Virus record (IMG/VR): IMGVR_UViG_3300050821_002957
Span: 1 to 64,000 of that record
Direction: 5' to 3' (one strand)
DNA: 64,000 nucleotides
Shown: positions 1 through 64,000 of the stretch, in pieces
Layout of the letters: the number at the start of each line of letters is the position of its first letter
Numbering within the stretch: position 1 is the first letter of the stretch
Notes under the pieces: generated by a model
Told to the model about the DNA's origin: nothing
The model's input: the letters and a program-made list of their open reading frames with translations, nothing else
The model's database searches: none
Program-made: the position numbers and the translations under genes

Positions 1-140
1 GAAAGGCAGAGCGTGCAGCCGCCGAAAAGAAGAGACGTGAAGAGAAGGCCGCAATCGAAAAGAAAGAAGACAACGACCTGAAGACTTACGAGAGACTGAA
101 GAAAAAGTATGAACATAACGAATCACAATCTGACGTTTAA
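1..140 (+). CDS. Partial hypothetical protein (C-terminal charged helix)
   Basis: Open frame from nt 3 (KAERAAAEKKRREEK...) to TAA 138-140; 5' end outside window. Confidence 0.6.
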   Translation, partial: KAERAAAEKKRREEKAAIEKKEDNDLKTYERLKKKYEHNESQSDV

Positions 141-402
141 TCTCACGGTCAAAGAAGTCGGCGTCTGGATGGCTGCACTTCGCATGGCGGCGAAACACCA
201 CACCATGTGCATTCCGTGGGACTCCAATCCGTTTCTCGAACAACACAAAGAATTAGTGCGGCTGACCGGCTACGGCACTGGTGACCATGAAGATTTGTAC
301 AACGCTCTCGCAAAGAAAGCCAAAGAACAAGGGATCAGTTCGATGCAGGAGTTAAAAAATGCCGGAAAGAAACTTGAAGAGCTATATCCAGAACATGCTT
401 AA
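109..402 (+). CDS. Hypothetical protein
   Basis: 97 aa ORF overlapping neighbours in operon fashion. Confidence 0.65.
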   Translation: MNITNHNLTFNLTVKEVGVWMAALRMAAKHHTMCIPWDSNPFLEQHKELVRLTGYGTGDHEDLYNALAKKAKEQGISSMQELKNAGKKLEELYPEHA

Positions 403-688
403 TGAGGCCAAAGCAGCGTTTCTGATGGGCCACGGCTGGAAAGAAGTGGCAGCGGACGGCGGCGGAACCTGCTGGACCCCGGCCATCTACTTCCTTCAGA
501 CACCCCTTTATTTCGCATTAGACGACGCCTACGCCCTCGAAACGGTCGGGGAGGGTATCCACGCCTACGCCGGTCAAATCGCCCTGGAGGAAGCGCTACG
601 GGCCGAAGACCTGCGAAAAATGGACGAAGCTGAGGCCAAATATTTCGCCGAAACTGGCAAGCGCCACGGAATCTATCCAAACTGGTGA
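395..688 (+). CDS. Hypothetical protein
   Basis: ATG 395 overlaps upstream stop; preferred over track start 359. Confidence 0.6.
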   Translation: MLNEAKAAFLMGHGWKEVAADGGGTCWTPAIYFLQTPLYFALDDAYALETVGEGIHAYAGQIALEEALRAEDLRKMDEAEAKYFAETGKRHGIYPNW

Positions 689-724
689 AAACAAAGGTGA
701 TAAACTGTTAAGATAGATAGGTAC

Positions 725-952
725 ATGCCTATCATCAATGTACCCTCGCCATCGCCAATGTCCGACTACCAAAAGGTCCAATTTGCGACCGAAGTAGCCT
801 TCAATTCACTCCTGGACGAAGCCAAAAAGCTCGGCCTGCCTCTGGAGCCGGTCATGGGCCTGATGTACCTTCCTACTTCAAAGCTAACAAGTGACTTTCA
901 AACGGCTTGCAGAGCCATTTTGGATGCTCTAAAAACGCCTCAAGAAAATTAG
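725..952 (+). CDS. Hypothetical protein
   Basis: 75 aa ORF; TAG stop is the first triplet of the palindromic promoter element. Confidence 0.6.
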   Translation: MPIINVPSPSPMSDYQKVQFATEVAFNSLLDEAKKLGLPLEPVMGLMYLPTSKLTSDFQTACRAILDALKTPQEN

Positions 953-990
953 ATACATCTATTGACTTCCAATTTGGAATTTGATAGCAT
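950..990 (+). promoter_or_regulatory. Early promoter with palindrome (copy 1)
   Basis: TAGATACATCTA-TTGACT-17 nt-TAGCAT. Confidence 0.85.
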
Positions 991-996
991 GTATTC

Positions 997-1446
997 ATGA
1001 GCGAATACACTGAAGCGAAATTAGACGGATCGAAAGTCATCGCCCAATTTGTTCTTGGCGGCAACTCTACCTTCACTGTGGTCTCGAAGCGCACCGGCTC
1101 CAGGCTGACGTTCAAGGTTGGATTTTGGGAAGAACGTAACATGTACATCGTCAAAGTTCTGACCGGCCCGGACAATGAAAACGACTACAGAAAGCTCGGC
1201 AAGATCAAAAACGGCATCTTCTCTTTGACTGATGCGGCTCGGGAGAACGGCTTCACCGTCGAGACTCGTTCCTTCAGCGTATTCTCCTGGCTGCTCCGCA
1301 ATCTCCAGTCCGAAAAGATCGACGATCAAATTGAAATCTGGCACGCTGGTCGCTGTGGCCGTTGCGGACGTAAGCTGACGGTGCCTGAGAGCATCGAGAC
1401 TGGTCTAGGACCGGAATGCGCTGAGAAAGGTTTTGGTGGTTTCTAG
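997..1446 (+). CDS. DUF6011-like zinc-finger protein
   Basis: C-terminal CGRCGRKLTVPESIETGLGPEC motif. Confidence 0.75.
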   Translation: MSEYTEAKLDGSKVIAQFVLGGNSTFTVVSKRTGSRLTFKVGFWEERNMYIVKVLTGPDNENDYRKLGKIKNGIFSLTDAARENGFTVETRSFSVFSWLLRNLQSEKIDDQIEIWHAGRCGRCGRKLTVPESIETGLGPECAEKGFGGF

Positions 1447-1487
1447 TAGATACATCTATTGACATTGATCCCGAAACGAGGTACACT
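1447..1487 (+). promoter_or_regulatory. Early promoter with palindrome (copy 2)
   Basis: TAGATACATCTA-TTGACA-17 nt-TACACT. Confidence 0.85.
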
Positions 1488-1493
1488 TTAATC

Positions 1494-1661
1494 ATGACAA
1501 ACGAAATGATTTGGCAAAACATGACCGACGAACAAAGAAGGGCCGTCCTCGATCAATTCACTATGACTTCCGACATTCCTTCCGACATCAAGTGGGATCA
1601 TCTGGACCACGGAACACGGTCGGCGATCATCTTCACTGGAACGGTCGAGGGAATGAAATGA
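1494..1661 (+). CDS. Small hypothetical protein (55 aa, not in track)
   Basis: MTNEMIWQNMTDEQRRAVLDQF... starts 6 nt after the -10 box; more plausible than track ORF 1511..1747. Confidence 0.65.
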   Translation: MTNEMIWQNMTDEQRRAVLDQFTMTSDIPSDIKWDHLDHGTRSAIIFTGTVEGMK

Positions 1662-1739
1662 TCGTCCTCCTTGCCGTCCTCAAAATTCAGGCTATGTTTT
1701 ACGGTTTGCGTCTGTTATTCTATATCAAGGTGAACCCAA

Positions 1740-1979
1740 ATGACTAACCTTCTCATTTCGCTCGGGGCTGCTGTCATGTGGCTTCTTCGGGTCCAAGAGT
1801 TAAAGTCTGCATTGCCGGAAGAATGCACGATGCTTCCGTCTGAGGGCCGCAGCTTCATCAATCTCCAACATTATGACCCGGACACGATCACTCGAATGTC
1901 AAGTGAGAATTATGAAGCTACGCATACTGCGGCTACTCCTGAAGTGGTCGTACTATCTGAAAATCCAACGGCTGAGTAA
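1740..1979 (+). CDS. Hypothetical protein with N-terminal hydrophobic segment
   Basis: 79 aa ORF. Confidence 0.45.
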   Translation: MTNLLISLGAAVMWLLRVQELKSALPEECTMLPSEGRSFINLQHYDPDTITRMSSENYEATHTAATPEVVVLSENPTAE

Positions 1980-2077
1980 TTGGCTCTGGCATCGTAAGAT
2001 GGACGAGTTTTATCGGACGGTTCACCATCAGTCCGACTACGGCTGGTAATTCCAAAATCTCATGCTATGATATTGGC

Positions 2078-2560
2078 ATGAACATTCTAAGAAACGTATT
2101 GTTAGCGATGCTTCTTGTTGTAGGGATCGGATATTTGATTTCGCTGTTGCCTCCTCCACATCCTCGACACCACAAAGTCAAAATAGAAAAACTGAAGAAT
2201 GGCCAGTATGCCTACAAGGACAAGAAAGGCAACTGGTGGTTTTACGCCAAAAAAGTTGCAAAGGCTGGGAGTCAAACCGATTTTGATTTCGACTTTAATT
2301 TCACCGGAGCCGAGTTTGGTAAGTCAGCGAGTGGATCGGTGCGTATGCCTTCGGGCGGTTCATGGGTTCGTGCGTCAAATCCTCCCAAGCCGGAAGAAAT
2401 CGAAGAAGAGATTGAAGTGTCTGTCGAAGAGAGCGTCACAGGCGAACCGGAAGGGGACACTGACGACGGCGCAGATGCCGATTCAAGCGATTCTGGCGGC
2501 GATGGCGGCGACGGCGGGGGAGATGGCGGTGGGGATGGTGGAGGCGACGGCGGCGAGTAA
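2078..2560 (+). CDS. Membrane-anchored protein with acidic, Gly/Asp-repeat tail
   Basis: N-terminal TM helix; C-terminal GGDGG repeats. Confidence 0.7.
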   Translation: MNILRNVLLAMLLVVGIGYLISLLPPPHPRHHKVKIEKLKNGQYAYKDKKGNWWFYAKKVAKAGSQTDFDFDFNFTGAEFGKSASGSVRMPSGGSWVRASNPPKPEEIEEEIEVSVEESVTGEPEGDTDDGADADSSDSGGDGGDGGGDGGGDGGGDGGE

Positions 2561-2588
2561 TTGACGCTATCCATCCTTGTGGTAGGAT
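2561..2588 (+). promoter_or_regulatory. sigma70-like promoter for NADAR unit
   Basis: TTGACG-16 nt-TAGGAT preceded by TGTGG. Confidence 0.55.
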
Positions 2589-2593
2589 AGGTC

Positions 2594-3112
2594 ATGTCCC
2601 CAAAGACTGACATGTTCGGAACGCCGGTCATCGATTCATTTCGTGACGACTATCGTTTCCTCAGCAATTTTTATGTTGCACCTGTCTCTCTTTGGGGAAT
2701 TAACTTTCCTTCGTCCGAACATGCCTATCAATGGGCCAAGACAGATGACGAGCTTGAAAAGAAGTTCGTACTCTTCAAGCAGCTTCCGCATGTCCAGGGA
2801 TATCGTGTTATCTCGACTTCTCCCGGCCAAGCGAAGCGTGTAGGTAAGACAGTAACAAAACGTGAAGACTGGGATTTGATTCGTCCTGGCATCATGTTGG
2901 AAATTTTGAGAGCCAAGTTTAGTCAGAATCCCGATCTCAAAGAATTACTCCTGGCGACCGGCGATGCAATTCTCATTGAAGGCAACACATGGCACGACAA
3001 CGACTGGGGCCACTGTACGTGTGAGAACTGCATTACCAAGAAAAAATCCAATATGCTTGGTGCTCTGCTTATGCAGGTTCGAGAAGAATTACAAAATGAA
3101 AGACAAGACTAA
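2594..3112 (+). CDS. NADAR family (YbiA-like) N-glycosidase / ADP-ribosyl hydrolase
   Basis: FLSNFY, FPSSEHAYQWAK, KFSQNPDLKELLLATGDAILIEGN-W-D-WG, NMLGALLMQVR motifs. Confidence 0.9.
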   Translation: MSPKTDMFGTPVIDSFRDDYRFLSNFYVAPVSLWGINFPSSEHAYQWAKTDDELEKKFVLFKQLPHVQGYRVISTSPGQAKRVGKTVTKREDWDLIRPGIMLEILRAKFSQNPDLKELLLATGDAILIEGNTWHDNDWGHCTCENCITKKKSNMLGALLMQVREELQNERQD

Positions 3113-3398
3113 AAACGCAATCGAAAAAAAGCTAACCAAAGTAGAAGAGTTGGTTTCTGACATCAGAGTTTTGATGACAGAACAAGAAACCTTACCAATT
3201 TTGTTGACCGAATATGATACTTGGTTGGTTCCTCGGCGAGTCGAATTTTGTGAAAACTGCATGAACATCAAAGCACAAGTAGGATATGCCGAAGTTGACA
3301 TTGAGGACTACAAGAAGGATACAAACTGTATGCCGAATGTCACATGGTGTCGTACATGTGGAGAGACCGGCAGTATCGGTGTCCTTACTGAGTCCTAA
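3096..3398 (+). CDS. Hypothetical protein with two CxxC motifs
   Basis: ATG 3096 overlaps NADAR end; CENC and CRTC. Confidence 0.6.
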   Translation: MKDKTKNAIEKKLTKVEELVSDIRVLMTEQETLPILLTEYDTWLVPRRVEFCENCMNIKAQVGYAEVDIEDYKKDTNCMPNVTWCRTCGETGSIGVLTES

Positions 3399-3406
3399 AT
3401 AGCAAC

Positions 3407-3652
3407 ATGCTTCTCCAGCACCCTCGCATCTATCTGTTCAGTGCAGCGCTCACCGTGATCAATTTAATCACGTTCTGTATCTGTGTCTACAATGGAAACG
3501 CTACAGGGATTGCGTGGAACGGCGTCTTCCTCATTTTTAATCTCATCGCAACCATTGGCAACTTCCGTATTCGTCATCATCGTGCTATACTACGTGAAGA
3601 ACAGAAAATGGAACGGCGAAATCAACTCATACGTTTGACCATCGGCGAGTAG
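3407..3652 (+). CDS. Small two-TM membrane protein
   Basis: Two hydrophobic segments followed by a basic tail. Confidence 0.6.
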   Translation: MLLQHPRIYLFSAALTVINLITFCICVYNGNATGIAWNGVFLIFNLIATIGNFRIRHHRAILREEQKMERRNQLIRLTIGE

Positions 3653-3663
3653 TTTCTACTTGT

Positions 3664-3756
3664 GGTGGCGTGGTGTATGGTTGCACAGCCTGCCTTATAA
3701 GCAGGGTCGCACTAGATGAGTGCCCGGACTGAGTTCAATTCTCAGCGCCACTACCA
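3664..3756 (+). tRNA. tRNA with UAU (Ile) anticodon and long variable arm, 93 nt
   Basis: Acceptor GGTGGCG/CGCCACT-A-CCA; D stem GTGT/GCAC; CCTGC-CT TAT AA-GCAGG; V stem GCACT/AGTGC; T arm CTGAG-TTCAATT-CTCAG. Confidence 0.85.
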
Positions 3757-3763
3757 AAATTTT

Positions 3764-4327
3764 ATGACATCTCTTGAAAAAGCAGGACAAGCAAAGAACC
3801 TTCTCATTGGCATCGCAGAGAAACTGACGGTGCCTGCGCTGACAGATGCCTGCAAGGTCGTTCTGTACGATCCAACCTTCGTGACGCAATACGGCTCGTC
3901 TGGAAAGCACCACAGCTATCCTGGTGGCTTGGCGATGCATACTCTCGAAGTGACTCAGTTTGCCTTGAAGATGGCCGAGATGCTTCCGATGGCCGATACT
4001 GACGTGGTTGCGACGGCGGCAATTTTTCACGACTACACGAAGATCAAGGAATACGCACCAGCAGCACAATTTGGTGATGGTGGATCGGTACGCCATACCA
4101 ACTATCGAAAATTCATTCGTCACGTTGCCGGAAGTCACGCTGCATTCATGATCGCCATCGAAGGAAAACGAGTGCCGGAAGAAAAGGTGTTCCGCATCGA
4201 GCACGCAATCCTGGCACATCATGGTTCGATTGCAGCAGGAAGTCCGATAGATATGGCGCTCATTGAAGCCTACATCGTGCATTACGCAGATTCATTCAGT
4301 GCAAAATTTGGTCCATCGAAAGGATAA
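3764..4327 (+). CDS. HD-domain hydrolase, YhaM/CBF1-like (no OB fold)
   Basis: HHSYPGGLAMHTLEV, FHDYTK, HAILAHHG, IVHYADSFSA; start moved to 3764 because track ATG 3716 lies inside the tRNA. Confidence 0.85.
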   Translation: MTSLEKAGQAKNLLIGIAEKLTVPALTDACKVVLYDPTFVTQYGSSGKHHSYPGGLAMHTLEVTQFALKMAEMLPMADTDVVATAAIFHDYTKIKEYAPAAQFGDGGSVRHTNYRKFIRHVAGSHAAFMIAIEGKRVPEEKVFRIEHAILAHHGSIAAGSPIDMALIEAYIVHYADSFSAKFGPSKG

Positions 4328-4328
4328 A

Positions 4329-4808
4329 ATGTTACTCGACACAATCAACACTCACATTACCGAAGCAATGAAGGCAAAGGATGGTCCACGTCTGACGACA
4401 CTCCGTGCAATCAAGGTGAAGATTGACGCCTTCATGAAAGAACGCATCAATCGAGTCGAAGTGACCGAGGCTAACGAACAGAAGATCCTGGAGAACCTCG
4501 TCAAGCAGCGCCTTGACTCAATTGAACTGTTCGAGAAAGGCAAGCGTTTGGATTTGGTTGCAATTGAAAGAGCCGAACTTGCGCTCATCAAAAGCTACAT
4601 GCCAAAGGATGCGACCGGCGTAGAGATCGACGCTGCAATTGAACTAGCATTACCGGGACTGCTTTCGACGGGTCCCAAGGCAATTGGTATGGTCATGGCC
4701 GATGTCAAAAAGAGATTGGCTGGCAAACGAGTGGATGGAAAGATTCTCTCAGAAAAAATCAAGGCTCGTTTCGTTGTCGCTGAAGCGAACGGTGAGACAT
4801 TCCATTGA
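4329..4808 (+). CDS. yqeY: GatB/YqeY domain protein
   Basis: EAMKAKD..RLTTLRAIK, KQRLDSIELFEKGKRLDL...E.AELALIKSYMP, IGMVM..VK..LAGKRVDG. Confidence 0.88.
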   Translation: MLLDTINTHITEAMKAKDGPRLTTLRAIKVKIDAFMKERINRVEVTEANEQKILENLVKQRLDSIELFEKGKRLDLVAIERAELALIKSYMPKDATGVEIDAAIELALPGLLSTGPKAIGMVMADVKKRLAGKRVDGKILSEKIKARFVVAEANGETFH

Positions 4809-4996
4809 TCGACTGGAAAAGTCTTGGCCTGAAAAAACCTCAGAAAAGAGCCTCTAGCAATCGTGACTCTAATTCGAGACTTCAGGTCAAGTGCATCTGT
4901 GGTCACAAGCAGTTTGAACATGAGTGTCATCCAGACGAACATTGTTACAAATGTGAATGCCGACAATTCAAGAGGTCCCGTCGTCCAACTGGATAG
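4805..4996 (+). CDS. Small Cys/His-rich protein; 3' end overlaps tRNA-Arg(CCG)
   Basis: CICGH..EH.C...HC..CEC pattern; TTG start. Confidence 0.55.
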   Translation: MIDWKSLGLKKPQKRASSNRDSNSRLQVKCICGHKQFEHECHPDEHCYKCECRQFKRSRRPTG

Positions 4997-5049
4997 GACG
5001 CTACCCTCCGAAGGTTGAAATAGTGGTTCAAATCCACTCGGGACTACCA
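4974..5049 (+). tRNA. trnR: tRNA-Arg(CCG)
   Basis: GGTCCCG/CGGGACT-A-CCA; CTACC-CT CCG AA-GGTTG; AGTGG-TTCAAAT-CCACT. Confidence 0.93.
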
Positions 5050-5062
5050 TCTAGATATTGAC

Positions 5063-5251
5063 ATGAATCTGAATGACAAACCAATTAGCGTCACTGGCTC
5101 TGCCAATCCTGTAATCACTCGTGAAGAATATTATAAACGTCGTGAAAAATCTTCTAGCTACATGCCCGGATTAAAGAAAGGCGATCTCCCAAAGCGTATC
5201 AGGACAGCGGAAGATGATATTGCCGACATGCTTTTTGATCTAACAGAATGA
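5063..5251 (+). CDS. Hypothetical protein
   Basis: 62 aa; ATGA overlap with next ORF. Confidence 0.55.
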   Translation: MNLNDKPISVTGSANPVITREEYYKRREKSSSYMPGLKKGDLPKRIRTAEDDIADMLFDLTE

Positions 5252-5586
5252 CCCAAAAAGAACGACAAGCCATATTTGACGTAGTAGGTCAGGAAGCCGA
5301 TTTCCAAAAAATCTCAGGTTCCAATTTTGAAGTCGCTCTCAAGGAATGGTTTGATGATACTGAGAAACCATTCCCGCCCTATATTACAGACATTATCGTC
5401 CAGGTAATTGTTCAGTTAGCCAAGAAACCGCAATTTGAACACTATAAACTCGACGGAGATGTAGCTTTAAGAGCATTTGAACGGGCACTAAAACGAAGAC
5501 CATTTCGTATGATGGAAAATCCCTTTCCGGCTTTGACGAGAGTCGTCTTCGACAGTTTCATACGGCAGATACAACTAAAAAGATAG
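5248..5586 (+). CDS. Hypothetical protein
   Basis: 112 aa ORF. Confidence 0.65.
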   Translation: MTQKERQAIFDVVGQEADFQKISGSNFEVALKEWFDDTEKPFPPYITDIIVQVIVQLAKKPQFEHYKLDGDVALRAFERALKRRPFRMMENPFPALTRVVFDSFIRQIQLKR

Positions 5587-5636
5587 CTCTGCTATATACC
5601 TGTAGAAGTCGAATCTAATCTTCGACCTAGAGGAAT

Positions 5637-5999
5637 ATGAGCAAAGAAAAAGTACAAGACGACAAAATTTTGTTGCGTCTGCCGTCCACTCTGACATCGG
5701 CAGTTGATCAAGTTATTAGAGAGCAAATCCCAGAGTTAAACCGCTCGGAATTCATCCGCAGGGCAGTTCGTTTTACGCTGGATCATGTCGAAGAATTCAA
5801 GACCAGTGATGCGGCGACCGTTCACGAAAAAACAGAAGTCGAGAGTGTTGCAAAGATCAATGCTGTCCGTGACCTTCGTGACCAATTACTACAATACAAG
5901 GATCTGTTGCAGAAGGAACCACAGACTCCAAACACCATCAAACAACTTTCGTTTTTGATCTTTTTGATCGGCGAAATGATCTTTAAGATGAACGATTAA
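5637..5999 (+). CDS. Ribbon-helix-helix (CopG/Arc-like) DNA-binding protein
   Basis: ILLRLPSTLTSAVDQVI...LNRSEFIRRAVRF; AGAGGA SD. Confidence 0.75.
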   Translation: MSKEKVQDDKILLRLPSTLTSAVDQVIREQIPELNRSEFIRRAVRFTLDHVEEFKTSDAATVHEKTEVESVAKINAVRDLRDQLLQYKDLLQKEPQTPNTIKQLSFLIFLIGEMIFKMND

Positions 6000-6026
6000 T
6001 AAACCGACGCTTGTATACATATTTGC

Positions 6027-6662
6027 ATGGAACAAAAACCGTGCCAAGTGTATTACTGTTACAAAACAACCAACATCATAAATGGAAAGGTTTACATTGG
6101 GTTCGCCAGTGATCCCAAAACTCGCTGGCGAAATCATAGAAGAGACGCTGAAACAGGTCGAGGATTTGCCCTCGCCGCCGCAATCCGAAAGTATGGATGG
6201 GACGCATTTGAATTTGAAGTGCTCTGTTGTGGTAAAGACAAGCGTATGATGTTGGAACACGTCGAGCCTGCATTGATTGAACAATATCAAAGTCGCATTG
6301 AACAAAATGGCTACAATGTAACTCGGGGCGGCGAACACATCCCGGTAGGCAATCGAGGTGGCTCTAAAAAAGGTCGTATTGTTTCTGAAGAATCTCGATG
6401 TAAAATGAGTGCTGCTAAGAAAGGCAATGTTAATGGAGCAGGTAACAAAGGCCATAAACATTCCGATGAAACTAAACAAAAAATGGCAGCAGTCCATCTG
6501 GGTCATTTCGTTTCTGAAGAGACACGCAAGAAAATCGGTAATCGTTATCCTCGCACAGAAGAAGAAAAGCAACACCTAAGCAAAATAAATACGGGCCGAA
6601 AACATTCAGAAGAAACCAAACAGAAGATGGCAGCGACAAGACGAGCAATGAGGATTTTGTGA
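6027..6662 (+). CDS. GIY-YIG homing endonuclease with NUMOD3 repeats (Seg-like)
   Basis: YCYKTTNIINGKVYIG; repeated HS(D/E)ETKQKM. Confidence 0.9.
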   Translation: MEQKPCQVYYCYKTTNIINGKVYIGFASDPKTRWRNHRRDAETGRGFALAAAIRKYGWDAFEFEVLCCGKDKRMMLEHVEPALIEQYQSRIEQNGYNVTRGGEHIPVGNRGGSKKGRIVSEESRCKMSAAKKGNVNGAGNKGHKHSDETKQKMAAVHLGHFVSEETRKKIGNRYPRTEEEKQHLSKINTGRKHSEETKQKMAATRRAMRIL

Positions 6663-6663
6663 C

Positions 6664-6876
6664 GTGTGGAAGTACATCAAGGCACTCTTTACCCATCGGC
6701 CAAAATTCTATCGAGGCACCACAGATAAATTTTGCCACAGCCTTACCGCAAAGGGCAGGCGCATTCGTATTTTCGGATTCGCCTGGGGACCTTTTATGAT
6801 TGCATTCCATACACTCGACTTGACAAATAGCAGACCTTCTGTAAAATACAAAGGGTACTCCAATGAAGCTGACTGA
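6664..6876 (+). CDS. Hypothetical protein
   Basis: 70 aa, GTG start 1 nt after upstream stop. Confidence 0.5.
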   Translation: MWKYIKALFTHRPKFYRGTTDKFCHSLTAKGRRIRIFGFAWGPFMIAFHTLDLTNSRPSVKYKGYSNEAD

Positions 6877-7047
6877 AATGGAAAAGAAAATTTTGTTCGA
6901 TGCAATAACACTGTACAAAAACAGAGCAGAGACGATGTTGATACTACCATCTCGGCACTTCGTAGCAAATTGAAACGTGCTCTGGCTGAAGGAACCAACA
7001 GCACCGGCCCAAGATGATCTATTTGGTTGGAATGCGAAAATAATACC

Positions 7048-7075
7048 TTGACATCCTGATCCAATGTGGTATTCT
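7048..7075 (+). promoter_or_regulatory. sigma70-like promoter upstream of tRNA array
   Basis: TTGACA-16 nt-TATTCT preceded by TGTGG, same layout as 2561..2588. Confidence 0.6.
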
Positions 7076-7083
7076 TAGAACAT

Positions 7084-7156
7084 CAGAGGCGAAGTGCTCT
7101 GTTGAAGGGATCTTGGTTCATCCATGACCCTGCGTAGATAGAGCACTTCGCTGCTG
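7084..7156 (+). ncRNA. Candidate structured RNA / 5' leader hairpin
   Basis: Perfect 12 bp GCGAAGTGCTCT (7089-7100)/AGAGCACTTCGC (7140-7151) with inner AGGG/CCCT and TGG/CCA stems; no ORF. Confidence 0.45.
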
Positions 7157-7164
7157 TATAAATA
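7157..7164 (+). promoter_or_regulatory. T4-type late promoter
   Basis: Exact TATAAATA 17 nt before the leader ATG. Confidence 0.7.
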
Positions 7165-7181
7165 GAAACGAGAACACAGTC

Positions 7182-7229
7182 ATGAGACGAATTACCATTA
7201 CACGCCGAGAGGTTAAACGAAAGCGGTAG
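7182..7229 (+). CDS. Putative leader peptide MRRITITRREVKRKR (15 aa)
   Basis: ATG...TAG immediately downstream of late promoter; stop overlaps 5' arm of a hairpin. Confidence 0.5.
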   Translation: MRRITITRREVKRKR

Positions 7230-7273
7230 CGACAAGCTAACGCTCTAGTGCATTGGTGTTTCGTCGCTGCCGC
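7223..7273 (+). terminator. Hairpin (possible attenuator or processing stem) before first array tRNA
   Basis: GCGGTAGCGAC (7223-7233) pairs with GTCGCTGCCGC (7263-7273), followed by CTTT. Confidence 0.5.
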
Positions 7274-7291
7274 CTTTACAGTTTCCAACAT

Positions 7292-7368
7292 GGATCTGTA
7301 ACTCAAACGGACAGAGTAACCGTCTTTTAAACGGAAGGCTGTGGGATCGTACCCCACCAGATCCACCA
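7292..7368 (+). tRNA. trnK: tRNA-Lys(UUU)
   Basis: GGATCTG/CAGATCC-A-CCA; CT TTT AA loop; atypical T loop ATCGTAC. Confidence 0.92.
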
Positions 7369-7390
7369 AATTTTTCAGTTTTACCCATGT

Positions 7391-7467
7391 GGTCTCGTAG
7401 CTCAATGGATTAGAGTACTTCGCTACGAACGAAGGGGTTGCAGGTTCGAGTCCTGCCGAGACTACCA
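7391..7467 (+). tRNA. trnR: tRNA-Arg(ACG)
   Basis: GGTCTCG/CGAGACT-A-CCA; CTTCG-CT ACG AA-CGAAG. Confidence 0.95.
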
Positions 7468-7477
7468 CAATTTTTGC

Positions 7478-7551
7478 TGGCGATTAGTTCAAAGGTAGAA
7501 CCCCTGGCTGATTACCGGGAGACAAGAGTTCGATTCTCTTATCGCCTACCA
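7478..7551 (+). tRNA. Atypical tRNA with GAU (Ile) anticodon
   Basis: TGGCGAT/ATCGCCT-A-CCA (1:72 T:T); CCTGG-CT GAT TA-CCGGG (T37); AAGAG-TTCGATT-CTCTT. Confidence 0.8.
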
Positions 7552-7999
7552 TTTCGTCATGAATTTCACCATGACAGTTGGAACAGACAAGTATGCATTT
7601 GTTTAATTCGATTTTGATGTCTGACCATGATTTACCGCTGTTGTTTGAGATAGTGAAATCTTTTTGTGACGGATCTGTATGATGAAAATCCAGAGACCGA
7701 AGACATCGATTGTAACCACAGCGAGCACAGGAGCCGCCCAAATATTCTACGGCTTTTGCTTTGATATTTTGCCGACGTTTTTTGACTGATTGATAAGACG
7801 TTATAGTTCGAGGCCGACGAGGAACATGTTTAGCGCAATATGATCGTTTGCTACTGACCGGACTATTGCAAATTTGACATCGCCATTTTGTCCGATATTC
7901 TGTGAAACAATTTCGAGAACAGAATGGATTTGTTGGTTCGATAGATTTAGTTTTTTTGCGGTTGAAGTCTATACCGCAGTGCGTACACCTAAAGGTCAT
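7484..7999 (-). CDS. HNH endonuclease inserted antisense in tRNA array
   Basis: CARCGYNRC..SLDFHH.DP..K...CILVCSNCHGEIH; N-terminal Zn fingers; last codons antisense to tRNA 7478..7551. Confidence 0.88.
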   Translation of the reverse strand: MTFRCTHCGIDFNRKKTKSIEPTNPFCSRNCFTEYRTKWRCQICNSPVSSKRSYCAKHVPRRPRTITSYQSVKKRRQNIKAKAVEYLGGSCARCGYNRCLRSLDFHHTDPSQKDFTISNNSGKSWSDIKIELNKCILVCSNCHGEIHDEMVGDKRIELLSPGNQPGVLPLN

Positions 8000-8004
8000 A
8001 TGAC

Positions 8005-8011
8005 TATTTAG
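8005..8011 (-). promoter_or_regulatory. Late promoter CTAAATA
   Basis: 5 nt upstream of HNH ATG. Confidence 0.7.
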
Positions 8012-8036
8012 GATTAGCGCAATGTTAAGGGTTTGC

Positions 8037-8111
8037 GTCCCTGTAGCTCAACGGATAGAGCACTTGCCTTCTAAGCTCGGGATCTAGGTTCGATTCCTAG
8101 CAGGGATACCA
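8037..8111 (+). tRNA. trnR: tRNA-Arg(UCU)
   Basis: GTCCCTG/CAGGGAT-A-CCA; CTTGC-CT TCT AA-GCTCG (two stem mismatches). Confidence 0.9.
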
Positions 8112-8114
8112 TTT

Positions 8115-8188
8115 AGCCGCATAGCTCAACCCGGTAGAGCGTCTGCCTTACATGCAGAGGGTTCTCAGTTCAACTCTGAGTGTGGCTA
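8115..8188 (+). tRNA. trnV: tRNA-Val(UAC), CCA not encoded (TCA)
   Basis: AGCCGCA/TGTGGCT-A; TCTGC-CT TAC AT-GCAGA; CTCAG-TTCAACT-CTGAG. Confidence 0.9.
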
Positions 8189-8221
8189 TCAAATTTTAAG
8201 TAATAGGAAGAAGTAAAGAAA

Positions 8222-8404
8222 GTGATTTGTAGAGTATGTGGCGAAGAATTTTCGCCCGGAAGTAAACACCCAGGATACATTAATGTATGCCTGCAAGAAG
8301 AATGCAGAGAGACTGCTCGTGAACCTCTGGTGAGGCCGTTGGTATTGACAACTACGGTGAGCGTCCTGTATGATTCTGAAATAGAGACAAGTTTGGACTG
8401 GTAA
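8222..8404 (+). CDS. Small Zn-finger-like hypothetical protein
   Basis: CRVC...C..EEC; GTG start; ends inside tRNA-Lys(CUU). Confidence 0.45.
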   Translation: MICRVCGEEFSPGSKHPGYINVCLQEECRETAREPLVRPLVLTTTVSVLYDSEIETSLDW

Positions 8405-8469
8405 CTCAATGGTAGAGTAACTGGCTCTTAACCAGTAAGTTGTGGGTTCGAGTCCCACCCGGTCCACCA
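8395..8469 (+). tRNA. trnK: tRNA-Lys(CUU)
   Basis: GGACTGG/CCGGTCC-A-CCA; ACTGG-CT CTT AA-CCAGT. Confidence 0.95.
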
Positions 8470-8492
8470 AATTTTGTAGAGGACAAAAAGCA

Positions 8493-9156
8493 ATGCCCAT
8501 CGTAGAAATAAGAGCCGCCGAAGGTGGTCTCGACGCAAAGCTGTTAGTAGATGATCAATTCACGATCTATCTAAAGCTGGCAGAGCGGAGGGGTCTTTGA
8601 GGTTGAGATAACTGAAAAGACTGAAGGATTCGTCGCATTTGTTGTGAGTGGTGACAAAGCCGAAGCAACGTTTGCAAATGAAGCAGGCGGTCATCGCTGG
8701 CAAAGAGTCCCGCCAACCGAACGCAAAGGAAGAATTCAGACAAGCACAATCACGGTTGCTGTCTTGCCTGAACCCCAAGCCGAAGAATTCAAGATTGACG
8801 AAAAGGATCTTGAATGGAGCACAACCATCAGTCAAGGTAAAGGTGGACAGTCGGTCAACACAACTTACTCTTGTGTCATCCTAAAACACAAGCCATCTGG
8901 TGAAACCGTTCGTTGTCAAAATGAGCGATCACAGTTGCGAAACAAGCAGACCGCATTGCGAGTGCTGCGATCACGTCTTCTGGCGCAAAAAGAAAACGCA
9001 GAGCACGCCAGCGAGTCAAAACAACGCAAAGATCAAATTGGTTCGGGTCAGCGTGGAGACAAACGCCGCACGATTCGAGTGAAAGATGGTCAAGTCAATG
9101 ATCATGTGACTGGGCAAAAATGGTCCCTGAAGAAGTACTTGAATGGGGACTGGTAA
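8493..9156 (+). CDS. Class I peptide chain release factor homolog (RF1-type PxT, GGQ) expressed by +1 frameshift at CTT-TGA 8595-8600; about 220 aa
   Basis: Frame 0 MPIVEIRAAEGGLDAK...ERRGL-stop; +1 frame EVEITEK...HRWQRVPPTERKGRIQTS...GKGGQSVN...RTIRVKDGQVNDH. Confidence 0.88.
8587..8601 (+). other. prfB-type programmed +1 frameshift cassette
   Basis: GGAGG-GGT-CTT-TGA-G: internal SD 3 nt before CTT TGA. Confidence 0.88.
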
Positions 9157-9271
9157 AAGCATTTTGTCTAGTCCCGTCCTCTATTTCTTTATCGCACTTA
9201 AGACAGATCGGCACCCCATTTACGTACAGACATGTTTCAGATTTGTGGCAGCGAACACATTCAGTTTTCAT
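9095..9271 (-). CDS. Small CxxC/CxxC protein (58 aa, not in track), convergent with release factor
   Basis: MKTECVRCHKSETCLYVNGVPICLKCDKEIED...; about 40 nt downstream of a minus-strand promoter. Confidence 0.55.
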   Translation of the reverse strand: MKTECVRCHKSETCLYVNGVPICLKCDKEIEDGTRQNAFTSPHSSTSSGTIFAQSHDH

Positions 9272-9311
9272 AAAACACTTTTTGATAGTTTTGATTTAGC
9301 TTCTACACAAA

Positions 9312-9340
9312 ATCTTACAAAACTTCTAAAAAAGTGTCAA
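9312..9340 (-). promoter_or_regulatory. sigma70 promoter pointing toward release factor and tRNA array
   Basis: Minus strand TTGACA-17 nt-TAAGAT with A-rich upstream tract. Confidence 0.7.
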
Positions 9341-9376
9341 TACTCTTTTTGGCTAGGTATGTGATATACTACTTGT

Positions 9377-9452
9377 GGGTCCATCGTCTAACGGGATAGG
9401 GCACTTGTTTCCTAAACTTGAAGTCCAGGTTCGAGTCCTGGTGGGCCTACCA
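9377..9452 (+). tRNA. trnR: tRNA-Arg(CCU)
   Basis: GGGTCCA/TGGGCCT-A-CCA; CTTGT-TT CCT AA-ACTTG (two T:T mismatches). Confidence 0.9.
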
Positions 9453-9496
9453 ATCTCCGCAACTTCTGCGGCGAATAGCACTCTTAATCACCGCAT

Positions 9497-9525
9497 TTGA
9501 CCATCAGACTTCACTCTGCTAAACT
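9497..9525 (+). promoter_or_regulatory. sigma70-like promoter
   Basis: TTGACC-17 nt-TAAACT. Confidence 0.6.
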
Positions 9526-9531
9526 GTTTCC

Positions 9532-9987
9532 ATGAGTTGCTGGAACTACGACGAATTCAAAGCAGAGTTGAAAAGAATCGATCTCGATGTTCCGACTCCT
9601 GAGAAAAAAGCCAGTGGCTATAACAGAGTCGAGTACGGCGGATTGACGCTGATCAACAATAAGCCTGCGTTCGTCAATTCGTGGCACGTTGGTGGATCAT
9701 CAGGAGCCGGATATTGGGGCGATGAGGATCTTCACAGCTATGTTACCGGCGAGCCAGAACCAGAATGGGCCGACCTGACGAAAGTTTTGGAGCACTTCTG
9801 TCCAAGCATTACTTTTTTGAAATATAAGAAGCTGATGACCATCACCAAGTCAGATTCATGGAGCCGAAACGACTACTACGGTAATGAAACGAACTATTCA
9901 TATCGATACGTTTTTGTCGAAAACTTGTTTAGATTTTTGAACGACGACGGACTCATCGAACGAGAAATGGTGGATGACTCAGAATGA
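9532..9987 (+). CDS. Hypothetical protein
   Basis: 151 aa; ATGA overlap with next ORF. Confidence 0.7.
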   Translation: MSCWNYDEFKAELKRIDLDVPTPEKKASGYNRVEYGGLTLINNKPAFVNSWHVGGSSGAGYWGDEDLHSYVTGEPEPEWADLTKVLEHFCPSITFLKYKKLMTITKSDSWSRNDYYGNETNYSYRYVFVENLFRFLNDDGLIEREMVDDSE

Positions 9988-10478
9988 GCGAAGTAATCAT
10001 GATTGTAGGTCTGCCGGGTTCCGGGAAGACCACCTATGCTAGAAAGTTGATTCAAGAAATCAATTTCGCAAAAATTCTTTTCGATGATCCAGGTACTTGT
10101 CGCAAAGGACTTGACGCACTCGAAGAATGGATTGAAGACGGCGAGAATGCTGTAGTGACCGATGTCTACGGCATAACCACAGCAAAGCGCACCGAAATAC
10201 TTGACGCTCTCATTTCCTGGGGCGCAACCAAAATCACCTGGATCTTCTTTGAGAACAATCCAGAAGCGTGCATCCGAAATATCAAACGCCGTAACGAAAA
10301 AGACCCAAATTATCGGGTAGTTGCTGATGTCACAGTGCGGGAGCTTTCTCTTCTTTACCAGATCCCGGACGGTGCCACAGTCATTCCAGTCTATTCGCCA
10401 GTGGTCGATGTAAATATCAAAGGTGAATCTTTCACAGAACAGGATCTCATCGATGCAGGGCAGGATTGGGGCGAATGA
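9984..10478 (+). CDS. P-loop kinase (AAA_33 / polynucleotide-kinase-like)
   Basis: VIMIVGLPGSGKTT Walker A; ACIRNIKRR lid-like motif. Confidence 0.75.
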   Translation: MSEVIMIVGLPGSGKTTYARKLIQEINFAKILFDDPGTCRKGLDALEEWIEDGENAVVTDVYGITTAKRTEILDALISWGATKITWIFFENNPEACIRNIKRRNEKDPNYRVVADVTVRELSLLYQIPDGATVIPVYSPVVDVNIKGESFTEQDLIDAGQDWGE

Positions 10479-10666
10479 CACTTTCAATTTTAAAGGCCAG
10501 ACACAAAGCACAAGTTTCGGAATATCCTTTCGGAACGGTCGAGCAGCTACGAAAATTTGCTAGAGGACACGGCATTGAACACCAAGTCGGCGAAGATGCT
10601 CTTTACGTCATTCAAGACGCCGATTTTACCATCCTCGATCACGGAAAAATTCTGGATCTGAAATAG
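10475..10666 (+). CDS. Hypothetical protein
   Basis: ATGA overlap; TAG stop begins palindromic promoter copy 3. Confidence 0.6.
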   Translation: MTLSILKARHKAQVSEYPFGTVEQLRKFARGHGIEHQVGEDALYVIQDADFTILDHGKILDLK

Positions 10667-10704
10667 ACGTATCAATTGACATTCACTCTCGAATCTGCTA
10701 CAGT
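10664..10704 (+). promoter_or_regulatory. Early promoter with degenerate palindrome (copy 3)
   Basis: TAGACGTATCAA-TTGACA-17 nt-TACAGT. Confidence 0.75.
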
Positions 10705-10711
10705 GTGATTC

Positions 10712-11086
10712 ATGAGAACGGCTTTCGATTTCACAACACCTGGGCGCAACCAAACTACCGTCTCAAAAGATGAACTGTTCGTGGCCTTCCCTTTGTTGGT
10801 AATTCAAGCCGACGCATTTGAAATTGTCAACCTGAACGATGGCACATTCCTGATCGAATATCGTAGCCATAACGACAATGATTTCGTCCTACTCAAAGAA
10901 CACGAACTTTCCAAAAAGCCTACAAAAAAGAAACGCAAAATCAACATTGTGCCAAGTTCTGATCGCCCAACCTATTGCGAAGAATGCGGGGAAGAATTGC
11001 ATGAATTTTCGGGTGAGGAAGCTGGCAAAATAGTTTCCGGCATGTCGTGTGATTCCTGCGGCTGGACCTGGGATGATCCAAAATAA
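10712..11086 (+). CDS. Hypothetical protein with C-terminal Zn ribbon
   Basis: CEECG...CDSCGW. Confidence 0.65.
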   Translation: MRTAFDFTTPGRNQTTVSKDELFVAFPLLVIQADAFEIVNLNDGTFLIEYRSHNDNDFVLLKEHELSKKPTKKKRKINIVPSSDRPTYCEECGEELHEFSGEEAGKIVSGMSCDSCGWTWDDPK

Positions 11087-11087
11087 T

Positions 11088-11128
11088 TAGATGCATCTAT
11101 TGACTTCGAGCATCGGATCTGGTAATCT
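11088..11128 (+). promoter_or_regulatory. Early promoter with palindrome (copy 4)
   Basis: TAGATGCATCTA-TTGACT-17 nt-TAATCT. Confidence 0.85.
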
Positions 11129-11134
11129 TTAAGT

Positions 11135-11335
11135 ATGAATCGCTGGAGACTACAGAACGGCAGATACGTCGAAAACCTGGACCGACCGGAACTGATTGCT
11201 TGTCAGCCGCTCCAAGGTCCTGCCACTCGCATCATGTCTGCACTTCTGGAGCGAATGGCTGACGGTCCTTGTTTTCCTACGGCAACAGAACGTGCGGAAA
11301 TGGACCGTCTCGAAGCGATCAACTATGGATATTAA
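11135..11335 (+). CDS. Hypothetical protein
   Basis: 66 aa directly after promoter. Confidence 0.6.
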   Translation: MNRWRLQNGRYVENLDRPELIACQPLQGPATRIMSALLERMADGPCFPTATERAEMDRLEAINYGY

Positions 11336-11347
11336 AAAGGAACCCAA

Positions 11348-11719
11348 ATGATCACTCTCGCAGACGTTATTGCATTCATCAAGACCGCAGACGAAGTTGA
11401 CAAGGGCTGCATTCGAGGCGCTCTGAACATGTCCTACGTTCCGCCGACTAATGGTTACAATACAGATCACTTGAACCGTTACAATTTTAACAAGCAGGCC
11501 AGAGCCACTCAAGCTGCTCAGGTTCTCGGTAAACTCGGTGTCGGCGACATGGTGTCCTTTCCGTACAATGGTGTGAACTATAAGGGACAGGTCACAAAAA
11601 TCAACCGCACAAAGGCTAAGGTTCGCATCACGGAAATGGATGCGCCACCGACAAAAAAGGATGTCGTGGTCGGTGCGGTCGTTGGTGTGGATGCATCGAT
11701 CCTGGCACGAGGAAAATAA
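11348..11719 (+). CDS. Hypothetical protein with SH3/KOW-like C-terminus
   Basis: LGVGDMVSF...YKGQVTKINRTKAKVRI. Confidence 0.6.
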   Translation: MITLADVIAFIKTADEVDKGCIRGALNMSYVPPTNGYNTDHLNRYNFNKQARATQAAQVLGKLGVGDMVSFPYNGVNYKGQVTKINRTKAKVRITEMDAPPTKKDVVVGAVVGVDASILARGK

Positions 11720-11982
11720 TGAAAATCGAACAGCTATTTTCGGACGAAGAACTCGATTTTTTCGACGATATGGAAAAGCATGATCCGTTCATCGTTGAAT
11801 GTCATTTCTGCAAAGGCAAGCTGCACGTTGACAACAATGCAATGAGCCGGTGCATGAGTGGACTGGAAGTTGCACCACGAGGCTTTAGCTGGATCTCGGT
11901 GATTATCGAACCGTTCAACGAAGTGCCGTGCTGCGACATCTGTTTTGAAAAACCCAATCTCCCTGGAATGGTGATGTTTTAA
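11719..11982 (+). CDS. Hypothetical CxxC protein
   Basis: CHFC...CDIC; TAATG coupling. Confidence 0.6.
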   Translation: MKIEQLFSDEELDFFDDMEKHDPFIVECHFCKGKLHVDNNAMSRCMSGLEVAPRGFSWISVIIEPFNEVPCCDICFEKPNLPGMVMF

Positions 11983-12221
11983 TGGCAATGATTACGGCAC
12001 AACTTAATACCGGCGACGAAAAACTCTATCGTTTCAATGTCCACGGATACGCTGTGCCTCTTCAGGTTTGGGAGAATCCGTACTCCAGCCTGACCAGTGA
12101 CAATTGGTACTACCTCAACTCGAATGGGTACGCACAAAAGTTCAATCCTGATCGGCCTCCGTCAAAATGGCCTTCTCCTGAGCGCCTGATTCTGGTGCCC
12201 GACATCAACCAAAACATCTGA
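11982..12221 (+). CDS. Hypothetical protein
   Basis: 79 aa; TAATG coupling. Confidence 0.6.
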   Translation: MAMITAQLNTGDEKLYRFNVHGYAVPLQVWENPYSSLTSDNWYYLNSNGYAQKFNPDRPPSKWPSPERLILVPDINQNI

Positions 12222-12232
12222 AAGGAACTTTT

Positions 12233-12604
12233 ATGCCTACCGATCCCATGAATTTGAAAGACTACAGTAAGCAGTATGGTGATCTCGAAATGTTCAAAAA
12301 TTTCGAGCGACCGTACAAACGAATTGGCCTGCCGGTTGAGGCAGCACCAACAATGACCTTCAAATCAGCCTTGACTGCGTACTTGGTCAACAACTGCATG
12401 ATGCCCTCCGACGCCACACAAGTCATGGAAACCGTCATGGCCGACCCCAAAAACGATCATATGAAAGCGCATTGGGATCAACCTGTCACTGGATACCCAC
12501 CGGAACTGTTGACGGGACTTATGCTCACCATGAACGGACACGCCCTGACCTGGATCGACGCCAATTGCCCCGCCGTATTTTACCGGGCGATGTTCGTCAA
12601 TTAA
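12233..12604 (+). CDS. Hypothetical protein
   Basis: 123 aa; AAGGA SD. Confidence 0.65.
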   Translation: MPTDPMNLKDYSKQYGDLEMFKNFERPYKRIGLPVEAAPTMTFKSALTAYLVNNCMMPSDATQVMETVMADPKNDHMKAHWDQPVTGYPPELLTGLMLTMNGHALTWIDANCPAVFYRAMFVN

Positions 12605-12606
12605 TT

Positions 12607-12647
12607 TAGATACATCTATTGACATTCAGGTCGGCATCTGGTAGTAT
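12607..12647 (+). promoter_or_regulatory. Early promoter with palindrome (copy 5)
   Basis: TAGATACATCTA-TTGACA-17 nt-TAGTAT. Confidence 0.85.
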
Positions 12648-12653
12648 TGAGTT

Positions 12654-13238
12654 ATGGAAACGTACAACGTAGCTGACCTGATGGAACAGATGAAATCTGG
12701 CCGTTATCAATATGGCATGGGCAATTCGACTACGAGCATCATCCGTTCGATCACCGAAACGGACGGCAAGTACTTAGTCGTTGGTGACACGTTTGCCTGC
12801 TCTGGTGACGAGAATCTTCAACTTTCGGTCACGCCGATCCTGGTACAATTGAAGCCGATGGTCGAAGATTACTTTTCCGGGGAATGCGCCGCTTTCGAGA
12901 CCCTGGCTGAGGCTCTAAAACACGCCAGTGTCAAACGGATCACTGGACGCATCCTGACGGCCACCGACGAATTCAAATTGAAAGCTGGAGTGGTCGAGAA
13001 AAAGAAGTTCTCGAAGAAACGCCTGGAAGCAGTCCTGGAGCAGAACGGATTCGGAAAGAGCGTAAGCTACGAGGCGTATGGACGTGACGTGCGTGCTTTC
13101 ATCGGAACTGACAAACGGACGCAACTGGAAGCGTTTCTGCGCCTTCTGGGGCAGTCTGTAGACGAGTCCTACGCTCCTGGTCGCAACGTCGTCGAGTGCA
13201 AAGTGACTTTCTTCAAGGCATGGCACTGGGATGAGTAG
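12654..13238 (+). CDS. Hypothetical protein
   Basis: 194 aa directly after promoter. Confidence 0.7.
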   Translation: METYNVADLMEQMKSGRYQYGMGNSTTSIIRSITETDGKYLVVGDTFACSGDENLQLSVTPILVQLKPMVEDYFSGECAAFETLAEALKHASVKRITGRILTATDEFKLKAGVVEKKKFSKKRLEAVLEQNGFGKSVSYEAYGRDVRAFIGTDKRTQLEAFLRLLGQSVDESYAPGRNVVECKVTFFKAWHWDE

Positions 13239-13395
13239 ATCCGAACTGCGCCGGATGTCAATGGCGAAACTGATCGATCTCGCACAGGAAAATGAAATCT
13301 TCGTCTGGTTCGATGCCCACCGGGAAGGCATTTTGGAAGCGCTGGTGGACAAGCTGGTCGAAGAAAAAAGTGACGTTTGGTGTGCATATTTTTAG
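13231..13395 (+). CDS. Small protein, Rho N-terminal/HeH-like (54 aa, not in track)
   Basis: MSRSELRRMSMAKLIDLAQENEI...ILEALVDKL; fills the gap exactly. Confidence 0.55.
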   Translation: MSRSELRRMSMAKLIDLAQENEIFVWFDAHREGILEALVDKLVEEKSDVWCAYF

Positions 13396-13433
13396 ATGCA
13401 TCTATTGACTTTGGGGCCGATCTGCGGTAGACT
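13393..13433 (+). promoter_or_regulatory. Early promoter with palindrome (copy 6)
   Basis: TAGATGCATCTA-TTGACT-17 nt-TAGACT. Confidence 0.85.
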
Positions 13434-13439
13434 TTAAGT

Positions 13440-13700
13440 ATGAAAGCGATCAACACTTGGAAGATGGCAAACGGACAGACCGCAGAATTGCTTGGCGTTT
13501 GGGAAGAGAAACAATCATGGGGCGCTACTTGGAAGATGAACCTAGAGCGCTACAAGAGTACCAAAACCGAACGCACTTTACGGTACTTGATTTGCCACGA
13601 AGGTGGTCAATCGTATCTGGTGGGTGAATACAAATCTCTCAAAGCTGCATTGAAAGACATGGCTTCGTTTTCCAACTACACAAAGAAAGTGACGGCATAA
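13440..13700 (+). CDS. Hypothetical protein
   Basis: 86 aa directly after promoter. Confidence 0.65.
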   Translation: MKAINTWKMANGQTAELLGVWEEKQSWGATWKMNLERYKSTKTERTLRYLICHEGGQSYLVGEYKSLKAALKDMASFSNYTKKVTA

Positions 13701-13704
13701 TTCC

Positions 13705-14103
13705 ATGAGCAAAACATACCGCAACACTCTGTTAGATGCACCCAAGCCAGAAGCACTCACCGTCCAGGTTCTCTATACGACTTACGGTGGCGTCGTTTCT
13801 GACTGCACCAACGGTGGCGTGACGGCCAAGTCTGAACGGGTTATCCTGGTCCCCATCGGCGCAGATGTTCCGACCGATTCCAAGCTGCCGGTGCTCAAGG
13901 TGGTTTGTCGTTATTTTGGTGGTCTTTCATACCTGCACGCAGAGCCAGTGACACCCGTAGGCAAAAATCTGATCGGCTACATGGCTGGTGGCAATTTCGT
14001 CTACTCCTGTGACAGCCGTTTCCGTACCTGGGTTTCTCAGTATCCGATCAGCGTCCATGATCGTGTCGAGACGCAGGCACAGTACAATTCGCTTTCGGTC
14101 TAA
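13705..14103 (+). CDS. Hypothetical protein
   Basis: 132 aa ORF. Confidence 0.7.
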   Translation: MSKTYRNTLLDAPKPEALTVQVLYTTYGGVVSDCTNGGVTAKSERVILVPIGADVPTDSKLPVLKVVCRYFGGLSYLHAEPVTPVGKNLIGYMAGGNFVYSCDSRFRTWVSQYPISVHDRVETQAQYNSLSV

Positions 14104-14107
14104 CCAT

Positions 14108-14245
14108 ATGTCAAAACGTTGGCCCAAAACCACTCGAAAGACTTTGATTCCCGAACTTAAAGCACTCTGGCCCATGTTCACCATTGCTGCATTTGCAGTT
14201 GTTGCTATCTTCTTCACAGCTTGGTATACGTCGGTACAAAAATGA
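14108..14245 (+). CDS. Small single-TM protein (45 aa)
   Basis: MSKRWPK...FTIAAFAVVAIFFTAWY; ATGA overlap. Confidence 0.5.
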   Translation: MSKRWPKTTRKTLIPELKALWPMFTIAAFAVVAIFFTAWYTSVQK

Positions 14246-14835
14246 AAACTTTCACACCAGAAACCACCAAGATCCTTACCACCGAATTGAACGTGGCATT
14301 GGAATTCGTCAACGGAATTTTTCCCTTGATTCCTCTCGCCCGGATCGTCGAACTGATCAATGCGTACAATCTCGACGCAAGTCAGATTGTTCATCAACTC
14401 GGACCAGACAATGGGCGTATGGTCGTGCCGGTCGCCGCCGACATCTTCTTTGTCATGTCCTGGTATCGCTTTGAGACTGGTACATTTGAAATTGTCTGCT
14501 ACGCCACCAGCAACTTCGATGATTACGAGAAACCTTTCACCGCAGTCTACAAGGCACAAGAAAGAGCCGCTCGTCTGCGTCGTCTGAATTCTACGCTTCG
14601 TAATCTTCCTCCTTATTTCAACGGCAAGGGTCATGCTTTTGCTTGTGTCGAGAACCATATCATCAGCGCCGGGTTTGATCATCGAGAGTTTCAAGACGAT
14701 ACGACTAGCGGCAAATTTAGTTGTATGGGTGAGCAAGGCCGGATCATGTCGGACATCAGCAACAATGCTTTTATTGTCGTAACATGGTACAAGATGCCGT
14801 CAGGAAATTACGAGATCATTGCATATGCCAGCTAA
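14242..14835 (+). CDS. Hypothetical protein with duplicated domain
   Basis: FVMSWYRFETGTFEIVCYA and IVVTWYKMPSGNYEIIAYA. Confidence 0.7.
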   Translation: MKTFTPETTKILTTELNVALEFVNGIFPLIPLARIVELINAYNLDASQIVHQLGPDNGRMVVPVAADIFFVMSWYRFETGTFEIVCYATSNFDDYEKPFTAVYKAQERAARLRRLNSTLRNLPPYFNGKGHAFACVENHIISAGFDHREFQDDTTSGKFSCMGEQGRIMSDISNNAFIVVTWYKMPSGNYEIIAYAS

Positions 14836-15715
14836 AACAGCACACCAAATCAAATTGATCAAAAAGATCACTCACCTAAAGACTGCAATCGAAGCTGGTG
14901 ACACCACTTTGCAGCTAGAATTGAAGAAGCTAGAAAACGATCTGAAAAGTTCTCTTGGATCGGTCGGACAAAAAAAGAAACAACAAAAACCAAAGCCGGT
15001 CCAGGTCAATCACGCCTGCCGAGATGCAGTGACCGGAGAATGGAAGCTGTGTGAAGTCTGCCAAGGCCGAGTCCACAAACACGGCTGTAAGACAATCAAG
15101 AAAGAGTGGGATTGCTGCAAAAAGCGTCATACCAAGATGGGTCTGGAGTGGGTGGGAAAGTCAGACGCCGACTACTACGAACGCAAGACGAAAATCACTC
15201 TCGAAGAAGGATTCGATTTCATCAATTCCCTCGAAGCTACGGCAGAAATTGACGGCGTAGTATGTAGCATCAAATCTGGTGGTGTGCGCCTGCCGACGTT
15301 TGTCAAACATGGCACTACGTGTGTGACGTGCAAGCTCCCGGCGTCGTTCTTTGCGGTCGAGCGCCGGGGTGGACAGACTACTCGTTATCACCTGAACCTG
15401 TACGGCGTGAACGACAAAGGAATGGACGTGCTCTTTACGCATGACCATATCCTAGCTCGCTCTGCTGGTGGTCTGGACACACTGGAGAACACACAGACCA
15501 TGTGCAGTCCATGCAACTCACACAAGTCTACTTACGAGCCGAGAAACACAAAACGACAGGCGGCAAAAGAGATCGCCAAACTCACCCAGAAGTTGTACGA
15601 CGGAAATCATGCTGCTGCGATCACTGGAGAGATTTATCGTGAAATTCGTATCGGCGCATCCCACGAATCTTCCGAAGTTTTTGACTACTCCGTAAAGGAA
15701 CAACATGCCAGCTAA
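14825..15715 (+). CDS. HNH endonuclease domain protein
   Basis: CVTC...FTHDHILARSAGGLDTLENTQTMCSPCNSHK; flanked by 11 bp direct repeats. Confidence 0.8.
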   Translation: MPAKTAHQIKLIKKITHLKTAIEAGDTTLQLELKKLENDLKSSLGSVGQKKKQQKPKPVQVNHACRDAVTGEWKLCEVCQGRVHKHGCKTIKKEWDCCKKRHTKMGLEWVGKSDADYYERKTKITLEEGFDFINSLEATAEIDGVVCSIKSGGVRLPTFVKHGTTCVTCKLPASFFAVERRGGQTTRYHLNLYGVNDKGMDVLFTHDHILARSAGGLDTLENTQTMCSPCNSHKSTYEPRNTKRQAAKEIAKLTQKLYDGNHAAAITGEIYREIRIGASHESSEVFDYSVKEQHAS

Positions 15716-15941
15716 GAAACTTGTGTTGACCGAGAATCTGGCGTATCGAGACATCCAAAAGGTTCCGAAGCGCCTCACTAAAGAACAGCGAGGCATTGCT
15801 TTGATGCACATCAGTGCCAAGATCATGTTGAACATTTACGACATGCAAGATCAAGCCGGAATTACAGACCTCGAATTGCTTATGATCTTATCGGAAGAAG
15901 TCAGCCGAACCACTCGACGTTTAGTGAAAGGGAAGAAATGA
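15705..15941 (+). CDS. Hypothetical protein
   Basis: 78 aa; AAGGA SD. Confidence 0.6.
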   Translation: MPAKKLVLTENLAYRDIQKVPKRLTKEQRGIALMHISAKIMLNIYDMQDQAGITDLELLMILSEEVSRTTRRLVKGKK

Positions 15942-16174
15942 TTATCTCAGCGACCGTCGTCAACTCGAATACATTTGTCGGCAATGGACTACAACCGAAC
16001 GTACTCATCATTCAGCCGACATTCGAGGCGCAAACTGTCGGATATAACTACGAAAATCGAAATGCTCAGGAAGCCGCCGAAGTTTTCATGTGGTTACAAG
16101 CTGCATTCTGCAACAAAACACTGGCGGAACTTGCCGAACGTCTGAGCGTCTACAATCAAAAGGAACCAAAATGA
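15938..16174 (+). CDS. Hypothetical protein
   Basis: 78 aa; ATGA overlaps at both ends. Confidence 0.6.
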   Translation: MIISATVVNSNTFVGNGLQPNVLIIQPTFEAQTVGYNYENRNAQEAAEVFMWLQAAFCNKTLAELAERLSVYNQKEPK

Positions 16175-16680
16175 CCACAACTTTTCATGCCTATATTCCC
16201 GATTCCATGAGCGCACGCCCGGAATTTTACAGCGGACGTGGCGCAACGACTTCAGACTTGAATTCACAACATCTTGAAGACATTCACGCCAACATTCTGA
16301 AGCTGCACGGACCTAAAGCCGCTGCTCAATTCGTCAAAATGGTGGCCGATATTCCGGTACTTTCGGCGACCGATTTTCTGATAGCCCTTCAAAACCTGGA
16401 CCGGAGCGGATGGAAATGGACCAGTCGCAAGCGCCCGACCAATAAGGGCATTGAAGTGGTCAACAATGGCAATGCTGGAGACTACGTGTCGAATTTGGGC
16501 ACGATTGCAAGTGTCTTAGGTGGCATGGGACGACACTCCGACCAAACTGAATCGATCCGGTATCCTTTCATCCGACAACACTTTAATGAACTCCCAAAGG
16601 CAGTTCAAAAGAAGCTGAAGGAACCTCGTTGGGATCGAATGGATGTCTTCGGGTGCCGCTACTACCCTTCTCACTATTGA
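16171..16680 (+). CDS. Hypothetical protein
   Basis: ATG 16171 with AAGGA SD. Confidence 0.7.
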   Translation: MTTTFHAYIPDSMSARPEFYSGRGATTSDLNSQHLEDIHANILKLHGPKAAAQFVKMVADIPVLSATDFLIALQNLDRSGWKWTSRKRPTNKGIEVVNNGNAGDYVSNLGTIASVLGGMGRHSDQTESIRYPFIRQHFNELPKAVQKKLKEPRWDRMDVFGCRYYPSHY

Positions 16681-16705
16681 CAGTAGCCTTAGACCCCTGT
16701 AGACT
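16677..16705 (+). promoter_or_regulatory. sigma70-like promoter
   Basis: TTGACA-17 nt-TAGACT. Confidence 0.65.
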
Positions 16706-16714
16706 GGTCATGAA

Positions 16715-17017
16715 ATGAAATACAGAGAGATAGGACCAAAACACGCTTTCAGTGGCGACATTGATGAACCGATTCCTTCCGACATCAAGCATGAGCGCAT
16801 GTTTCATCCAGCAAATAACGAGTGGCCGTTGTACAGTATCGCTATCTGGACACCAACACCTAAAGCCAGCCGTCCTGCCGGGTTCTTTGTTTCTTTGAAC
16901 GTCAAGACAAGCATCAAATCTGACTGGGTGGCTTGTGGTTTGATGACCGCACAATCCATTCCGTTCGAGCTTCTCCCTGAAGTCATAAAATTACTTGAAG
17001 AGGCCGCATCAGCATGA
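16715..17017 (+). CDS. Hypothetical protein
   Basis: 100 aa after promoter. Confidence 0.6.
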   Translation: MKYREIGPKHAFSGDIDEPIPSDIKHERMFHPANNEWPLYSIAIWTPTPKASRPAGFFVSLNVKTSIKSDWVACGLMTAQSIPFELLPEVIKLLEEAASA

Positions 17018-17559
17018 AATTCAATCTCAAAAATCTCGACAACATTCTAGGAAATTTGATTTTTTCTTCTCGATGGATTTTGTATCCGATGAATGTTGGT
17101 CTGGCCGTCGCCGGGATTTTGTATGGAACCAAGTTCATGATGGACCTGTGGACGCTCCTTCATCATGGTCTGGGGATGGAGACGGAGGGCGTGATGTTGG
17201 GTGTACTGGGCCTTGTCGATATGCTTATGGTGGCGAATCTGGTGGACATGATTTACATGGGTTCGCACCAAATTTTCATTCAACGCTTTGTCATCACCGA
17301 CACCACAGCCCGTCCTCAGTGGCTTGATCACGTCGATTCGGGAATTTTGAAAGTGAAGATGGCATCGTCTGTCGGAGGCATCATGATCATTCGGATACTC
17401 AAAGATTTTGTGAACGTCGAACATACCGACTGGATTTTTATTCAACGTCGGTGCTATATTCTAGGAGTTGCCCTTGGTACGGTATTAATCATGGCTGTCA
17501 TTTGGCGACTGACTCATTCTCCAATCGAAGCACCACAGCACAAAGAGGAACAACACTAA
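17014..17559 (+). CDS. UPF0114/YqhA-family membrane protein
   Basis: SRWILYP..VGL, LGLVDM..VANL..MI..G, WLDHVDSGILKVKMA.S; several TM segments. Confidence 0.8.
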   Translation: MKFNLKNLDNILGNLIFSSRWILYPMNVGLAVAGILYGTKFMMDLWTLLHHGLGMETEGVMLGVLGLVDMLMVANLVDMIYMGSHQIFIQRFVITDTTARPQWLDHVDSGILKVKMASSVGGIMIIRILKDFVNVEHTDWIFIQRRCYILGVALGTVLIMAVIWRLTHSPIEAPQHKEEQH

Positions 17560-17789
17560 TGTCTTTTCAACTAACCTGCTTGCTCTGCGAAGGCACCAAG
17601 CCACATACCAGTAAGTACCTCGTGCCCATGCAGGAACACGTCATGACCACGCATGGATACACTCAAACCGATCTCCAGAAGCAGACCAAACGTGAGACCG
17701 ATGCTGGGTACATCTATACCATGCCTGACGGTAAGGATTGGCTGGACGCTGCACGAGGCGGCAACTACATAGGCGGCGGCAATGTCTAG
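17559..17789 (+). CDS. Hypothetical protein (CxxC...HxxxH Zn finger)
   Basis: CLLC...MQEHVMTTH; TAATG coupling. Confidence 0.6.
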   Translation: MSFQLTCLLCEGTKPHTSKYLVPMQEHVMTTHGYTQTDLQKQTKRETDAGYIYTMPDGKDWLDAARGGNYIGGGNV

Positions 17790-18150
17790 AAATCCACACT
17801 ATCTGTCCAAGGTGTTGAATGGTGTTTCTGTTGCCAAAGAAGAATTAGAAGAAGCCGAACGGAAGCGAGACCAGTTTTTAGAGCCTATCCTTACGATTCT
17901 AGGAGCAACCGGAGGCGGCATTGATTCTGTTTACCAGCACGATGAAATTCTCTTTGTAAACAGAACAGGAAGTTGTCGAGGATGTCGTTGGGACGATGAC
18001 TACGAGTTTCCGATGTCCATCTTCACTGCTGATGATCCAATTGCGGCTGCACACAAATACGTCATTGAGAAAAAAGCAGCCGAAGCTGAAGCGGAGAAAC
18101 AACGAAAACTAGCGGAAATTCAACGCTTACAAAAAGAACTAGGTGTCTGA
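17782..18150 (+). CDS. Hypothetical protein
   Basis: 122 aa with charged C-terminal helix. Confidence 0.7.
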   Translation: MSRNPHYLSKVLNGVSVAKEELEEAERKRDQFLEPILTILGATGGGIDSVYQHDEILFVNRTGSCRGCRWDDDYEFPMSIFTADDPIAAAHKYVIEKKAAEAEAEKQRKLAEIQRLQKELGV

Positions 18151-18311
18151 TGAAAAAGCTGTGTCCGAAATGTGAGGGGTTTGGTTTCACGTTTCCTAAT
18201 CCTGCGTGTTGGGCCTTACGTGATGATTACTGGAACAGTCCTCATAGGATTCCTTGTGAATTTTGTAAGAGAACCGGAGAGATAGATGAAAGACCCCAAA
18301 CCAAAGCCTGA
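18150..18311 (+). CDS. Small DnaJ-type Zn-finger protein (53 aa, not in track)
   Basis: CPKCEGFG...CEFCKRTG; TGATG coupling. Confidence 0.6.
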   Translation: MKKLCPKCEGFGFTFPNPACWALRDDYWNSPHRIPCEFCKRTGEIDERPQTKA

Positions 18312-18420
18312 GCCTTGCTATCACAAATTGAAACGAATTTCGGAGCCACCCTATCGTTACATCTGTGAAATCTGCGGAAAGAAATTGAAAATTGCAAGCG
18401 GATGGGTAGGGCCAAAATGA
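18286..18420 (+). CDS. Small Cys/His protein (44 aa, not in track)
   Basis: CYH....YICEICG; ATGA overlap with next ORF. Confidence 0.5.
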   Translation: MKDPKPKPEPCYHKLKRISEPPYRYICEICGKKLKIASGWVGPK

Positions 18421-18638
18421 AAGAATTTGATGCTTATGCTGTTGGCTTGATCTCTGCGAGTGTCTGTACCTCGATGTCGATTGAAGAAGCAACTCGCCAA
18501 CTTAACATCGAACATCCGACCGGCATTAACAGCAAGTGGGTGTTCAGTGACGATCCGACCTTCGCAACAGGTGAGACCAATCCGTGTCCGTGCGATCACA
18601 GCCCAACGACACACCAGCACATGCTTTTCAACTGTTAG
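18417..18638 (+). CDS. Hypothetical protein
   Basis: MKEFDAYAVGLISASVC...; conserved-looking PCPC..H.LFNC end. Confidence 0.6.
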   Translation: MKEFDAYAVGLISASVCTSMSIEEATRQLNIEHPTGINSKWVFSDDPTFATGETNPCPCDHSPTTHQHMLFNC

Positions 18639-18650
18639 GAAGGGATTGAA

Positions 18651-18863
18651 ATGATAGACCCCATAGCATTTACCGGACTGAAGATCGAAGACGACAAGCT
18701 CATCGGCATCATGGCCTCTCAAATATTTGCGATGAATCCGAACATGCAAATATCAAGCGCCGTCCGATACTCATTGGCGATTTTAGAGGAGATCAAACTT
18801 CAAAAGGACGAGATCGAACGTCAGAATAAAATTCGAGAAAAGAACAAACGTAAGAACAAATGA
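18651..18863 (+). CDS. Hypothetical protein
   Basis: 70 aa; last gene of + block. Confidence 0.6.
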   Translation: MIDPIAFTGLKIEDDKLIGIMASQIFAMNPNMQISSAVRYSLAILEEIKLQKDEIERQNKIREKNKRKNK

Positions 18864-18905
18864 AAACGGAGGCCACACACGGCAGATCATTTGTGTGCAG
18901 CCTCC
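18864..18905 (-). terminator. Hairpin terminator between convergent blocks
   Basis: GGAGGC/GCCTCC plus CACAC/TGTGTG; TTTT follows on minus strand. Confidence 0.55.
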
Positions 18906-18933
18906 AAGTGACCAGGGCTACCGAAAACTTCTT

Positions 18934-19227
18934 CTATGAACCTGTGTGCGACGACGTGTGGGTGCCTGGGGTGGATTGAATCGCCGCTTCGACCAACGGC
19001 TGATTGGCTTCACACCACTCGACGTACTGACTCAGATCGTGAATGAACTGCGAAAGATTGAACGTGCTGTTGTGATGCAGCTTCTCCTTCACAGTCTCGA
19101 TCTTGATGTTAGTACTGGACTGCTGTTTTGGATTCGCCTCCAGAGATGTCTCAAGCGTGGTTGCGACGGCTTGAATCCTTCGGGCATCCTTAGAGTACTC
19201 GGCAGGTGACTGCTGTTCTTGTTTCAT
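18934..19227 (-). CDS. Hypothetical protein
   Basis: 97 aa; preferred over antisense ORF 18946..19209. Confidence 0.5.
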   Translation of the reverse strand: MKQEQQSPAEYSKDARRIQAVATTLETSLEANPKQQSSTNIKIETVKEKLHHNSTFNLSQFIHDLSQYVEWCEANQPLVEAAIQSTPGTHTSSHTGS

Positions 19228-19293
19228 GACTCAAGTTCTAACATACTCGATTAAGGCTGTCAAGGCCATAGAACGAAGAATCGCTGAAATGTT

Positions 19294-20364
19294 TTATACC
19301 CAACGCTCGATATAAATTGCATTTCGGCGTAATTCGGCTATTTGATCCGGTTTCAAAATGTAAGTTGAGCCACTGGTTTCATCTTTTTTCATTTTGTATC
19401 CACGACTGAACAGCGTCGAAGTGCTCAAGAAAATTTCAATATTACGGACTCCCGGCTCATAATAAGGTCTCCATTTATCTCTGAGCTTCACCATCTTGGT
19501 CATATCTCTGGCGATGGTAGGCACCAGAAACACGGCATAGATTGTATTGCGCTGAAGATTCGTCTGAAGTACGACAAGAGCCTGCTTGGTCGGGAGCTTA
19601 TTCATAGCTTCTTCGTCAGAGACACTATTTGGTAGGATCTTTCTAATAACTTGTCCCCGGCGCATGATGTCTTCTTCTTCTGATGGTGACAGGGGATGCC
19701 AAGTAACCTGTCGAACTGTTTTTGATAGACCGTATTTGATCGCTAGGTTGGTTTCAATTTTGATTACTAGCATTTCTTGACCGGGCTTTAGACGATCTTC
19801 AGAACCCCAAAATGCTACTAGTTCGTCCATCTTTTTGGGTGTGTCGAATGCGGTTCCCGAGTAATAGTTCGCATACCATCCATCTCGACCAGTGAAGCCA
19901 GATTGACCTTTGTGATTGTACATGACGACAGTGGTCATCTTCTTTTCATCGTTAGTCAATTCGAGATCGTTAATGGTGTCACCAAGTGGAATTTGGAATC
20001 CGACAATACTCGAACAACGATGCGCCTGAGACTGAAATCTCCAACCATGTCTTCCATCTCCGTCGCCAGTGGTCACAGCAAGAAATGCATGAACCAATTC
20101 GTGGATGACAAGTGCGTCTAGTCCTTGTTCAGTACGTTTAAACTTGGTATTCATTACGATTCGCAAAGAGCCAGGAAGTATTGTTCGACCATTTGTGCTA
20201 TAATATGTCGTTCCGCCAGCAGATTTTAGTTCGCCCCAGGTAATTGGACATCTTGGGATGCGACCATCGAACAACAGACGATTGTACGTGTCGAATTTGT
20301 GCTCTAGGCTATAGTCACCTTCGATCACAGGAGATTCAGCCAGCCATTGTTGGAATTTTAGCAT
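19294..20364 (-). CDS. SprT-like zinc metalloprotease domain protein
   Basis: FDTYNRLLFDG, AGG, LVIHELVHAFL, HGWRFQSQA; N-terminus MLKFQQWLAE. Confidence 0.85.
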   Translation of the reverse strand: MLKFQQWLAESPVIEGDYSLEHKFDTYNRLLFDGRIPRCPITWGELKSAGGTTYYSTNGRTILPGSLRIVMNTKFKRTEQGLDALVIHELVHAFLAVTTGDGDGRHGWRFQSQAHRCSSIVGFQIPLGDTINDLELTNDEKKMTTVVMYNHKGQSGFTGRDGWYANYYSGTAFDTPKKMDELVAFWGSEDRLKPGQEMLVIKIETNLAIKYGLSKTVRQVTWHPLSPSEEEDIMRRGQVIRKILPNSVSDEEAMNKLPTKQALVVLQTNLQRNTIYAVFLVPTIARDMTKMVKLRDKWRPYYEPGVRNIEIFLSTSTLFSRGYKMKKDETSGSTYILKPDQIAELRRNAIYIERWV

Positions 20365-20831
20365 TATAAAACTCGAATTTGTTCAATAAAACTTTGAATT
20401 TGCTCTTTGCTCGACTCAGTATTTCTAAGCAAATCTAGCAAATATTTTATCTGTGCTTTACCTTCACTGATGTCGATGATGATCCCGTACATGATGTGGG
20501 TTCCAGGATACACTCGACCAGTCGCCCGGACCCACATCACCTTGTCTGAACCAATCGGTGTGACTCGATATTCGGCGACATACTCGGTGACTTCTCCGGT
20601 TAAAATTTTGTCGATACGCTTGCGAATAATTACTACATCACCTGAGTCAACTTGATCAAGATAACGATCCAATGTGATTTCTTCTACGTCGTTGTAGCCC
20701 ATTAAATGCCGTAAGACACTGTTCCAACGAGTTTCATTCTTGTCGATATCAAATGCGAACGTACCAATTTTTGAACTCTCACATGCCATCAACAATTGGT
20801 CAGCGGTCATTTGTTCGATAAGTTTAGGCAT
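20364..20831 (-). CDS. Stand-alone PAS (PAS_3/PAC) domain protein
   Basis: IGTFAFDI....RWN..LRHLMGY...YVAEYRV.....MWVRATGRV....MYGIIIDIS; start after late promoter. Confidence 0.8.
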   Translation of the reverse strand: MPKLIEQMTADQLLMACESSKIGTFAFDIDKNETRWNSVLRHLMGYNDVEEITLDRYLDQVDSGDVVIIRKRIDKILTGEVTEYVAEYRVTPIGSDKVMWVRATGRVYPGTHIMYGIIIDISEGKAQIKYLLDLLRNTESSKEQIQSFIEQIRVL

Positions 20832-20836
20832 AGAGG

Positions 20837-20843
20837 TATTTAG
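20837..20843 (-). promoter_or_regulatory. Late promoter CTAAATA
   Basis: 5 nt before PAS ATG, just after g23 terminator. Confidence 0.75.
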
Positions 20844-20858
20844 AGTTAGCACCAAATG

Positions 20859-20890
20859 AAAAAGCCCACCAAGATTTCTCTCAGTGGGCC
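20859..20890 (-). terminator. Rho-independent terminator after major capsid gene
   Basis: GGCCCACTGAGA-GAAA-TCTTGGTGGGCT-TTTT on minus strand. Confidence 0.8.
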
Positions 20891-20920
20891 TTAATGCTGA
20901 TCTCGAAAAGCAATTCCAGG

Positions 20921-22234
20921 TTACTGGAGGTTTGCAATCTTGACGAGGCGGTAGTACGGGTTGCTGGTTGCGGTGATTGCACCAGTGCTGTTTGTGTAGT
21001 AAGGATTTGCTACCAAGCCATAACGGGTTTTGAAACCAATCTTCGGCTGGAACGAATTCTCACCAACTGCACGGACCATCTGCAACGGAATGTATGGGCA
21101 GTAGAAGAAACCTGCGTCATACGGCGAGCTACCCTTGTAACCGACCATCATAAGTTCGGTATTCAAGTCGCCAGTGTTGTTGAAGTACGGATCGATGAAG
21201 ACCTTTGTGTTGTTCTTGAGAACGCCAGCGAAAGTGTTTCCTGTGTCATCGACATTGAGGTTCGTTGCGAGAGCAGGTGCATAGCTCAAAATACCTGTCA
21301 TTGCGAGTGCCGAAGCTACGTCGCTGGAGCAGATAATGAAGTTACCCTTGCCTCTACGAGTCTCACGAGCGATCTGGTTAGCATCACGCTCGACTTGGAA
21401 CAACATACCCTTGAACTTTTCTTCCAACCAACGGCCATTGGAATCTGTGTCAAGATCAAACGTGCCAGGGGTCGTTACCGACTTCTGAGCACCCGGCTTT
21501 GCGATGTAATACAGAGTACGGATGATCTCACGATTGATTTCTGCAAGGATTTCAGTCGAGAGGATGTTTGCCAACTCTGTTTCAGCATCCAAGCCATGAA
21601 TTGCCTTCAAGTCTTGTGCCAATTCCATCGTGTATTCTGCTTTCAATGCACGGCTGTTGGCAGTGACCGTAACTTTGTCAATGCTCAATGCCATTTCATT
21701 GAATGCGAAACCGACGCCATCACCCAAGGCTTCTGCCTGACCTGTGGTCATTGCAATACCTGTGGTGTATGGAGACAAGAACGGATCGCTGCCCTGCGCC
21801 TGAACGTATCCAGACATACCGGACTGACGACCTGCAAAGTCTGTGTCAGCTTCGTTGAAGAATGCTTCGTTGTTTGCTACGCCGTTTGTGATCGAAGAAG
21901 AACTCATCGTGCTGTACTTCGAGCGCATTGCGAAGATCAATCCCGTAGGACCAGTCATCGGCTGTACGCCACAAACGTCATATGCAATCAAGTTAGGCAT
22001 TGCACGACGAACGAGACTGATCAAAATCGGGTCCCATGCGCCAACGTTGCCAGAACTGATGTTGTTGGTCGGTGCCGCTTCCATCAATTGCTGCTTTTCT
22101 TCTTTGATTGCTCTCTGCTGGTTCTCAAGAATCTGGATAGTCACATCACGACGGTGACTGTCAGCAATCTTGGGAAGAGCTTCATGGTCGATAACTACTG
22201 ACCATTTCTGTCTTAGGTTTTCGGAAATATTCAT
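20921..22234 (-). CDS. g23: Major capsid protein (T4 gp23 family)
   Basis: DPILISLVRRAMPNLIAYDVCGVQPMTGPTGLIFAMR, RALKAEYTMELAQDLKAIHGLDAE, FQPKIGFKTRYG; start at MNISEN with GGAG SD. Confidence 0.98.
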   Translation of the reverse strand: MNISENLRQKWSVVIDHEALPKIADSHRRDVTIQILENQQRAIKEEKQQLMEAAPTNNISSGNVGAWDPILISLVRRAMPNLIAYDVCGVQPMTGPTGLIFAMRSKYSTMSSSSITNGVANNEAFFNEADTDFAGRQSGMSGYVQAQGSDPFLSPYTTGIAMTTGQAEALGDGVGFAFNEMALSIDKVTVTANSRALKAEYTMELAQDLKAIHGLDAETELANILSTEILAEINREIIRTLYYIAKPGAQKSVTTPGTFDLDTDSNGRWLEEKFKGMLFQVERDANQIARETRRGKGNFIICSSDVASALAMTGILSYAPALATNLNVDDTGNTFAGVLKNNTKVFIDPYFNNTGDLNTELMMVGYKGSSPYDAGFFYCPYIPLQMVRAVGENSFQPKIGFKTRYGLVANPYYTNSTGAITATSNPYYRLVKIANLQ

Positions 22235-22275
22235 ATACCGTCTCTCTCCAGTTTCTCTTTGAAACTTGCTGTATC

Positions 22276-22282
22276 TATTTAG
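22276..22282 (-). promoter_or_regulatory. Late promoter CTAAATA
   Basis: Upstream of g23. Confidence 0.75.
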
Positions 22283-22283
22283 A

Positions 22284-22309
22284 AGCCGCCGTATTTTCAC
22301 ACGGCGGCT
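22284..22309. other. 9 bp hairpin between g22 and g23
   Basis: AGCCGCCGT/ACGGCGGCT. Confidence 0.55.
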
Positions 22310-22321
22310 ATCTTGTACTTG

Positions 22322-23836
22322 TTAGTCCTTCTTACCCATTTTTGAGATGGTCTTTGTATACACATCCATCTCACCGGATACTGGTGCATTGGTCTTTGCT
22401 GATTCCATCAAAGGTTGCTCTTCTTCTTTCTTAGGAGCGCCCTTCTTTGGGAAATAGCTTTCTTTGAGAGTGTTGAGCTTCTCGGCAAATTCCTTGCGAG
22501 TGGTGTACTCGACGCCTTCTGCCAACTTCTTCAACTTCTCACGCTGCGTATCTGCCAAGCCGCTGGATACTGCACGGACAACTTCTTCCTTGCGGTATGC
22601 ATTCAAACTTGCACGCATCTTTACGTTCGATTCGACCGACTCATTGAGCTTTGCTTCAAGAGTGCTGACCTTCTTTCCGAGGGTTGCAAGAACATCAACT
22701 TTGGACTCAGGAACTTCGATGTAGTGTTCGACAAAGAGGTTCTTCAAGCCCTTGATAAAGTCTTCTGCAAGTTCGGCACGAATGCCACGCTCGACAGCCA
22801 AACGATTTTCCTTCATCCAGTTCTCGACGACGTAATTGAGGTAGTTGTCAACCTGTCCAGTCAACTTCTGCTCTGTGATTGCCAGCTTCTTTTCAGAACG
22901 TGCCTTCAATACAGCAAATGCTTCCTTCAACTTCTTCGTTGCGACCTTCTGGACACGCTGCTTCTCTTCGTTCACACGGCGAGTTACAGCAGCCTTGTAG
23001 ATCGTGGTTGCCTTGGTCTTTGCAGCTTCGGACAACTTGGTGCCTGCGAAAATTGCGTTAATGTCTTCGGCGACCGATTTCTTGTCGTCGTTCTGATCAG
23101 CAGTACCAACCGAAGAGTCAGCCGAAAATTTCTGGTTCGGTGTCTTTGCGCCAACTGCTGGTCGGGTCAACTTGTCAGGGGTGTCAAGCATCGAGTCAAC
23201 ATCAGGAAGAGTCTCATCCGGCGTACCGAAATCATCGTCCGAATCCTTCAAGCTGGTCTCGCCTTCTTCTTCCTCAGCGACCTTAATTCCAGGTGCCTTG
23301 CTGACGAGCTTGTCCGGGGACTCCAACTTTGAATCGACATCAGGAAGAGTTTCATCGGGAGTACCGAAGTCATCATCCTTGTCCTTCAAACTTGTTTCGC
23401 CTTCTTCCTCTTCACCAAGACCGTCTTTGTGAGAATCAGGACCGTTGTCGCCTTCCTCTTCCCCGGCTGCGTCTTCGTCTTCACCTTCAGCTAACTTTGC
23501 AAGAAGAGATGCAAAGGTTTCGTCAAGGTCATCCTTCTCGTCCTTGTCGTCTTCCTTGTCCTTGCCATCGCCGTCTTCTTCGTCTTCGCTCATGCCATCA
23601 AGACCGAAACCCTTGGTGATCGGCTCATCTTTTGCTGCATCATCGACACCGATTTCGCCGACGCCTGGAACCGGCCATGCCTGCGGTACGTGTGCTTTCT
23701 GTACATTCTTTGCGTAGTCCAGAGGGCCTTTCAGCGTAGCGCTGGGTGAAGGACCGCCCACGATTTCATAGGCCACTTCCTCATTCAAGTCAGACTTGTT
23801 GAGGATGTCCAAAATTTTGTCTTCAATTCTTCCCAT
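22322..23836 (-). CDS. g22: Prohead core scaffold protein (T4 gp22 family) with long acidic N-terminal extension
   Basis: LSEAAKTKATTIYKAAV, VDNYLNYVVENWMKENRLAVERGIRAELAEDFIKGLKNLFVEHYIEVPE; position between g21 and g23. Confidence 0.93.
   Translation of the reverse strand: MGRIEDKILDILNKSDLNEEVAYEIVGGPSPSATLKGPLDYAKNVQKAHVPQAWPVPGVGEIGVDDAAKDEPITKGFGLDGMSEDEEDGDGKDKEDDKDEKDDLDETFASLLAKLAEGEDEDAAGEEEGDNGPDSHKDGLGEEEEGETSLKDKDDDFGTPDETLPDVDSKLESPDKLVSKAPGIKVAEEEEGETSLKDSDDDFGTPDETLPDVDSMLDTPDKLTRPAVGAKTPNQKFSADSSVGTADQNDDKKSVAEDINAIFAGTKLSEAAKTKATTIYKAAVTRRVNEEKQRVQKVATKKLKEAFAVLKARSEKKLAITEQKLTGQVDNYLNYVVENWMKENRLAVERGIRAELAEDFIKGLKNLFVEHYIEVPESKVDVLATLGKKVSTLEAKLNESVESNVKMRASLNAYRKEEVVRAVSSGLADTQREKLKKLAEGVEYTTRKEFAEKLNTLKESYFPKKGAPKKEEEQPLMESAKTNAPVSGEMDVYTKTISKMGKKD
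23168..23413 (-). repeat. 46 aa tandem duplication within gp22
   Basis: EEEEGETSLKDxDDDFGTPDETLPDVDSxLxxPDKL twice. Confidence 0.85.
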
Positions 23837-23874
23837 TTTTGTGTGTCTCCTGGTAAACCAGATATTTCTAGAGG

Positions 23875-23881
23875 TATTTAG
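23875..23881 (-). promoter_or_regulatory. Late promoter CTAAATA
   Basis: Upstream of g22. Confidence 0.7.
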
Positions 23882-23942
23882 AAGCAAATTGATTTTGGTG
23901 GTGTAGATCGAAGTGATGGATATCGTCTATATAGTGGTACGA

Positions 23943-24509
23943 ATGATGACACTCGAAACACTTGAATCGGAATGGCATGAAGGAAACGAAAAAGCATTCT
24001 CTGCCTATGGAAGAACCAGTCACATCAAAGCTCTATGGCGCTGCTCTAAATGCGGTCATGAGTGGCAAGCTACAAAAAGTAATCGAGTAAGCAAGGGTAG
24101 TGGATGTCCTAAGTGTAGAAAACAAAATTTCAAAGGTTCCAGCAATCCAAAATGGACAGGTTACGGTGAAATCAGTGGAAAGCAATGGTCAGGAATTCGA
24201 CGTAATTCTATTCAACCATTTGAAATTACTATCGAATATGCCTGGGAACTGTTTCTCATACAAAACAGAAAATGTGTTTTCACTGGTAGGGAATTAACAG
24301 TAAGCACAGCATCACTAGACTGCATAGACCTATCTAAAGGCTATGTCGAAGGTAATGTCCGATGGATCGATAAAAGATTGAATAACATCCTACCAGACGA
24401 AACCTTTATTGCGTTATGTCAAGAAGTAGCTGCCTACCAGACCAAGAAAGAGTTGGAAGAGCGAGGCATTCCTTCGTTTACAGAATGGAAATCGAAAGGT
24501 TCTTCATGA
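23943..24509 (+). CDS. Zn-ribbon (DUF4379-like) plus HNH-like endonuclease, antisense between g21 and g22
   Basis: WRCSKCGHEWQA..SNR...GSGCPKC; SLDCIDLSKGYVEGNVRWI. Confidence 0.75.
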   Translation: MMTLETLESEWHEGNEKAFSAYGRTSHIKALWRCSKCGHEWQATKSNRVSKGSGCPKCRKQNFKGSSNPKWTGYGEISGKQWSGIRRNSIQPFEITIEYAWELFLIQNRKCVFTGRELTVSTASLDCIDLSKGYVEGNVRWIDKRLNNILPDETFIALCQEVAAYQTKKELEERGIPSFTEWKSKGSS

Positions 24510-25170
24510 AAGCATCAAACGACTCCATCATCTCTCTTTCGGATGGAGCTTTCTTTTTGAACTGCTTCTGAATGGTTGCAACCTGAGCTTCGACTTTGGT
24601 GTTCTTCTGGATCTTTGCTTCGGTCAAAATGCCGCCGCTCCAGACCCACTCTTTGCCTTCCATGATTCCTTGGACAAATGCTGAGGGCGCACTAGGATCA
24701 GCTACAATGTCAGCAGCGGTCGCAAGATAGAAATCGTCCTGGACTTCTTGGATGCCAGAATCGTTTTGTTTCAGGCTCCCCATGCCACGGCTAGAGACAC
24801 CTAATTTGACGCCAGCATCCATTAAGTTCTGGACGATTTTGCCATTTGGTGTATTGAGAATTTTTGCCTTGCCGATGAAGTTGTTGCCGTCACGATAAAG
24901 TTCGGTAATCAAGTGGCTGACCTTATCGAGATTTAAAGTCGGCCCGTCAGGATGTCCCAATTCTCCGAGAGCACGATTCTGAGATACGTAGGCTTGATGA
25001 TAACGGGAAACTTCACGCTCTAAAATATCGATTGGATAAACACGACCATTACGATTTTGAAGATTGGCTTGAAGGAAGACACCTTGGATGTGATATGACT
25101 TATTAGGTCCGTTGCCTTCGGTGACTGCTTCGACAATGATGTTTTCGTTCTGCTCACAAATTAGCTTCAT
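24478..25170 (-). CDS. g21: Prohead core protease (T4 gp21 family)
   Basis: IQGVFLQAN..NRNGRVYP, RALGELGHP, GVKLGVSSRGMGSL, ADIVADPSAP.AFV.GIME. Confidence 0.97.
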   Translation of the reverse strand: MKLICEQNENIIVEAVTEGNGPNKSYHIQGVFLQANLQNRNGRVYPIDILEREVSRYHQAYVSQNRALGELGHPDGPTLNLDKVSHLITELYRDGNNFIGKAKILNTPNGKIVQNLMDAGVKLGVSSRGMGSLKQNDSGIQEVQDDFYLATAADIVADPSAPSAFVQGIMEGKEWVWSGGILTEAKIQKNTKVEAQVATIQKQFKKKAPSEREMMESFDAFMKNLSISIL

Positions 25171-25171
25171 A

Positions 25172-25834
25172 TTATCCTCTCTTCTTAGCTGCTGGTGGGT
25201 GTCCAATGAAATTATCTACGACATGCTTTGCGATCATGTGCATGAATGGATTCTTTCCTGCAAACTTCTTAATCGACGTATGGATTGCTTTGTACCGTGC
25301 TCTCTGCTTCTTGTCGATCTTTTTCTTGGCGGTATTTTCTGCGCCACGTTTCGATTTCAATACTGCGGTGCCTGCGGCCAATTCGTTTGAGATGGCTTTC
25401 AACTCAGGCGTCTTTTTGTCGCTTGCTGCTTTGCTCCACCGTTCCCGAGTGCTCTTCAGCATGGTTTCGATGTGAGATGCAGCCATTCCGTCAAAGTATT
25501 GTTGGAACTGTGCTCTGGAAGGAACTACAGGTTTACCATTGATGTCTTTTTCGACTCTTGGCTTGGGATCGGACTCAGCCAAAATTTGAAGGTCTCCCCA
25601 AAAATTTGCTGATTCTTGTAGACGAATGGATTCGATCATGTCGGCTGCTTTGGCATAGAGCACAGCCTCCAATCCTTCATCTACACGATTTGCTGCACCA
25701 TTGGCCTGTCTAATTGCAGAGGCATCGTCGCCGGTTTTAGACAGCACACTATTAGCTACCGCCACCCATACTTTCTTTTGGTGGTCTGATAGTCCTTTGT
25801 GGTGTTTATCTACATCGGCAACGGTCCAAGGCAT
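25172..25834 (-). CDS. Prohead core-region protein with ChaB-like N-terminal domain
   Basis: MPWTVADV...LSDHQKKVWVAVANSVL..GDDASAIRQANGA. Confidence 0.65.
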   Translation of the reverse strand: MPWTVADVDKHHKGLSDHQKKVWVAVANSVLSKTGDDASAIRQANGAANRVDEGLEAVLYAKAADMIESIRLQESANFWGDLQILAESDPKPRVEKDINGKPVVPSRAQFQQYFDGMAASHIETMLKSTRERWSKAASDKKTPELKAISNELAAGTAVLKSKRGAENTAKKKIDKKQRARYKAIHTSIKKFAGKNPFMHMIAKHVVDNFIGHPPAAKKRG

Positions 25835-25836
25835 TG

Positions 25837-26100
25837 TTAGTTCATCTGTCCCAATTCAGCTTTCATCAAGGTTAACTTGTCTTTCATGACCGCTAGTGAT
25901 TTGGTCATTTCAGGTGACTTATTGCCCTTTGACTGTGCTGCTTGAATTTTCTGTTGCATGACCGAAATTTGTTTGGATTTGCTCTGCTTTGCCATGCCGG
26001 GAGTGCTGGCCTCGACGATTAGTTCTGCCGCAATTCGACGCTTCTCTTCGGCGAGCTTCTCTTTCAATTTTGTACGAATCAATTCTTCGACTGATGACAT
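25837..26100 (-). CDS. Small prohead core-region protein
   Basis: 87 aa, charged helical, located between g20 and g21. Confidence 0.65.
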   Translation of the reverse strand: MSSVEELIRTKLKEKLAEEKRRIAAELIVEASTPGMAKQSKSKQISVMQQKIQAAQSKGNKSPEMTKSLAVMKDKLTLMKAELGQMN

Positions 26101-26101
26101 G

Positions 26102-26599
26102 TTATTTGCCCTTCTTTTTTACTACTTTTTTCTTTGCAGCAAGTGCCTCTCTTTTGTTGTGTGCCAGTTGAGCATCGTGATACTTTTTGATAGCTTCTGG
26201 TGAGGATTTTCCACACTGCCAGCAATTTTCATGTTGTCCAAAATGGGATTCTGCTTCATCCATTTCGCCATGAGATGCAGCAGCACGAGCGGCATTGCCC
26301 ATTCTCGATGAAGATTCACCATTACCATGCTTCACATAATCTTTCGGCCACGGCATACGAACGTCGTTTTCCCAGTCCTTACGCTTCTGGCTCTTTGCCT
26401 TTGCAGATACCGGAGCTTTGTCACCTGCCCTGCGATGTTCCTGGTGTGGTGCTTCTGTAAGATCACCGAAAATTTCAACGGCGACTTGTTTGCGTGCTTC
26501 GTTAATCGCAGCCACAGTTTTCTGTCTCAATGCCTTTGTAAGAGCATTGGTTGCGCTCGTAGCATTCTTGTTTTGAATGTCTTCCAATAATGTCTTCAT
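26102..26599 (-). CDS. Basic prohead core-region protein
   Basis: 165 aa; LRQKTVAAINEARKQVAVEIFG resembles core-protein helices. Confidence 0.65.
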   Translation of the reverse strand: MKTLLEDIQNKNATSATNALTKALRQKTVAAINEARKQVAVEIFGDLTEAPHQEHRRAGDKAPVSAKAKSQKRKDWENDVRMPWPKDYVKHGNGESSSRMGNAARAAASHGEMDEAESHFGQHENCWQCGKSSPEAIKKYHDAQLAHNKREALAAKKKVVKKKGK

Positions 26600-26608
26600 A
26601 TGATCCTC

Positions 26609-28408
26609 TTAGAATTGTTCCTTATGCTTTTTGTGACTGTGACCACCAACTTTTCCGGTGTAGGCAGCTTTGGTTCTTCTCGCCATCTTAATGTGGTGCT
26701 TCATATCTGCCTTTGCGGTAGCAGAAATATGTTGCTTGGTTGCCATCTTCTGTTCAGGCGAAAGAGACGGATCTTTGTTGATCATTGCAGCCTGTTTCTT
26801 GAAAGCTGAAAGGTTACGACGGCCATGAACTTTGAATTGACCGAGATGTTGTTTTGCCATCTGGTACTTCTTATTTTTTACAGGATCGGTCTTCGCTGTT
26901 TGCTTAATCAATGGGTTTAATACTTCGGTAATGAACTTTTGGTTGGCTTCTACTTCAGCTTTGAAACCAAAATCTTCATTACGGACGAACGATTTCTTTT
27001 TAGCCGGTGGAGGAACAACTACTTCTTCGTCACCATCATCGTCTTCGTCGTCGTAAGGATCGTCATCATCATCCGAATCATCATCGACTACTTCTTCGTC
27101 GTCATCACCATCGTCATCACCATCTTCGTCATCAGAGTCATCGTCATCAGAGTCATCGTCATCAGAGTCATCGTCATCAGAGTCATCATCTGTTGAGAAA
27201 TCTCCGTCAGAATCCTCGTCGTCATCGTCCTGGTCGTCATCATCATCATCATCATCTTCATCGTCGGAATCGTTATCTGAATTGAAGTCGTCTGGTGATA
27301 CACTGTACGGATCGCTTAACGGATCGTCGTCATCTTCATCGTCTTCGTCGTCGCCATCTTGGTCTTCGTCTTCATCGCCGTCTTCAGAATCATCATCGTC
27401 GCCAATGCCTTGTGGATCGCCCTGGTCATCATTGCCGTCTTCAAGATCGTCTCCGGTGTCTACGGTCTGTTCACCATCAGGAACATCACCATCGCCGCCG
27501 AAATCGCCTTGATCACCATTCTCGTCGCCAGCAATGCCAGTTTCGTCGCCATTGTCTGCGTCACCGAATCCACTGTTTTGTTCGTCATCTGGATTCTGGC
27601 CGAAATCACCGTTGTCATCGACTTGATCGGTATCTCCAATTTCGAGATCAGGATCAGAATTGTCATCGCCCATGTCTGCACCCGGCTGGACTTGCTGACC
27701 AGGAGCAGGCTGACCTGGGAGACCGCCTTGATTGCCTGCGAGAACAGTCTGGCCGCACGCCTGACAAGTCTTTGGCTCTGGCATTGCTTGACCGCATGAC
27801 TGACAAGTGCCACCGCCCATTTGCTGAGACTGGCCCATTGCATTAAGGGTCGGATCGCTACCTTGAGGACTGGTAACTGCTGCGTCAGGACCACCCGATG
27901 CAGACATGTCGCCAAGAGAAGGCTGACCACCGCCACCAGTTTGCATCGGTGAGGTAGTGTCAGAACCCGGCTGCATTGGCATCTGAGGCGCTTGGTTGAA
28001 CGTGGCAGTCGGCGGTAATTGTGTGCCGGTGCCCTGGTCCATTGTTGCGCCAGGAGTTGCCTGAGACGCCATTCCTTGAACAGAGTCTTGTGCCTTCCAG
28101 TTATTGTCTACGTATTGAAAAAATTGCTTTTTGGTTGCTTCGTCTCTGAAATCTTCAGGACCATTGACACCAAACTTTTTTAGAGCATTTGCGAAGAATA
28201 CCGCATATGTGTTATCGCTAGGATTCACGAACTCGGGCTGCTCATCGGCACCAAAACTTTCCTGGACGGTGCCGTAAGTCTTCCGTGCAACCGATGTTGC
28301 TTGTTCGGAGATCGCCTTTAGGAGCTTTCTTCCAAGCGTTTTCTCTACTACTGAGACAGCTTTAGCAGATTGTTCGCTCGTGATTAGCTCGATGATAGAT
28401 TTGTTCAT
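26609..28408 (-). CDS. 599 aa low-complexity protein with poly-Asp tract
   Basis: G/Q/P/M-rich block, two CxxC motifs, Asp-dominated block, basic C-terminus; AGGGGAG SD. Confidence 0.85.
   Translation of the reverse strand: MNKSIIELITSEQSAKAVSVVEKTLGRKLLKAISEQATSVARKTYGTVQESFGADEQPEFVNPSDNTYAVFFANALKKFGVNGPEDFRDEATKKQFFQYVDNNWKAQDSVQGMASQATPGATMDQGTGTQLPPTATFNQAPQMPMQPGSDTTSPMQTGGGGQPSLGDMSASGGPDAAVTSPQGSDPTLNAMGQSQQMGGGTCQSCGQAMPEPKTCQACGQTVLAGNQGGLPGQPAPGQQVQPGADMGDDNSDPDLEIGDTDQVDDNGDFGQNPDDEQNSGFGDADNGDETGIAGDENGDQGDFGGDGDVPDGEQTVDTGDDLEDGNDDQGDPQGIGDDDDSEDGDEDEDQDGDDEDDEDDDDPLSDPYSVSPDDFNSDNDSDDEDDDDDDDDQDDDDEDSDGDFSTDDDSDDDDSDDDDSDDDDSDDEDGDDDGDDDEEVVDDDSDDDDDPYDDEDDDGDEEVVVPPPAKKKSFVRNEDFGFKAEVEANQKFITEVLNPLIKQTAKTDPVKNKKYQMAKQHLGQFKVHGRRNLSAFKKQAAMINKDPSLSPEQKMATKQHISATAKADMKHHIKMARRTKAAYTGKVGGHSHKKHKEQF
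27126..27185. repeat. 4 x 15 bp perfect tandem repeat (encodes DDSDD units)
   Basis: TCGTCATCAGAGTCA four times. Confidence 0.9.
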
Positions 28409-28432
28409 GAATATAGCTCCCCTAAAGATAGA

Positions 28433-28439
28433 TATTTAT
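28433..28439 (-). promoter_or_regulatory. Late promoter ATAAATA
   Basis: Upstream of 26609..28408. Confidence 0.6.
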
Positions 28440-28444
28440 GACAA

Positions 28445-28912
28445 TCAATGAGTTGCGGTGTTCGTGCTGACATATGCCACCAAACATCTGGCAAATTCAA
28501 GTACATCGGAATCAGCGTACTTATTTTTGCAAGTATTGTAGATCCAAACTACCAATTGACAATTATCCGGGGTATAGCCTTTGGTTCTGTCAATTCGATC
28601 AATACTAGGGGCACATTTCGATTCCGTGGTCTCTCGATCAAACAGCATTCCGGTTCTTTCACAATGACCTTTTTCTAATCTGTCAATACACCACTGACGG
28701 TCGATAGTGACCTCCAACCCACTTCCTTTGGCTCGAAATTTAGCACCACTGATTAGTTTACTGGCTTGTCCCTTAACAGTTTTTCTGTATTTTTGTAGGG
28801 ATTTTTTGTGGCTCTCTTTATAACGCTTATTAGTACGTTGATATTCCTTCATGTACTCTTTCATACGAGCGTTGACTTTGGCCTTTTTTGCTTCGGGACT
28901 CTTTTTCATCAT
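28445..28912 (-). CDS. HNH-like homing endonuclease
   Basis: GAKFRAK, GHCERTG..F, APSIDRID..KGYT.DNCQLVVWIYN..K; paralog of 34806..35318. Confidence 0.8.
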   Translation of the reverse strand: MMKKSPEAKKAKVNARMKEYMKEYQRTNKRYKESHKKSLQKYRKTVKGQASKLISGAKFRAKGSGLEVTIDRQWCIDRLEKGHCERTGMLFDRETTESKCAPSIDRIDRTKGYTPDNCQLVVWIYNTCKNKYADSDVLEFARCLVAYVSTNTATH

Positions 28913-28919
28913 CGCAAGA

Positions 28920-28926
28920 TATTTAG
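28920..28926 (-). promoter_or_regulatory. Late promoter CTAAATA
   Basis: 7 nt before endonuclease ATG. Confidence 0.7.
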
Positions 28927-28942
28927 CGATGTATTGAAAGAC

Positions 28943-29278
28943 CTATTCTGATGTTTCTTCAGAGGTTGACTGTTGATCGCCTTGAAACTCAGAACTTGCT
29001 TTTTTCTTATTCTGTTTTGCCTTCCAAGCACCTTCAACTTTTGGCTGTTCAATGATGACTTCTTCTTGCTGTTGAACCTTTGGTTGATCGATGTCAAACA
29101 CAGGTTCCGGCATTACAATTTTTGGTTCTTCAATGACTTGGACCGGCTTTTTCTTTTCGATATACGGACAACCAACATTTGCGCCGTATCGTTTGGAGAC
29201 AGGTTTATCTGTAGTGGCCTTTGGAGCAGGCTTTACTTTTGGTTTGTGTAGTGGTGTTCCAATCTTTGCTTTGTACAT
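28943..29278 (-). CDS. Hypothetical K/P/E-rich protein
   Basis: 111 aa, starts 1 nt after portal stop. Confidence 0.55.
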   Translation of the reverse strand: MYKAKIGTPLHKPKVKPAPKATTDKPVSKRYGANVGCPYIEKKKPVQVIEEPKIVMPEPVFDIDQPKVQQQEEVIIEQPKVEGAWKAKQNKKKASSEFQGDQQSTSEETSE

Positions 29279-29279
29279 A

Positions 29280-31130
29280 TTATCTTCTCCAGAGTGCTTC
29301 TACGTTACGTGTTGCACGCTCTGTCGGTAGATCATCAACGTCTACGTGAGCGTCTTCATCTTCGTCTTCATCATCAGACACGCCTGCGGCTCCCGGCTGG
29401 GGCTGTAGACCGGCTGGCTGTGGTGGGCCTTGTTGCTGTTCGTCATCGTCCTCTTCTCCACCGCCTTCCTCTTCATCATCTGATTGCTGTTGTCCCGGAG
29501 GCATTCCACCACCTGGACCACCCATTCCTCCACCAGGACCGCCCATCATGGCATTAGGATCATTTGGATCGCCACCGCCCATTGCGTTTGGATCTTGTCC
29601 CATCGAAGGGTCCATTCCACCCGGCATACCCATCATTCCACCGCTTGTCATTGCTTCAAGCGCCTGATAGCGAGGATCACTCTTTTCACGAAGCATCCGA
29701 GCATCTTCTGCTTTCATCTCTTGGTCGGTCTGCATTAGAACGCCACGACGAATCGATTCCCAAGAGAACAACTTGCCAGCATATTGAACCATGTGATCTA
29801 CGACAGCAAGACGATTCTGGATGATTTCGAGATTTTTCTGTTCCGAATAATATGTATCTTTTAGGAAGCTGTAGTAAATCTTCTGTCTGATCGTCGTCCA
29901 ATCTTCCTTGGTGATAATGCCTTTGAGCATCAATTGAGTCGATAGTAAATCATCGAACAATTGGGTGAAACGATTGCGAATACGATGGATGAACTTTCCA
30001 AATTTCACTTCTTCACGAGTGATTGAAGCTCCATCTCCAAAGCTCATGGTCGATTCTGATTTAAGACGACTGACCGGCACATTCAATGCCTGATAGAGTT
30101 TCTCTTTGAAGTATTCTACGTCGGCCATTTCGCCAAGATTTTCACCGCCCGGAAGCGTAGTGATTTCTGTACCTCGACCACCTTCACGACGAGGGAGCCA
30201 GTAGTCTTCCATGAACGAAAGAAACTTTTTGTCTTCACGAATTTCGCCGGTCGATGCATCATAGACCATCTTGTTCCGATACTTGGACATGATGTCTTTC
30301 AAATACTGTTCTGCTTTCTGCTTCGGCAGGTTTCCTACGTCAATGTAAAACACACGACGCTCAGGCGCACGAGAAAGACGATAGATGACTGTTGCGTCCT
30401 CGACCATCGACAACATGTTAGAAGCCTTAAGTGCCTTGTGTAGGTAACCCAGGATCATCGTATTGTTGGTCTCACGAATGCCAGAGTGAACATAACAAAT
30501 TGAATCCCAAGCGATCTTTACCCCTGTCGTAGTCGTCGTCGCATCCGATCCAAATTGGTTATAGACGTAGTAGCGCTGCTTTTCAATTTGCATCGGCACG
30601 CCTTCTTGCGAAACATAAGATTCAGTTTCGATGACCGGCTTGATGCGGCGTGGATCGATAGGACGAAGCTCTTGAATACCATCACGAGGATTCTGCGTGT
30701 CAATGATAATGTGATAGTAAAGACGGCCATCGACATACCATTGACGATAGATGTCTTGACCTTCATTGTTAAAATCGAGAAGGTTCAATATGTTGTCGAA
30801 CTCTTCTTGAATTTTTTGAATGATGTCGTCGGAGTAACTTAGTTTATCGGTTACAAGGGCGATTGGTGGTTTCTGTTCTTCGGTGACAATTGATTCATTG
30901 ATAATCTCACTAACAGCACCTTCGACTTCAGGTCTGGTAGCCATTTCACGATACTTGGTGATAAGCTCGATTTCGTTTTTGACGATTCCATCGAGGTCTA
31001 CAACAGTTGTAAATGCGCCGCCTTGTTCGACAACCACTGCTCCGTCATCATTCTGTGGCGGGGCAAAAGATAGTGGATCTTTATCTTGTTTCTTGTCTTT
31101 GAACAGGAAACCAAAGAGATTATAGGCCAT
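29280..31130 (-). CDS. g20: Portal vertex protein (T4 gp20 family) with extended G/M/P/acidic tail
   Basis: RQWYVDGRLYYH, EDATVIYRLSRAPERRVFYIDVGNLPK.KAEQYL, EDYWLPRREGGRGTEITTLPGG. Confidence 0.97.
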   Translation of the reverse strand: MAYNLFGFLFKDKKQDKDPLSFAPPQNDDGAVVVEQGGAFTTVVDLDGIVKNEIELITKYREMATRPEVEGAVSEIINESIVTEEQKPPIALVTDKLSYSDDIIQKIQEEFDNILNLLDFNNEGQDIYRQWYVDGRLYYHIIIDTQNPRDGIQELRPIDPRRIKPVIETESYVSQEGVPMQIEKQRYYVYNQFGSDATTTTTGVKIAWDSICYVHSGIRETNNTMILGYLHKALKASNMLSMVEDATVIYRLSRAPERRVFYIDVGNLPKQKAEQYLKDIMSKYRNKMVYDASTGEIREDKKFLSFMEDYWLPRREGGRGTEITTLPGGENLGEMADVEYFKEKLYQALNVPVSRLKSESTMSFGDGASITREEVKFGKFIHRIRNRFTQLFDDLLSTQLMLKGIITKEDWTTIRQKIYYSFLKDTYYSEQKNLEIIQNRLAVVDHMVQYAGKLFSWESIRRGVLMQTDQEMKAEDARMLREKSDPRYQALEAMTSGGMMGMPGGMDPSMGQDPNAMGGGDPNDPNAMMGGPGGGMGGPGGGMPPGQQQSDDEEEGGGEEDDDEQQQGPPQPAGLQPQPGAAGVSDDEDEDEDAHVDVDDLPTERATRNVEALWRR

Positions 31131-31139
31131 AATTACTTG

Positions 31140-31146
31140 TATTTAG
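31140..31146 (-). promoter_or_regulatory. Late promoter CTAAATA
   Basis: 9 nt before g20 ATG. Confidence 0.7.
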
Positions 31147-31174
31147 CAAAGTAGATATGCAGGAAGAATCCAGC

Positions 31175-31771
31175 CTACTTCTTTGCAGCTTTGGCTTCTT
31201 GACTTTTTATGTATTCGGGAGTTTGCTGGTACTCAATAATGGTAGAAGCGATCTTTCTCCAGCGAATTTCATGGACATTTCTTGGTGCAGGTAGGATGGA
31301 TCTTAGCTCGCCCATTTTCACAGTTCCGTCACCAATTGCTTTCAGACGTTCTTGTGTTCTAACTTCAATTGCGCCTTCTAGATCGGTGTTGGTGACGTGT
31401 TTTCTGCCCTGAACTTTTGAAATCAAAAATGCAAGATGGTAGACCGGACCAAGTTCAGCGACAGTTATTTCCTGATCGACGACAGCTTTGACCATTGTGC
31501 GAATCATGGTAGGATCGACAAAGAAATCAGGACGGAAGAGTGATGCTGCTTTTTCGTCGCTAACCGGCCCTTCAATAGGCCGTATACGTGGAACAAACCC
31601 ATTACGCTTTTTCTTGGCGAATGGGTTTGTTGTAGTTGACTGATCTCCGTTTGCTGTGGTGATCGTCACTGGACCTGTTGGCTTAGAAGGTGTCTTCTGT
31701 CTAATAGCTACAGATGCTTTTGTAGACCGTAACGGAGTAATGGTCTTCGGACGATGAAAACTATGTCTCAT
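31175..31771 (-). CDS. Hypothetical basic protein
   Basis: 198 aa; TAATG coupling to g19. Confidence 0.6.
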   Translation of the reverse strand: MRHSFHRPKTITPLRSTKASVAIRQKTPSKPTGPVTITTANGDQSTTTNPFAKKKRNGFVPRIRPIEGPVSDEKAASLFRPDFFVDPTMIRTMVKAVVDQEITVAELGPVYHLAFLISKVQGRKHVTNTDLEGAIEVRTQERLKAIGDGTVKMGELRSILPAPRNVHEIRWRKIASTIIEYQQTPEYIKSQEAKAAKK

Positions 31772-32319
31772 TAAAGAGTGTTGGCGTTAGTCCAGTAGTC
31801 GTACTGCATTGTGACCTGGAATTCTTCGATCTGATCGTTTGCGTCCCATGCGAGATCCTGAGGAGAAACAGCAGACGGCCAAGAATTTTTCAAAACGTAA
31901 GTTGCGATTTGTGACGCACCCGTTTTGCTCCACTGAATGACAGTTGCATCGGCTGCATAACCTACGCTGGTTACAGAGTTGATTGCACGAATGTTTTGCA
32001 AGTGAGCGTTGATGCCATTCGACCATGCCTCGAAAGCGCCACGGACATCGAATGTTTCATCGTTGATAACCGTGATGCTCCACTCTGGGAATGTGCGATT
32101 TCCAGGAACTTTGATTTGACGACCAAAGTAAGGAACAGGAACAACACCGACTTCTTCCGGTGGCAACGAAGCCGCCTTACAGAAAAAGGTAAGATTCTGC
32201 TGGGCTGTACCTGCTGCACCAGCCGCCGCTGCCGGGAATACCAAGTCAACTTCAAAAAGATTTTGACGTGCGCCATCGCCAACTAGAGCGGAGCGGAATG
32301 TTGAGATATTAAATGCCAT
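31771..32319 (-). CDS. g19: Tail tube protein (T4 gp19 family)
   Basis: GARQNLFEV, FFCKAASLP, YFGRQIKVPGNRTF.EW.ITVINDE.F.VR.AFE.W, IEEFQVT..YDYW. Confidence 0.96.
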   Translation of the reverse strand: MAFNISTFRSALVGDGARQNLFEVDLVFPAAAAGAAGTAQQNLTFFCKAASLPPEEVGVVPVPYFGRQIKVPGNRTFPEWSITVINDETFDVRGAFEAWSNGINAHLQNIRAINSVTSVGYAADATVIQWSKTGASQIATYVLKNSWPSAVSPQDLAWDANDQIEEFQVTMQYDYWTNANTL

Positions 32320-32341
32320 GTTGTTGTTTTCCTCTTGTACT

Positions 32342-32348
32342 TATTTAG
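32342..32348 (-). promoter_or_regulatory. Late promoter CTAAATA
   Basis: Upstream of g19. Confidence 0.7.
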
Positions 32349-32368
32349 AAGGGAGTTGGAACCCCTTA

Positions 32369-34753
32369 TTAATCGAATGTTCCAACTACCTCTGAGAAGT
32401 CAACTCCCGTTCTGACAGCTACGAAATTAAGCTGAATGAAGTTGATCGAACGAGCAGGCTTGATATAGATGTCACCAACGAATTGGTTTGCATCAATAAC
32501 TGTCGGCGTGTTGTTTGTAGAGTCACAGACCACACGGAAGTCGTAGATACCACGCTGGCCTTCAACCTGACGAAGGTACGGCTCGACCATGCTGACGAAT
32601 GATGCCTGAGTAAACTGATCGTTGAACTCAAACAACGTGAATTTCGCAGCAGTTGCAATTGCCTTTTCTAGCGTAATGAACAAGCGACGAACGTTGATAC
32701 GGTCGAATGCGCTTGGTTTCGCCAAGAATGTTTTGTCGCCGAAAAGAACAGTGCCAAGACCTGGGCTAGTGATAACCGGGTTGACCGACGACTGATACAA
32801 CAAGTCACGGTAGGCTTGACGAGGATTCCAAGCAAGGCGAACAACGTTCTGAATATTTCCACGGTTATAGCCAGCCGGGGACCACCAAGGAGCATTCGTC
32901 TTGTCTGTACGAGCACAAAGACCAGCGATGTCACCATTGAGCGGAACCCAACGGTAAATGTCATTGTACTGATCGTACTGATACTTCCAACCGCTGTCCA
33001 TGAATGCGTACGACGAATCAGGAAGCGTATTGGCGTAAGCAATAATGTCAGTTGCTTCGTTGCCAGCATTGTTCAAAACAGTCTCAAGCGGCGGCGACAT
33101 GAAAGTCACACAGTCGAGACGGGATTCAGCAATGTCATTGATCAAGAATGTCGTGACCGTTGAATCATTGTCTGCGGCAAGAAGAAGCGTAATGTCGATG
33201 TCTTCTGCGGACTGGAAGTAGGTGTAACCGTTAATGATGTCGCCATCAAGAATTGCTGCGTTACCATCTACACCACCAGAGAGCGGGATAGTCAGAGCGC
33301 CACCTGCCACAACACTGACAGTACCAGCAGCACTTGAAGATACGCCGGTTACAGAGTCAGTTGCTACGAAAGATCCAGAGACCGGAGCAATTTCCAATTC
33401 AGGAGAAGCCCAAGAGATGACCTTACCAGAGATTGTCGAATAACCTGTACCAGCGGCAACGATAGTGTAAGAGACAACCTCAGTTGCCGTTCCACCAGTT
33501 CCAAGAACTGCTGTGATTGTTGCGCCAGAACCCGGTCCAGTGACATGAACAACAGGTGCAGCCGTGTATCCTGTACCAGCAGCCGTAGGTGTGACTGCGA
33601 TAACTGCTCCACTGCCATTTACTGTGATCGATGCTGTTGCACCAGTGCCAGGAGATGTAATTGTGATTGTCGGTGCGGTTACAGTGTATGCGCCGGTGAC
33701 CGTTACGTTGATGGCTGTTACTCCACCACCAGAAACAGTTGCGACTGCGCTCGAATAAGTTCCGTTTCCACCTACAACGGTGACGGTTGGAGCAGCAAGA
33801 TAACCAGTACCAGGAGCAGTGACGGTTAAGGAAATAACTCCCGTTCCGCCGCCGACCAAAGCTGTACCAGTTGCGGTTGCGCCAGTGCCAGAAGGTGTGA
33901 CGGTAACTGCTGCGGCGTCACGAACTGTTTCGCCAACTGTGAATGTTCCTGTGATGCCGGTCAAGGTCAACTTGGTGGACATCGTGTCATAATCTACGGT
34001 TGCATCGCCGCCCCAATTTACTGCGGTCGAGATTCCCAAATCATCTTCAGACGGGAAATCCATCCACCAGATGTAATTGGATTGACGATTCAAAACTTCA
34101 GCATAGTAAATCGTGCTGCCATCTTCATATGTTGCAACTGCCGATTTTGACAAGAATGGAAAGCGCTCAAGAACCTGACCAGGAGTGCCGGTCCAATATC
34201 CGAGGCTGTCTACCGTTACGACGTGAATTTCGTCGTTCGATCCGCCGCCATTTGCAATGACTGTCGAAGTGTTTGGTGGTCCATCGAAGGACGTTGCATA
34301 TTGCCAATTTGCAAAGCTGTTAACGTCGGCCATCGAAACGGTGACGCTGTTTCCAGGTGTACCGGCGTACTTTGCTGCGAACTGTCCTACGTCACCTTGA
34401 CCCATGCTATAGGTTGCAAGATAAGTGTCTTCGTTGTCGATCAGCAAACCAGTGCCATCGGCGGTCGCATTTTTATGTGCGCCCTCACCTGTTGCACGAA
34501 TTACACGAACCGTTTGGAGTGCATTTGCATAAGCCAAGAAGTTGTAACAAGTGAACCAAGTGTTTGCCGTCTCATTGTCTGGATTACCGAATTCGGAAAT
34601 GAGCGTAATTGCGCTATCGATTAACTGAGGCTTGTTAGCGGGTCCCCATTGAAATTTTCCAGCGATTGCACCGATTGTCGTCGCAACAGCGGGTACAATA
34701 GTGGTCAGGTCGATTTCGGTTACGCTTACGCCTGGACTGAGTTGAAATCCCAT
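32369..34753 (-). CDS. g18: Tail sheath protein (T4 gp18 family) with G/T/A/V-rich insertion
   Basis: SPGVSVTEIDLT, WVPLNGDIAGLCARTD...WWSPAG.NRG.I, FDRINVRRLF, YIKPARSINFIQLNFVA.RTGV.F. Confidence 0.97.
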   Translation of the reverse strand: MGFQLSPGVSVTEIDLTTIVPAVATTIGAIAGKFQWGPANKPQLIDSAITLISEFGNPDNETANTWFTCYNFLAYANALQTVRVIRATGEGAHKNATADGTGLLIDNEDTYLATYSMGQGDVGQFAAKYAGTPGNSVTVSMADVNSFANWQYATSFDGPPNTSTVIANGGGSNDEIHVVTVDSLGYWTGTPGQVLERFPFLSKSAVATYEDGSTIYYAEVLNRQSNYIWWMDFPSEDDLGISTAVNWGGDATVDYDTMSTKLTLTGITGTFTVGETVRDAAAVTVTPSGTGATATGTALVGGGTGVISLTVTAPGTGYLAAPTVTVVGGNGTYSSAVATVSGGGVTAINVTVTGAYTVTAPTITITSPGTGATASITVNGSGAVIAVTPTAAGTGYTAAPVVHVTGPGSGATITAVLGTGGTATEVVSYTIVAAGTGYSTISGKVISWASPELEIAPVSGSFVATDSVTGVSSSAAGTVSVVAGGALTIPLSGGVDGNAAILDGDIINGYTYFQSAEDIDITLLLAADNDSTVTTFLINDIAESRLDCVTFMSPPLETVLNNAGNEATDIIAYANTLPDSSYAFMDSGWKYQYDQYNDIYRWVPLNGDIAGLCARTDKTNAPWWSPAGYNRGNIQNVVRLAWNPRQAYRDLLYQSSVNPVITSPGLGTVLFGDKTFLAKPSAFDRINVRRLFITLEKAIATAAKFTLFEFNDQFTQASFVSMVEPYLRQVEGQRGIYDFRVVCDSTNNTPTVIDANQFVGDIYIKPARSINFIQLNFVAVRTGVDFSEVVGTFD

Positions 34754-34802
34754 GTAATTTGTTCTCCTTCGATTGGTTCTTTATCCAAAAGGCTTCTCAA
34801 CC

Positions 34803-34809
34803 TATTTAG
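34803..34809 (-). promoter_or_regulatory. Late promoter CTAAATA
   Basis: Upstream of g18; contains TAA stop of the endonuclease. Confidence 0.7.
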
Positions 34810-35318
34810 AGGTTTGAAGCATTTGCGGTGACAGCTATATTGGTGGAAACCAAAATTTGAGCGAACTCCAACAATTCGTTGTGAGTGTTCTCTCCTTTTG
34901 CTGAGTTATAAATCCAAACCACAAGTCTGACGTTTGTTTTTGTATATCCTTTTGCCGGATCTTCACGATCAAGCGATGGAGCATATTTATTCTTTGCTGT
35001 CGCCGCTGACTCAAAATCAAAAGCTATGCCAGTCACGTCACACTTACCAGCTTGAAGTTTGGGTAGAAGCCACTCGAATGTAAGATCAAATGGAACTCCA
35101 ATTTTCTTAGCTCGACTTTCTGCGTTATACAATAATCGTTTTGCCCTTCGGTCCAAAGATGTCAAATTTACTCTTTTCAATTTTTTATATGAAGGTTGAC
35201 TTCTTTTTGACAAACGGAAGGCTTCCATTTCAACTTCTGTCACTGGTAAACCCTTCCGCAGCTTTACTCCGGTAGAATATTCAGATTTTCCTTTATAGGG
35301 TTTACATTTGCGTATCAT
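34806..35318 (-). CDS. HNH-like homing endonuclease
   Basis: NAESRAKK, GKCDVTG..F, APSLDRED..KGYT..NVRLVVWIYN.AK. Confidence 0.8.
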   Translation of the reverse strand: MIRKCKPYKGKSEYSTGVKLRKGLPVTEVEMEAFRLSKRSQPSYKKLKRVNLTSLDRRAKRLLYNAESRAKKIGVPFDLTFEWLLPKLQAGKCDVTGIAFDFESAATAKNKYAPSLDREDPAKGYTKTNVRLVVWIYNSAKGENTHNELLEFAQILVSTNIAVTANASNL

Positions 35319-36994
35319 AACCTTGGACCCCAGTTAGTATCTGGCTCGTCAAATGCCGAAGAGATGAAGCCAAAAGGAACAATGTCTTCTTCGAGTGCAG
35401 CATTATAATCACGTTTTAATTGGCTATACACATCGGTATCAGTCAACTCTTTAAAGTACTTCTGATTGACCAACCATCCAAAATTCACTAGACACATTGC
35501 CAAGTCATCATGCTTACCTTCTTCAGCAGCGTATGAATTCCGCACCGAAATAAACGATGTCAACTCTTGAATGATCTGGTAATCATAAACGAGCAGCTTG
35601 TCCGCTTCGATCAACGTCTTCAAGTTGCCGCAGCCAATTCGTTTGGTTCCCTTGTTCGAGCGAAGACCAAACTCTACATTCTTAGTGAAGCCGCCGCCGA
35701 CCTGAGTACCTTTTCCCTTCGTCGTCGTCGTAATAATATTCTCGTACTCCTGTTCCATCTGGAGTGACTTCGCAACGTCATTGTCGTTTGTCTCAACCAT
35801 CACGTATGCGCTATTGTATTTAGTCGCTGCCTGAGCTATTACATCCGGGAACAACATGGGGGTAATCTTGTCGGACTGATACTTCGCCACAACCTGATAA
35901 GGCATAGTTGTGATGTCAAAAATGATGAAAGCCGAAGCGTCCAATTCCTTTCCGCCTGCCACGTCCGCTGTCAGAACGTACTGATGTCCATTGGCTGGTG
36001 GAGTGTGAACATCCAGCTTTGCTTCTGAACCATCTATAAACTGCGAATAACGAAGTTGAATGGTGCCTAATGGTGACTTCCATGTCTTCATCATCAATTC
36101 CAATTTGTTATGATCGATGAGAGTGTTGCTTGAACCAATAAATTCGCATTCAAACTCTTGGCGGAATTGAGAATCGCTGGTCAAAGAAATTGTTTTCTGT
36201 TTCCATTTTTGGTCACGCAGTCCAGTGCCGTCAGGTTTGGGAACCATACTCCAATGAATGGCGAACGGTTCATAACCATTCCATTTGATTTGTGGATCGG
36301 GTGAGTTTCGAGGATTATTTGCCTGCGTCCACATGGCGTGAAACATGTTCATACCATTTGGTGTCGAGACGATGATGACCTTTGTGGTTTCACCAGACGA
36401 AATTGTCGGATAGACCGATTTGAAGAAGTCATCGGCAATGTGCGCCGGAACGAATGCGAACTCATCAAGGAAGATCAGGTTGAAAGCGTTACCACGTATT
36501 GCATCGGATGCTGTGGACGATGCCATGATCTTGCATCCGTTCTCAAGTTCGATGTTTCCTTTGTTCCATTCAATGACGCCCTGCTGCATCCACTTCGGAA
36601 TTCCCATGTACGATTTCTTGAGATCGCTGAGGAGCTTCTGGGCTGTCTTGTATTTGTTTGCCAGGATTGCTATGTTCTGCTGCTCTTTGAATAAGATGGT
36701 CCAGAGTAAGAACGCACAAGTAGTAATTGACTTTCCTACCTGACGAGGACACTTGACGATGTTGAATCGGTTATGGACAAACTTAAGAACCATCTTCTCT
36801 TGAAAGTCGTACAACTCGAAAGGAATCTCGCCTCGATCTACGTTCACGATCTTGACGTAATGTTTGATGAAGTAAATTGGATCTTCCGAACACTTCTGAT
36901 ATTCTGTTAGCTGCTGTAATGTAAACTGCTGACTGACGCCTTCTGCCTTGAGCTTCGGATTTCCAAGGTAAGACGTTGAGGTACTTCTAGGCAT
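35315..36994 (-). CDS. g17: Terminase large subunit (T4 gp17 family)
   Basis: CPRQVGKS Walker A, IFLDEFAFV, IIVSTPNG, FRQEFECEF.GS, DVAGG, HDDLAM. Confidence 0.97.
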   Translation of the reverse strand: MPRSTSTSYLGNPKLKAEGVSQQFTLQQLTEYQKCSEDPIYFIKHYVKIVNVDRGEIPFELYDFQEKMVLKFVHNRFNIVKCPRQVGKSITTCAFLLWTILFKEQQNIAILANKYKTAQKLLSDLKKSYMGIPKWMQQGVIEWNKGNIELENGCKIMASSTASDAIRGNAFNLIFLDEFAFVPAHIADDFFKSVYPTISSGETTKVIIVSTPNGMNMFHAMWTQANNPRNSPDPQIKWNGYEPFAIHWSMVPKPDGTGLRDQKWKQKTISLTSDSQFRQEFECEFIGSSNTLIDHNKLELMMKTWKSPLGTIQLRYSQFIDGSEAKLDVHTPPANGHQYVLTADVAGGKELDASAFIIFDITTMPYQVVAKYQSDKITPMLFPDVIAQAATKYNSAYVMVETNDNDVAKSLQMEQEYENIITTTTKGKGTQVGGGFTKNVEFGLRSNKGTKRIGCGNLKTLIEADKLLVYDYQIIQELTSFISVRNSYAAEEGKHDDLAMCLVNFGWLVNQKYFKELTDTDVYSQLKRDYNAALEEDIVPFGFISSAFDEPDTNWGPRL

Positions 36995-36997
36995 GTT

Positions 36998-37039
36998 TTC
37001 TCCACTTCGTAAACTGTTGATTATTTAGGAAGTGGAGAA
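36998..37039 (-). promoter_or_regulatory. 11 bp hairpin occluding g17 SD, with late promoter CTAAATA (37022-37028) in its loop
   Basis: Minus strand TTCTCCACTTC-CTAAATA...-GAAGTGGAGAA-AAC-ATG. Confidence 0.75.
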
Positions 37040-37078
37040 TTTTGCCGTCTATATTTTGACCGTTTTGATATGCGGGAA

Positions 37079-37699
37079 CTACGGTTTTACAAGTTCGATG
37101 AGAGCGATCTGAACTTTAAAAGATGAGGTCGCCGCCGTTGTGAGTGCCGTCAACTCAACAAGATTACTTACAGTCGAATTGAACGCACTCGTGTTACATC
37201 TGTTGTTAAACACAAAATCACTACTGCAAAATCCTGTGGAAACCGGGCCGGATGACAAAGTTTGGAAACTTCCAATGCCATTAGCTGAACTGCCAATCGA
37301 TGTTACTGTGACTACAGATTCAATTTTGAACGGCGCTCCCCCAGTAAAACTATTCAACGGCAAAATTCCTGAGTCAACAATCACAGATCCGGTCAGCGTG
37401 GTAGGTCCGATTCTAAGTTTGAATTGAAAGCTATCAGTGTTGACGATGGTAATAGCTTCACCATGTGCTGTGATGCGATAGGTTGTGCCTACTTGAAACG
37501 TATTGGCCGGAACTGTTGTTGAGAGAACTGAAATCTCCGAATTGGTAACAGTTACAGGCGTCGTGAGTGTGGCTTGACCGGGAAATGATGAAGCTGGTGT
37601 CCATTGTGAAGTGGTAGAATTCCATACCAAAGACTGTTTATTGACCGGAGCAGTTGGTGCTACTGCATTTCCTTGAAGACCAGTAATTGTAATATCCAT
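37079..37699 (-). CDS. Putative virion/fibre protein
   Basis: T/S/G-rich beta-structure composition; AGGAGG SD. Confidence 0.65.
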   Translation of the reverse strand: MDITITGLQGNAVAPTAPVNKQSLVWNSTTSQWTPASSFPGQATLTTPVTVTNSEISVLSTTVPANTFQVGTTYRITAHGEAITIVNTDSFQFKLRIGPTTLTGSVIVDSGILPLNSFTGGAPFKIESVVTVTSIGSSANGIGSFQTLSSGPVSTGFCSSDFVFNNRCNTSAFNSTVSNLVELTALTTAATSSFKVQIALIELVKP

Positions 37700-37721
37700 G
37701 TTTCCTCCTAAATTGCCTTAA

Positions 37722-37728
37722 TATTTAG
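37722..37728 (-). promoter_or_regulatory. Late promoter CTAAATA
   Basis: Contains TAA stop of 37725..39053. Confidence 0.65.
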
Positions 37729-39053
37729 ATGTCAGTCTGAATTTGCGTGAGGCGATAAAGGTTCGTGCCGTCACAATAAAAGGCTTGAATATTATGTTTT
37801 GATGCAGCCACGCCGACGTTCGTTCCGCCGCCGAAAACATTTCCCGGCCACGTCAGTGCATAGTTGGTTGTCGTGCCATCATGGATGAAATCGAACACGA
37901 CCATTTGTCCTGTACCGAGACCCGATAATGCAATAGTCGTTGCCGATGTAATGGTCATCTGCTGAATCGATCCGAGAGTCAAATTGAAAGTTGGCGTAGC
38001 GCTCGAAGAAACTACGTTGATGTTATGGAATACTGCGCCGATTCCTGCGTTGCCTGCGCCATCACGAAGAACAATTTCTGATGCAACTGCTGAGGGAGTT
38101 GCATTATTTGCAAGTGTGACACCATCAGCAACAACGGAGGCTCCAAGGCCACCCACTGAAACAATTATAGGATTAGGATAATTAGAACCTAAATCGCCAC
38201 CTGCTCCACCGCTAGGAGAAACACCAGAAATTGCGACTGCCGATGCTGCTGTAATTCGACCCTTTGCATCTACTGTAATATGAGCTACATGAGTGGCGTC
38301 ACCGTAAGTATTTGCGGTCACACCTGATGCTGAAAGAGTAGTGACCATACCAGACGAAGTGACATCACCAGTCAAATTTCCAGTGATGGTTGCTGCTGAT
38401 CCATTGCAATTTCCAGTTACGTTTCCGATGAACGATGCTGTAATGACGTTCGCCGAGAAGTTACCCGAAGAATCACGTTTGACAATGGTGCTGGCGGTTG
38501 CTGAGTTTGTCGCATTGTTTGTCAACGAAGTCGCATTGGCAATGTTCGATGCCGTCTGTCCACCTACTGTGACAACTGACGGACTAGGATAGTTTGATCC
38601 AAGATCGCCTGATGCTGCACCAGCCGGAACAACACCAGCAATAGTAACCGGCGAAATCGAAGTGATCAATCCTTGAGCATTGACAGCAATTACAGCGGAT
38701 TGAGTTGCTGAACCTACTGTGCCTGCGCCCGAGGTATTGTTATTTGCCAATGAGACCGTAGTTCTGTTGTTCGGTGTGTCGTTGGATGCCGTAAATAAAT
38801 TTGAAAGGTTAAGGATTGGCTGGACGGTTTGCAGTGTACCAGCGATTTCTAAACTCTGATACCCAAGACCAGAGACATCGGTTTCTACGTGAGTATGACC
38901 AACTTTGGAAAGATAATGACCACCATTTGTAGAACCATCTTGGACAGAAATCGTATACTGCGTCGTATCAATTAATAATTCGCCGTTTTGTCCTGCGTAT
39001 GTAGAAAGTTGGGTGGTTGTTCCACGCCGAAATTGGAGTACTGTTGATGACAT
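37725..39053 (-). CDS. Tail fibre-like protein with Mtd_N/hyaluronidase-type N-terminal domain and internal duplication
   Basis: LQFRRGTT...GELLIDT...VQDGSTNGG; GDLGSNYP repeat twice. Confidence 0.75.
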   Translation of the reverse strand: MSSTVLQFRRGTTTQLSTYAGQNGELLIDTTQYTISVQDGSTNGGHYLSKVGHTHVETDVSGLGYQSLEIAGTLQTVQPILNLSNLFTASNDTPNNRTTVSLANNNTSGAGTVGSATQSAVIAVNAQGLITSISPVTIAGVVPAGAASGDLGSNYPSPSVVTVGGQTASNIANATSLTNNATNSATASTIVKRDSSGNFSANVITASFIGNVTGNCNGSAATITGNLTGDVTSSGMVTTLSASGVTANTYGDATHVAHITVDAKGRITAASAVAISGVSPSGGAGGDLGSNYPNPIIVSVGGLGASVVADGVTLANNATPSAVASEIVLRDGAGNAGIGAVFHNINVVSSSATPTFNLTLGSIQQMTITSATTIALSGLGTGQMVVFDFIHDGTTTNYALTWPGNVFGGGTNVGVAASKHNIQAFYCDGTNLYRLTQIQTDI

Positions 39054-39087
39054 TGTTCCTCTTCGTCAAATATATAGGCCATTCGTT

Positions 39088-40749
39088 TTAAGGAACAGTG
39101 CCCAAATCCGTGACGAATGCAAGAGTGACGTTATTCCCTGCGCCGCCATCTGTCAACGTAAGTCCAGACCCAACTGCAAGAACACGTTCGCCGGTCAAAG
39201 AACCATTCGTTGCCAAAGTCACATACTGTGCTGTTGTAGGTGCGCCACCGCCTCCACCAGATGCCGACAGAGTGATGTCTACTCGATTTGCTCCAGAATT
39301 ATCAGTGATAGTTTGTGTGATTCCGCTTCCAGCGATGAAATTCAAATATGAGCGAGTGCCGACTGCCGAGCCAGCGTTCAAAATGTTTACTTGTTCATAG
39401 GTCGAATCTGGCGTCATTCCAATGGTAACGTTTCCTGCAACACCATCTCCGTTTGTGATTGAGATGCCTGTGCCGGGATTGAGAACTCTGGAAATGTACG
39501 ATCCTGATCCGGTACGAACTGCAAAGCCATTTGTCACGATAGACGCAATGGACGACAAATTAGGATTTGAAACTTGGTAGACCGTATTTGTAGTGGCCGT
39601 AATGCGTCCATAAGCGTCCACAGTGAAGTTTCCATACGTTCCTGGGGTCAAACCACCGATGGTCGCTAAATCAACGCCACTGCTGCCTACAGCGATGCGG
39701 CTAGAACTTACCGTCTGGACGCTTACTGTGCTGCCAGAGACAGTAATACCATTTCCAGCGGTAACCGATCCGCCGCCACTAGAAAATGCGACGAAGCTCA
39801 AATTCGTTGTTCCGAGAGTGATTGTTCCTGTTGTTGCCAAGACAAAACCGACATCCGCATTAACTGTACCTGAAGTAACTAGGACAAATAATCCTGGCGA
39901 AACTTCAGCGGAACTGTTTGCATCCAACGAACGAGTCATTGGGGTGGACGCTCCGTTGAAAATGTAAATTCCGTTCGTTGTCTGATCTGTCTGATTTTTG
40001 ACAAGTACTCGGTCGCCATTGTTTAGACTGACCGAATCGATTGTCGTACCAGGAGCCGTCAAATTAACATTGGCTGTCGTTGCTACTCGACAAGCATCTT
40101 TAAACGTCAAGCCGGTTGCTGTAGCATCGACATACTCTTTTGTTGCTGCATCTGTTGCTGAAACTGGATCAGCCAAATTAATGATTTTGTGCCCATTCAA
40201 ACTTACGTCTGCACTTGGTGCTGTAAGTTGATCCAATCGAGTTGACTGAACCGCAGCAGCAAATCCTGTTACCTGGGATGTTGTGATGTTTGGAATATCG
40301 CCAGCACTCAACAAAGTTGCCGATGTGACACGCCCGACCGAATTTACTGTAAGTTTGGTGTACGTGCCGCCTGTTACACCAGAAGGAGACAAGTCAATAG
40401 AAGTTCTGTTTCCTGCACCATCATCAGTGACAGAGAAATTTGCTGAGACGTTCAAAATTCCACGTTGAGTCTGTGGGGTGCCGTTAGCCTGAACCGTTTG
40501 ATACTCTACCGTTCCACCAGTGATTCCGTCCAATTTTGTCTTATCTGCTGCCGACAAAAAACCTGCGGTACTGTCAGTTGCATTTGGGTGAGTATGATCA
40601 AAACGAGACATTGCCCAACCACCGGCAGTCGTTCCGTCATGGACCCGAACTACTTGGGCTGTCGTATCAACTGTGACTTCACCGACTTTTCCTGTGAAGG
40701 ATGTGTGTTGAGAAGTAGTTCCTCTACGAAATTGTATTCCGATTCCCAT
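39088..40749 (-). CDS. Tail fibre-like protein with Mtd_N-type N-terminal domain
   Basis: IQFRRGTT...GEVTVDT...VHDGTTAGG; NLADPVSATDAATKEYVD; RVLVKNQTD.TTNGIY. Confidence 0.75.
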   Translation of the reverse strand: MGIGIQFRRGTTSQHTSFTGKVGEVTVDTTAQVVRVHDGTTAGGWAMSRFDHTHPNATDSTAGFLSAADKTKLDGITGGTVEYQTVQANGTPQTQRGILNVSANFSVTDDGAGNRTSIDLSPSGVTGGTYTKLTVNSVGRVTSATLLSAGDIPNITTSQVTGFAAAVQSTRLDQLTAPSADVSLNGHKIINLADPVSATDAATKEYVDATATGLTFKDACRVATTANVNLTAPGTTIDSVSLNNGDRVLVKNQTDQTTNGIYIFNGASTPMTRSLDANSSAEVSPGLFVLVTSGTVNADVGFVLATTGTITLGTTNLSFVAFSSGGGSVTAGNGITVSGSTVSVQTVSSSRIAVGSSGVDLATIGGLTPGTYGNFTVDAYGRITATTNTVYQVSNPNLSSIASIVTNGFAVRTGSGSYISRVLNPGTGISITNGDGVAGNVTIGMTPDSTYEQVNILNAGSAVGTRSYLNFIAGSGITQTITDNSGANRVDITLSASGGGGGAPTTAQYVTLATNGSLTGERVLAVGSGLTLTDGGAGNNVTLAFVTDLGTVP

Positions 40750-41726
40750 TAGCTTAAATCTCCATAATCAAGGATCAAATCAGCGCTTCCTGTAAAGCTG
40801 AATGATGTTCCATTTGTCACGAGGTAAGACAAGAAACCATCAAAACCGCCCGAGCGAACCGATGCCCCACTGATATAGTTGTAATTGGTTGCTGTTCCGA
40901 GGTACGTATTGCTGCCATTTATGGTCGCCAAGGCAATATCAAAATTTTTGTCCGTCGCAGAAGTACACGCTGTAGTTACCAAAAGACGATACCAACCGCC
41001 ACTCACCGGAACGATAGAAGCATTTGCCAAAGCACCTATTGTGCCAAGCAAACCATTTTCAATATCAAACCACGCCCAACGATGTTCTGAACCTGCAAGA
41101 TTCTGCCCGATCAACATATATTGGACAGAATTGTACTTGGCATAGACTGAGAACGTATAGGTGTTGCCGATGACCAAATTATCAGGTGTAGCAGAAACCA
41201 TGTTGATTCCGCTCGAAGTTCCTTCAAGCATCTTTGTTCCTGGAGACCCATTCGGAAGAGAACCAGAAGTAGTCGGTACAGTAACACCGCTTGCCTTACT
41301 CCAATAGCTTTGAGTGAAATCCTCGCTCCATTCCAACAAATTTTCATTCGTCGCAAATCCAGTGAAATTCGCCTGTGTCAAAAATGAGCCGACACTTTCA
41401 ATTTCCGCCGATACTTGGTTGTGTTGATATGAAAGAATATAGCCGAAGACATTGGTTGCGCTAGTATGAGACGCTGCGGTCGATCCAGCGAATCCACGGA
41501 CACAACTAGTGAAGTTATTGCTGGACGTGCTTTGTGCCAGAATGATTTCACTGTCGATCACAATAAGACAAGGTGTGTTGAAACTAGCCACCGATGTTAC
41601 ACCAATGGTCGTGTCACCTGTTCCGATATTTGCAGTAAGCGTTGTTTCGGCATTGTCGCTGGCAACGCTCAGAATGGTGTCATTCGGGACCACGTAAGGG
41701 AATGCAGGAGTATTTGGATTAGACAT
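40749..41726 (-). CDS. Virion protein with carbohydrate-binding-like C-terminal domain
   Basis: IDSEII..VRG..H N-terminal domain; NLLEWSEDF, YTFSVYAK, GWYRL. Confidence 0.65.
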   Translation of the reverse strand: MSNPNTPAFPYVVPNDTILSVASDNAETTLTANIGTGDTTIGVTSVASFNTPCLIVIDSEIILAQSTSSNNFTSCVRGFAGSTAASHTSATNVFGYILSYQHNQVSAEIESVGSFLTQANFTGFATNENLLEWSEDFTQSYWSKASGVTVPTTSGSLPNGSPGTKMLEGTSSGINMVSATPDNLVIGNTYTFSVYAKYNSVQYMLIGQNLAGSEHRWAWFDIENGLLGTIGALANASIVPVSGGWYRLLVTTACTSATDKNFDIALATINGSNTYLGTATNYNYISGASVRSGGFDGFLSYLVTNGTSFSFTGSADLILDYGDLS

Positions 41727-41735
41727 ATGCGTTTG

Positions 41736-41742
41736 TATTTAG
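41736..41742 (-). promoter_or_regulatory. Late promoter CTAAATA
   Basis: 9 nt before ATG 41726. Confidence 0.65.
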
Positions 41743-41748
41743 TACACT

Positions 41749-44553
41749 CTACAGGAAGTAATGCGGGTTGTTAATCATGCTTCCAACTGTTCCGTCAAAT
41801 CCAGGTTTCACTAGCATTTCTATCGCAATTTGGTTGACACCAGCCGGGGTGATAGCGGCATTATTCAGTGTCGCAAGAGCAACTTCTTGAATTGCAGCGT
41901 CAGAATTACCATTTCCTAGACCTTCAATGGCGACTGATTCTAATCTTGAGTTTCCGCCGTTCGTGTACAATTCTTCGATTGCTACCTGGGCAACCACTGC
42001 GTTCGGATGTCCAGAACAAACTGAAGCGATAGCAACTTGTTGAATATATGCAGAAGAAAATTCGACTAATTGGTTCAGAGTCAAAACTTCCATTGTGATT
42101 TGGGTTGTCAGACCACTCGGATCGCCTGGACCTTGTAACATTTCCAAGGTTGCCTGAGTCATTAAGACGAACGCTTTGATCGAATAAATTGCTTCAATAG
42201 CAACTTGATCAAGCAAAGCCTCTCCTCCATCGCCACCACCTAGACCTTCGATTGCGGCCTGTTGAATTGCAGCCAGATTTGCCAGATATAATACTTCTTC
42301 TACAACTTGAGTGTTTCGACAGTGTGAAGTGGGAATCCACAACATTTCATAGTTGATTGCCGTAACTCTGACATTTGGATTTCCGGTCGCCAACACTTCC
42401 ATCACTTCTTGTGTCAACAAAGCGTGTGTAAGGATCGAGAAAGTGACATAATCGTTGATCTCTTCTCCGAGAACACCATCTCCACCGATAGCCGCAATTC
42501 CACTGTTAGTAAACCCAACACTATTGCTGATCTGAGTGTTGTTAAGCGCTTCTCCAACGAACAATGGTAGCAAATCCCATTCTGCTCTTGTATTGTCTTC
42601 GAGTGGTTGGTTGAGAGCCGTTTCCATACTTCGATTAAATCCGAAGACATATTCGACATCGATACAACCAAGATAATTTGGACCACCTGCACTGCTAGAT
42701 GTTGTACCAGACATTGTAAAACTGCCACTGAAGATCGAAGCAAAATCAGGAGATCCAAAGAGTGTCTGATTAGCAATGATACCGAACAAATAATCTGGAC
42801 CGAGCAAGAAATTTGTGTTGGCAAGAGATACGTCAGATGCAGCCGGGAAAGTAACGCCATCTGCAAAGATAAACGAGCCAACACAATTTAATTCCGAATC
42901 TGGTAAGAAAATTACAGTTCCAAATTGATCTGTCGAGGTCGAAATAAAGACGGACGTGTTGCCATTGCAAGTAAACGTAGCATTGACTTGTCGAAACGGC
43001 GTGATAGCAACTGTGGTTTCTCCATTGCAAGTGATGAATCCACTTTGATTGAGATTCACTTTGCCTGTAAGAGTGCTGACGCCGATCAAATTTGCTGTAA
43101 CGAAGTGAACACCTGTAATGCTTGACTGACCATTGATCGATTGGGTCGTCGAATTTTGAATGACACCAATTCCCAAGATGGTTTGGATAGTAAGCAGTCC
43201 AACACTTGTCTGACCGGAAATGGTTTGTATGGTAGAATTTTGAATATCACCAGCACCAGTGATCGTCTTAGTCGTATCATTTTGAAGATCAGATTGGCCG
43301 GTGATCGTCTGGACTGTAAGTGTACCGATGTCAGATTGACCAGTGATCGTCTTGGTCGTATTATTTTCAAGATCAGCCGCACCAGGAATGGTCTGTATCG
43401 TATTTTTTGCAACACACGACTCACCATTGATCGTTTGTGTGGTGAGATTACCTACGTTTGCCTGACCAGTGATCGTATGTGTCGTTGTGGTTATGATGTC
43501 GCCAGCACCCAGAATAGTCTGTAGAGTATTGGCTTTGATATCCGATGTACCTTGAATGGTCGATACAAAGATGCCACCGATGTCCGAATAACCTTGAATG
43601 GTTTGCGTGGTCGTCTTTTGAATATCCGACTGACCAGTAAGCGTCTTAGTCGTCGTTACGGCAATGACGCTCTGACCAGTAAGTGTCTTGGTTGTGAGAC
43701 TTCCAATGCTTGTTTGACCAGTGAGCGTCTTAGTCGTCGTGATCTGAATGCTACCCTGACCAGTGATAGTCTGGGTGCGAGTGGACTGAATGTCACCTTG
43801 TCCAGTAATTGTCTTGGTTGTGAGGCTTCCGATGCTTGATTGACCAAGAATGGTTTTGGTTGTCGAAAGTTGAATGTCCGACTGACCAGTAATAGTCTGA
43901 GTTGTGGTTATACCGCCCGTCGAAGGCTGATAAAAGAATAATGTTTTCTTAAGAACCAGACCATCACTGGCGTTGCCGATGATGGTATGACGAAAAAGAT
44001 CAGCAAAGTGACCATACCCTCCTCTTGAAGTTGCCGAGGAAATGGTAAAAACAACTGATGCATCAACGGGGGTCCAGGTATCAGTTAGAACTGGACTATT
44101 CGGAGTCGGAGTTTGTCCGCTATATTGAGTCTCACTTGCTATCGTTACTTTACTGTACGTGTCGGTATTGAGATTAACGACTTCTTTGCGAGGAAGAGGA
44201 GCAGTTTCGGTTACGTCATATTGAATCGGATGACGAAAAAGATCAGCAAAGTGACCATATCCTCCTCTCGATTCTGCTGAAGAAATGGTAAAGATGACAG
44301 ATGAACTGACAGGAGGCCAAGTGTCATCTAAAAAAGTTGGATTGAGAGTTCCGTGAAGGATTGAACCAGCACCAGAAAGTGTCTGGACAGTATTTGCAGC
44401 GATATCGGACTGACCCGTAATCGTCGATGTAAATGTGCCAAGAAGATACGACTGGCCATTGATGCTCTTAGAAGTGAGTGTGCTTCCGCCGCTCGTACTT
44501 CCTAGTTGAGCACCACCTAACTGTAAATTTCCTAATTGCGATTGTTGGGGCAT
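41749..44553 (-). CDS. 934 aa repeat-rich virion protein
   Basis: 14 aa T-I-x-G-Q-S-D-I repeats, duplicated SRGGYGHFADLFRH block, QVAIE repeats. Confidence 0.8.
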   Translation of the reverse strand: MPQQSQLGNLQLGGAQLGSTSGGSTLTSKSINGQSYLLGTFTSTITGQSDIAANTVQTLSGAGSILHGTLNPTFLDDTWPPVSSSVIFTISSAESRGGYGHFADLFRHPIQYDVTETAPLPRKEVVNLNTDTYSKVTIASETQYSGQTPTPNSPVLTDTWTPVDASVVFTISSATSRGGYGHFADLFRHTIIGNASDGLVLKKTLFFYQPSTGGITTTQTITGQSDIQLSTTKTILGQSSIGSLTTKTITGQGDIQSTRTQTITGQGSIQITTTKTLTGQTSIGSLTTKTLTGQSVIAVTTTKTLTGQSDIQKTTTQTIQGYSDIGGIFVSTIQGTSDIKANTLQTILGAGDIITTTTHTITGQANVGNLTTQTINGESCVAKNTIQTIPGAADLENNTTKTITGQSDIGTLTVQTITGQSDLQNDTTKTITGAGDIQNSTIQTISGQTSVGLLTIQTILGIGVIQNSTTQSINGQSSITGVHFVTANLIGVSTLTGKVNLNQSGFITCNGETTVAITPFRQVNATFTCNGNTSVFISTSTDQFGTVIFLPDSELNCVGSFIFADGVTFPAASDVSLANTNFLLGPDYLFGIIANQTLFGSPDFASIFSGSFTMSGTTSSSAGGPNYLGCIDVEYVFGFNRSMETALNQPLEDNTRAEWDLLPLFVGEALNNTQISNSVGFTNSGIAAIGGDGVLGEEINDYVTFSILTHALLTQEVMEVLATGNPNVRVTAINYEMLWIPTSHCRNTQVVEEVLYLANLAAIQQAAIEGLGGGDGGEALLDQVAIEAIYSIKAFVLMTQATLEMLQGPGDPSGLTTQITMEVLTLNQLVEFSSAYIQQVAIASVCSGHPNAVVAQVAIEELYTNGGNSRLESVAIEGLGNGNSDAAIQEVALATLNNAAITPAGVNQIAIEMLVKPGFDGTVGSMINNPHYFL
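43100..43896 (-). repeat. About 19 tandem 14 aa (42 nt) Thr-rich repeats
   Basis: TITGQSDIQLSTTK, TILGQSSIGSLTTK, TITGQGDIQSTRTQ etc. Confidence 0.85.
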
Positions 44554-44608
44554 ATTTTTAGCCCCGTTACATCAAAGACCGAATTGAGGCAATGTAGGAC
44601 ACGTTGAA

Positions 44609-44615
44609 TATTTAT
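44609..44615 (-). promoter_or_regulatory. Possible late promoter ATAAATA
   Basis: In 98 nt intergenic gap upstream of 41749..44553. Confidence 0.5.
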
Positions 44616-44651
44616 CCTGCACTGGGTTACCTGCAAACTTTCTCAAAACGG

Positions 44652-45914
44652 TTAGGTGATAGTGACAAAAAGCGTTCCTCTAGCTCCTAAACTGTTATTG
44701 CCGCCAGCACCAAAATTGTTGTGTGTGATTGCAACCCAGTTGTGACTGTCCAAAGAATTGATCGTTGTTTCACAAGGGTATCCGTCATTGGAGACAAAGG
44801 CATTCCACAACTGTCCACGGAAATAACTTGTATCACCTACCCCAGTGAGTCCCCAGCCAATTAATGGATCACTCATAACAGCACTCATGTCATGCCATAG
44901 AGAACTACCGGGACTTTCTGCTGCCATCATATATGTTGCAGTCTGAGTTGATGCTAGAGATTGATAGCCTGGGCCGTCGCTATTATCACTTGTTTGGTCT
45001 ACTAAGTTTCCATTACAAAGATGTTGAAAACTTGGACTTGGTTCTGTTCCATTCCAAATCGAACAAGCTAATCGTGTCCGAAATGAAATCCTAGGCTGCG
45101 ATGGAACGTCTGAATCTGAAGCAGCATTTCCTTGCAGCCACATGGCTTCCCAAATTGCACCTTGAAGTGAAGTTGGAATAAATGGCACACCAAAGGCAGC
45201 ATAATCCCGAGACTGAACAGATCCAGGAACAACAATAAATGCTTGGTATTTGTTGCCATACATTTTGAAACCTTTTCCTGCGGCAGGGAGAAGCATTGTT
45301 CCGTTGCTATTTCCATTGGCTCCCACCTTTGAACCTGAAACATTTTGAAGGCTGATGCCAACTGTATTTGAGTTTGTTGTGGTGATTGTCACCTGCATCC
45401 GTAAATTTTGTGAAGCTGGTGAGCATGAAGACATACAGACAATCGAACTTGAATGATGGCCCGATACTGTAATCCACCCAGAAGCAACTAAATTATCCTC
45501 AATACCGGATGCCAAATCCTGTTTTGTATCGCCGATGAAAGAATTGGCTACAACCGAACCACCTGTATAGGTTTGATAAGAATTTCCACCCGAAACGAAC
45601 CCCAAAATTGTATTGGAATTGTTAGATGGAGAATTGAACAAAATGGTTGAAGACAGTCCGAGAGACGATCCATCACGAATGCGAACGTAGTTGATTCCGT
45701 TGATCGTACAAACTGATGCTGTGGCTCCAGCCAAACCAGAAAGATCAGTAACGATTTGTGCGGCAGTTCGAGCAGAACCGTTCGTAAGCGTAAAGACTTG
45801 AGCCGATCCACCATCAATACTTACGGAGAATTGATTGTTAGACGAAGTTATGTTGTAAGGCTCTGGGAGCGTATTTACAGCATCAGCGACAGAATCAGCA
45901 AATTGAATAGACAT
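44652..45914 (-). CDS. Virion protein, paralog family C
   Basis: KYQAFIVVPGS, GNAASDSD, SFRT.L shared with 45923..47131 and 50392..51297. Confidence 0.75.
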   Translation of the reverse strand: MSIQFADSVADAVNTLPEPYNITSSNNQFSVSIDGGSAQVFTLTNGSARTAAQIVTDLSGLAGATASVCTINGINYVRIRDGSSLGLSSTILFNSPSNNSNTILGFVSGGNSYQTYTGGSVVANSFIGDTKQDLASGIEDNLVASGWITVSGHHSSSIVCMSSCSPASQNLRMQVTITTTNSNTVGISLQNVSGSKVGANGNSNGTMLLPAAGKGFKMYGNKYQAFIVVPGSVQSRDYAAFGVPFIPTSLQGAIWEAMWLQGNAASDSDVPSQPRISFRTRLACSIWNGTEPSPSFQHLCNGNLVDQTSDNSDGPGYQSLASTQTATYMMAAESPGSSLWHDMSAVMSDPLIGWGLTGVGDTSYFRGQLWNAFVSNDGYPCETTINSLDSHNWVAITHNNFGAGGNNSLGARGTLFVTIT

Positions 45915-45919
45915 AATTT

Positions 45920-45926
45920 TATTTAG
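45920..45926 (-). promoter_or_regulatory. Late promoter CTAAATA
   Basis: Contains upstream TAA stop; 5 nt before ATG 45914. Confidence 0.65.
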
Positions 45927-47131
45927 GTGACAACGAAGAAAGATCCCCGACCTGTAGTTGATGTGCCAGTATTACTAGATGTGAGATTTTGCCAATTGGC
46001 TCCATCAATCGAAGTCAAAGTAGAATCGATAGTATATGATTCATTTGAGACGAAAGCATCCCAAAGCTGTCCACGACCCATTGCTTCGTCGGTAGCGGCT
46101 GTCAAACCGTACATAATGATGGGGTCTCCTAACATTGCACTTGCATCGTGCCATCTGTACCAACTAGCTGTTGTGCCGGGAAAAATATTTCCAAACTGGT
46201 TCAACAGACACATCATACCTGCGCCGCCGCCTGTAGGATTATTTGCAATTTCCCAAAGATTGTTATTCGTGATGAAGGTACAATTTCCAATTCCCGGACT
46301 ACCGCCCCAACCTAAAGCAGTCCTAAATGAACCTCGTACCGATGTATCTGAATCTGATGCCGCATTCCCATTAAGCCAGATTGCTTCGTAAATGACCGTT
46401 TGCAAAAATGAAGGAAGACAAGGTACACCGAAACCAACATAACCTCGTGCCGTACTAGAACCAGGAACAAAAGCAAACGCCTGATACTTGTCAGCGATTA
46501 CCTGATATGAACCATTTGATGGCAGCAAAAATCCACCATTGCTTGTGCCCTGTGTGCCTGCTTTTGTTCCCGTCACATTGGAGATTGTCACACCAAGACA
46601 ATTCGTACTTGCGTATAAGCTGACCCTCATTCTCAAATTTGAAGGATAGGGCGTCATGGACGATTGCAGAACGGTAGGTATCGAATGATGTCCCGAAATT
46701 GTAATCCATCCGGCACTGTTAAGAGCATCCTCAATACCAGAGGCTACAGTCTGCTTGGTCGAAGTCGAAAATGTAGAACTGACATTCGCACCACCAGTAT
46801 ATGTGGTCGCCACGAATCCTAAAGTTGAATTAGCATTGCTAGATGGAGCATTTATCAAAATTGTCGAACTTGATCCAAGTGCCGAAGTATCACGAATACG
46901 GACGTAATTTGCACCGTTGACTGTTGCTACTGATGCTGTTGCTCCAGTCAAAGCGGAAAGGTTTGACACAACCGTAGCAGCAGAAACCGTAGAACCATGT
47001 GTAAGAGTAAAGACCTGGGCTGAACCACCATCAATGGTCACCGACAATTGATCATTTGACGACGAGATATTATATGTGTCGTTCACCGTGCCTACTGCAT
47101 CGGCATTGAGGTCCATAAATTGAATTGACAT
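45923..47131 (-). CDS. Virion protein, paralog family C
   Basis: Colinear with 44652..45914 throughout. Confidence 0.75.
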   Translation of the reverse strand: MSIQFMDLNADAVGTVNDTYNISSSNDQLSVTIDGGSAQVFTLTHGSTVSAATVVSNLSALTGATASVATVNGANYVRIRDTSALGSSSTILINAPSSNANSTLGFVATTYTGGANVSSTFSTSTKQTVASGIEDALNSAGWITISGHHSIPTVLQSSMTPYPSNLRMRVSLYASTNCLGVTISNVTGTKAGTQGTSNGGFLLPSNGSYQVIADKYQAFAFVPGSSTARGYVGFGVPCLPSFLQTVIYEAIWLNGNAASDSDTSVRGSFRTALGWGGSPGIGNCTFITNNNLWEIANNPTGGGAGMMCLLNQFGNIFPGTTASWYRWHDASAMLGDPIIMYGLTAATDEAMGRGQLWDAFVSNESYTIDSTLTSIDGANWQNLTSSNTGTSTTGRGSFFVVT

Positions 47132-47526
47132 TAACTCACCATTGCGACATGCTGAAATTCCTTATCATCAATGATCGCTTTCCATCCAGCAATAAATCCA
47201 GAGCATTGTGGAACTGTACTTTGATTACTCATCGACATCATACGCCAATAGACGATTTCTTTTTTGGTATCTGGTGGAACGATTTGATTGATCGGTTGAA
47301 GTACGCCATCTACGACAATATCTCCGGTCTTCAAATTTACAATAACCTTGTTTGCTTCGGTTGGTGAAGCCAAAACAAAGGTCTCCAGATCAGAACGATT
47401 CAAGACATCATAGAATGCACTTGGACCATTGCCTTGTTCATCAGGAGGAATCAATGTTGACGTGTCTTCATGTGTCTGTGCAACCACATGACCATCTGAA
47501 AAAGTGGCTGTAAAAAGGTACTTCAT
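47131..47526 (-). CDS. Hypothetical protein
   Basis: 131 aa; TAATG coupling. Confidence 0.65.
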   Translation of the reverse strand: MKYLFTATFSDGHVVAQTHEDTSTLIPPDEQGNGPSAFYDVLNRSDLETFVLASPTEANKVIVNLKTGDIVVDGVLQPINQIVPPDTKKEIVYWRMMSMSNQSTVPQCSGFIAGWKAIIDDKEFQHVAMVS

Positions 47527-47527
47527 T

Positions 47528-48058
47528 TTAATTCTCCAAGTATTGAAGGCTCATCGTCGCTGTTGCCGTCAAGCCTGCGGCCACGCTACCTGTCGTCTGA
47601 AGCTGGGACGCCAAATATTGAGTATATGCTGGATTTGCCGTTGTCGATGAAGAAGGACTTGCACCTTGTGGACCCACTGAACTAAACAATACCGTCTGAC
47701 CTGAACCAATTGAAATCGTCGAAGTCATGTTCACTGTGAGACTGGCATTTGTTGTGGTTGAAGGAGTCGCATACGTGCTCGTTACAACACCATCCAAAGT
47801 GATGCCTGTTCCAAATGTTCCTGAAGTATGTGCCCATAGTCCATTTTGGATTTGAGTGTAGGTGCCCGAGAACTTACCGAACATGTAGATCGTGTAACTG
47901 TTGTTTCCAGCCGAAATTGGTGCAGCGGTATTAGCTGTCGTTGCGTCGTCGGCGTTCTTCCAATTTGTTTCAGTGCGGCCTGTGGCTCTTGTGGTTCCTT
48001 GTGCAGGCGATCCGGTCGCTACGCCGTGGTCGGATTCCCAATCAAATGTTGCTGGCAT
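47528..48058 (-). CDS. Putative virion protein
   Basis: 176 aa, T/S/G/A-rich; AGGAG SD. Confidence 0.65.
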   Translation of the reverse strand: MPATFDWESDHGVATGSPAQGTTRATGRTETNWKNADDATTANTAAPISAGNNSYTIYMFGKFSGTYTQIQNGLWAHTSGTFGTGITLDGVVTSTYATPSTTTNASLTVNMTSTISIGSGQTVLFSSVGPQGASPSSSTTANPAYTQYLASQLQTTGSVAAGLTATATMSLQYLEN

Positions 48059-48097
48059 GTTTTTGTAAACTCCTATGTAAAATACACTCTCTGCGGC

Positions 48098-48104
48098 TAT
48101 TTAG
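48098..48104 (-). promoter_or_regulatory. Late promoter CTAAATA
   Basis: Contains TAA stop of 48101..49162. Confidence 0.65.
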
Positions 48105-49162
48105 GAAAACGGTTCCCAATAGTTGGTCGGTGTGGTTCCGGTTTCGACTTCAAGCGAAAGAAGTTCGGCGAACATCGTTAAGCTGCTCCATTCACCCAAA
48201 TAGACTCCCATGTGAGTAGGGCGATTCGGGAGAAAGTCCGTCTGTGAGTAAGCGTTATCGGCTGGCCACATGGAACCATCGCCTGAGATTGCAAGGTAAA
48301 TGTCGCTATTGTGATACCCAAGCGCAAGATAATGAGGTACGCCGTTGTTGAACCCTTGGATACTAGCACCTCGACCCGTCGAATACTTCGTAGTGCTGAG
48401 ATTTTGTGTGGTGATATCGTTCCAGTAGTAGTAATTCACGGTGCCGTTTGTGTCGGTGTTCCAGCAGACCGCCTTGCCCGATGCGGCGTCATAGAGGTAG
48501 ATACCAAATCTAGAGGTGCCCGCCGCTGAGTGAGACGACCGACGAAGGTACAATCTTGCTCTGAAGTCGCCGCTGCCTGGAAGATTGCTTGATGGCGGGT
48601 GGAAGAAGGCATCGCCGTTATTAGTTCCGCCGTTGCCAAGACGGGTCACACCGCCTAGACTTGTGTACACATGGAAGTCACTACCGCTTGTCTTGTACAG
48701 CGTGTAAGTCGAACCATTAACAGGCGTACACAGGTGACCGAATGCGTAAGCGTCCCAAGACGTACCGTTGAAATAGTACTCGTAGGGGCTGGCATCGGTC
48801 GCTTTGTAGCGGTCACCTGTGTACGCAACCGTCGTAGAAGGCAGGTTGGCGTAGGTGCCTGTCTGGTTCTGATTCGCACGAATTGTTGTAATGGCACCAG
48901 CCGTCAAAACAGCACCTACGGCTGTACCACTAGTATGAGTTGCTGCGGTGGTAGATTCGTAACCACGAGTGACCGTCCAAGTTGTTCCTGAAACTGCCGT
49001 TACTAACATGATCTCGTTATCGATTTTGATTCGGAAATTTCCTGTTGTAGGATAGCCAGTCGATGTGTTTACACTGATACTCGTGGACGATGTTGAGGTA
49101 ATCGCCGAGGCAAGGTAATTACTGATATTGAAATCGTTGCAATATTGTTCTGAAAGTGCCAT
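48101..49162 (-). CDS. Virion protein, paralog family F, with lectin-like C-terminus
   Basis: IDNEIM..VTRG.E.T.A.TH N-terminal domain. Confidence 0.7.
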   Translation of the reverse strand: MALSEQYCNDFNISNYLASAITSTSSTSISVNTSTGYPTTGNFRIKIDNEIMLVTAVSGTTWTVTRGYESTTAATHTSGTAVGAVLTAGAITTIRANQNQTGTYANLPSTTVAYTGDRYKATDASPYEYYFNGTSWDAYAFGHLCTPVNGSTYTLYKTSGSDFHVYTSLGGVTRLGNGGTNNGDAFFHPPSSNLPGSGDFRARLYLRRSSHSAAGTSRFGIYLYDAASGKAVCWNTDTNGTVNYYYWNDITTQNLSTTKYSTGRGASIQGFNNGVPHYLALGYHNSDIYLAISGDGSMWPADNAYSQTDFLPNRPTHMGVYLGEWSSLTMFAELLSLEVETGTTPTNYWEPFS

Positions 49163-49166
49163 TTGC

Positions 49167-49565
49167 TTATGTCAATTGAACTGTGAGATTACCAGACAAA
49201 ATTTTAACTTCTTCTGTAGCGTTAACTGTGATGCTTGAATTCAGCGCTCCATAATACAGAAGATTGCCAGTGGTCAAAGCATCCCATATGCTTATATAGG
49301 CAACAGTTCCCCAACCTGCTGGTGTTGCTCCACCCCAAACAATTAAAGCATTTGTGCTGATCGAACCACCAGAGACAGAAGCCCATGAGATGGCTTGCCG
49401 AGCGTATGCGTTACCACTGATCTCGTTTGCAAGAGCCGTAGACGTAGACGCAGTTGGATTCGTCGCATGAAGTCCAGCGTAGACTGTTGTCGGTGGAGTG
49501 TACGCTGAATTGTTGAGCGTCCCATTCAACAGGGCGTTCTGTAAGTAAGTGCTGAATGCTCCCAT
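49167..49565 (-). CDS. Phage tail/fibre-associated protein, paralog family A
   Basis: YLQNALL, TTVYAGLHA.NPT, EISGNAYARQAI. Confidence 0.75.
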   Translation of the reverse strand: MGAFSTYLQNALLNGTLNNSAYTPPTTVYAGLHATNPTASTSTALANEISGNAYARQAISWASVSGGSISTNALIVWGGATPAGWGTVAYISIWDALTTGNLLYYGALNSSITVNATEEVKILSGNLTVQLT

Positions 49566-49991
49566 TTAACTCTCTGTCAGCACTAAACCAGCATTTGGGA
49601 TTCGGAATCCATCACCTGTATTAATAGTCTTTGCTACCGTAAGTGTGCCGAAATACAAAATGTATCCTCCGGTCGAAGCTGACATGATGGCTCCTGCTAC
49701 TACCGTTCCCCAATTTCCCGTTGCCGTTCCAAAATCAATGAGATTCTGATTTGATTTGACCCCGGCTGTTGTGACAGTCCAATTTTGTGTATAAGGTGTT
49801 CCCAAGTCGTTGGAAATTGCTTGACGAGTATACCCGGTTCCTGACGTGCTTACCTCTGTTCCACCGCCTGTCCAAGTTGGTGCTGCGGTGTACAGTGCCA
49901 CGTAGACGGTTGTGAGCCGAGTATAACTTGGACCACCGAGTACATGATCCAAAATGTCGTCTGCGAGTGTCTGTCCTTTACCTGATGCCAT
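49566..49991 (-). CDS. Phage tail/fibre-associated protein, paralog family A
   Basis: TTVYVALYTAAPT, EVS..GTGYTRQAI. Confidence 0.75.
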   Translation of the reverse strand: MASGKGQTLADDILDHVLGGPSYTRLTTVYVALYTAAPTWTGGGTEVSTSGTGYTRQAISNDLGTPYTQNWTVTTAGVKSNQNLIDFGTATGNWGTVVAGAIMSASTGGYILYFGTLTVAKTINTGDGFRIPNAGLVLTES

Positions 49992-50005
49992 CTTATGGTA
50001 TATAG

Positions 50006-50392
50006 CTACGAAACTGTAGCCGTGACGTTTCCGGTCAAAAATTTCAATACGTCACCAGCACCCACGTATTGAGGCGAAACCAAAGGTCCAAAGAACAACA
50101 AATTACCGCCTGTCGATGCATCTAGAATTGCTGCATAAACCACGTTGCCCCAGACACTCCCAGCGTAAGGGAAGGCAATATCCGTAGTGTTTGAGACGCT
50201 GCCGCCTGAGGGCGTACCAAATATGATTGGCTGGCGTACATAACTGACACCACTGATTTCTGTTCCGGTATCTGAAGCCGTAGGATTGGTCAAATAAAGA
50301 GCGAGAAACCAACTTGTAGGTAATGTAAACGAAGCATCGGTCAACAATGCGCCAATGACCTTGTTCGCTGTGGTCGTTCCAAGTGCTGCCAT
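50006..50392 (-). CDS. Phage tail/fibre-associated protein, paralog family A
   Basis: FLALYLTNPT, EISGVSYVRQPI. Confidence 0.75.
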   Translation of the reverse strand: MAALGTTTANKVIGALLTDASFTLPTSWFLALYLTNPTASDTGTEISGVSYVRQPIIFGTPSGGSVSNTTDIAFPYAGSVWGNVVYAAILDASTGGNLLFFGPLVSPQYVGAGDVLKFLTGNVTATVS

Positions 50393-51297
50393 TATGCGCT
50401 CACATGGAAAAGCGTTCCTCTCATTGATGCTGGGAGAGTAACGTTTCCGTTATTGTTATTTGTTAAACTATAGTAAGTATGCGAATCGACCAAAGAAGTT
50501 GTGTCTGCTGGATACGATTCAGTTGCAATGAACGAATCCCAAAGTTGTCCAGTGAGTTTTCCTTCATTATCGATAGTCGGAGCACCCCATGCAATTAGCG
50601 GTTCGACTATCAACGCTGAATCGTCAACCCAACGGTATCCTGTAATCACATGAGTAGCCGTCGATTGAAAACAAACCAATGATGGAAGACCGGGGTGAGT
50701 TGAACTGTCTGCTGCGATTGCATTATACTCTACCGCTGTGCTATTGATGATCGACCATCCTTGTGAAGGTGCATACCCAACCAAACCTCGTGCATTTAAT
50801 GATGTTCTAAAACTTCCTACCGTGTTACTTGTATCCGTATCAGACTGACCATCGCCCATAATGAATGCAGCGGTTGTCACTCCAAAGGTCACCAAGTTTG
50901 GCGGAAGATAGACGGCGCTCGCCATACAAAAATTTCGACTTGAAACCGATCCCGGAACAAAAATCACAAATTGATACTTGTCTGCGATGATACGATAATT
51001 CGCACTCGATGATGGATACAAAAAACAACCAACCGATTGGCTGAGTGTTTGTGTTGTATTCATCATACGAAGGCAAATACTCTGTGTACTGCCACCTGGA
51101 TCAAAAACTCGTACCTTGATCTGATTGCTCTGAGGCGTAAGAGCACTTTGATAGATTTTGTCTACGGAACTGTTGGTCGTCGTGATGCTCCAACCGGCTC
51201 CTGTAATTGCCGAATCAATCGCTGCGAATAATGATGCCTTATCCACAACGGTAGTAAGTGTGTTGACGAGTGTGCCGCCTGCGTATTGAATTGCCAT
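50392..51297 (-). CDS. Virion protein, paralog family C
   Basis: ADKYQFVIFVPGS, GQLWDSFIATESY. Confidence 0.7.
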   Translation of the reverse strand: MAIQYAGGTLVNTLTTVVDKASLFAAIDSAITGAGWSITTTNSSVDKIYQSALTPQSNQIKVRVFDPGGSTQSICLRMMNTTQTLSQSVGCFLYPSSSANYRIIADKYQFVIFVPGSVSSRNFCMASAVYLPPNLVTFGVTTAAFIMGDGQSDTDTSNTVGSFRTSLNARGLVGYAPSQGWSIINSTAVEYNAIAADSSTHPGLPSLVCFQSTATHVITGYRWVDDSALIVEPLIAWGAPTIDNEGKLTGQLWDSFIATESYPADTTSLVDSHTYYSLTNNNNGNVTLPASMRGTLFHVSA

Positions 51298-51298
51298 G

Positions 51299-52378
51299 TT
51301 AGCTTGTAATCTCTATTCCAAATTCTGCGTCGTTCAAATCCACCAATGCCCACGGAGCCGATGTCGCAGGATTGTACTCCCAGATGTCTCCCATGTACGT
51401 GTATGAAGAGTAACAAACAAAATCTGGACCTTGATAATTGGTAGATCCTAATCTTAGCAAGGGACAGACGCTTCGGCTTCCCGTATTGTCCCGTCTCACT
51501 GACATGTGTTCTTGAACTGCAAAAATATTGCCAGTGATAGCAAAAGGAGTGATCGAATAAAGATCGATTGCACCCACGTTTCCATTGTAATTATATAGTC
51601 CAGTCTCTACGTAGTTCGTCACACCATCGACGTTCAAAGCATTGACAGAGCCAGTAGAACGTAAGAAATCATTTTCGTATCCATCTGCATCAGGATAGTT
51701 CGTCTGGACTCTGACCTCTCCTAAGAAAGTCGTGTGTCTTAGACCATCGTTAGGGTCGATCATGTAAAAATCATCGACAATCACGGATGGTCCAAGTCCA
51801 CCCATTTGAGACAAGTGAAAAATATTCCAAGTTGGATTGCTACTCTGTTGTGTTGTGATGCCGCCGACATTGCATAAAGTTGCTCCATCGACACGAATTT
51901 CTACGCTGCCAGGACTACCGACTGTAATTGCAATTTCGATATAAAACCACAATGTCAAAGGAGGGACAAATGTGGTTGTTGCTAGAATCGTATCTGTAAT
52001 TTGATCGCCATAGCCGGTCCTAACTTCGATCACATAAGTTGTAGGGTTAACCCACACCGAACACTGAATTGTTTCTACTGATGACTGAAAGTCACCCAAA
52101 AACATAAATGGCTCAGTGATGCCGCTATTGAAACCCTGAAAAGAATTAATCAAAACCGCAAATCCTACGATCACACCGGCACGGCTTGACGTAAATTGTT
52201 TATGAAGTCCATTCTGGATACCTTCGGTCGTACCAGTGCTTGAACCAAGAGACACACAACCACCGCCCCATCTTCCCACACCACCGTTTATGGCATTCGT
52301 CGCTTGATCCCATAGACGACCACCAGGACCATAGACGTTTTGTGTGAAATCGAACCCATCAAAGAAAATTATGCTCAT
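51299..52378 (-). CDS. Virion protein, paralog family B (LamG/ConA-like)
   Basis: MSIIFFDGFD, WFYIEI, DDFY...LGEVRVQT.YP. Confidence 0.75.
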   Translation of the reverse strand: MSIIFFDGFDFTQNVYGPGGRLWDQATNAINGGVGRWGGGCVSLGSSTGTTEGIQNGLHKQFTSSRAGVIVGFAVLINSFQGFNSGITEPFMFLGDFQSSVETIQCSVWVNPTTYVIEVRTGYGDQITDTILATTTFVPPLTLWFYIEIAITVGSPGSVEIRVDGATLCNVGGITTQQSSNPTWNIFHLSQMGGLGPSVIVDDFYMIDPNDGLRHTTFLGEVRVQTNYPDADGYENDFLRSTGSVNALNVDGVTNYVETGLYNYNGNVGAIDLYSITPFAITGNIFAVQEHMSVRRDNTGSRSVCPLLRLGSTNYQGPDFVCYSSYTYMGDIWEYNPATSAPWALVDLNDAEFGIEITS

Positions 52379-52380
52379 AC

Positions 52381-53427
52381 TTAACTGGTGATATCAATTC
52401 CAAATTGTGCTATGTTCAAATCCACCAAGTCCCACGGTACGTTGCCATTTGGATTGTTCTCCCAAATTTTTCCCGCCCAAGTATAAGTCGAATAACATGG
52501 CACCGATGTACCTTGGTAGTTGGTCGAGGCAGTTCTGAGCAACGGAGCAATTTGTCGATTACCTACGTCGTCTTTTCGGAATGACAAATTCTCTTGAACC
52601 GCAAAAATGGTTCCTGAAATCGTAAAATTTCCAATTGAATAGAGATCAACTGCGCCAACCGTGCCGCTATAGTTGTAGACACCGTGCTCTGCATAATCAG
52701 TCGGAGTTGTGTTGACATTGGCCGAATTGTTAGTGCCAACCGAAGGAAAGAAATCATTTTCAAAACCATCGGCATCTGGGTATTGCGTCTGTACTCTGAC
52801 TTCTCCCAAAAAATCTACATTATTCGTTGCGTCTGTTGTATCGATGATGTAAAGATCGTCAATCGAAATATTAGTGCTAAAGGATTGAAGCGAACTGAGG
52901 GCAATCTTGTTTGTAGAGGCATTGGTGCTTTTTTGGGTTTGTACGCCGGTCACCGTAATCTGTGGCGTTCCAGCTACGTTAATTTGAAAGCTGCCGGGAT
53001 TTCCAATTTGCATCTTTACTTCGATATAAAACCATAGAGTAAGAGGCGGAACGAAACCTGAATCACCAAGTGTCGAATCACCGAGATTTTGTCCTAACTC
53101 CTGACGTACTGTGATTGTGTTCGTTGTGGGATCAACCCAAAGCGAACACTGTGGAGTTGTACCATCAAAGAAAGCAAGAAATGGCTTGTTAATTCCACTG
53201 AAATTTGCTACATTCATTGCGAAACCAACAATCACTTCACTTGAGCTAGTAAAAGTTTTGGTTGTCGGAGAATAACCGCCAGTTACACCACCACTAGGCA
53301 ACAAGCCTTGACCTCCAAAACGCCCACCTGTGACAAGACCGCCCGAACCTTGATCCCACTTGCGGCCACCAGGACCAAAACCAGCACTATTGTAAAAATC
53401 GAAACCATCAAAAAAGATAATTGACAT
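52381..53427 (-). CDS. Virion protein, paralog family B
   Basis: MSIIFFDGFD, WFYIEV, DDLY...LGEVRVQTQYP. Confidence 0.75.
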   Translation of the reverse strand: MSIIFFDGFDFYNSAGFGPGGRKWDQGSGGLVTGGRFGGQGLLPSGGVTGGYSPTTKTFTSSSEVIVGFAMNVANFSGINKPFLAFFDGTTPQCSLWVDPTTNTITVRQELGQNLGDSTLGDSGFVPPLTLWFYIEVKMQIGNPGSFQINVAGTPQITVTGVQTQKSTNASTNKIALSSLQSFSTNISIDDLYIIDTTDATNNVDFLGEVRVQTQYPDADGFENDFFPSVGTNNSANVNTTPTDYAEHGVYNYSGTVGAVDLYSIGNFTISGTIFAVQENLSFRKDDVGNRQIAPLLRTASTNYQGTSVPCYSTYTWAGKIWENNPNGNVPWDLVDLNIAQFGIDITS

Positions 53428-53430
53428 TGA

Positions 53431-54456
53431 TCACCCCACGATCTTAATTCCGGCGAAGCTGGCGTTCAACTCAGTGTTGGTCCATGTTCCCGCTGTGTTG
53501 GGATTTTGCTGCCATAATGTTTGTGCAACGCTATATTGACTTAAACAGGTCACTGAGCTACCCAAATATGTCGTGCTACCTGTATTAATAAGCGGAGCGA
53601 TGACACGAGAACCTACGTCATCCTTTCTTTGTGTACAGTTTACCTGGACACCATAAATTGTTCCTGTTAGTGCCAGGGTTCCCATCGTATAGTTGTCGAT
53701 GTTACCAACTACTGCCGAACGGATATAAGTTGCATCGTCATCGGCTACTGGACTATCATCGACAGCTTGATAGTTGCTCCCTGCTCCAAAGGCAGTAAAA
53801 TCATTCTCATTACCGTTTGCTGTAGGATACTGCGTCTGGATTCGACATTCACCCAAGAAATCTGTATTGAACGATCCTGTGTCATTTAGAACGTACAGAT
53901 CATCGATCATGAATTCAAAAGCGCCACTACTACCGAACGGTTGAAGGCGAATCGAATTGACATAATTGTTGCCAGTGTATTTTGTGTTGAGACCTGTGGC
54001 GTTTAAATAAGTTGAACCATTGAGGCGAATCTGAACGTAGCCACTGGAATTATTAATGAACACTTTGATTTCCATATAGTTCCAGAAACCAAACGTAAAT
54101 AGACCAGGAAGGCTCGTCGCAATGGTTGTACCGTTTCTTGTGACCTGAAAACCGGCATCACTAGTCACTCGAACATCTACTTGCGTAATCGGACTACTTG
54201 GACTGCCTGTTCCATCACCAAAAACGATAATAGGATTCGTCGGATCACCATATGCCAACGAAAAAGCTACACCCAAAACCACAGTCGATGAATTAGCGAT
54301 TGGTGTGGCAAGATACCCAGGTTGATTGTTCCAACCATATCCCATTCCACCAAAACGTCCAGGCACAATGCTAAGACCATTTTGGTAATAAGGCCAGACA
54401 CGCTGGACTTGTGATTGATTATAGTAATCGAATCCTGTCATGAATAGAAGAGACAT
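53431..54456 (-). CDS. Virion protein, paralog family B
   Basis: MSLLFMTGFD, WNYMEI, DDLY...LGECRIQTQYP. Confidence 0.75.
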   Translation of the reverse strand: MSLLFMTGFDYYNQSQVQRVWPYYQNGLSIVPGRFGGMGYGWNNQPGYLATPIANSSTVVLGVAFSLAYGDPTNPIIVFGDGTGSPSSPITQVDVRVTSDAGFQVTRNGTTIATSLPGLFTFGFWNYMEIKVFINNSSGYVQIRLNGSTYLNATGLNTKYTGNNYVNSIRLQPFGSSGAFEFMIDDLYVLNDTGSFNTDFLGECRIQTQYPTANGNENDFTAFGAGSNYQAVDDSPVADDDATYIRSAVVGNIDNYTMGTLALTGTIYGVQVNCTQRKDDVGSRVIAPLINTGSTTYLGSSVTCLSQYSVAQTLWQQNPNTAGTWTNTELNASFAGIKIVG

Positions 54457-54457
54457 G

Positions 54458-55519
54458 TTAGCTCCCTAATGCAAAGTCACGATGAATGTTAAATTTGATC
54501 GAAATCATCTCTGCATCGGCGGCAGCAGTATCGCCTGCACTTCTTGCAAATTTGAAGAAAAATTCATCACCCGGCTGCAAACTACCCAAGAACAACGGAG
54601 TGATACGACTCTTTACAATTGTGTCTGCTACACCAGGGACCGTAGTCGTAATTGAGGCGATGCTACCAAATGTAAAATCGTCAGTGCTTCCCGGCGAAAT
54701 ATATCCAGTCTGGCATTGCCATGTGACTGTTCCTGTCGTTGCTGCTGTGCGCCAATAAATGTCGAGTGATACTGTATCTCCTACCCAGTCATCCGGCCAA
54801 TAAAAGTGATCTTGAACCCAATAGTTGTTTCCAGCCGTGAAAGCAGCGACCGCATAAATTTCACCGTTCGTGCCTGTATAAGGAACAGCGTTCGGGGCAT
54901 TTGTCAGACCAAAAGAGAAACCTAGAACTGCATTGGACCCCTGAAAGATTGCACCCTTGTAAAAGACCGGATAGTTAATGTTGCCAGTCGCAGGCTCAAT
55001 GCTAGTGATTCGACCAGTGGCATCTACGGTGATTGTATCGAATCGATTGAATCCACCATAGGTTCCGGCTGTGACTCCGTTCGGCTTCAGATACAAATTG
55101 GAAAACAATCCGCCGATGGTCGATCCACCTGCCTGATCGTTCTGCATGACAACGTTTCCAAAGTTCGCACCAAGACCAGCTTCAATCGCTTTGATTTCTG
55201 CGGCGATTTGATTGTGATGATAGGCCAACACGTAGCCCTTTACCGGAGCGTTTTGACCGTGGCTTGTGGGAGAAGTAAGATTATAACCACGAGTGCAACT
55301 CATCATGACGTTGCCAGAAATAGATCCTACAAGAATAATTTCGGTGTCAATCTGGACAAGACATGGAGCATTGTACTTCGTGCCATCGACAACAGTAAAC
55401 TGTGTCTGGGAGCCATCAATCGAGAACGTCAGATAACTAAGCGCACGATTAGCTGCGACAGTCAAGTTAATATCAGCGGCAACACCAGCAGGGAAAATTG
55501 GATTTTGTGGATTTGGCAT
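54458..55519 (-). CDS. Virion protein, paralog family F
   Basis: PCLVQIDTEII..CTRG..H..YHHNQ shared with 40749..41726. Confidence 0.7.
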   Translation of the reverse strand: MPNPQNPIFPAGVAADINLTVAANRALSYLTFSIDGSQTQFTVVDGTKYNAPCLVQIDTEIILVGSISGNVMMSCTRGYNLTSPTSHGQNAPVKGYVLAYHHNQIAAEIKAIEAGLGANFGNVVMQNDQAGGSTIGGLFSNLYLKPNGVTAGTYGGFNRFDTITVDATGRITSIEPATGNINYPVFYKGAIFQGSNAVLGFSFGLTNAPNAVPYTGTNGEIYAVAAFTAGNNYWVQDHFYWPDDWVGDTVSLDIYWRTAATTGTVTWQCQTGYISPGSTDDFTFGSIASITTTVPGVADTIVKSRITPLFLGSLQPGDEFFFKFARSAGDTAAADAEMISIKFNIHRDFALGS

Positions 55520-55521
55520 TT

Positions 55522-56019
55522 TTATTCTTCATCCGTATTTAGGGTCTCTGAAGTAACGTCAATGACCCGAAGAGCATCTTTCAAAGCTCCGTTAGCATTC
55601 AGTTCTTTCATCTGCTTCAATAATTCTCCGGTCGAACCGATAAATACAGCATTATTCTGCGTAATAGTATCTCCACCCGACTTCCCAGATTCACGTTCAA
55701 TCTCTTTCTTGGTTTTCCGTAGACCAATCAGAGCCAAAGCAGTATCTCGGGCTTCTTTTTGTGCCATTGCTGCTGCTTCGACAGACCTAGAGTCCTGTTT
55801 TTCTTTGGCAAAAAAATTGGCATTATCTACCAATTCATTTCCCTTTTCTACTAGATTGTGAAGTGTGCGACGAGCGACATCAAAATCGTATTCCATGTCC
55901 TTGTCGTCATTGCCGGTAGAGACAACTTCAGCAGGTTGGACGGTTACAATCTCTTGTGAGGCTGGCGAAGGTTCCAAATTAAAAGTGGCATCAAGTTTTT
56001 CATTCACTGTTGGTTTCAT
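55522..56019 (-). CDS. g16: Terminase small subunit (T4 gp16 family)
   Basis: DFDVARRTLHNLVEKG, NNAVFIGSTGELLKQM. Confidence 0.85.
   Translation of the reverse strand: MKPTVNEKLDATFNLEPSPASQEIVTVQPAEVVSTGNDDKDMEYDFDVARRTLHNLVEKGNELVDNANFFAKEKQDSRSVEAAAMAQKEARDTALALIGLRKTKKEIERESGKSGGDTITQNNAVFIGSTGELLKQMKELNANGALKDALRVIDVTSETLNTDEE
55536..55542 (-). promoter_or_regulatory. Late promoter CTAAATA
   Basis: Within g16 3' end, upstream of 54458..55519. Confidence 0.6.
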
Positions 56020-56021
56020 AA

Positions 56022-56495
56022 TTACATTGGTCTGATCTGGACCGTAACTTCTAAAACTCCTGCTGAGAGCGTGCTTAACAAAGCTCCTGTGCTCGTGAAG
56101 TATGCAGCCAAATCATGTGCTCCGTTAAAATATAATCCTGTCACCGGGGCGAATGATTCACTTTCTCCCAGACTCAAATTATTTGCGGGAGGGCCGGATT
56201 GTGAAAATGCTGTCGGTGTGACAAACTGAGTTAGTTCCATCGACAAGCCATAATAATTCAAATTTGAAAGAATCGTGTTAGGAACGAATGCTGCCAAAGT
56301 GACCGTTAGACTAGAAAGTCCAGCGGCAGCGAACGAGGTAAGCAGGCGCATATTTGTTCCACAGACCACGTAGTTAATGGGTAGACCAACGATCAGAAAT
56401 GAAAAAGTATTTTGAGGCGTCGAAAGGGCTGTGTACGGAATATTCGTCTTGTATTCGATGATCTCGTTAGGAGGTACTGTAGGAAGAGTTATCAT
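56022..56495 (-). CDS. Virion protein, paralog family D
   Basis: GLPINYVVCG...AHDL; start at ATGA overlap 56495. Confidence 0.7.
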   Translation of the reverse strand: MITLPTVPPNEIIEYKTNIPYTALSTPQNTFSFLIVGLPINYVVCGTNMRLLTSFAAAGLSSLTVTLAAFVPNTILSNLNYYGLSMELTQFVTPTAFSQSGPPANNLSLGESESFAPVTGLYFNGAHDLAAYFTSTGALLSTLSAGVLEVTVQIRPM

Positions 56496-56992
56496 AATGC
56501 TGTATATTGAGTCGTAATCTCGACCACCCCACCAGAGACTTGAGAAATATTTGGGCCACCTGCTACCATGACTCTTGCAATTACGTCGTGTGCATCCAAT
56601 CTTTGTGGAAGGCACAATGCACTATTGATGGTAGTATTCGATCCCGGAGTAGCGAGACTAAACCAACGAAAAGACCCATATTCATAGCTATCGCCTGAAC
56701 CACTAGGAACCGTAAGCAGACCGCTGCCATACAAATTATTGACATTGGTTACATAAGGTGATCCTGAAAGCGGAAGGTTATTCGACTCTCCCACATAAAT
56801 CGTCACATTATTGGTTGTGCCTGCATCGAAATTTTCCAAAGTTACAATTTTTACGCCTAAGACAATATGATTTGCTGGGATACCAAACAACAAAAAATCC
56901 TGAAACAAATTTGTCGATGTAAAGTTTGTTCCCTGTGAAAGAACAACTTTGTGCGTATAGACTGTCGAGTGACCTAGTACAGGTAAGTTCAT
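56492..56992 (-). CDS. Virion protein, paralog family D
   Basis: GIPANHIVLG...AHDV; ATGA overlap. Confidence 0.7.
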   Translation of the reverse strand: MNLPVLGHSTVYTHKVVLSQGTNFTSTNLFQDFLLFGIPANHIVLGVKIVTLENFDAGTTNNVTIYVGESNNLPLSGSPYVTNVNNLYGSGLLTVPSGSGDSYEYGSFRWFSLATPGSNTTINSALCLPQRLDAHDVIARVMVAGGPNISQVSGGVVEITTQYTAL

Positions 56993-57438
56993 ACTGATCT
57001 CCATAGAACGGTGATCAATATCTCACCGGCTGTCAATGACGCTAACTGAGCACCAAAGGTATTTACGGTCGCTGTGACATCATGTGGATTTTCTGTATAA
57101 GAAGAAAATGGCGTCCAATACATGAAAGTTTTAGGACTCACCGTCTGAACGAGACCAAAAGCTGGTGCATAATAGTTTGCAACTGACGTAGAAGCGATAT
57201 TGTCGGTCGCTCCGATAGTCACGTTAGCAGAACTTAGACCGGACCCTGCAAATTCAGTGACAAGTTTAACCATCACACCGACGACAACAGATTGAGCAGG
57301 AAGTCCAAAAATCGTATACGACTGTGTAGTGGCTGTGGCCGTGAAACTTACAGGCGCAGGCGGATTTTGGCGCAGAACATAATCAAACCTCTGCGTATTG
57401 CCCGGAATTCTCGAAATAGTTTGTGTTGTCGTAGGCAT
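56989..57438 (-). CDS. Virion protein, paralog family D
   Basis: GLPAQSVVVG...PHDV. Confidence 0.7.
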   Translation of the reverse strand: MPTTTQTISRIPGNTQRFDYVLRQNPPAPVSFTATATTQSYTIFGLPAQSVVVGVMVKLVTEFAGSGLSSANVTIGATDNIASTSVANYYAPAFGLVQTVSPKTFMYWTPFSSYTENPHDVTATVNTFGAQLASLTAGEILITVLWRSV

Positions 57439-57444
57439 GAAATC

Positions 57445-57789
57445 TTAGCTTGTCTCCAGAGTTGCCAGAACGAGTTCAAGAGCTTGATACGTTCCGCACT
57501 GTGCTCTGATTTTGTCACCTGGAGAAAGAACAATTTTTCCAGTTAAGACGCCGATGGAACTTTGCGCCGGGACAGGAACTTGATAGGCAAGCCTCGTCAC
57601 TGCGTTTCCATTACTAGAATCTGTCCATAAAACTGTGATTACGTCTGCACGGCTGGTTACGTTTGCGACTTGAATCGTCATGACAACCGAAGCTGTTACG
57701 TTACCGGCTGTGTTTGTAGACGGGCATGTATAGACATCGGTAAGTGAAACATTGCAGATTTGGCCTGCATTTACAAAGGTATTTGGCAT
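57445..57789 (-). CDS. Putative virion protein
   Basis: 114 aa; VYTCP...IQVANVT...KIVLSPGDKIRA. Confidence 0.65.
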   Translation of the reverse strand: MPNTFVNAGQICNVSLTDVYTCPSTNTAGNVTASVVMTIQVANVTSRADVITVLWTDSSNGNAVTRLAYQVPVPAQSSIGVLTGKIVLSPGDKIRAQCGTYQALELVLATLETS

Positions 57790-57811
57790 GTGTTTTGAGT
57801 CCTCTTTCTTT

Positions 57812-58234
57812 TTACGATAGTGCCGTGATTAAAGCGACAGTATCACTTAGCATCTCATTGATGAATGTCGATGAGATCGCAAATTCTGTTCTTGATGCTC
57901 CTGGGTTGTCAGTCAAAGTAAAATCTGTGCTGAAGTTAATAGTGTTTTCAGCCGGAAGGGGAACAGTATTTGATTCAATCGTCTGAATTCCACCAGACTC
58001 AGACAAAGCATTAAGTTTAGTTTTGTCGCTAGTAGACATGAATCCCGGAGTCATCGTGGTTGCATTGGGGTGCGTATGAACTTTTAGAGCCAACGGTACG
58101 CCACCAGCCGTTACGCCATCACCAATTACCGCTGTGGTTGCTACAGTGTCAACAACAAGTTCTCCTAGTTCGAGTACGAGCGTTGAGAGTTGGGTTGTCG
58201 TGAACCTTCTTTTTCTTACAACTTGATTGGACAT
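57812..58234 (-). CDS. Mtd_N-type domain protein (third family E paralog)
   Basis: RRFTT..GELVVDT..IGDGVTAGG; HTHPNAT..GF.S..DKTKL shared with 39088..40749. Confidence 0.7.
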   Translation of the reverse strand: MSNQVVRKRRFTTTQLSTLVLELGELVVDTVATTAVIGDGVTAGGVPLALKVHTHPNATTMTPGFMSTSDKTKLNALSESGGIQTIESNTVPLPAENTINFSTDFTLTDNPGASRTEFAISSTFINEMLSDTVALITALS

Positions 58235-58247
58235 ATTTTTCCTTTCC

Positions 58248-58254
58248 TATTTAG
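58248..58254 (-). promoter_or_regulatory. Late promoter CTAAATA
   Basis: Contains TAA stop of g15. Confidence 0.65.
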
Positions 58255-59303
58255 GGATTGAGCACGAGAGTAACTGAATTATTTTGTCGTGGATCTTGAA
58301 CCGAAACAAACGTGATCGTAATAGTCTCCTGGGTGGCTCTAATACCCGTTCCAGCGGTGTACCTGAACGTGTTATGAACCGAATCTATGGAGTATGTATC
58401 GTTGCCAGATTGGGTCGTTGTTGGAACATCTGCCGTAAAAGCGATATTCGTTGCATTGACGATAGTGATCTGAAAAACCTGCGACTGACCGCCCGACAAA
58501 GTAACTGTCGAAGGTGTGACCAAAACAAGAACAGTAGTTTCTGTGATCGATGTCGTTCCATCTATAACAGCTATTGCATCTGAATTTGGTGGGTAAGCGA
58601 TAATTGTCTGTGAAGGAAGCGATGCACCTTGAGTTGCTGTACCACCATCCACATTGAAACGAATCTGAGTCTCAAGGTTTACCATTGTCATCTTGACTGG
58701 AGGGTAGAGATACGCCTTCGCCGTAAAATTTAGAGTCCATGTAATCATTCGACGATCAAACTGCCCTTCATAGTTGTCTTCCTGAACAATGTTGCCGCCA
58801 AAAAGAAGAACGATGTCTTTTTCTAGATTTAACGCTGGCATATCGTTCACATGGATCGTATAGTCTGGTGTGAAAAATGGAACGATCTGCTCGACAATCT
58901 GAAGACCATCTTCAAACGTCTTTGTCATGATATGGAGATCAATTCCGATGTTGTACGGAACTGGGTTGTACTGAGCGTTCAAGACACCACGATTCCCCAT
59001 GATGGCCTGAACGGTTCGACCAGTACTCGTGATTTTGCGGGAGGGATCGTACTGATAGCTTGTGATTTCATAACTCATGCGTGGCAAAATCATTTCAGGC
59101 TGGTCATTTACTCCAGGCATTGGGTTCTGCGTATTACGAATGAACCATTTTTCCTTCGGCCCGTATTCACACGGAACCTCAATAGTCTGGTAGACCGTTC
59201 CATCAGCATTCATTCTGGCAATATGAAGATCAGAAAAGACCACACCGAAAGACTCGACAATCTTTCGGATACTTCCCCAATAAAATGGTGCATTCTGTAG
59301 CAT
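58251..59303 (-). CDS. g15: Tail sheath stabilizer/terminator (T4 gp15 family) with C-terminal Ig-like extension
   Basis: FY..SIRK.V..FG..F, VP..YGPKEK, LPRMSYEI, PVPYNI, QIVEQI.PFFTP. Confidence 0.93.
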   Translation of the reverse strand: MLQNAPFYWGSIRKIVESFGVVFSDLHIARMNADGTVYQTIEVPCEYGPKEKWFIRNTQNPMPGVNDQPEMILPRMSYEITSYQYDPSRKITSTGRTVQAIMGNRGVLNAQYNPVPYNIGIDLHIMTKTFEDGLQIVEQIVPFFTPDYTIHVNDMPALNLEKDIVLLFGGNIVQEDNYEGQFDRRMITWTLNFTAKAYLYPPVKMTMVNLETQIRFNVDGGTATQGASLPSQTIIAYPPNSDAIAVIDGTTSITETTVLVLVTPSTVTLSGGQSQVFQITIVNATNIAFTADVPTTTQSGNDTYSIDSVHNTFRYTAGTGIRATQETITITFVSVQDPRQNNSVTLVLNP

Positions 59304-60037
59304 TAGATCGGGTCTCCAAAAATATTCTTCTCAGTCGTACTGGTCTGCGGTGTGGAACCTGACGGAGGATTAAGATTTACCGTCGATTTGTCAGTAAGGT
59401 TTGTCGTCGCTCTAGTCTTGAGTGTGTTATTGTCGGCCAGCGGATCGTTCGCCACACTATCAATATTTTCAAAGACTGACTGGACGGCATCGATTGCAGG
59501 CACGCCCGTCGAAAACTTTTCGCTAGAGTAGTCAAACTTCTGGACATCGACACGCCAAATGTAACGATAGCCAACCTGATAGAACACGCTTTCATGTTCC
59601 GTAAAATTGATTTGGAAGAGATCGTTAGTCAGTGGCAAATAAATCAAGCTGCCTTCCATCGGTCTCTGTTCTGGTAAAGTGTAATTCGTGATCGGGACGT
59701 TGTTGAAGCCGTCTGATTTCGTCGCTTGATTAAATCTACGTCTCGACACGATGAAATTTGCTGTCTCACGCATTTCAAGACCAAACTTACTGATCATGTA
59801 ACGGTCGCCGCCAAAACCTTCAGACGGATTGTCAAAGTACATCTCGATTGGGAAAGAAGTTTTGAACGTGACGAGAGGATCTTCACCGAACACTGGATCA
59901 AGTTTCCCTGGAGTGCGAGGAATGTAATAGACCTTCATTCCGTTGATTCGGATCGCTTCGACAATCAAATCTTCGACTAGACGTTGTTCGCCCTTGCCGC
60001 CGAGCGTATTGAAGTAGTGGTTGACATTTCTCGCCAT
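59303..60037 (-). CDS. g14: Neck protein (T4 gp14 family)
   Basis: EQRLVEDLIVEAIRING..VYYIPR, DP.FGED, SKFGLE.R, RPMEG.LIY.P. Confidence 0.93.
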   Translation of the reverse strand: MARNVNHYFNTLGGKGEQRLVEDLIVEAIRINGMKVYYIPRTPGKLDPVFGEDPLVTFKTSFPIEMYFDNPSEGFGGDRYMISKFGLEMRETANFIVSRRRFNQATKSDGFNNVPITNYTLPEQRPMEGSLIYLPLTNDLFQINFTEHESVFYQVGYRYIWRVDVQKFDYSSEKFSTGVPAIDAVQSVFENIDSVANDPLADNNTLKTRATTNLTDKSTVNLNPPSGSTPQTSTTEKNIFGDPI

Positions 60038-60043
60038 ATCTGC

Positions 60044-60050
60044 TATTTAG
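60044..60050 (-). promoter_or_regulatory. Late promoter CTAAATA
   Basis: 6 nt before g14 ATG. Confidence 0.7.
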
Positions 60051-60054
60051 AGAT

Positions 60055-60597
60055 ATGAACAAAATTCAAATGAGCAAATTTTTGTCGTATGTGTTACGGC
60101 ATAAACCAGATTCCATCGGCATCGTCCTGGACAAAGCCGGATGGATCGATATTGATGAATTGATTGAAAAAAGTATTGCAGATGGCAAAGCCTTGGACCG
60201 CCTGTTACTTTACGATATCGTGGCTGAAGACAACAAACAGCGCTACGCCATCAGCGAGGACGGAAAACGGATTCGAGCAAACCAGGGGCACTCTGTAGAA
60301 GTCGATCTGGAATTAAAAGCTGCGATTCCTCCTGTCAAATTGTTCCACGGCACCTATGTGGAAGCGGTCGATACGATCCTAAAACAGGGATTGAAAAAAA
60401 TGAAGCGCCACCACGTTCATTTGTCTGCCGATCCTGAAACAGCGGGAAAAGTGGGAAGTCGGCGAGGAAAAGCCGTTGTACTTGAAATCAACACCAAAGA
60501 TATGGTGAAACGAGGCATCAAGTTCTTCATTACGGCAAACGGGGTATGGCTCACAGATTTTGTCGATCCTGAATTCATTTCAGTTCCAACAACTTAG
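60055..60597 (+). CDS. kptA: RNA 2'-phosphotransferase (KptA/Tpt1)
   Basis: SKFLSYVLRH.P, KQRY, IRANQGHS, FHGT, RHHVHLS. Confidence 0.95.
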   Translation: MNKIQMSKFLSYVLRHKPDSIGIVLDKAGWIDIDELIEKSIADGKALDRLLLYDIVAEDNKQRYAISEDGKRIRANQGHSVEVDLELKAAIPPVKLFHGTYVEAVDTILKQGLKKMKRHHVHLSADPETAGKVGSRRGKAVVLEINTKDMVKRGIKFFITANGVWLTDFVDPEFISVPTT

Positions 60598-60629
60598 AGC
60601 CTTCCCCGAAAAAATTTTTACAAAAAGTG

Positions 60630-60658
60630 TTGACTTGATACATCAATCTTGCTAGGAT
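60630..60658 (+). promoter_or_regulatory. Ku promoter with palindrome variant in the spacer
   Basis: TTGACT-17 nt-TAGGAT; TTGATACATCAA at 60635-60646. Confidence 0.75.
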
Positions 60659-60664
60659 GGGTTC

Positions 60665-61585
60665 ATGGCAACGCATACTAAACCATCCACTCCCGATACG
60701 AACGCTGCTTCTTACCGAGCGTTCAAAACTGTAACCCTTAGCCTGAACGGTATCACCACTTTCCCGGCCAAACTGATTTCTGCGACGAGCGAAGAAAAGT
60801 CTCCCTTCCGACTCTGCGTAGTAAAGGACGGCAAGGCGCTTCCGGTCAGCCAGTTTTACACCGCAGACAACAAGGAATATTTTCCCATCGGCCAACTTGG
60901 TCGTGCAATTGAAATGGGGGAATCTCTAATTCCTCTGACTGCTGAGGAAATCTCCAGCACGAAAAAAATCGACGAAGAAGATGTGGATCACGCCAAGAAA
61001 TCTTTGATCGAACTGACGAGCTTCGTACCGTTGGCGCAGGTTGATCCGGTGTTTTTCCTCAATGGTTACGTAATTCTGCCGAATTTGGACACAAAGGGCA
61101 AAGGCAATCCTCAGGCGGCGAATCTGTATCACATTCTGCTGCGTGCCCTGCTCAAGTCTGGGCGTGTCGGTGTCGCCAAGATGTACGACCGTGATCGTGA
61201 GTACAACATCATCGTTCGTCCAAGCACCGATGGCAAACGGTTGATGCTCCATACGATCTACACCAGCAATGAAGTGCGTGTGATTGATGTTCCTTCTCCC
61301 ACCGTCATTGTGGATGAAATGCTAGTTGACCAGGGTGTCGAACTAATTTCCCTGAATTTTTCCAACTTCGATGCCACGTCGGTGTTTTCTCAGACGGACA
61401 ACGCTGTTGCTTCTCTCGTCGCTCGCAAGAAAGCCGAAGCGAATGGCGAGACGGTTCCCGATACCCCTCACAAGACTTCGACTACCAACGTCGGCAGTTC
61501 TTTGCTGGATTCGTTGACGGCTTCCGTGAACATGGCGAAGGCGAAGAAAGCCACGCCTGCCACCACCACTACAGCGTCGGCGTAG
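60665..61585 (+). CDS. ku: Ku (NHEJ DNA end-binding) homolog
   Basis: LSLNGI..FPAKL.SAT, IEL.SFVP...VDP.FF...Y...P, Y..L..AL..SGRVG.AK...R.REY...VRP, LMLHTIY..NEVR. Confidence 0.88.
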   Translation: MATHTKPSTPDTNAASYRAFKTVTLSLNGITTFPAKLISATSEEKSPFRLCVVKDGKALPVSQFYTADNKEYFPIGQLGRAIEMGESLIPLTAEEISSTKKIDEEDVDHAKKSLIELTSFVPLAQVDPVFFLNGYVILPNLDTKGKGNPQAANLYHILLRALLKSGRVGVAKMYDRDREYNIIVRPSTDGKRLMLHTIYTSNEVRVIDVPSPTVIVDEMLVDQGVELISLNFSNFDATSVFSQTDNAVASLVARKKAEANGETVPDTPHKTSTTNVGSSLLDSLTASVNMAKAKKATPATTTTASA

Positions 61586-61611
61586 TTTTTTCTCTCTCCT
61601 GTTTTGAAAAG

Positions 61612-61640
61612 AAGCGGCCCCTAAAAAAGGCCGCTTTTTT
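61612..61640 (+). terminator. Rho-independent terminator after ku
   Basis: AAGCGGCC/GGCCGCTT followed by TTTT. Confidence 0.85.

Positions 61641-64000: not shown

Follow-up and report, generated by a model that had tools for sequence, protein, structure and literature searches.

Gene content of the tRNA region

The window, a 64,000-nucleotide stretch, is bases 1-64000 of a single 405,631-bp contig from a soil metagenome, which CheckV rates 100% complete. Within it, positions 2,594 to 10,478 carry nine tRNA genes, a release factor (RF) gene interrupted by a stop codon, a short leader ORF flanked by two hairpins, and genes for a NADAR-family protein, an HD-domain protein, a YqeY-family protein and a small kinase (Table 1). 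An earlier note had listed these components, and every one of them is present where the note placed it. The note did not mention two homing endonucleases or about eight small ORFs of unknown function in the same stretch.

Table 1. Features of the region, with coordinates in the window and supporting evidence
Position	Strand	Feature	Support
2594-3112	+	NADAR-family protein (172 aa), with its own weak promoter-like site at 2561-2588	Pfam NADAR E 1.3e-25; phrog_1017 E 4e-40; NCBIfam NADAR anti-phage family E 3e-17, below its cut-off
3664-3756	+	tRNA with anticodon UAU (called Ile), long 5-bp variable arm and A73; class-II-like, amino-acid identity uncertain	ARAGORN; Rfam tRNA 43.4 bits when searched alone; minimum-energy fold a cloverleaf with an extra arm
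3764-4327	+	HD-domain protein resembling the HD domain of the YhaM exoribonuclease, without the OB fold; ORF opens at 3716, but the second Met at 3764 clears the tRNA	Pfam HD E 4e-10; PDB 9h3f YhaM E 2.5e-15, residues 141-281; NCBIfam YhaM E 1e-15, far below its cut-off
4326-4808	+	YqeY-family protein (GatB C-terminal-like tRNA-binding domain)	Pfam YqeY E 1.7e-31; phrog_1460
4974-5049	+	tRNA-Arg (CCG)	ARAGORN; Rfam 57.7 bits
6027-6662	+	GIY-YIG / NUMOD3 homing endonuclease	Pfam and PHROG matches
7048-7075	+	sigma70-type promoter (TTGACA, 16 nt, TATTCT with an upstream TG) for the leader and tRNA unit	Promoter scan
7084-7156	+	Long hairpin (16-bp stem) between promoter and leader ORF	Inverted repeat; fold of the 220-nt region 7076-7295 containing it, z-score -5.3 against shuffles
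7182-7229	+	Leader mini-ORF (15 codons) MRRITITRREVKRKR with a TAG stop	Sequence; codon enrichment (see text)
7219-7276 (approximate)	+	Hairpin (11-bp stem plus 3 more pairs) whose 5' arm covers the last leader codons and the stop, followed by CUUUACAGUUU; candidate attenuator	Folds; ribosome modelling (see text)
7292-7551	+	tRNA-Lys (UUU) 7292-7368, tRNA-Arg (ACG) 7391-7467, tRNA-Ile (GAU) 7478-7551	ARAGORN; Rfam 59.8, 65.5 and 55.7 bits
7484-7999	-	HNH homing endonuclease; 3' end overlaps tRNA-Ile (GAU) on the opposite strand	phrog_2255 E 2e-26
7874-8190	+	Promoter 7874-7901, tRNA-Arg (UCU) 8037-8111, tRNA-Val (UAC) 8114-8190	ARAGORN; Rfam; promoter scan
8345-8469	+	Promoter 8345-8374, tRNA-Lys (CUU) 8395-8469, 23 nt upstream of the RF start codon	ARAGORN; Rfam; promoter scan
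8493-8600	+	RF N-terminal piece (35 codons, aligning to RF1 residues about 108-139) ending in GGAGG 8587-8591, spacer GGT, CTT 8595-8597, TGA 8598-8600	Translation; PDB RF1 match E 0.003
8599-9156	+	RF C-terminal piece in the +1 frame, with a PPT tripeptide (PxT type) and a GGQ motif; RF-1 domain plus the tail of the PCRF domain at 8644-9156	PDB RF1 E 4e-40, RF2 E 1e-22; NCBIfam prfA E 2e-57, prfB E 4e-36
9377-9452	+	tRNA-Arg (CCU)	ARAGORN; Rfam 46 bits
9532-9987	+	ORF of unknown function (151 aa) whose end overlaps the kinase start by 4 nt	No family match
9984-10478	+	Small AAA_33 P-loop kinase, PNK-like by predicted fold, no phosphatase domain	AF2 model pLDDT 89; PDB fold matches; NCBIfam PNK-3'Pase E 6e-7

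All nine tRNAs were called by ARAGORN, and Rfam's tRNA model confirms eight of them at 46-74 bits; the ninth is the UAU tRNA. The tRNA-Ile (GAU), which the note called odd, has a U.U first pair.

The kinase is PNK-like at the level of fold. The seven best PDB matches to its model are the kinase domain of mammalian PNKP (E about 6e-7, TM 0.63), PNK-3'Pase is its best NCBIfam match, and residues G9-K15 and D35 are invariant in 28 homologues. Its closest homologue sits beside a DUF4419 gene on a 5-kb JGI contig, where it is preceded by a 149-aa ORF in the same overlapping position as the 151-aa ORF here.

These matches raise the possibility of an RNA end-healing set. In this view the kinase, with its conserved upstream partner, and the HD phosphoesterase would heal broken or immature tRNA ends, and distant Rnl2-type RNA ligases and a CCA-adding enzyme encoded in this genome would finish them, with the neighboring tRNAs as substrates. 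The invariant Asp35 is as in T4 Pnk. YhaM takes part in 3' trimming of CCA-encoding tRNA precursors in Bacillus, and most tRNAs here encode CCA. However, there is no phosphatase domain and no adjacent ligase, and the AAA_33 family also holds sugar, nucleotide and tRNA-linked kinases. With the kinase substrate inferred from fold alone, we consider this reading very unlikely.

Genome context and synteny

We next asked whether the region is a self-contained unit. The earlier note had proposed a coordinated, stress-gated island with two ribosome-based sensors, the leader and the frameshift, that replaces tRNAs and termination activity lost to host defense. It reasoned from the full Arg set and both Lys tRNAs to anticodon nucleases such as PrrC and colicin D-type enzymes. 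In such an island, the HD protein, YqeY and the kinase would act as repair helpers.

The genome carries 44 tRNAs and a tmRNA. The tRNAs are grouped by amino acid and decode 55 of 61 codons, which is 90% of codon usage; only Phe lacks a tRNA. The sets for Leu (5), Ser (4), Thr (3), Gln (2) and Glu (2) are as full as those for Arg and Lys, and so the inference from the Arg and Lys sets to nuclease targets fails. The anticodon loop of tRNA-Lys (UUU) reads CUUUUAA, which is also the loop of E. coli tRNA-Lys, so it gives no sign of nuclease evasion.

The note had itself named a lack of co-occurrence in relatives as grounds for rejecting the island, and this is largely what we observed. Among 74 viral loci with a related RF, tRNAs lie within 10 kb of the RF in 55, where it is embedded in tRNA arrays, and a same-strand tRNA lies 300 nt or less upstream in 21 of 64 unique genes. 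Within the same 10 kb, a NADAR homolog occurs in 11 loci and YqeY in 2, while the HD protein, the kinase and all the small ORFs occur in none. The RF relatives were collected partly through the motif WQRVPPTE, making them a biased sample. In five large related records, four of them CheckV-complete, YqeY occurs in one; the HD query found nothing, in a search that had no positive control.

The stretch is also not one transcription unit. It holds at least four consensus sigma70-type promoters, at 6820, 7048, 7874 and 8345. The promoter at 7048 is one of 96 exact TTGACA-N16-18-TAnnnT sites in the genome, against about 9 expected by chance. The RNA ligases and the CCA-adding enzyme lie 150-350 kb away. 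NADAR enzymes are known to reverse ADP-ribosylation of DNA bases by DarT (PMC11825919, PMC11543638), which is not a block on translation. Leaders similar to the one here also guard the Pro/Leu/Ser and Thr clusters, and the kinase has no phosphatase domain.

An island against anticodon nucleases therefore appears unlikely to us, although all its components are present, the kinase is PNK-like by fold, ligases and a CCA enzyme exist in the genome, and the leader would respond to loss of tRNA-Arg or tRNA-Lys. Phage tRNAs are known to defeat tRNA-cutting defenses (PMC10264068, PMC11555353, PMC11464382). A role of the whole tRNA set against such defenses is not excluded; it is simply not specific to this stretch.

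A release factor gene with a +1 shift site

The RF reading frame opens at ATG 8493 and stops at a TGA straight after CTT, while the homology continues in the +1 frame. The product is RF1-type, starts at the equivalent of RF1 residue about 106, and is about 220 aa long with no domain 1. It contains the only RF-1 domain in the genome. Its synthesis needs a prfB-like +1 shift, with an SD-like GGAGG, 3 nt, CUU and a stop. This cassette recurs in 42 of 73 related viral RF genes, as CTT TGA in 28, CTT TAG in 13 and CTT TAA in 1, mostly with GGAGG or GGGGG upstream. A contig in an RNA library matches 8569-8745 exactly, so the site is not edited there, and another matches 7133-7388, across the leader, exactly. 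These contigs may be DNA carry-over.

Leader ORFs upstream of tRNA genes

Of the 14 codons that follow the start of the leader ORF, 11 are Arg, Lys, Ile or Val, the amino acids of the tRNAs encoded next. Under a rule fixed beforehand (the first ATG ORF after a promoter), cognate codons are enriched (9 of 14, p 2e-4); at the amino-acid level the p-value is 5e-5. The same rule gave 4e-5 for the leader of the Thr cluster and 2e-10 for that of the Pro/Leu/Ser cluster elsewhere in this genome, while six of nine promoter-proximal first ORFs show no enrichment. Each of the three leaders has a consensus promoter and a hairpin over its stop codon. That the leaders cover every anticodon class is no more than expected once the enrichment is given.

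To control for chance, we scored sense-strand ORFs upstream of tRNAs across this genome and the 74 loci for cognate amino acids. At p<1e-3 there are 12, against 1 on the antisense strand and 1-3 with permuted tRNA sets. At p<1e-4 there are 7, against 0 and 0-1.

Leaders also occur in relatives, where terminator and antiterminator pairings co-vary. Seven relatives (six distinct sequences) share a Met/Pro/Phe-rich leader before Pro/Met/Phe clusters. A segment inside that ORF pairs with the 5' arm of a downstream hairpin (-18 to -21 kcal/mol), as an alternative to the hairpin itself (-15 to -20 kcal/mol), and changes in the three segments compensate one another. Hairpins followed by a U tract, the form of an intrinsic terminator, follow the leaders in four related loci (our labels L006, L008, L026 and L065). 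A homologous leader is Leu-rich where Tyr and Leu tRNAs follow, and reads YYY where only Tyr follows.

For the leader in the window, a modeled ribosome at codons 12 to the stop abolishes the hairpin, while one at codons 2-9 does not. The hairpins after the leaders in this genome lack good U tracts, and no separate antiterminator was found for the window's own leader. The output (termination, processing or stability) and the sign of regulation are therefore unproven. The leader ORFs also have weak or no Shine-Dalgarno sequences, although only about a third of this phage's genes show one.

These features leave room for plain translational autonomy without sensing, in which the tRNAs and the RF simply top up the host machinery for a very large genome. 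The mini-ORFs would be chance or non-functional, the hairpins would be processing or stability elements of tRNA precursors, and the frameshift would merely set a fixed low level of RF. We regard this as doubtful. The enrichment exceeds both controls, leader composition follows the identity of the downstream tRNAs between homologous leaders, and three RNA segments co-vary in six distinct relatives in the pattern of an attenuator. A fixed low level would need neither the SD spacing nor the in-frame stop kept in 42 RF genes.

Demand-gated tRNA supply as the favored model

The interpretation in the earlier note is thus supported in part: both proposed sensors look real and have independent support, while the self-contained anti-defense island is not supported. 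With moderate confidence, we favor a reading in which the stretch is one segment of a dispersed translation-supply system in a complete 406-kb soil huge phage. Its conserved core is a set of tRNA genes transcribed from host-type (sigma70-like) promoters, with a small RF gene embedded among them. NADAR, the YhaM-like HD protein, YqeY, the PNK-like kinase and the two homing endonucleases are accessory genes that sit in the same early, plus-strand block and are not conserved partners of this core. NADAR alone shows partial linkage.

In this model, two cis-acting devices read the state of the ribosome. If charged tRNAs matching the leader are scarce, a ribosome stalls on its last codons and keeps the hairpin from forming. 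Transcription, or maturation of the precursor, would then run on into tRNA-Lys, Arg, Ile, Arg and Val. If the tRNAs are plentiful, the ribosome terminates and leaves, the hairpin forms, and output would fall, resulting in supply on demand. At the RF gene, the factor would be made only when a ribosome slips +1 on CUU U at the in-frame UGA, helped by the upstream GGAGG. UGA is read by RF2, not RF1, and so by inference the yield depends on how fast host RF2 clears that codon. Our analysis establishes the gene identities, the frameshift cassette and its conservation, the cognate-codon enrichment and the alternative pairings in relatives, whereas the direction of regulation and the biochemical activities are inferred.

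We found no description of leader-peptide control of tRNA genes or of frameshifting in an RF1 gene. The shift site is prfB-like, but since the RF is RF1-type while the shift-site stop is UGA, the classical autoregulatory logic does not apply and the sensing role is a guess. Huge phages commonly carry tRNAs, RF1/RF2 and tmRNA (PMC7162821); here the RF is a shortened, RF1-type factor encoded across a programmed frameshift and set among tRNA genes.

Genome context and gene content

The contig that holds the window (as its bases 1-64000) is a 405,631-bp IMG/VR virus record with 46% G+C, rated 100% complete by CheckV and assembled from a soil metagenome. A near-identity search of 2594-10478 against 50,697 deposited phage genomes found no match, and a 934-aa protein from the window's minus-strand block of long ORFs found no relative there either, leaving no close relative against which to align the window's own leader at the nucleotide level. 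An alternative genetic code was considered and rejected, since long ORFs are intact under code 11 and all three stop codons are used (237 TAA, 226 TGA and 116 TAG). The genome holds 96 exact TTGACA-N16-18-TAnnnT sites, against about 9 expected by chance, and therefore leans heavily on a host sigma70-type polymerase.

Every component listed in the earlier note is present. Nine tRNA genes lie in the stretch, of which eight pass Rfam at 46-74 bits. The ninth, with anticodon UAU, was missed in a first Rfam run and suspected of being a chance call. This was rejected, as it scores 43.4 bits when searched alone and folds as a cloverleaf with a 5-bp extra arm and A73. Such tRNAs, with a long, class-II-like variable arm (84-93 nt) but with anticodons for Ile, Asn, Lys, Met, His, Pro or Gln, are common in this group of huge phages. 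They occur elsewhere in this genome and in many of the related loci collected below (for example L013, L025, L033, L037 and L058). If LeuRS or SerRS charged them, they would recode sense codons.

The protein assignments also hold. NADAR and YqeY are family matches. The HD protein (187-203 aa) has its only strong match to the HD domain of YhaM (PDB 9h3f, E 2.5e-15 over residues 141-281). It aligns only to this C-terminal part, without the N-terminal OB fold of the exoribonuclease, and scores 57.5 bits against an NCBIfam cut-off of 460. The P-loop kinase is a kinase domain only, of 164 aa. Its model has pLDDT 89, its seven best PDB matches are the kinase domain of mammalian PNKP, and its best NCBIfam match is PNK-3'Pase. 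Its Walker A residues (G9-K15) and Asp35 are invariant in 28 homologues. Two homing endonucleases and several small ORFs of unknown function share the stretch. Two of these small ORFs give weak matches to regulator families and may be regulators inside the tRNA region. The genes on either side of the stretch show nothing related to translation.

Coordinates of the features discussed (nucleotide positions in the phage genome)
Position	Strand	Feature	Remark
2078-2560		ORF ending in a long acidic Gly/Asp repeat (GGDGGGD...)	Low-complexity DNA (2078-2631) just upstream of NADAR; the opposite strand reads as a Pro/Ser repeat
3664-9452	+	Nine tRNA genes	
3664-3756	+	tRNA with anticodon UAU	Long, class-II-like variable arm
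5248-5586 and 5637-5999		Two small ORFs	Weak matches, one to a phage late sigma factor family (phrog_234, E 1e-4) and one to ribbon-helix-helix regulators (E 0.008)
7048-7075		Promoter before the leader	
7084-7156		16-bp hairpin with a structured loop	Between the promoter and the leader ORF
7133-7388		Region matched exactly by a metatranscriptome contig	Leader through tRNA-Lys
7182-7229		Leader ORF, 15 codons (MRRITITRREVKRKR)	Stop TAG 7227-7229
7478-7551	+	tRNA-Ile (GAU)	
7484-7999	-	HNH homing-endonuclease ORF	Its last 22 or so codons run antisense through tRNA-Ile (GAU)
7874-7901	+	Promoter for the next tRNA pair	Inside the HNH ORF, on the other strand
8493		ATG of the release-factor N-terminal frame	
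8569-8745		Region matched exactly by a metatranscriptome contig	Shift site, unedited
8587-8591		GGAGG of the shift site	Followed by the spacer GGT
8595-8597		CTT of the shift site	
8598-8600		TGA of the shift site	Followed by G
9532-10478		Unknown 151-aa ORF and the kinase	Overlap by 4 nt
121268-121363	-	31-codon leader ORF before the Pro/Leu/Ser cluster	22 of its 30 codons are Leu, Pro or Ser
about 137.5 kb		ATP-dependent DNA ligase	Inside the Glu/Thr tRNA region, next to an AlkB-like oxygenase
about 154 kb and about 356 kb		Rnl2-type RNA ligases	
183192-183533 and 183961-184276		tmRNA (tag ANAPAFAFAAAA), and the promoter, Thr-rich leader and Thr tRNA pair	The tmRNA lies just upstream of the promoter, the leader and the tRNA pair
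184041-184088		15-codon leader ORF before Thr-CGU and Thr-GGU	Seven Thr codons
282 kb		CCA-adding enzyme	
290866-290953		Second tRNA with a class-II-like variable arm	

An RF1-type release factor with a prfB-like shift site

The release-factor (RF) gene begins with a frame of 35 residues that align to RF1 residues 108-139, the piece starting at the equivalent of RF1 residue about 106. This frame ends at a TGA straight after CTT, and the homology continues in the +1 frame to RF1 residues about 158-318. The +1-frame product carries the GGQ motif (Pfam RF-1 domain, E 3e-30) and a PxT-type tripeptide, PPT, within QRVPPTE. Profiles favour RF1 over RF2 by 17-21 orders of magnitude (PDB RF1 E 4e-40 against RF2 E 1e-22; NCBIfam prfA 194.6 bits against prfB 124.8 bits). 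PrfH (RF-H) was also considered and rejected, because its match is far weaker than that to RF1 (E 1e-19 against 2e-57). The four-domain architecture of RF1 (about 360 aa) is not complete, as domain 1 is missing. The total length is about 220 aa, and the score lies below the full-length NCBIfam cut-off of 400 bits. This is the only RF-1 domain in the genome.

The layout of the site, with an SD-like GGAGG 3 nt upstream of CUU U at an in-frame stop, is the architecture of the prfB shift site. We collected 74 viral loci (designated L-numbers here) that encode relatives at 38-57% identity, many on contigs of 100-480 kb. One seed pattern used for retrieval was WQRVPPTE, so the sample is biased towards this subfamily. 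Of the 73 loci in which the N-terminal piece could be located, 42 need the same +1 shift, 28 at CTT TGA, 13 at CTT TAG and 1 at CTT TAA, and most have GGAGG or GGGGG upstream. The remaining genes, about 31 (among loci L026-L073), are in frame, and most carry an in-frame TGA exactly where RF1 has a conserved Trp. Many of these contigs also carry a CUA (amber-suppressor-type) tRNA within 1-3 kb. An RF1-type factor together with TAG suppression and an internal TGA is hard to reconcile.

The evidence that frameshifting occurs is indirect, and rests on the continued homology, the conserved cassette and a metatranscriptome contig that carries the unedited site. A 2025 survey of 12,753 bacterial genomes found no programmed frameshift in prfA and never found TAG in the prfB motif (PMC12421855). 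The huge-phage and stop-codon-recoding papers that we searched by term mention phage RFs but no frameshift.

Candidate leader ORFs enriched in the codons of the downstream tRNAs

The promoter before the leader is followed in order by a 16-bp hairpin, a 15-codon ORF, and an 11-bp hairpin whose 5' arm covers the last codons and the stop. tRNA-Lys (UUU) begins 18 nt later, then Arg (ACG) and Ile (GAU), with Arg (UCU), Val (UAC) and Lys (CUU) further on. Eleven of the 14 codons after the start are Arg, Lys, Ile or Val. The first hairpin is very stable (the 220-nt region that contains it folds with a z-score of -5.3), but it matches no Rfam family and has no obvious role in an attenuator model.

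This composition could be coincidence, so we looked for replicates. In this genome a 31-codon ORF precedes the Pro/Leu/Ser cluster and a 15-codon ORF precedes a Thr pair, while weaker cases precede Tyr (a YYY run) and Asp/Thr. Each has a consensus promoter upstream and a hairpin over its stop codon. Enrichment was then scored under a rule fixed beforehand, which takes the first ATG ORF of at least 7 codons after a promoter lying within 400 nt upstream of a tRNA and scores cognacy by wobble rules. Three of nine ORFs are enriched. In the window's leader 9 of 14 codons are cognate (p 2e-4), and two further leaders in the genome give p 4e-5 and 2e-10. Across this genome plus the 74 loci, 12 sense ORFs reach p<1e-3, whereas the antisense strand gives 1 and permuted tRNA sets give 1-3. 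We also tested whether the leaders act as 'samplers' that cover every anticodon class of their cluster more than chance would. This is not significant once the enrichment is given (p 0.42 and 0.61), and the idea was dropped. The stop codons of the candidate leaders in this genome (the window's and five to six others) are TAG five times, TAA twice and TGA never, against 20% TAG genome-wide. TAG is the RF1-specific stop and the phage encodes an RF1-type factor, but leaders in relatives do not follow this consistently and we make no claim from it.

Relatives give the mechanism its best support. Seven contigs (six distinct sequences) share a Met/Pro/Phe-rich leader before Pro/Met/Phe tRNA clusters. 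A G-rich segment near the end of that ORF can pair with the 5' arm of a downstream hairpin at -18 to -21 kcal/mol, where shuffled versions of the segment give about -9 to -14. That 5' arm alternatively pairs with the 3' arm at -15 to -20 kcal/mol, and substitutions in the three segments compensate one another. No such separate antiterminator was found in the window. Hairpins with clear U tracts, the form of an intrinsic terminator, follow the leaders in L006, L008, L026 and L065, and the window's own hairpin is followed only by CUUUACAGUUU. L026 has a Lys/Arg/Val-rich leader before Lys, Val, Lys, Arg, Arg, Val, and L037 and L058 share a Lys-rich leader before tRNA-Lys, with compensatory changes in its hairpin. 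A homologous leader is Leu-rich where Tyr plus five Leu tRNAs follow, and reads YYY in this genome, where only Tyr follows. Two metatranscriptome runs from soil contain contigs identical to the leader through tRNA-Lys and to the shift site, although DNA carry-over cannot be excluded.

The stretch is probably not a self-contained island

The earlier note read the stretch as a coordinated, stress-gated module that replaces tRNAs and termination activity lost to host defence, partly because it carries complete Arg and Lys sets. The step from these sets to nuclease targets does not survive the whole-genome view. There are 44 tRNAs and a tmRNA, grouped by amino acid, with Leu 5, Ser 4, Arg 4, Thr 3, and Gln, Glu and Lys 2 each. 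They decode 55 of 61 codons by strict wobble. Only Phe lacks a tRNA, although Phe codons make up 4.2% of usage, and only one CAU-anticodon tRNA was found. As to anticodon-loop variants that would evade nucleases, the loop of tRNA-Lys (UUU) reads CUUUUAA, which is also the E. coli tRNA-Lys loop, the host of this phage being unidentified.

Co-occurrence in relatives had been named as the test of the island, and was examined within 10 kb of the RF in the 74 loci. tRNAs occur in 55, but their identities vary. The closest relatives have Leu, Pro, Met and Phe, and there the Phe tRNAs sit next to the RF. A same-strand tRNA lies within 300 nt upstream of 21 of 64 unique RF genes. NADAR occurs in 11 loci (among them L002, L003, L006 and L008), and in four it lies within about 0.7 kb downstream of the RF (L018, L019, L030 and L066, directly following it in L019). 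These NADAR genes sit inside tRNA arrays in several unrelated contigs, an unexplained link between an ADP-ribose-removing enzyme and translation genes. YqeY occurs in 2 loci, and the HD protein, the kinase and every small ORF in none. In five large related records (four CheckV-complete), YqeY is present in one and the HD query found nothing, in a search that had no positive control. Pattern-based retrieval of YqeY relatives in viral contigs found none.

The kinase travels with its upstream 150-aa partner, not with the RF core. The same pair, also with a 4-nt overlap, occurs on a 5-kb JGI contig with 59% kinase identity, next to a DUF4419 gene, as judged from the protein-coding genes of that contig alone. 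This looks like a two-gene module of its own. RNA ligases of the Rnl2 type and the CCA-adding enzyme lie elsewhere in the genome, and a third ligase-like hit, inside a tRNA region, is a DNA ligase. A search for an Rnl1-type ligase (PF09511) found nothing, but is uninformative because it also found nothing in any control genome. The stretch itself holds at least four separate consensus promoters.

The expected co-occurrence is therefore largely absent for the island, whereas the two proposed sensors and the link between the RF and tRNA arrays stand. The note's observation is confirmed, and its interpretation is supported only in part. The stretch is best described as one segment of a genome-wide, demand-gated tRNA and termination supply system with unrelated accessory genes interspersed. 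For annotation, this warns against reading a local run of tRNAs as a targeted counter-defence without looking at the whole genome.

A model for demand-gated supply

In the relatives the layout is the classical one. A ribosome that reaches the stop codon would cover segment 2, so that the 3:4 hairpin forms, whereas a ribosome stalled earlier on hungry codons would leave segment 2 free to take segment 3, and the hairpin would fail to form. In this genome the design is shorter, because the hairpin's 5' arm is itself the end of the ORF. Modelling a ribosome at codons 12 to the stop removes the hairpin, and modelling it at codons 2-9 does not. A stall on the final Lys-Arg-Lys-Arg codons would therefore keep the hairpin open, and normal termination would let it close. 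The hairpin may either terminate transcription or block maturation of the tRNA precursor. The U tracts here are poor. For the RF, the shift should become more frequent when the UGA is cleared slowly. That depends on RF2, not on the RF1-type product, and what the site senses is not settled by the sequence. The gene identities, the shift cassette and its conservation, the codon enrichment and the compensating pairings in relatives are read from the sequences. Translation of the leader, the direction of its control, the frameshift itself, peptide release at UAA and UAG, and the activities of the accessory enzymes are inferred.

A further reading is possible, though we hold it to be somewhat less likely than not. 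Huge phages may gate their tRNA operons with leader peptides written in the codons that the downstream tRNAs read. The ribosome would then report shortage of particular tRNAs directly, whether from host shut-off, starvation or tRNA-cutting defences, and switch on exactly the matching phage tRNAs. This would also explain why the tRNAs are grouped by amino acid. The same phages would make a domain-1-less RF1 through a frameshift whose stop codon (UGA here) is read by the other release factor, so that termination capacity is cross-sensed rather than self-sensed. Both devices would be new uses of known recoding and attenuation principles, and they are the parts of the stretch that merit attention. 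Why phages carry tRNAs has been argued for about fifty years, with codon compensation, host shut-off and escape from tRNA nucleases as the main candidates. If tRNA operons are gated by leaders made of their own cognate codons, the phage itself shows what it monitors, the momentary supply of particular tRNAs, and the question becomes testable with simple reporters. This would be, to our knowledge, the first leader-peptide attenuation that controls tRNA genes, and the frameshift would be the first conserved programmed one in an RF1-type gene.

Comparison with known systems

Phage NADAR enzymes neutralise DarT1 (PMC11825919, PMC11543638), and the window likewise encodes a stand-alone NADAR-domain protein. 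The known activity removes ADP-ribose from DNA bases, so by analogy it does not bear on translation. In the T4 and T5 tRNA regions, with their counter-measures to tRNA-cutting defences (T4 Pnk/Rnl1 against PrrC; T5 tRNAs against PARIS and retron effectors; PMC10264068, PMC11464382, PMC11555353), tRNA genes are also interspersed with homing endonucleases and small ORFs, and a PNK-like kinase and RNA ligases are present in this genome too. Here, however, the tRNA set is near-complete rather than selective, the kinase has no fused 3'-phosphatase domain and is not linked to a ligase, and nothing shows resistance of these tRNAs to any nuclease.

The translation gene sets of huge phages (Al-Shayeb et al. 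2020, PMC7162821) share a genome of over 200 kb with dozens of tRNAs, a tmRNA, release factors, a CCA-adding enzyme and RNA ligases, and the best database matches of the RF include records from that study's accession series. That work catalogues the genes. A term search of its text showed no mention of leader ORFs before tRNA clusters, grouping of tRNAs by amino acid, loss of RF domain 1 or a frameshift.

The programmed +1 frameshift of bacterial prfB (RF2) shares CUU U followed by an in-frame stop, the SD-like GGAGG 3 nt upstream and often a C after the stop, and is conserved across many genes. The gene here is RF1-type, and its site lies at the position of a conserved Trp in domain 2, not at codon 26 of domain 1. 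With UGA the factor would not be regulating itself, while the UAG in 13 relatives, a stop not seen in the bacterial prfB motif (PMC12421855), would fit autoregulation.

Leader-peptide transcription attenuators of amino-acid operons (his, thr, leu, ilv, trp; pheM before pheST) likewise place a short ORF enriched in the codons whose supply is being sensed just after a promoter, and an RNA hairpin forms or not depending on where the ribosome sits. Literature searches found no description of such control of tRNA genes. Here the controlled genes would be the tRNAs themselves, not biosynthetic enzymes or synthetases, and one leader mixes codons for several amino acids, matching a mixed tRNA cluster. 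In this genome the hairpin overlaps the stop codon directly, without a separate antiterminator or a clear U tract being seen, whereas relatives show a full set of 2:3 antiterminator and 3:4 hairpin pairings that co-vary. In some relatives the 3' arm of the hairpin is the 5' end of the first tRNA, which points to control of folding or processing.

Follow-up and report, generated by a model that had tools for sequence, protein, structure and literature searches.

AUA decoding and non-canonical long tRNAs

AUA is the one sense codon for which bacteria almost universally depend on an essential modification enzyme, TilS, and a plain tRNA with a UAU anticodon is poorly charged by the standard isoleucyl-tRNA synthetase (IleRS), the kcat/Km of E. 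coli IleRS being 360-fold lower for UAU than for the lysidine-containing LAU (PMC3575796). Known exceptions are the tRNA-Ile2(UAU) of Mycoplasma mobile (Taniguchi et al. 2013, PMC3575796) and the U34 suppressor tRNA-Ile of tilS-deleted Bacillus subtilis, which decode AUA independently of TilS with an unmodified-C-free UAU anticodon and contain A73, A35, U36, A37 and A38. These are ordinary 76-nt class I tRNAs, and M. mobile solves the charging problem on the enzyme side, through Arg865 of its IleRS. Long tRNAs with a UAU anticodon are known from two other contexts. The allo-tRNAs (Mukai et al. 2017, PMC5389517; Krahn et al. 2020, PMC7609411), which include allo-tRNA(UAU) species, are abundant in acidobacterial and soil data and in phages, and are defined by a 12-bp acceptor branch split 8/4 or 9/3 between acceptor and T stems, mostly with the G73 or U73 of Ser identity, a long D stem with a tetraloop and an anticodon stem longer than 5 bp. 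The nematode nev-tRNA-Ile(UAU) (Hamashima et al. 2012, PMC3333845; 2015, PMC4300185) is eukaryotic, derives from the class II tRNA-Leu and is leucylated in vitro; no GAU loop motif has been reported for it. In the bacterial class II tRNAs (Leu, Ser, Tyr) and in tRNA-Sec, which are also about 85-95 nt long with a hairpin in the variable region, the arm joins the T stem through 0-2 bases and its loop is not conserved, tRNA-Sec being in addition 8/5 with a UCA anticodon. Outside tRNA, hairpins that copy the anticodon loop and stem determinants can recruit the cognate synthetase, as with the E. coli thrS mRNA operator bound by ThrRS, where the mimic lies in an mRNA and represses translation; the term anticodon mimic is used in a review of tRNA identity.

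The sequence described here was found in a window of 64,000 nt (positions 1 to 64,000 of the IMG/VR record IMGVR_UViG_3300050821_002957). The initial annotation had described a hidden 93-nt tRNA with a UAU anticodon and a long variable arm, and had inferred that it could be a TilS-independent AUA decoder, or else a missense tRNA charged with an amino acid other than Ile (for example Leu) or a decoy. That such a tRNA gene lies there, with the coordinates and anatomy described, is confirmed by the analysis. The interpretation attached to it is only partly supported: the idea of a TilS-independent AUA decoder stands, while the inference that a long variable arm implies Leu, Ser or Tyr ancestry, and with it Leu missense decoding or a decoy, is not supported.

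Structure and conservation of the tRNA(UAU) gene

ARAGORN calls a 93-nt tRNA(UAU) at exactly 3664-3756 on the (+) strand, which is the coding strand, in the tRNA region of the phage, and the covariance model R1 gives it 102 bits. In this molecule, the acceptor stem is formed by 3664-3670 pairing with 3746-3752, with a G1.U72 wobble, and is followed by U8 and G9. The wobble is common in the family, in which the 1-72 pair is G.U in 164 of 308 members and A-U in 39. The compact D arm (3673-3686) consists of the stem GUGU/GCAC (3673-3676 pairing with 3683-3686) around the 6-nt loop AUGGUU, or of a 5-bp stem with the tetraloop UGGU, the loop holding G18 and G19 in either case, and compensatory G-C to A-U changes are seen at 10-25. 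Two bases (AG), instead of one, precede the decoding arm (3689-3705), which has a 5-bp stem CCUGC/GCAGG (3689-3693 pairing with 3701-3705) and the canonical 7-nt loop CUUAUAA (C32 U33 U34 A35 U36 A37 A38), with the anticodon UAU at 3696-3698. The variable region comprises 23 nt (3706-3728). Its hairpin, GCAC(U)/(A)GUGC, had been read in the initial annotation as a 5-bp stem, which leaves a 5-nt loop, but comparison within the family favours a 4-bp stem GCAC/GUGC with the 7-nt loop UAGAUGA (3709-3723), in which GAU occupies 3715-3717 and the third pair from the loop is C-G. The 5-nt single-stranded linker CCGGA (3724-3728) between this extra arm and the T stem behaves like an ordinary variable loop, its last base acting as position 48: the pairing 15-48 is complementary in 113 of 167 members, against 56 of 167 for the neighbouring-base control. 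The T arm (3729-3745) has a 5-bp stem CUGAG/CUCAG and the loop UUCAAUU, and the 3' strand of the acceptor stem is followed by the discriminator A73 (3753) and an encoded CCA (3754-3756). The criteria of a canonical elongator cloverleaf are thus fulfilled, the deviations being the two bases before the anticodon stem, the short D loop and the absence of a match to the Rfam tRNA model (RF00005). The ATG at 3716-3718, which starts the longest HD ORF (the 203-aa HD call), lies inside the loop of the variable arm, and the likelier HD start is the ATG at 3764.

Several lines of evidence indicate that this structure is more than chance. Seven syntenic orthologues from related jumbo phages give the same RNAalifold structure, with 19 of 26 pairs showing compensatory changes; they lie in the loci L048 (9902-9995), L049 (634-726), L051 (804-895), L052, L053 (5762-5855), L054 (5875-5966) and L057 (2741-2832). 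On 85 diverse relatives, the anticodon, variable and T helices are 97.3% paired and 12 of 13 pairs change on both sides, with a covariation score of 0.888 against 0.193 for shuffles and at most 0.154 for slid controls; all five pairs of the anticodon stem covary, and the stem of the extra arm is 98.8% paired with all four pairs covarying. However, the single-sequence fold is not exceptional (z = -1.68), and an Rfam scan of positions 3000-10000 at E <= 1 gave no family hit at the site, including tRNA and tRNA-Sec; the Rfam tRNA model also misses the relatives with a compact D arm.

A widespread family with a GAU-loop extra arm

Pattern scans of viral contigs and metagenomes found at least 300 distinct relatives, and 308 distinct members were compared. 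They occur in viral and metagenome contigs, in cultured phages of E. coli, Klebsiella, Pectobacterium, Vibrio, Xanthomonas and Synechococcus, and in chromosomal tRNA arrays of Acidobacteriota and Elusimicrobia, and most copies are unannotated in the GenBank records. These counts are biased by the search patterns, and the members are phylogenetically related. Megablast and blastn searches of INPHARED phages with the region, the tRNA and two other subfamilies gave no match, the HD protein gave only remote hits in the phage collection, and the pattern CTTATAAGCAGG..GATKAG gave only chance hits beyond the known copies. The other eight tRNAs of the window showed no significant similarity to the acidobacterial arrays; only the L048 orthologue closely resembles the chromosomal copy of Bryobacterales.

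Members of the family have five helices, the acceptor, the D arm, a canonical UAU anticodon arm, a second short hairpin and the T arm, and share a 7/5 acceptor/T branch, A73 (305 of 308), a canonical UAU anticodon loop, and a 3-6 bp hairpin in the variable region with a 7-nt loop Y-N-G-A-U-N-A, followed by 4-7 unpaired bases; CCA is encoded in 215 of 308. D arms differ radically, with three or more designs that range from a 4-nt tetraloop to canonical 8-nt loops. The loop variant UAGAUGA of the window occurs in 14-15 distinct relatives. The hairpin looks like the anticodon arm of tRNA-Ile(GAU): GAU was found in 48 of 48 contigs in a scan that left the loop free, and the pair equivalent to C29-G41 is C-G in 259 of 308 members (84%), against 59 of 308 (19%) in the UAU arm. 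This enrichment could reflect stem stability, since the pair next to the loop is also C-G in 83% of members. The link to the anticodon is exclusive in the sequences examined, as 178 of 178 hairpin-bearing sequences from an anticodon-agnostic scan have a UAU anticodon and the NNGAUNA hairpin is absent from 393 Ser, Leu, Tyr and other long tRNAs in the same loci. No complementarity that would allow a kissing interaction between CUUAUAA and YNGAUNA was seen by eye.

The similarity to allo-tRNAs is partial. Some members have a compact D arm with a tetraloop (in the window, a 5-bp D stem with a tetraloop is possible), compact-D relatives have 6-7 bp anticodon stems, and both groups have been described as five-stem junctions. 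However, the 8/4 reading is rejected by covariation: the 49-65 pair is Watson-Crick in 202 of 208 members and covaries (GC 95, CG 79, AU 16, UA 12), whereas bases 8 and 65 are mostly unpairable, with A/C in 70 members and A/G in 34. Moreover, the discriminator is A73, the anticodon stem in the window is 5 bp, and the fifth loop drawn for allo-tRNA(UAU) lies between the acceptor and D arms. Neither allo-tRNA paper mentions in its text a GAU loop or IleRS, although partial overlap with their allo-tRNA(UAU) sequences cannot be excluded. Literature searches found no description of a GAU-loop extra arm in tRNA(UAU).

Codon usage and isoleucine determinants

A count of codons, which the initial annotation had proposed as a check, showed that ATA makes up 7% of Ile codons in the genes of the window; the other tRNAs of the phage read Arg, Lys, Ile and Val codons. 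In the phage terminase, the three alignable ATA codons fall in columns of distant homologues reading V78/I12, V66/I26 and I88/V4, with no Leu. In the 933-aa tail-fibre-like protein, the ATA sites lie in variable columns. In acidobacterial tRNA arrays, the family member is the only obvious AUA reader, beside one or two CAU tRNAs.

The bacterial (E. coli-type) tRNA-Ile identity set comprises A73, C4-G69, U12-A23, G16, U20, U21, C29-G41, G34, A35, U36, A37 and A38 (PMC9976931). Of these, A73 is present in the window tRNA. The decoding loop contains A35, U36, A37 and A38 but has U34 instead of G34 or lysidine, and its stem has U29-A41; G-A-U-x-A (3715-3719) and the C-G third pair are found instead in the extra arm. 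The minor determinants are not conserved: the window has G4-C69 and G12-C23, the 4-69 pair in the family is A-U in 101 members, C-G in 95 and G-C in 91, and the short D loop cannot be numbered for positions 16, 20 and 21.

Functional interpretation

The reading considered somewhat more likely than not is that 3664-3756 encodes a functional elongator tRNA that reads the rare codon AUA with a UAU anticodon that TilS cannot modify and that carries isoleucine. In this view, the second hairpin reproduces the parts of the tRNA-Ile(GAU) anticodon arm that bacterial IleRS reads (G34, A35, U36, A38 and the C29-G41 pair) and would supply the determinants that U34 lacks; because it usually lacks U33 and often A37, it should be unfit for decoding or for t6A modification. 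As ordinary bacterial IleRS charges a UAU tRNA poorly, the extra arm would serve as the anticodon for the synthetase, most likely by taking the anticodon-arm position during charging, while the UAU arm is presented to the ribosome. Unlike the mimic in the thrS mRNA operator, this one would sit inside a tRNA, next to a different, decoding anticodon. The result would be a plug-in AUA decoder that needs neither the TilS of the host nor a specialised IleRS, in diverse hosts that include E. coli, whose IleRS disfavours UAU. The gene, its structure and conservation, the invariant GAU loop, its exclusive association with UAU and the Ile-like use of ATA rest on the analysis itself, and the role as AUA decoder is well supported, whereas charging with isoleucine and the function of the extra arm are inferred from sequence alone, as would be expression and modification of any member. 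Some features do not fit easily. IleRS is a class Ia enzyme, and in a standard class II tRNA geometry the variable arm points away from such enzymes, so that the model needs an arm swap or an unusual junction fold. In addition, t6A37 is a strong determinant for bacterial-type IleRS, but the extra loop often has U, G or C at that position (G in the window), and ordinary-length phage tRNA(UAU) genes without the arm also exist, so the arm is not indispensable.

The main alternative, considered unlikely although less so than the others, is that the tRNA is an AUA-decoding tRNA-Ile whose extra arm has nothing to do with IleRS. The arm could be a handle for another factor, such as a U34 or A37 modification enzyme or its exclusion, a ribosomal contact that suppresses AUG misreading, or protection from a host anticodon nuclease, or it could simply be a relic of the insertion that created the UAU arm in a tRNA-Ile(GAU) gene. 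Indeed, the anatomy looks like a tRNA-Ile(GAU) with a UAU hairpin inserted after position 26, the extra arm being followed by a variable loop of normal length, and the same phages carry tRNA-Ile(GAU) genes with the very loop CYGAUUA. A fidelity device is conceivable, since M. mobile tRNA(UAU) misreads AUG on E. coli ribosomes (PMC3575796), and position 37 of the extra loop varies, unlike in a strict IleRS mimic. However, a relic would not keep GAU invariant while its stem covaries freely across phyla, no modification enzyme or nuclease is known to read GAU in a variable arm, and the enriched C29-G41 equivalent is specifically an IleRS determinant.

Much less likely is a missense tRNA, in which A73 and the long extra arm make a LeuRS (or SerRS) substrate so that AUA is read as Leu (or Ser). 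A73 and a large variable region are listed among the bacterial Leu determinants (PMC9976931), nev-tRNA(UAU) is leucylated in vitro, and allo-tRNAs insert Ser at Leu codons in E. coli. With nev-tRNA, however, only the combination of anticodon and long arm is shared, and the phage and bacterial family shows Ile-type, not Leu-type, signatures. Against missense decoding, the extra arm is not a class II variable arm, with a stem of only 3-6 bp and 4-7 free bases (five in the window) before the T stem, and its loop sequence is conserved, which neither LeuRS nor SerRS requires. The variation among D arms is hard to reconcile with LeuRS, which reads D-loop and tertiary features, and of the class II determinants only A73 fits Leu, there being no G73 or U73 for SerRS and not the G34 and U35 of Tyr in the window tRNA. 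The Ile/Val-only terminase columns and the position of the gene as the only obvious AUA reader in near-complete arrays also argue against missense decoding. Similarly unlikely is a non-translating tRNA-like RNA, whether a decoy or sponge for IleRS or a nuclease, a regulator, or a mobile-element-associated pseudo-tRNA as proposed for allo-tRNA(UAU). Mukai et al. found six allo-tRNA(UAU) variants, which may or may not belong to this family, inactive in an E. coli Ser-reporter and linked them to transposons and toxin-antitoxin loci, and the failure of the Rfam model to detect the window copy could be read in the same way. Nevertheless, a Ser146 reporter could not have scored an Ile-charged tRNA, the anticodon loop is fully canonical, the T loop is standard, G18 and G19 are present, and members sit in line with ordinary tRNAs in arrays and phage clusters.

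Conclusions

A bolder form of the preferred model, which remains tentative but is not excluded, is that of a natural tRNA with two anticodon arms and a division of labour, in which IleRS reads a disabled GAU arm in the variable region and the ribosome reads a separate UAU arm. Amino-acid identity would thereby be uncoupled from the decoding anticodon, in what would be the first case of a tRNA whose synthetase-recognition anticodon is physically separate from its decoding anticodon, a principle of direct use for engineering orthogonal or recoded tRNAs. Recognition of the family would also explain hundreds of unannotated intergenic gaps in phage genomes, including those of cultured E. coli, Klebsiella, Vibrio, Pectobacterium and Synechococcus phages, and would correct gene calls that start inside the tRNA, as the HD call does here. 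A widespread, mobile tRNA design that side-steps both the dependence on TilS and the poor charging of UAU tRNAs would add a third natural solution to the AUA problem, and phages and mobile tRNA arrays would gain a portable AUA decoder that works in any host, without TilS and without an adapted IleRS.

Structure of the tRNA(UAU) gene

The 405,631-bp IMG/VR contig IMGVR_UViG_3300050821_002957 belongs to a T4-like jumbo myovirus with portal, sheath and large-terminase genes. In its first 64 kb ARAGORN calls nine tRNAs, all on the + strand, the first of which is a 93-nt tRNA-Ile(tat) located at exactly 3664-3756. This tRNA consists of a 7-bp acceptor stem with a G1.U72 wobble followed by U8 and G9, a D stem GUGU/GCAC around AUGGUU, two bases (AG) before the anticodon stem, an anticodon stem CCUGC/GCAGG with loop CUUAUAA, a 23-nt variable region that holds the hairpin GCAC-UAGAUGA-GUGC, a 5-nt linker CCGGA, a T arm CUGAG-UUCAAUU-CUCAG, and A73 with an encoded CCA. 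The minimum-free-energy fold is this cloverleaf plus hairpin, although on its own the energy is unremarkable (z = -1.68). The Rfam tRNA model finds the other eight tRNAs at 46-74 bits but finds nothing at this site, even at E <= 1. The initial annotation, which had described a hidden 93-nt tRNA with a UAU anticodon and a long variable arm, is thus confirmed as an observation.

The other eight tRNAs, located at 4974-9452 (+), read only Arg (CCG, ACG, UCU, CCU), Lys (UUU, CUU), Ile (GAU) and Val (UAC) codons, a set that could reflect rare-codon supply or replacement of nuclease-targeted host tRNAs. The tRNA region also contains a GIY-YIG/NUMOD3 homing endonuclease of the group-I-intron type (6027-6662, +), while an HNH endonuclease lies at 14819-15715. 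Among the tRNA genes there is also a 170-aa ORF (8644-9156, +) that matches only the C-terminal half of release factor 1 (NCBIfam prfA positions about 163-338, with PCRF-end and RF-1 domains) and is conserved in a related phage, at 14878-15381 of the metagenome contig L048. Elsewhere in the window, five consecutive ORFs of similar size (301-359 aa; 50392-55519, -) follow one another and may be paralogous structural genes.

Orthologues in related phages

The longest HD-domain ORF next to the tRNA starts at ATG 3716 (3716-4327, +), inside the hairpin loop, and a public gene call (P0001, 203 aa) uses this start. However, the in-frame ATG at 3764, eight bases after the tRNA, gives an HD/YhaM-like protein of 187 aa (3764-4327, +) and fits the 178-209-aa homologues better. 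Homologues of this HD protein led to metagenome contigs of related phages in which the block NADAR, small ORF, tRNA, HD, (YqeY) and tRNA-Arg(CCG) is kept. In the window the conserved block spans 2594-4808 (+) and comprises NADAR (2594-3112), an 81-aa ORF (3407-3652), the tRNA, the HD/YhaM-like protein and a YqeY-like tRNA-binding-domain protein (4263-4808). NADAR and HD flank the tRNA in all of the contigs L048, L052-L054 and L057, while YqeY is called only in L048 and L057, and the block is not linked to the tRNA in cyanophages or coliphages. A 92-94-nt tRNA(UAU) is present at the syntenic site in each of the contigs L048, L049, L051, L052, L053, L054 and L057. RNAalifold on the MAFFT alignment returns the same five-helix structure without prompting, predicting 26 pairs of which 19 have compensatory changes. 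The gene is real and under structural selection.

A large family of tRNA(UAU) genes with an extra hairpin

The exact anticodon arm of the window tRNA also occurs in unrelated viral contigs that carry other long tRNA(UAU) genes, the variable-arm loops of which read GAUUAG where the window reads AGAUGAG. A pattern that fixes only the UAU loop, GATTA and a T loop returned at least 119 stretches in viral contigs and at least 120 in metagenome contigs, both of which are lower bounds. Of 210 distinct sequences, 208 parse as tRNAs with 7-bp acceptor stems. Allowing A, G or C at the sixth loop position, in a scan that again gave only a lower bound, recovered the window's own UAGAUGA type in 14-15 further distinct sequences. 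Among the 308 distinct members thus assembled, A73 is present in 305, the 1-72 pair is G.U in 164 and A-U in 39, and CCA is encoded in 215. The extra hairpin has 3-6 bp, most often 4, and its 7-nt loop reads Y-N-G-A-U-N-A, with CAGAUUA occurring 193 times, UAGAUAA 28, CAGAUAA 23, CUGAUUA 16 and UAGAUGA 14. The linker before the hairpin is mostly 2 nt and the linker after it is 4-7 nt. D arms come in at least three designs: a 4-bp stem with tetraloop UGGU after a single linker base, the window type with a 5-6-nt loop, and fully canonical arms. In 85 members with no more than 86% pairwise identity, the anticodon, extra and T helices are 97.3% paired and 12 of 13 pairs change on both sides, with a covariation score of 0.888 against 0.193 +/- 0.014 for shuffles and at most 0.154 for slid partners. 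The base after A14 is complementary to the last linker base in 113 of 167 members, against 56 of 167 for the neighbouring base, as expected for a 15-48 Levitt pair in an L-shaped core.

Because most scans fixed GAT, the motif was also examined with a scan that fixes only the commonest extra stem (GCGC/GCGC), leaves the seven loop bases free, and did not saturate. All 48 contigs returned (25 distinct sequences) have G-A-U at loop positions 3-5, and 45 have A at position 7. A scan that fixes the extra arm and the T loop but not the anticodon returned 178 hairpin-bearing sequences, every one of which has a UAU anticodon, in loops such as CUUAUAA, UUUAUAA and CUUAUAC. Conversely, among distinct ARAGORN tRNAs of at least 82 nt in the loci collected, 221 of 223 with UAU have the hairpin, whereas none of the 393 genuine Ser, Leu, Tyr and other long tRNAs has it; the single further hit is a miscalled family member. 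Two other kinds of tRNA-like sequence in these loci are not called by ARAGORN. Locus L014 contains, in an 18-tRNA array, an 88-nt tRNA-like gene (339-426, -) with a UGA anticodon, a long variable arm and a shortened T arm that may be an 8/4-type tRNA-Ser. In addition, a roughly 77-nt tRNA(UAU)-like sequence with the same anticodon arm but a non-canonical T loop lies next to tRNA-His in the loci L010 (6317-6393), L011 (6759-6835, -) and L012 (4164-4240, -).

Distribution in phages and cellular genomes

Cultured phages that carry the gene include Synechococcus phages S-SRM01 and S-SKS1, Klebsiella phage KP13-26, where even ARAGORN misses it, Escherichia phages ESCO41, ETEP102, CEB_EC3a, BEK6 and others, Pectobacterium phages PhiM1, Arno162 and Wc4, Vibrio phages River4 and Pylo, and Xanthomonas phage Xoo-sp13. 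Seven of those 25 records annotate it as tRNA-Ile, one lays a hypothetical protein over it, and the rest annotate nothing. In KP13-26 (locus L539), the cluster with the unannotated long tRNA(UAU) also contains a tRNA annotated as tRNA-Pyl (4044-4118), which has a CUA anticodon and so looks like an amber suppressor.

A scan of cellular genomes, with one genome per species, returned about 48 real copies, mostly from Acidobacteriota (Bryobacterales, Pyrinomonadaceae and Blastocatellia, Terriglobia), plus Elusimicrobia and Nostoc. These copies lie inside arrays of 10-34 tRNA genes, alongside tRNA-Ile(GAU) and only one or two CAU tRNAs. In acidobacterial MAG chromosomes (L351 3297-6791, and the loci L359, L338, L317, L340, L331 and L300) arrays of 20-34 tRNA genes occur within 3-4 kb and include odd calls such as tRNA-Cys(ACA), and an Elusimicrobiota locus (L344) has a 'Tyr(AUA)' call. 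The Bryobacterales copy is of the window's subtype and is nearly identical to the L048 orthologue outside the UAU stem, which hints at an acidobacterial host; however, this is only a hint, because the window's other tRNAs show no such similarity. The Rfam tRNA model detects canonical-D members (62.6 bits) and the Bryobacterales type (38.4 bits), but misses the window copy, L048, L053, both cyanophage copies and the Terriglobia type.

Resemblance of the extra arm to the anticodon arm of tRNA-Ile(GAU)

The hairpin plus the 4-7 bases after it have the form of an anticodon arm followed by an ordinary variable loop, and the UAU arm looks like an insertion after position 26. Its removal from, for example, the members at loci L197 or L014 leaves a normal-length tRNA-Ile(GAU). 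The bacterial isoleucine identity set is A73, C4-G69, U12-A23, G16, U20, U21, C29-G41, G34 (or lysidine), A35, U36, t6A37 and A38 (PMC9976931), of which the extra arm carries G34', A35', U36' and A38'. The third pair from the loop, which is the 29-41 equivalent, is C-G in 259 of 308 extra arms, against 59 of 308 UAU arms, and in the 85-sequence alignment it is C-G in 83 of 85 while its neighbours covary freely. Position 33' is usually A, so no U-turn can form, and position 37' is U, A, G or C; both features would disable decoding, and often t6A formation as well. The same phage lineage also carries 74-76-nt tRNA-Ile(GAU) genes whose anticodon loop is the very CYGAUUA. The window's copy (7478-7551, +) has the loop CUGAUUA, with U37 instead of the near-universal purine, and a U1xU72 mismatch, and the same U37 type occurs in the related phages at L048 13666, L053 9689, L054 9185 and L057 7667. 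Most other phage and array tRNA-Ile(GAU) genes keep A37, and many have C33.

Meaning of AUA codons in the phage

ATA makes up 7% of Ile codons (4.2 per thousand) in 91 ORFs of the window and is nearly absent from the most highly expressed structural genes. In the large terminase, three ATA codons can be aligned with 92 homologues of less than 65% identity, and the corresponding columns read V78/I12, V66/I26 and I88/V4, with no Leu, while columns under the phage's Leu codons are 51% Leu. A fourth informative site, in another protein, reads V14/I6. The sample is small, but it runs against a Leu-inserting tRNA.

Proposed mechanism and comparison with known systems

E. coli IleRS charges a UAU variant of tRNA-Ile2 with a 360-fold lower kcat/Km than the lysidine form, a problem that M. 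mobile solves with an Arg in its IleRS (PMC3575796). A phage or mobile tRNA array cannot change the host enzyme, and a CAU tRNA would depend on host TilS. We therefore propose that the extra arm is the handle of the synthetase and the UAU arm that of the ribosome. IleRS is a class Ia enzyme that does not face a class II variable arm, and the model thus needs the GAU arm to stack under the D stem during charging, with the UAU arm doing so on the ribosome, or else a different junction geometry. While the gene, its covarying structure, the conserved GAU loop and its link to UAU follow from the sequence comparisons, isoleucine charging, the role of the extra arm and this stacking step are inferred. 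Weak points of the proposal are that t6A37 would not form in most extra loops, that the minor determinants (4-69, 12-23) are not conserved, and that short tRNA(UAU) genes without the arm exist in other phages.

Allo-tRNAs are defined by 8/4 or 9/3 branches and mostly have G73 or U73. Allo-tRNA(UAU) was reported as the most abundant group, was described as inactive in an E. coli Ser146 reporter and was drawn with a fifth loop between the acceptor and D arms. The present family is 7/5, with a 49-65 pair that is Watson-Crick in 202 of 208 members and covaries, and with bases 8 and 65 that do not pair; it has A73, and its fifth helix lies in the variable region. Neither of the papers on allo-tRNAs (PMC5389517; PMC7609411) mentions GAU or IleRS. 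The family is therefore not classified here as allo-tRNA, although overlap with allo-tRNA sequences not given in the text of those papers cannot be excluded. Nematode nev-tRNA-Ile(UAU) shares the anticodon and a long arm, but it is Leu-derived and leucylated in vitro. Literature searches found no description of the present design.

The interpretation offered in the initial annotation is partly supported, since its suggestion of a TilS-independent AUA decoder is the best supported reading, whereas its alternatives of a Leu-missense tRNA or a decoy are not supported. What could not be seen from a single sequence is that the 'variable arm' looks like a conserved copy of the isoleucine GAU anticodon arm. 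This arm is present in hundreds of phage and bacterial genes and, in the scans made here, is tied exclusively to UAU, and the uncoupling of amino-acid identity from the decoding anticodon is put forward as a hypothesis.

Follow-up and report, generated by a model that had tools for sequence, protein, structure and literature searches.

Ribosome-mediated transcription attenuators of amino-acid operons, such as trpL, hisL, thrL, leuL, pheL and ilvL, use a short leader ORF that is enriched in codons for the regulated pathway, and the RNA of this ORF takes part in mutually exclusive folds, between which the position of the ribosome selects. Some leader-peptide attenuators act through Rho or lack an intrinsic terminator (tnaC; mgtL and mgtP of Salmonella, PMC3641672), where a leader ORF is combined with alternative stem-loops and no U-tract terminator, and in tnaC the event at the stop codon is the signal. 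T-box riboswitches give direct feedback from the state of a specific tRNA to the expression of genes for the function of that tRNA, while the prfB autoregulatory +1 frameshift uses a stop codon as a sensor of release-factor activity. On the other hand, phages such as T4 and T5 carry clusters of tRNA genes with interspersed small RNAs and homing endonucleases. Why phages carry tRNAs, and how they dose them, is an old open question, and the current ideas are codon compensation and escape from tRNA-targeting defences (PMC10264068). Leader-peptide attenuation has so far been tied to amino-acid and synthetase genes, and our full-text literature searches found no description of leader peptides or attenuators in front of tRNA genes or phage tRNA arrays.

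In this work, we have analysed a stretch of 64,000 nucleotides (hereafter the window), which is the first 64 kb of a 405,631-nt contig of an uncultivated giant soil phage. The original prediction held that a short Arg/Lys-rich leader ORF overlaps a hairpin ahead of the tRNA array and release factor of this phage, and that a ribosome stalled near the end of the leader, through loss of tRNA-Arg or tRNA-Lys or through RF1 shortage at UAG, would block the hairpin and switch on the tRNAs and the release factor. Direct reading of the sequence confirms that the observation is correct. The interpretation is only partly supported, since the sensor half of the idea is well supported by comparative evidence, while the proposed effector, an intrinsic terminator, is not.

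All parts of the leader and of the tRNA and release-factor island given by coordinate below lie on the plus strand. The leader ORF runs from ATG 7182 to TAG 7227–7229 and has 15 sense codons, encoding MRRITITRREVKRKR. Its UAG lies in the 5' arm of a stem that joins 7223–7233 to 7263–7273 with 11 pairs (10 Watson-Crick plus one U-G), is followed by CTTTAC and ends 18 nt before tRNA-Lys(UUU), which starts at 7292. ARAGORN and Rfam find nine and eight tRNAs in the window, respectively, and the set of Arg ×4, Lys ×2, Ile ×2 and Val comprises Ile(UAU), Arg(CCG), Lys(UUU), Arg(ACG), Ile(GAU), Arg(UCU), Val(UAC), Lys(CUU) and Arg(CCU). The first sub-cluster after the leader (7292–7551) consists of Lys(UUU) at 7292–7368, Arg(ACG) at 7391–7467 and Ile(GAU) at 7478–7551. 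The later tRNAs of the island, Arg(UCU), Val(UAC) and Lys(CUU), lie at 8037–8469, and are followed at 8493–9156 by an RF1-type release factor that lacks domain 1 and is split by a prfB-like +1 frameshift site (CTT 8595–8597, TGA 8598–8600). The later tRNAs, each group of them, and the release factor have promoter-like sites of their own (7874–7901 and 8345–8374), and only the first three tRNAs are certainly on the leader's transcript in the window.

Upstream of the leader, a sigma-70-like promoter at 7048–7075 consists of TTGACA, a 16-nt spacer and TATTCT, with an extended-minus-10 TG. The same TTGACATC...TGTG(G/C)TAT(T/G)CT arrangement is present in L216 and L223 (here and below, L followed by a number denotes a locus from a related uncultivated phage). 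A long hairpin of about 19 pairs at 7084–7156, not mentioned in the original prediction, lies between this promoter and TATAAATA at 7157–7164. We have considered this hairpin as part of the device, either as an RNase III site or as a tRNA remnant, but it is reduced to a 5-bp hairpin in L216 and L223 and is absent in L215, L219, L235 and L236, and it was therefore set aside as a lineage-specific insertion. The region 7080–7295 folds far better than shuffled sequences (z = −5.05, 0 of 200 shuffles as good), although part of this comes from the upstream hairpin. The GTATAAATAG motif at 7156–7165 is identical in all 8 relatives, 15–23 nt before the leader ATG, and may be either the minus-10 element or a T4-type late-promoter-like element of the leader transcript. 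It contains the only TATAAATA in the window. However, the window's own late genes carry CTAAATA, and in L215 and L219 the motif lies 17 nt after a TTGACA and is also a well-spaced minus-10 element of a TTGACA promoter.

We then asked whether the ORF could be a chance occurrence. Among all 464 ATG ORFs of 10–20 codons on both strands of the window, it ranks first for the fraction of codons read by the next three tRNAs (8 of 14, 0.57 against a mean of 0.13; next best 0.42), first for the fraction read by the whole island set (11 of 14, 0.79 against 0.23) and first for Arg+Lys content. The phage's own genes use Arg at about 3.7% of codons and prefer CGT, while the leader has six Arg codons and no CGT. 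CGA, used three times here, is read only by the inosine tRNA-Arg(ACG), through an I-A wobble that is slow. Nine of 14 sense codons are cognate to the downstream array, or 10 of 14 if the upstream Arg(CCG) is counted. In addition, GAGAA(CA) lies 8–12 nt before the ATG, as in bona fide genes of this phage, though the Shine-Dalgarno match is weak.

No cultivated relative was found in the phage collection. A blastn search of the region against 50,697 phage records matched tRNAs only, a tblastn search with a 934-residue structural protein found nothing, and the release factor matched no record above 60% identity, the top-ranked matches being uncultured or metagenome-derived records. The release factor, however, belongs to a family of more than 2,600 short phage factors. 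Contigs carrying the closest of these, or carrying a conserved 120-residue neighbour, are syntenic, with NADAR, HD, YqeY, the tRNA array and then the release factor, and seven of them carry a distinct version of the leader directly before their first tRNA-Lys(UUU). The peptides are MTRVTITRREIKRKR, MTRITITRREIKRKR, MTRRITRTEIKRKR, MTRRITRTERKRKR, MTFIIRKLKRRKR, MTRRRISIREKRKR and MTRTRIRVRSISKRKR. All start with ATG 15–23 nt after an invariant GTATAAATA, and all end with UAG inside the 5' arm of the stem. The eight versions come from contigs whose release factor is 64–92% identical, and all of them end in KRKR or RRKR, which corresponds in the window to the block AAA CGA AAG CGG at 7215–7226, directly before the stop. 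Their lengths of 13, 14, 15 and 16 codons mean that at least three length changes all kept the frame, and within the closest trio 4 of 7 substitutions are synonymous Arg changes. Across the eight leaders, 69 of 108 sense codons are cognate to the array directly downstream, although those tRNA sets read only 6–13 of the 61 sense codons. The non-cognate codons are mainly Thr, Glu and Ser, which have no cognate tRNA in the loci seen. It should be kept in mind that the eight relatives are not independent, and that the letters of the ORF are also constrained by RNA pairing, which can mimic coding constraint.

A conserved ORF with a covarying hairpin in relatives had been named beforehand as the test of the idea, and the outcome is positive. 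In an alignment of seven leaders, the 5' arm S1 (7223–7233), which contains the last two bases of Arg15, the UAG stop and CGAC, and its distal complement S3 (7263–7273) are 96.1% paired, with compensatory changes at two pairs (A-U/G-C and G-C/C-G/A-U). Only 4 to 10 of 500 shuffles do as well, though the shuffle controls overstate significance. Directly after S1 lies a second, proximal complement, S2 (7236–7243), which forms an 8-bp hairpin with S1. S1:S2 is 96.4% paired in seven sequences with one compensatory pair, while the window itself has one G-A mismatch. Moreover, the middle of the ORF (7186–7197, codons 2–6) is complementary to the 3' half of the hairpin loop plus the first three bases of S3 (7254–7265), which was missed in the original prediction. 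This ORF:loop complementarity is present in all seven sequences, and in L235 the helix is rebuilt from different letters. The untranslated leader therefore has two conserved and mutually exclusive predicted folds, namely fold X, in which ORF:loop encloses S1:S2, and fold Y, which is S1:S3. According to energy predictions and pair counts, X is the minimum-energy fold in four relatives (L216, L215, L219 and L237) and Y in three, including the window, as expected of a switch. Forcing the ORF to be single-stranded, as during translation, gives Y in every case, and this is the topology of a translation-operated switch. Minimum-energy folds of whole precursors were unreliable and were not used.

The exact mechanism of the original prediction, in which S1:S3 is a Rho-independent terminator and a stalled ribosome allows read-through into the tRNAs and the release factor, could draw on the stable stem overlapping the stop codon, on its conservation and covariation, and on the regulatory codons lying within ribosome reach of the 5' arm. 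However, the sequence after S3 is CUUUAC in the window, CUACCG in L216, CAAAAC in L215 and CAAACU in L219, and the other relatives differ again, so that the flank has three U in the window, none in L215 and no U tract conserved in any relative. S1:S2 is followed by a U-rich run only in L216 and L223. The terminator scan does not call the site, and the loop is 29 nt in the window and 29–36 nt overall. As the phage does have at least one canonical terminator elsewhere (20892–20861), the absence here is meaningful. In addition, a metatranscriptome contig identical to the window spans 7133–7388, running through the stem into tRNA-Lys, which places leader, stem and tRNA-Lys on contiguous RNA-library sequence. 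This evidence is weak, since it comes from an assembled contig without ends, direction or depth profile, its depth is about 5, and it may derive from contaminating DNA. Overall, we consider the terminator model very unlikely.

The spacer at 7274–7291 contains CAGTTTCC (7279–7286), an imperfect copy of the 3' acceptor strand of the tRNA, and we have tested whether pairing of the spacer with tRNA positions 1–8 could be the effector. The complementarity, to tRNA positions 1–7, is only suggestive for the window type, ranking an ordinary 31 of 145 tRNAs, while it is strong for the Thr leader described below (ranks 4 and 5 of 145). Another explanation is that the region is an untranslated structured 5' leader of the tRNA precursor, serving in processing, folding or stabilisation like the leader of rRNA operons, with the ORF being incidental to A/G/C-rich pairing segments. 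Much of the ORF does take part in conserved pairings, the Shine-Dalgarno match is weak, and many tRNAs of these phages have upstream segments complementary to their 5' acceptor strand. In silico, the leader lowers the predicted acceptor-stem probability to 0.06 or less in 5 of 7 relatives, whereas 31% of other tRNAs fall below 0.2, and this test is only suggestive. Such an element does not explain why ATG and an in-frame UAG are kept through at least three length changes, why Lys codons are the invariant ones in a G+C-rich clade, or why three sequence-unrelated leaders are each rich in the codons of their own downstream tRNAs. We therefore regard it as unlikely.

Two further leaders, which follow the same rule and replicate it independently, come from a distant clade, G+C-rich and with a release factor only 48–50% identical (L002, L013, L014 and L209). 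There, a different leader, MFCMKxKxKL, ending in UAG, lies before four tRNA-Lys genes. Its three Lys codons are invariant or change synonymously, while the codons between them vary freely (R/L/P and S/H/T). The stop abuts a 22-pair helix that is 100% paired with three compensatory pairs and that abuts the tRNA with no room for a U tract, and an alternative 12-pair fold exists. A blind scan of 111 mini-ORFs upstream of tRNA clusters in all loci examined recovered both Lys-type leaders, and also found, on the other strand of the same phages, a 30–31-codon Thr/Val-rich leader (for example MKRSTTNIATTATSMVVVAVVRPIMGDTTPC) before a Thr ×4, Asp ×2, Val ×3 array. This leader uses ACA, ACG, ACC, GTC, GTG, GTA and GAT, which is one codon for every anticodon of that array. 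It keeps its frame through a 3-nt length change, and its UGA lies in the 5' arm of an 11-pair long-range helix. Nevertheless, its Thr and Val runs are complementary to each other, so a hairpin alone could create that composition. The top hit of the scan, an Arg-rich mini-ORF before tRNA-Arg in L005, lies out of frame inside the acidic C-terminus of a real gene and was rejected as an artefact. Most other tRNA clusters in related phages have plain promoters and no such leader. Among the pattern scans, GGGGATGG-N6-CCGTCC was too loose and gave 120 chance loci, a tighter pattern scanned against metagenomes added one new Lys-leader variant, and two leader patterns on viral contigs returned only the source contig or chance hits.

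It is also conceivable that the ORF is a real small gene whose 13–16-residue polycationic product acts in trans, for example by binding RNA or ribosomes, while the stem is a 3' stabiliser of the small mRNA released when RNase P cuts the first tRNA. The basic C-terminus is conserved, leader peptides with functions in trans are documented (peTrpL, PMC7298713), and E. coli has a protamine-like small ORF (tpr) in the tyrT tRNA operon. On the other hand, the peptides of the three leader families share nothing but their match to the downstream tRNAs, and the basic residues in the G+C-rich clade are Lys (AAA/AAG) rather than the expected Arg. A mere stabiliser does not need the ORF:loop alternative pairing or the stop codon inside the stem. 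Although the two roles do not exclude each other, this explanation is very unlikely by itself.

Based on the above analyses, we propose that the segment 7156–7291 is a ribosome-operated leader of the tRNA array, an explanation that we regard as more likely than not. In this view, a short transcript start region is followed by a translated ORF, most of whose codons can only be read by the kinds of tRNA encoded just downstream (Lys, Arg, Ile). A ribosome moving through the ORF would break fold X and allow fold Y, while a ribosome held on the last four codons or on UAG would cover S1 and prevent both folds. A bacterial ribosome covers about 12–15 nt 3' of its P-site codon, and with K12, R13, K14 or R15 in the A site it would open about 4, 7, 10 or all 11 pairs of S1, whereas earlier codons are out of reach; these four codons are the conserved ones. 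The decoding speed of Lys, Arg and Ile codons, and possibly of UAG, would set how long S1 is unavailable while the polymerase makes S2, the loop, S3 and the tRNA, and would thereby be converted into an RNA conformation just in front of the first tRNA, giving more mature tRNA when decoding is slow and less when it is fast. As a ribosome that terminates normally and one that stalls both cover S1, the response must be kinetic. What our analysis has shown is the anatomy, its conservation, the covariation, the codon-to-tRNA match and the two folds in silico; that the ORF is translated, that stalling occurs, that tRNA output responds and in which direction are inferences, without direct evidence of translation or stalling. 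The effector is conjectural, as no U tract or other recognisable effector follows the stem. Factor-dependent or hairpin-dependent termination or pausing before the tRNA, possibly Rho-dependent as in mgtL or tnaC, is our first choice, followed by altered folding and 5' processing of the first tRNA (in the distant clade the helices include the first 4–8 tRNA bases), and then by altered decay.

The proposed role of UAG and the release factor is compatible with the data but not shown. The downstream factor is RF1-type, since its match to solved RF1 structures has E = 1e-38, against 1e-21 for RF2, and its PPT motif aligns with the PVT codon-recognition motif. UAG ends all 12 Lys-type leaders, though it closes only 8 of 65 long ORFs in the window, and an RF1-type gene follows those arrays in both clades. 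However, UAG is also constrained by pairing, the Thr/Val leader ends in UGA, so that a UAG/RF1 link is not general, and control of the window's release factor by this leader is not shown, given that the factor has its own promoter-like site.

A more far-reaching possibility, which we hold only tentatively at somewhat below even odds, is that giant phages run their tRNA arrays under direct supply-and-demand control. Each amino-acid-sorted array would be fronted by a leader peptide that samples the very codons its tRNAs read and, for the Lys/Arg array that ends in an RF1-type gene, the RF1-specific stop UAG as well. Loss of a host tRNA species, whether through codon-usage mismatch, phage-induced decay or host anticodon nucleases that cut tRNA-Lys or tRNA-Arg, would then be sensed on the ribosome and answered by making the replacement tRNA. 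This would be the first attenuator known to regulate tRNA genes, and a sensor arm of phage counter-defence. A cis-encoded gauge of this kind would show that tRNA supply itself is a regulated variable during infection, would extend leader-peptide attenuation to tRNA genes, and would turn the question of which tRNAs the host lacks or destroys into something that can be read from phage sequence. The leaders are short, modular and testable in reporter systems, and they could serve as natural sensors of individual tRNA pools.

Compared with the known systems, the locus is embedded in a T4-like phage (a Gp23-type capsid gene is present in relatives), with clustered tRNAs, GIY-YIG endonuclease genes among them and a TATAAATA late-type motif, whereas, as far as we know and could find, no cognate-codon leader ORF has been described in the T4 and T5 clusters. 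No Rfam leader or riboswitch family matches, since there was no match other than tRNA at E up to 10 on 6780–7320, at gathering level on the whole window, or at E up to 1 on both leaders of L013. T-boxes bind uncharged tRNA directly and need no translation, have conserved specifier and T-box sequences, and control aminoacyl-tRNA synthetase and amino-acid genes, and there is no T-box match here. The prfB frameshift, of which the release-factor gene of this island carries a similar site, is a recoding event inside the factor's own gene, while in the leader UAG would act through ribosome dwell time on an RNA switch, which is only conjecture. As with tnaC, mgtL and mgtP, a leader ORF is combined with alternative stem-loops and no U-tract terminator, but no rut site has been identified here (S3 plus spacer reads by eye as C-rich and G-poor, though it is only about 30 nt long), the downstream RNA is highly structured tRNA, and the proposed signal is cognate tRNA supply rather than a small molecule or ion. 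With the attenuators of amino-acid operons, the element shares a short ORF with start and stop codons in the leader, over-representation of codons for the presumably regulated function, and mutually exclusive predicted folds of which one involves the ORF, and the Thr/Val leader of the distant clade even resembles the thrL and ilvL peptides in composition. It differs from them in that the genes it would regulate are tRNA genes rather than biosynthetic enzymes, in that a G+C-rich stem plus U tract before these genes is absent, and in that the regulatory codons sit at the very end of the ORF with the stop codon inside the switch helix.

In the window, the long hairpin 7084-7156 (within the segment 7073-7160) appears to have been inserted inside an ancestral minus-10 region. 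In two relatives, L215 and L219, the arrangement TTGACA, 17 nt, TATAAAT is uninterrupted, while in the window and in the relatives L216 and L223 we can observe GGTAT/GCTAT...TGTAT flanking a hairpin of variable length. It may be a small mobile hairpin, or it may be an insulator between two promoters. Further upstream, at 6863-7020 (+), the small ORF behind the strong promoter-like site 6820-6847 seems to continue in the -1 frame after the run CAAAAAC (6913-6919), reading ...DDVDTTISALRSKLKRALAEG.... This could be a frameshift, a sequencing error at a homopolymer, or two overlapping small genes.

We have also observed a possible late-promoter motif. CTAAATA occurs 19 times in the window, mostly on the minus strand between 20843 and 60050, while about 11 occurrences are expected. 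At 17 of these sites, an ORF of at least 60 codons starts within 40 nt, often within 5-16 nt. This looks like the late-promoter motif of the phage, and implies very short 5' untranslated regions. One CTAAATA lies 5 nt before the ATG of a 171-codon ORF with no Pfam match (7484-7999, minus strand), which is placed on the opposite strand between the Ile(GAU) and Arg(UCU) tRNAs. In L216 and in a further related locus, L233, these tRNAs lie within about 100 nt of each other and are separated only by a second Ile(GAU), so the ORF is an insertion into the array.

Some tRNA genes and tRNA-like segments of these phages are unusual as well. At 3664-3756 (+) of the window, ARAGORN calls a 93-nt tRNA-Ile(UAU), but the Rfam tRNA model does not find it at gathering score; its unusual length is conserved in relatives (L216 1862-1953 and L223 3025-3118). 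In L215 (5150-5262) and L219 (1010-1108), a tRNA-like 3' end, consisting of a T arm GGGGGTTCGATTCCCCC plus an acceptor strand ending in GCCA and preceded by a long irregular body, lies just upstream of the leader promoter. ARAGORN does not call it, and it may be a tRNA with an insert or a decayed tRNA. L223 offers a natural variant of the leader region at 6340-6600. There the leader ORF, S1 (the 5' arm of the switch), S2 (its proximal complement) and the loop are intact, but S3 (the distal complement of S1) and the 5' part of tRNA-Lys(UUU) are replaced by what reads as a remnant of an HNH endonuclease gene fused to the 3' part of the tRNA, and ARAGORN calls no tRNA-Lys there. In addition, for many tRNAs in the phage loci L005, L011, L013, L014 and L016, the 25 nt upstream of the tRNA contain 7-8-nt perfect complements of its first 8 bases, for example before Arg(UCU) in L005 and before Thr(UGU) in L013. 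This may reflect a common way of holding pre-tRNAs unfolded, or traces of tRNA duplication.

The release factor of the phage, at 8493-9156 (+) of the window, lacks domain 1 and is split. ORF0 (35 codons, Pfam PCRF 103-134) ends at CTT TGA (8595-8600), and the rest, i.e., the PCRF end plus the RF-1 domain with GGQ, continues in the +1 frame. The motif CGGAGGGGnCTTTGA, a Shine-Dalgarno-like element plus CUU UGA as in prfB, is present in 20 of 26 related loci (L002, L005, L008, L009, L013-L018, L215-L223 and L233). Yet the protein is RF1-type according to its PPT motif, so an RF2-specific stop would gate an RF1-like factor.

In three loci of a distant clade (L013 2733-2940, L002 1352-1558 and L014 88-272, all on the minus strand), a Thr/Val-rich leader ORF of 30-31 codons, with nested and alternative helices, lies before a Thr-Asp-Val tRNA array. 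This leader resembles the leader peptides of the thr and ilv operons, but it precedes tRNA genes.
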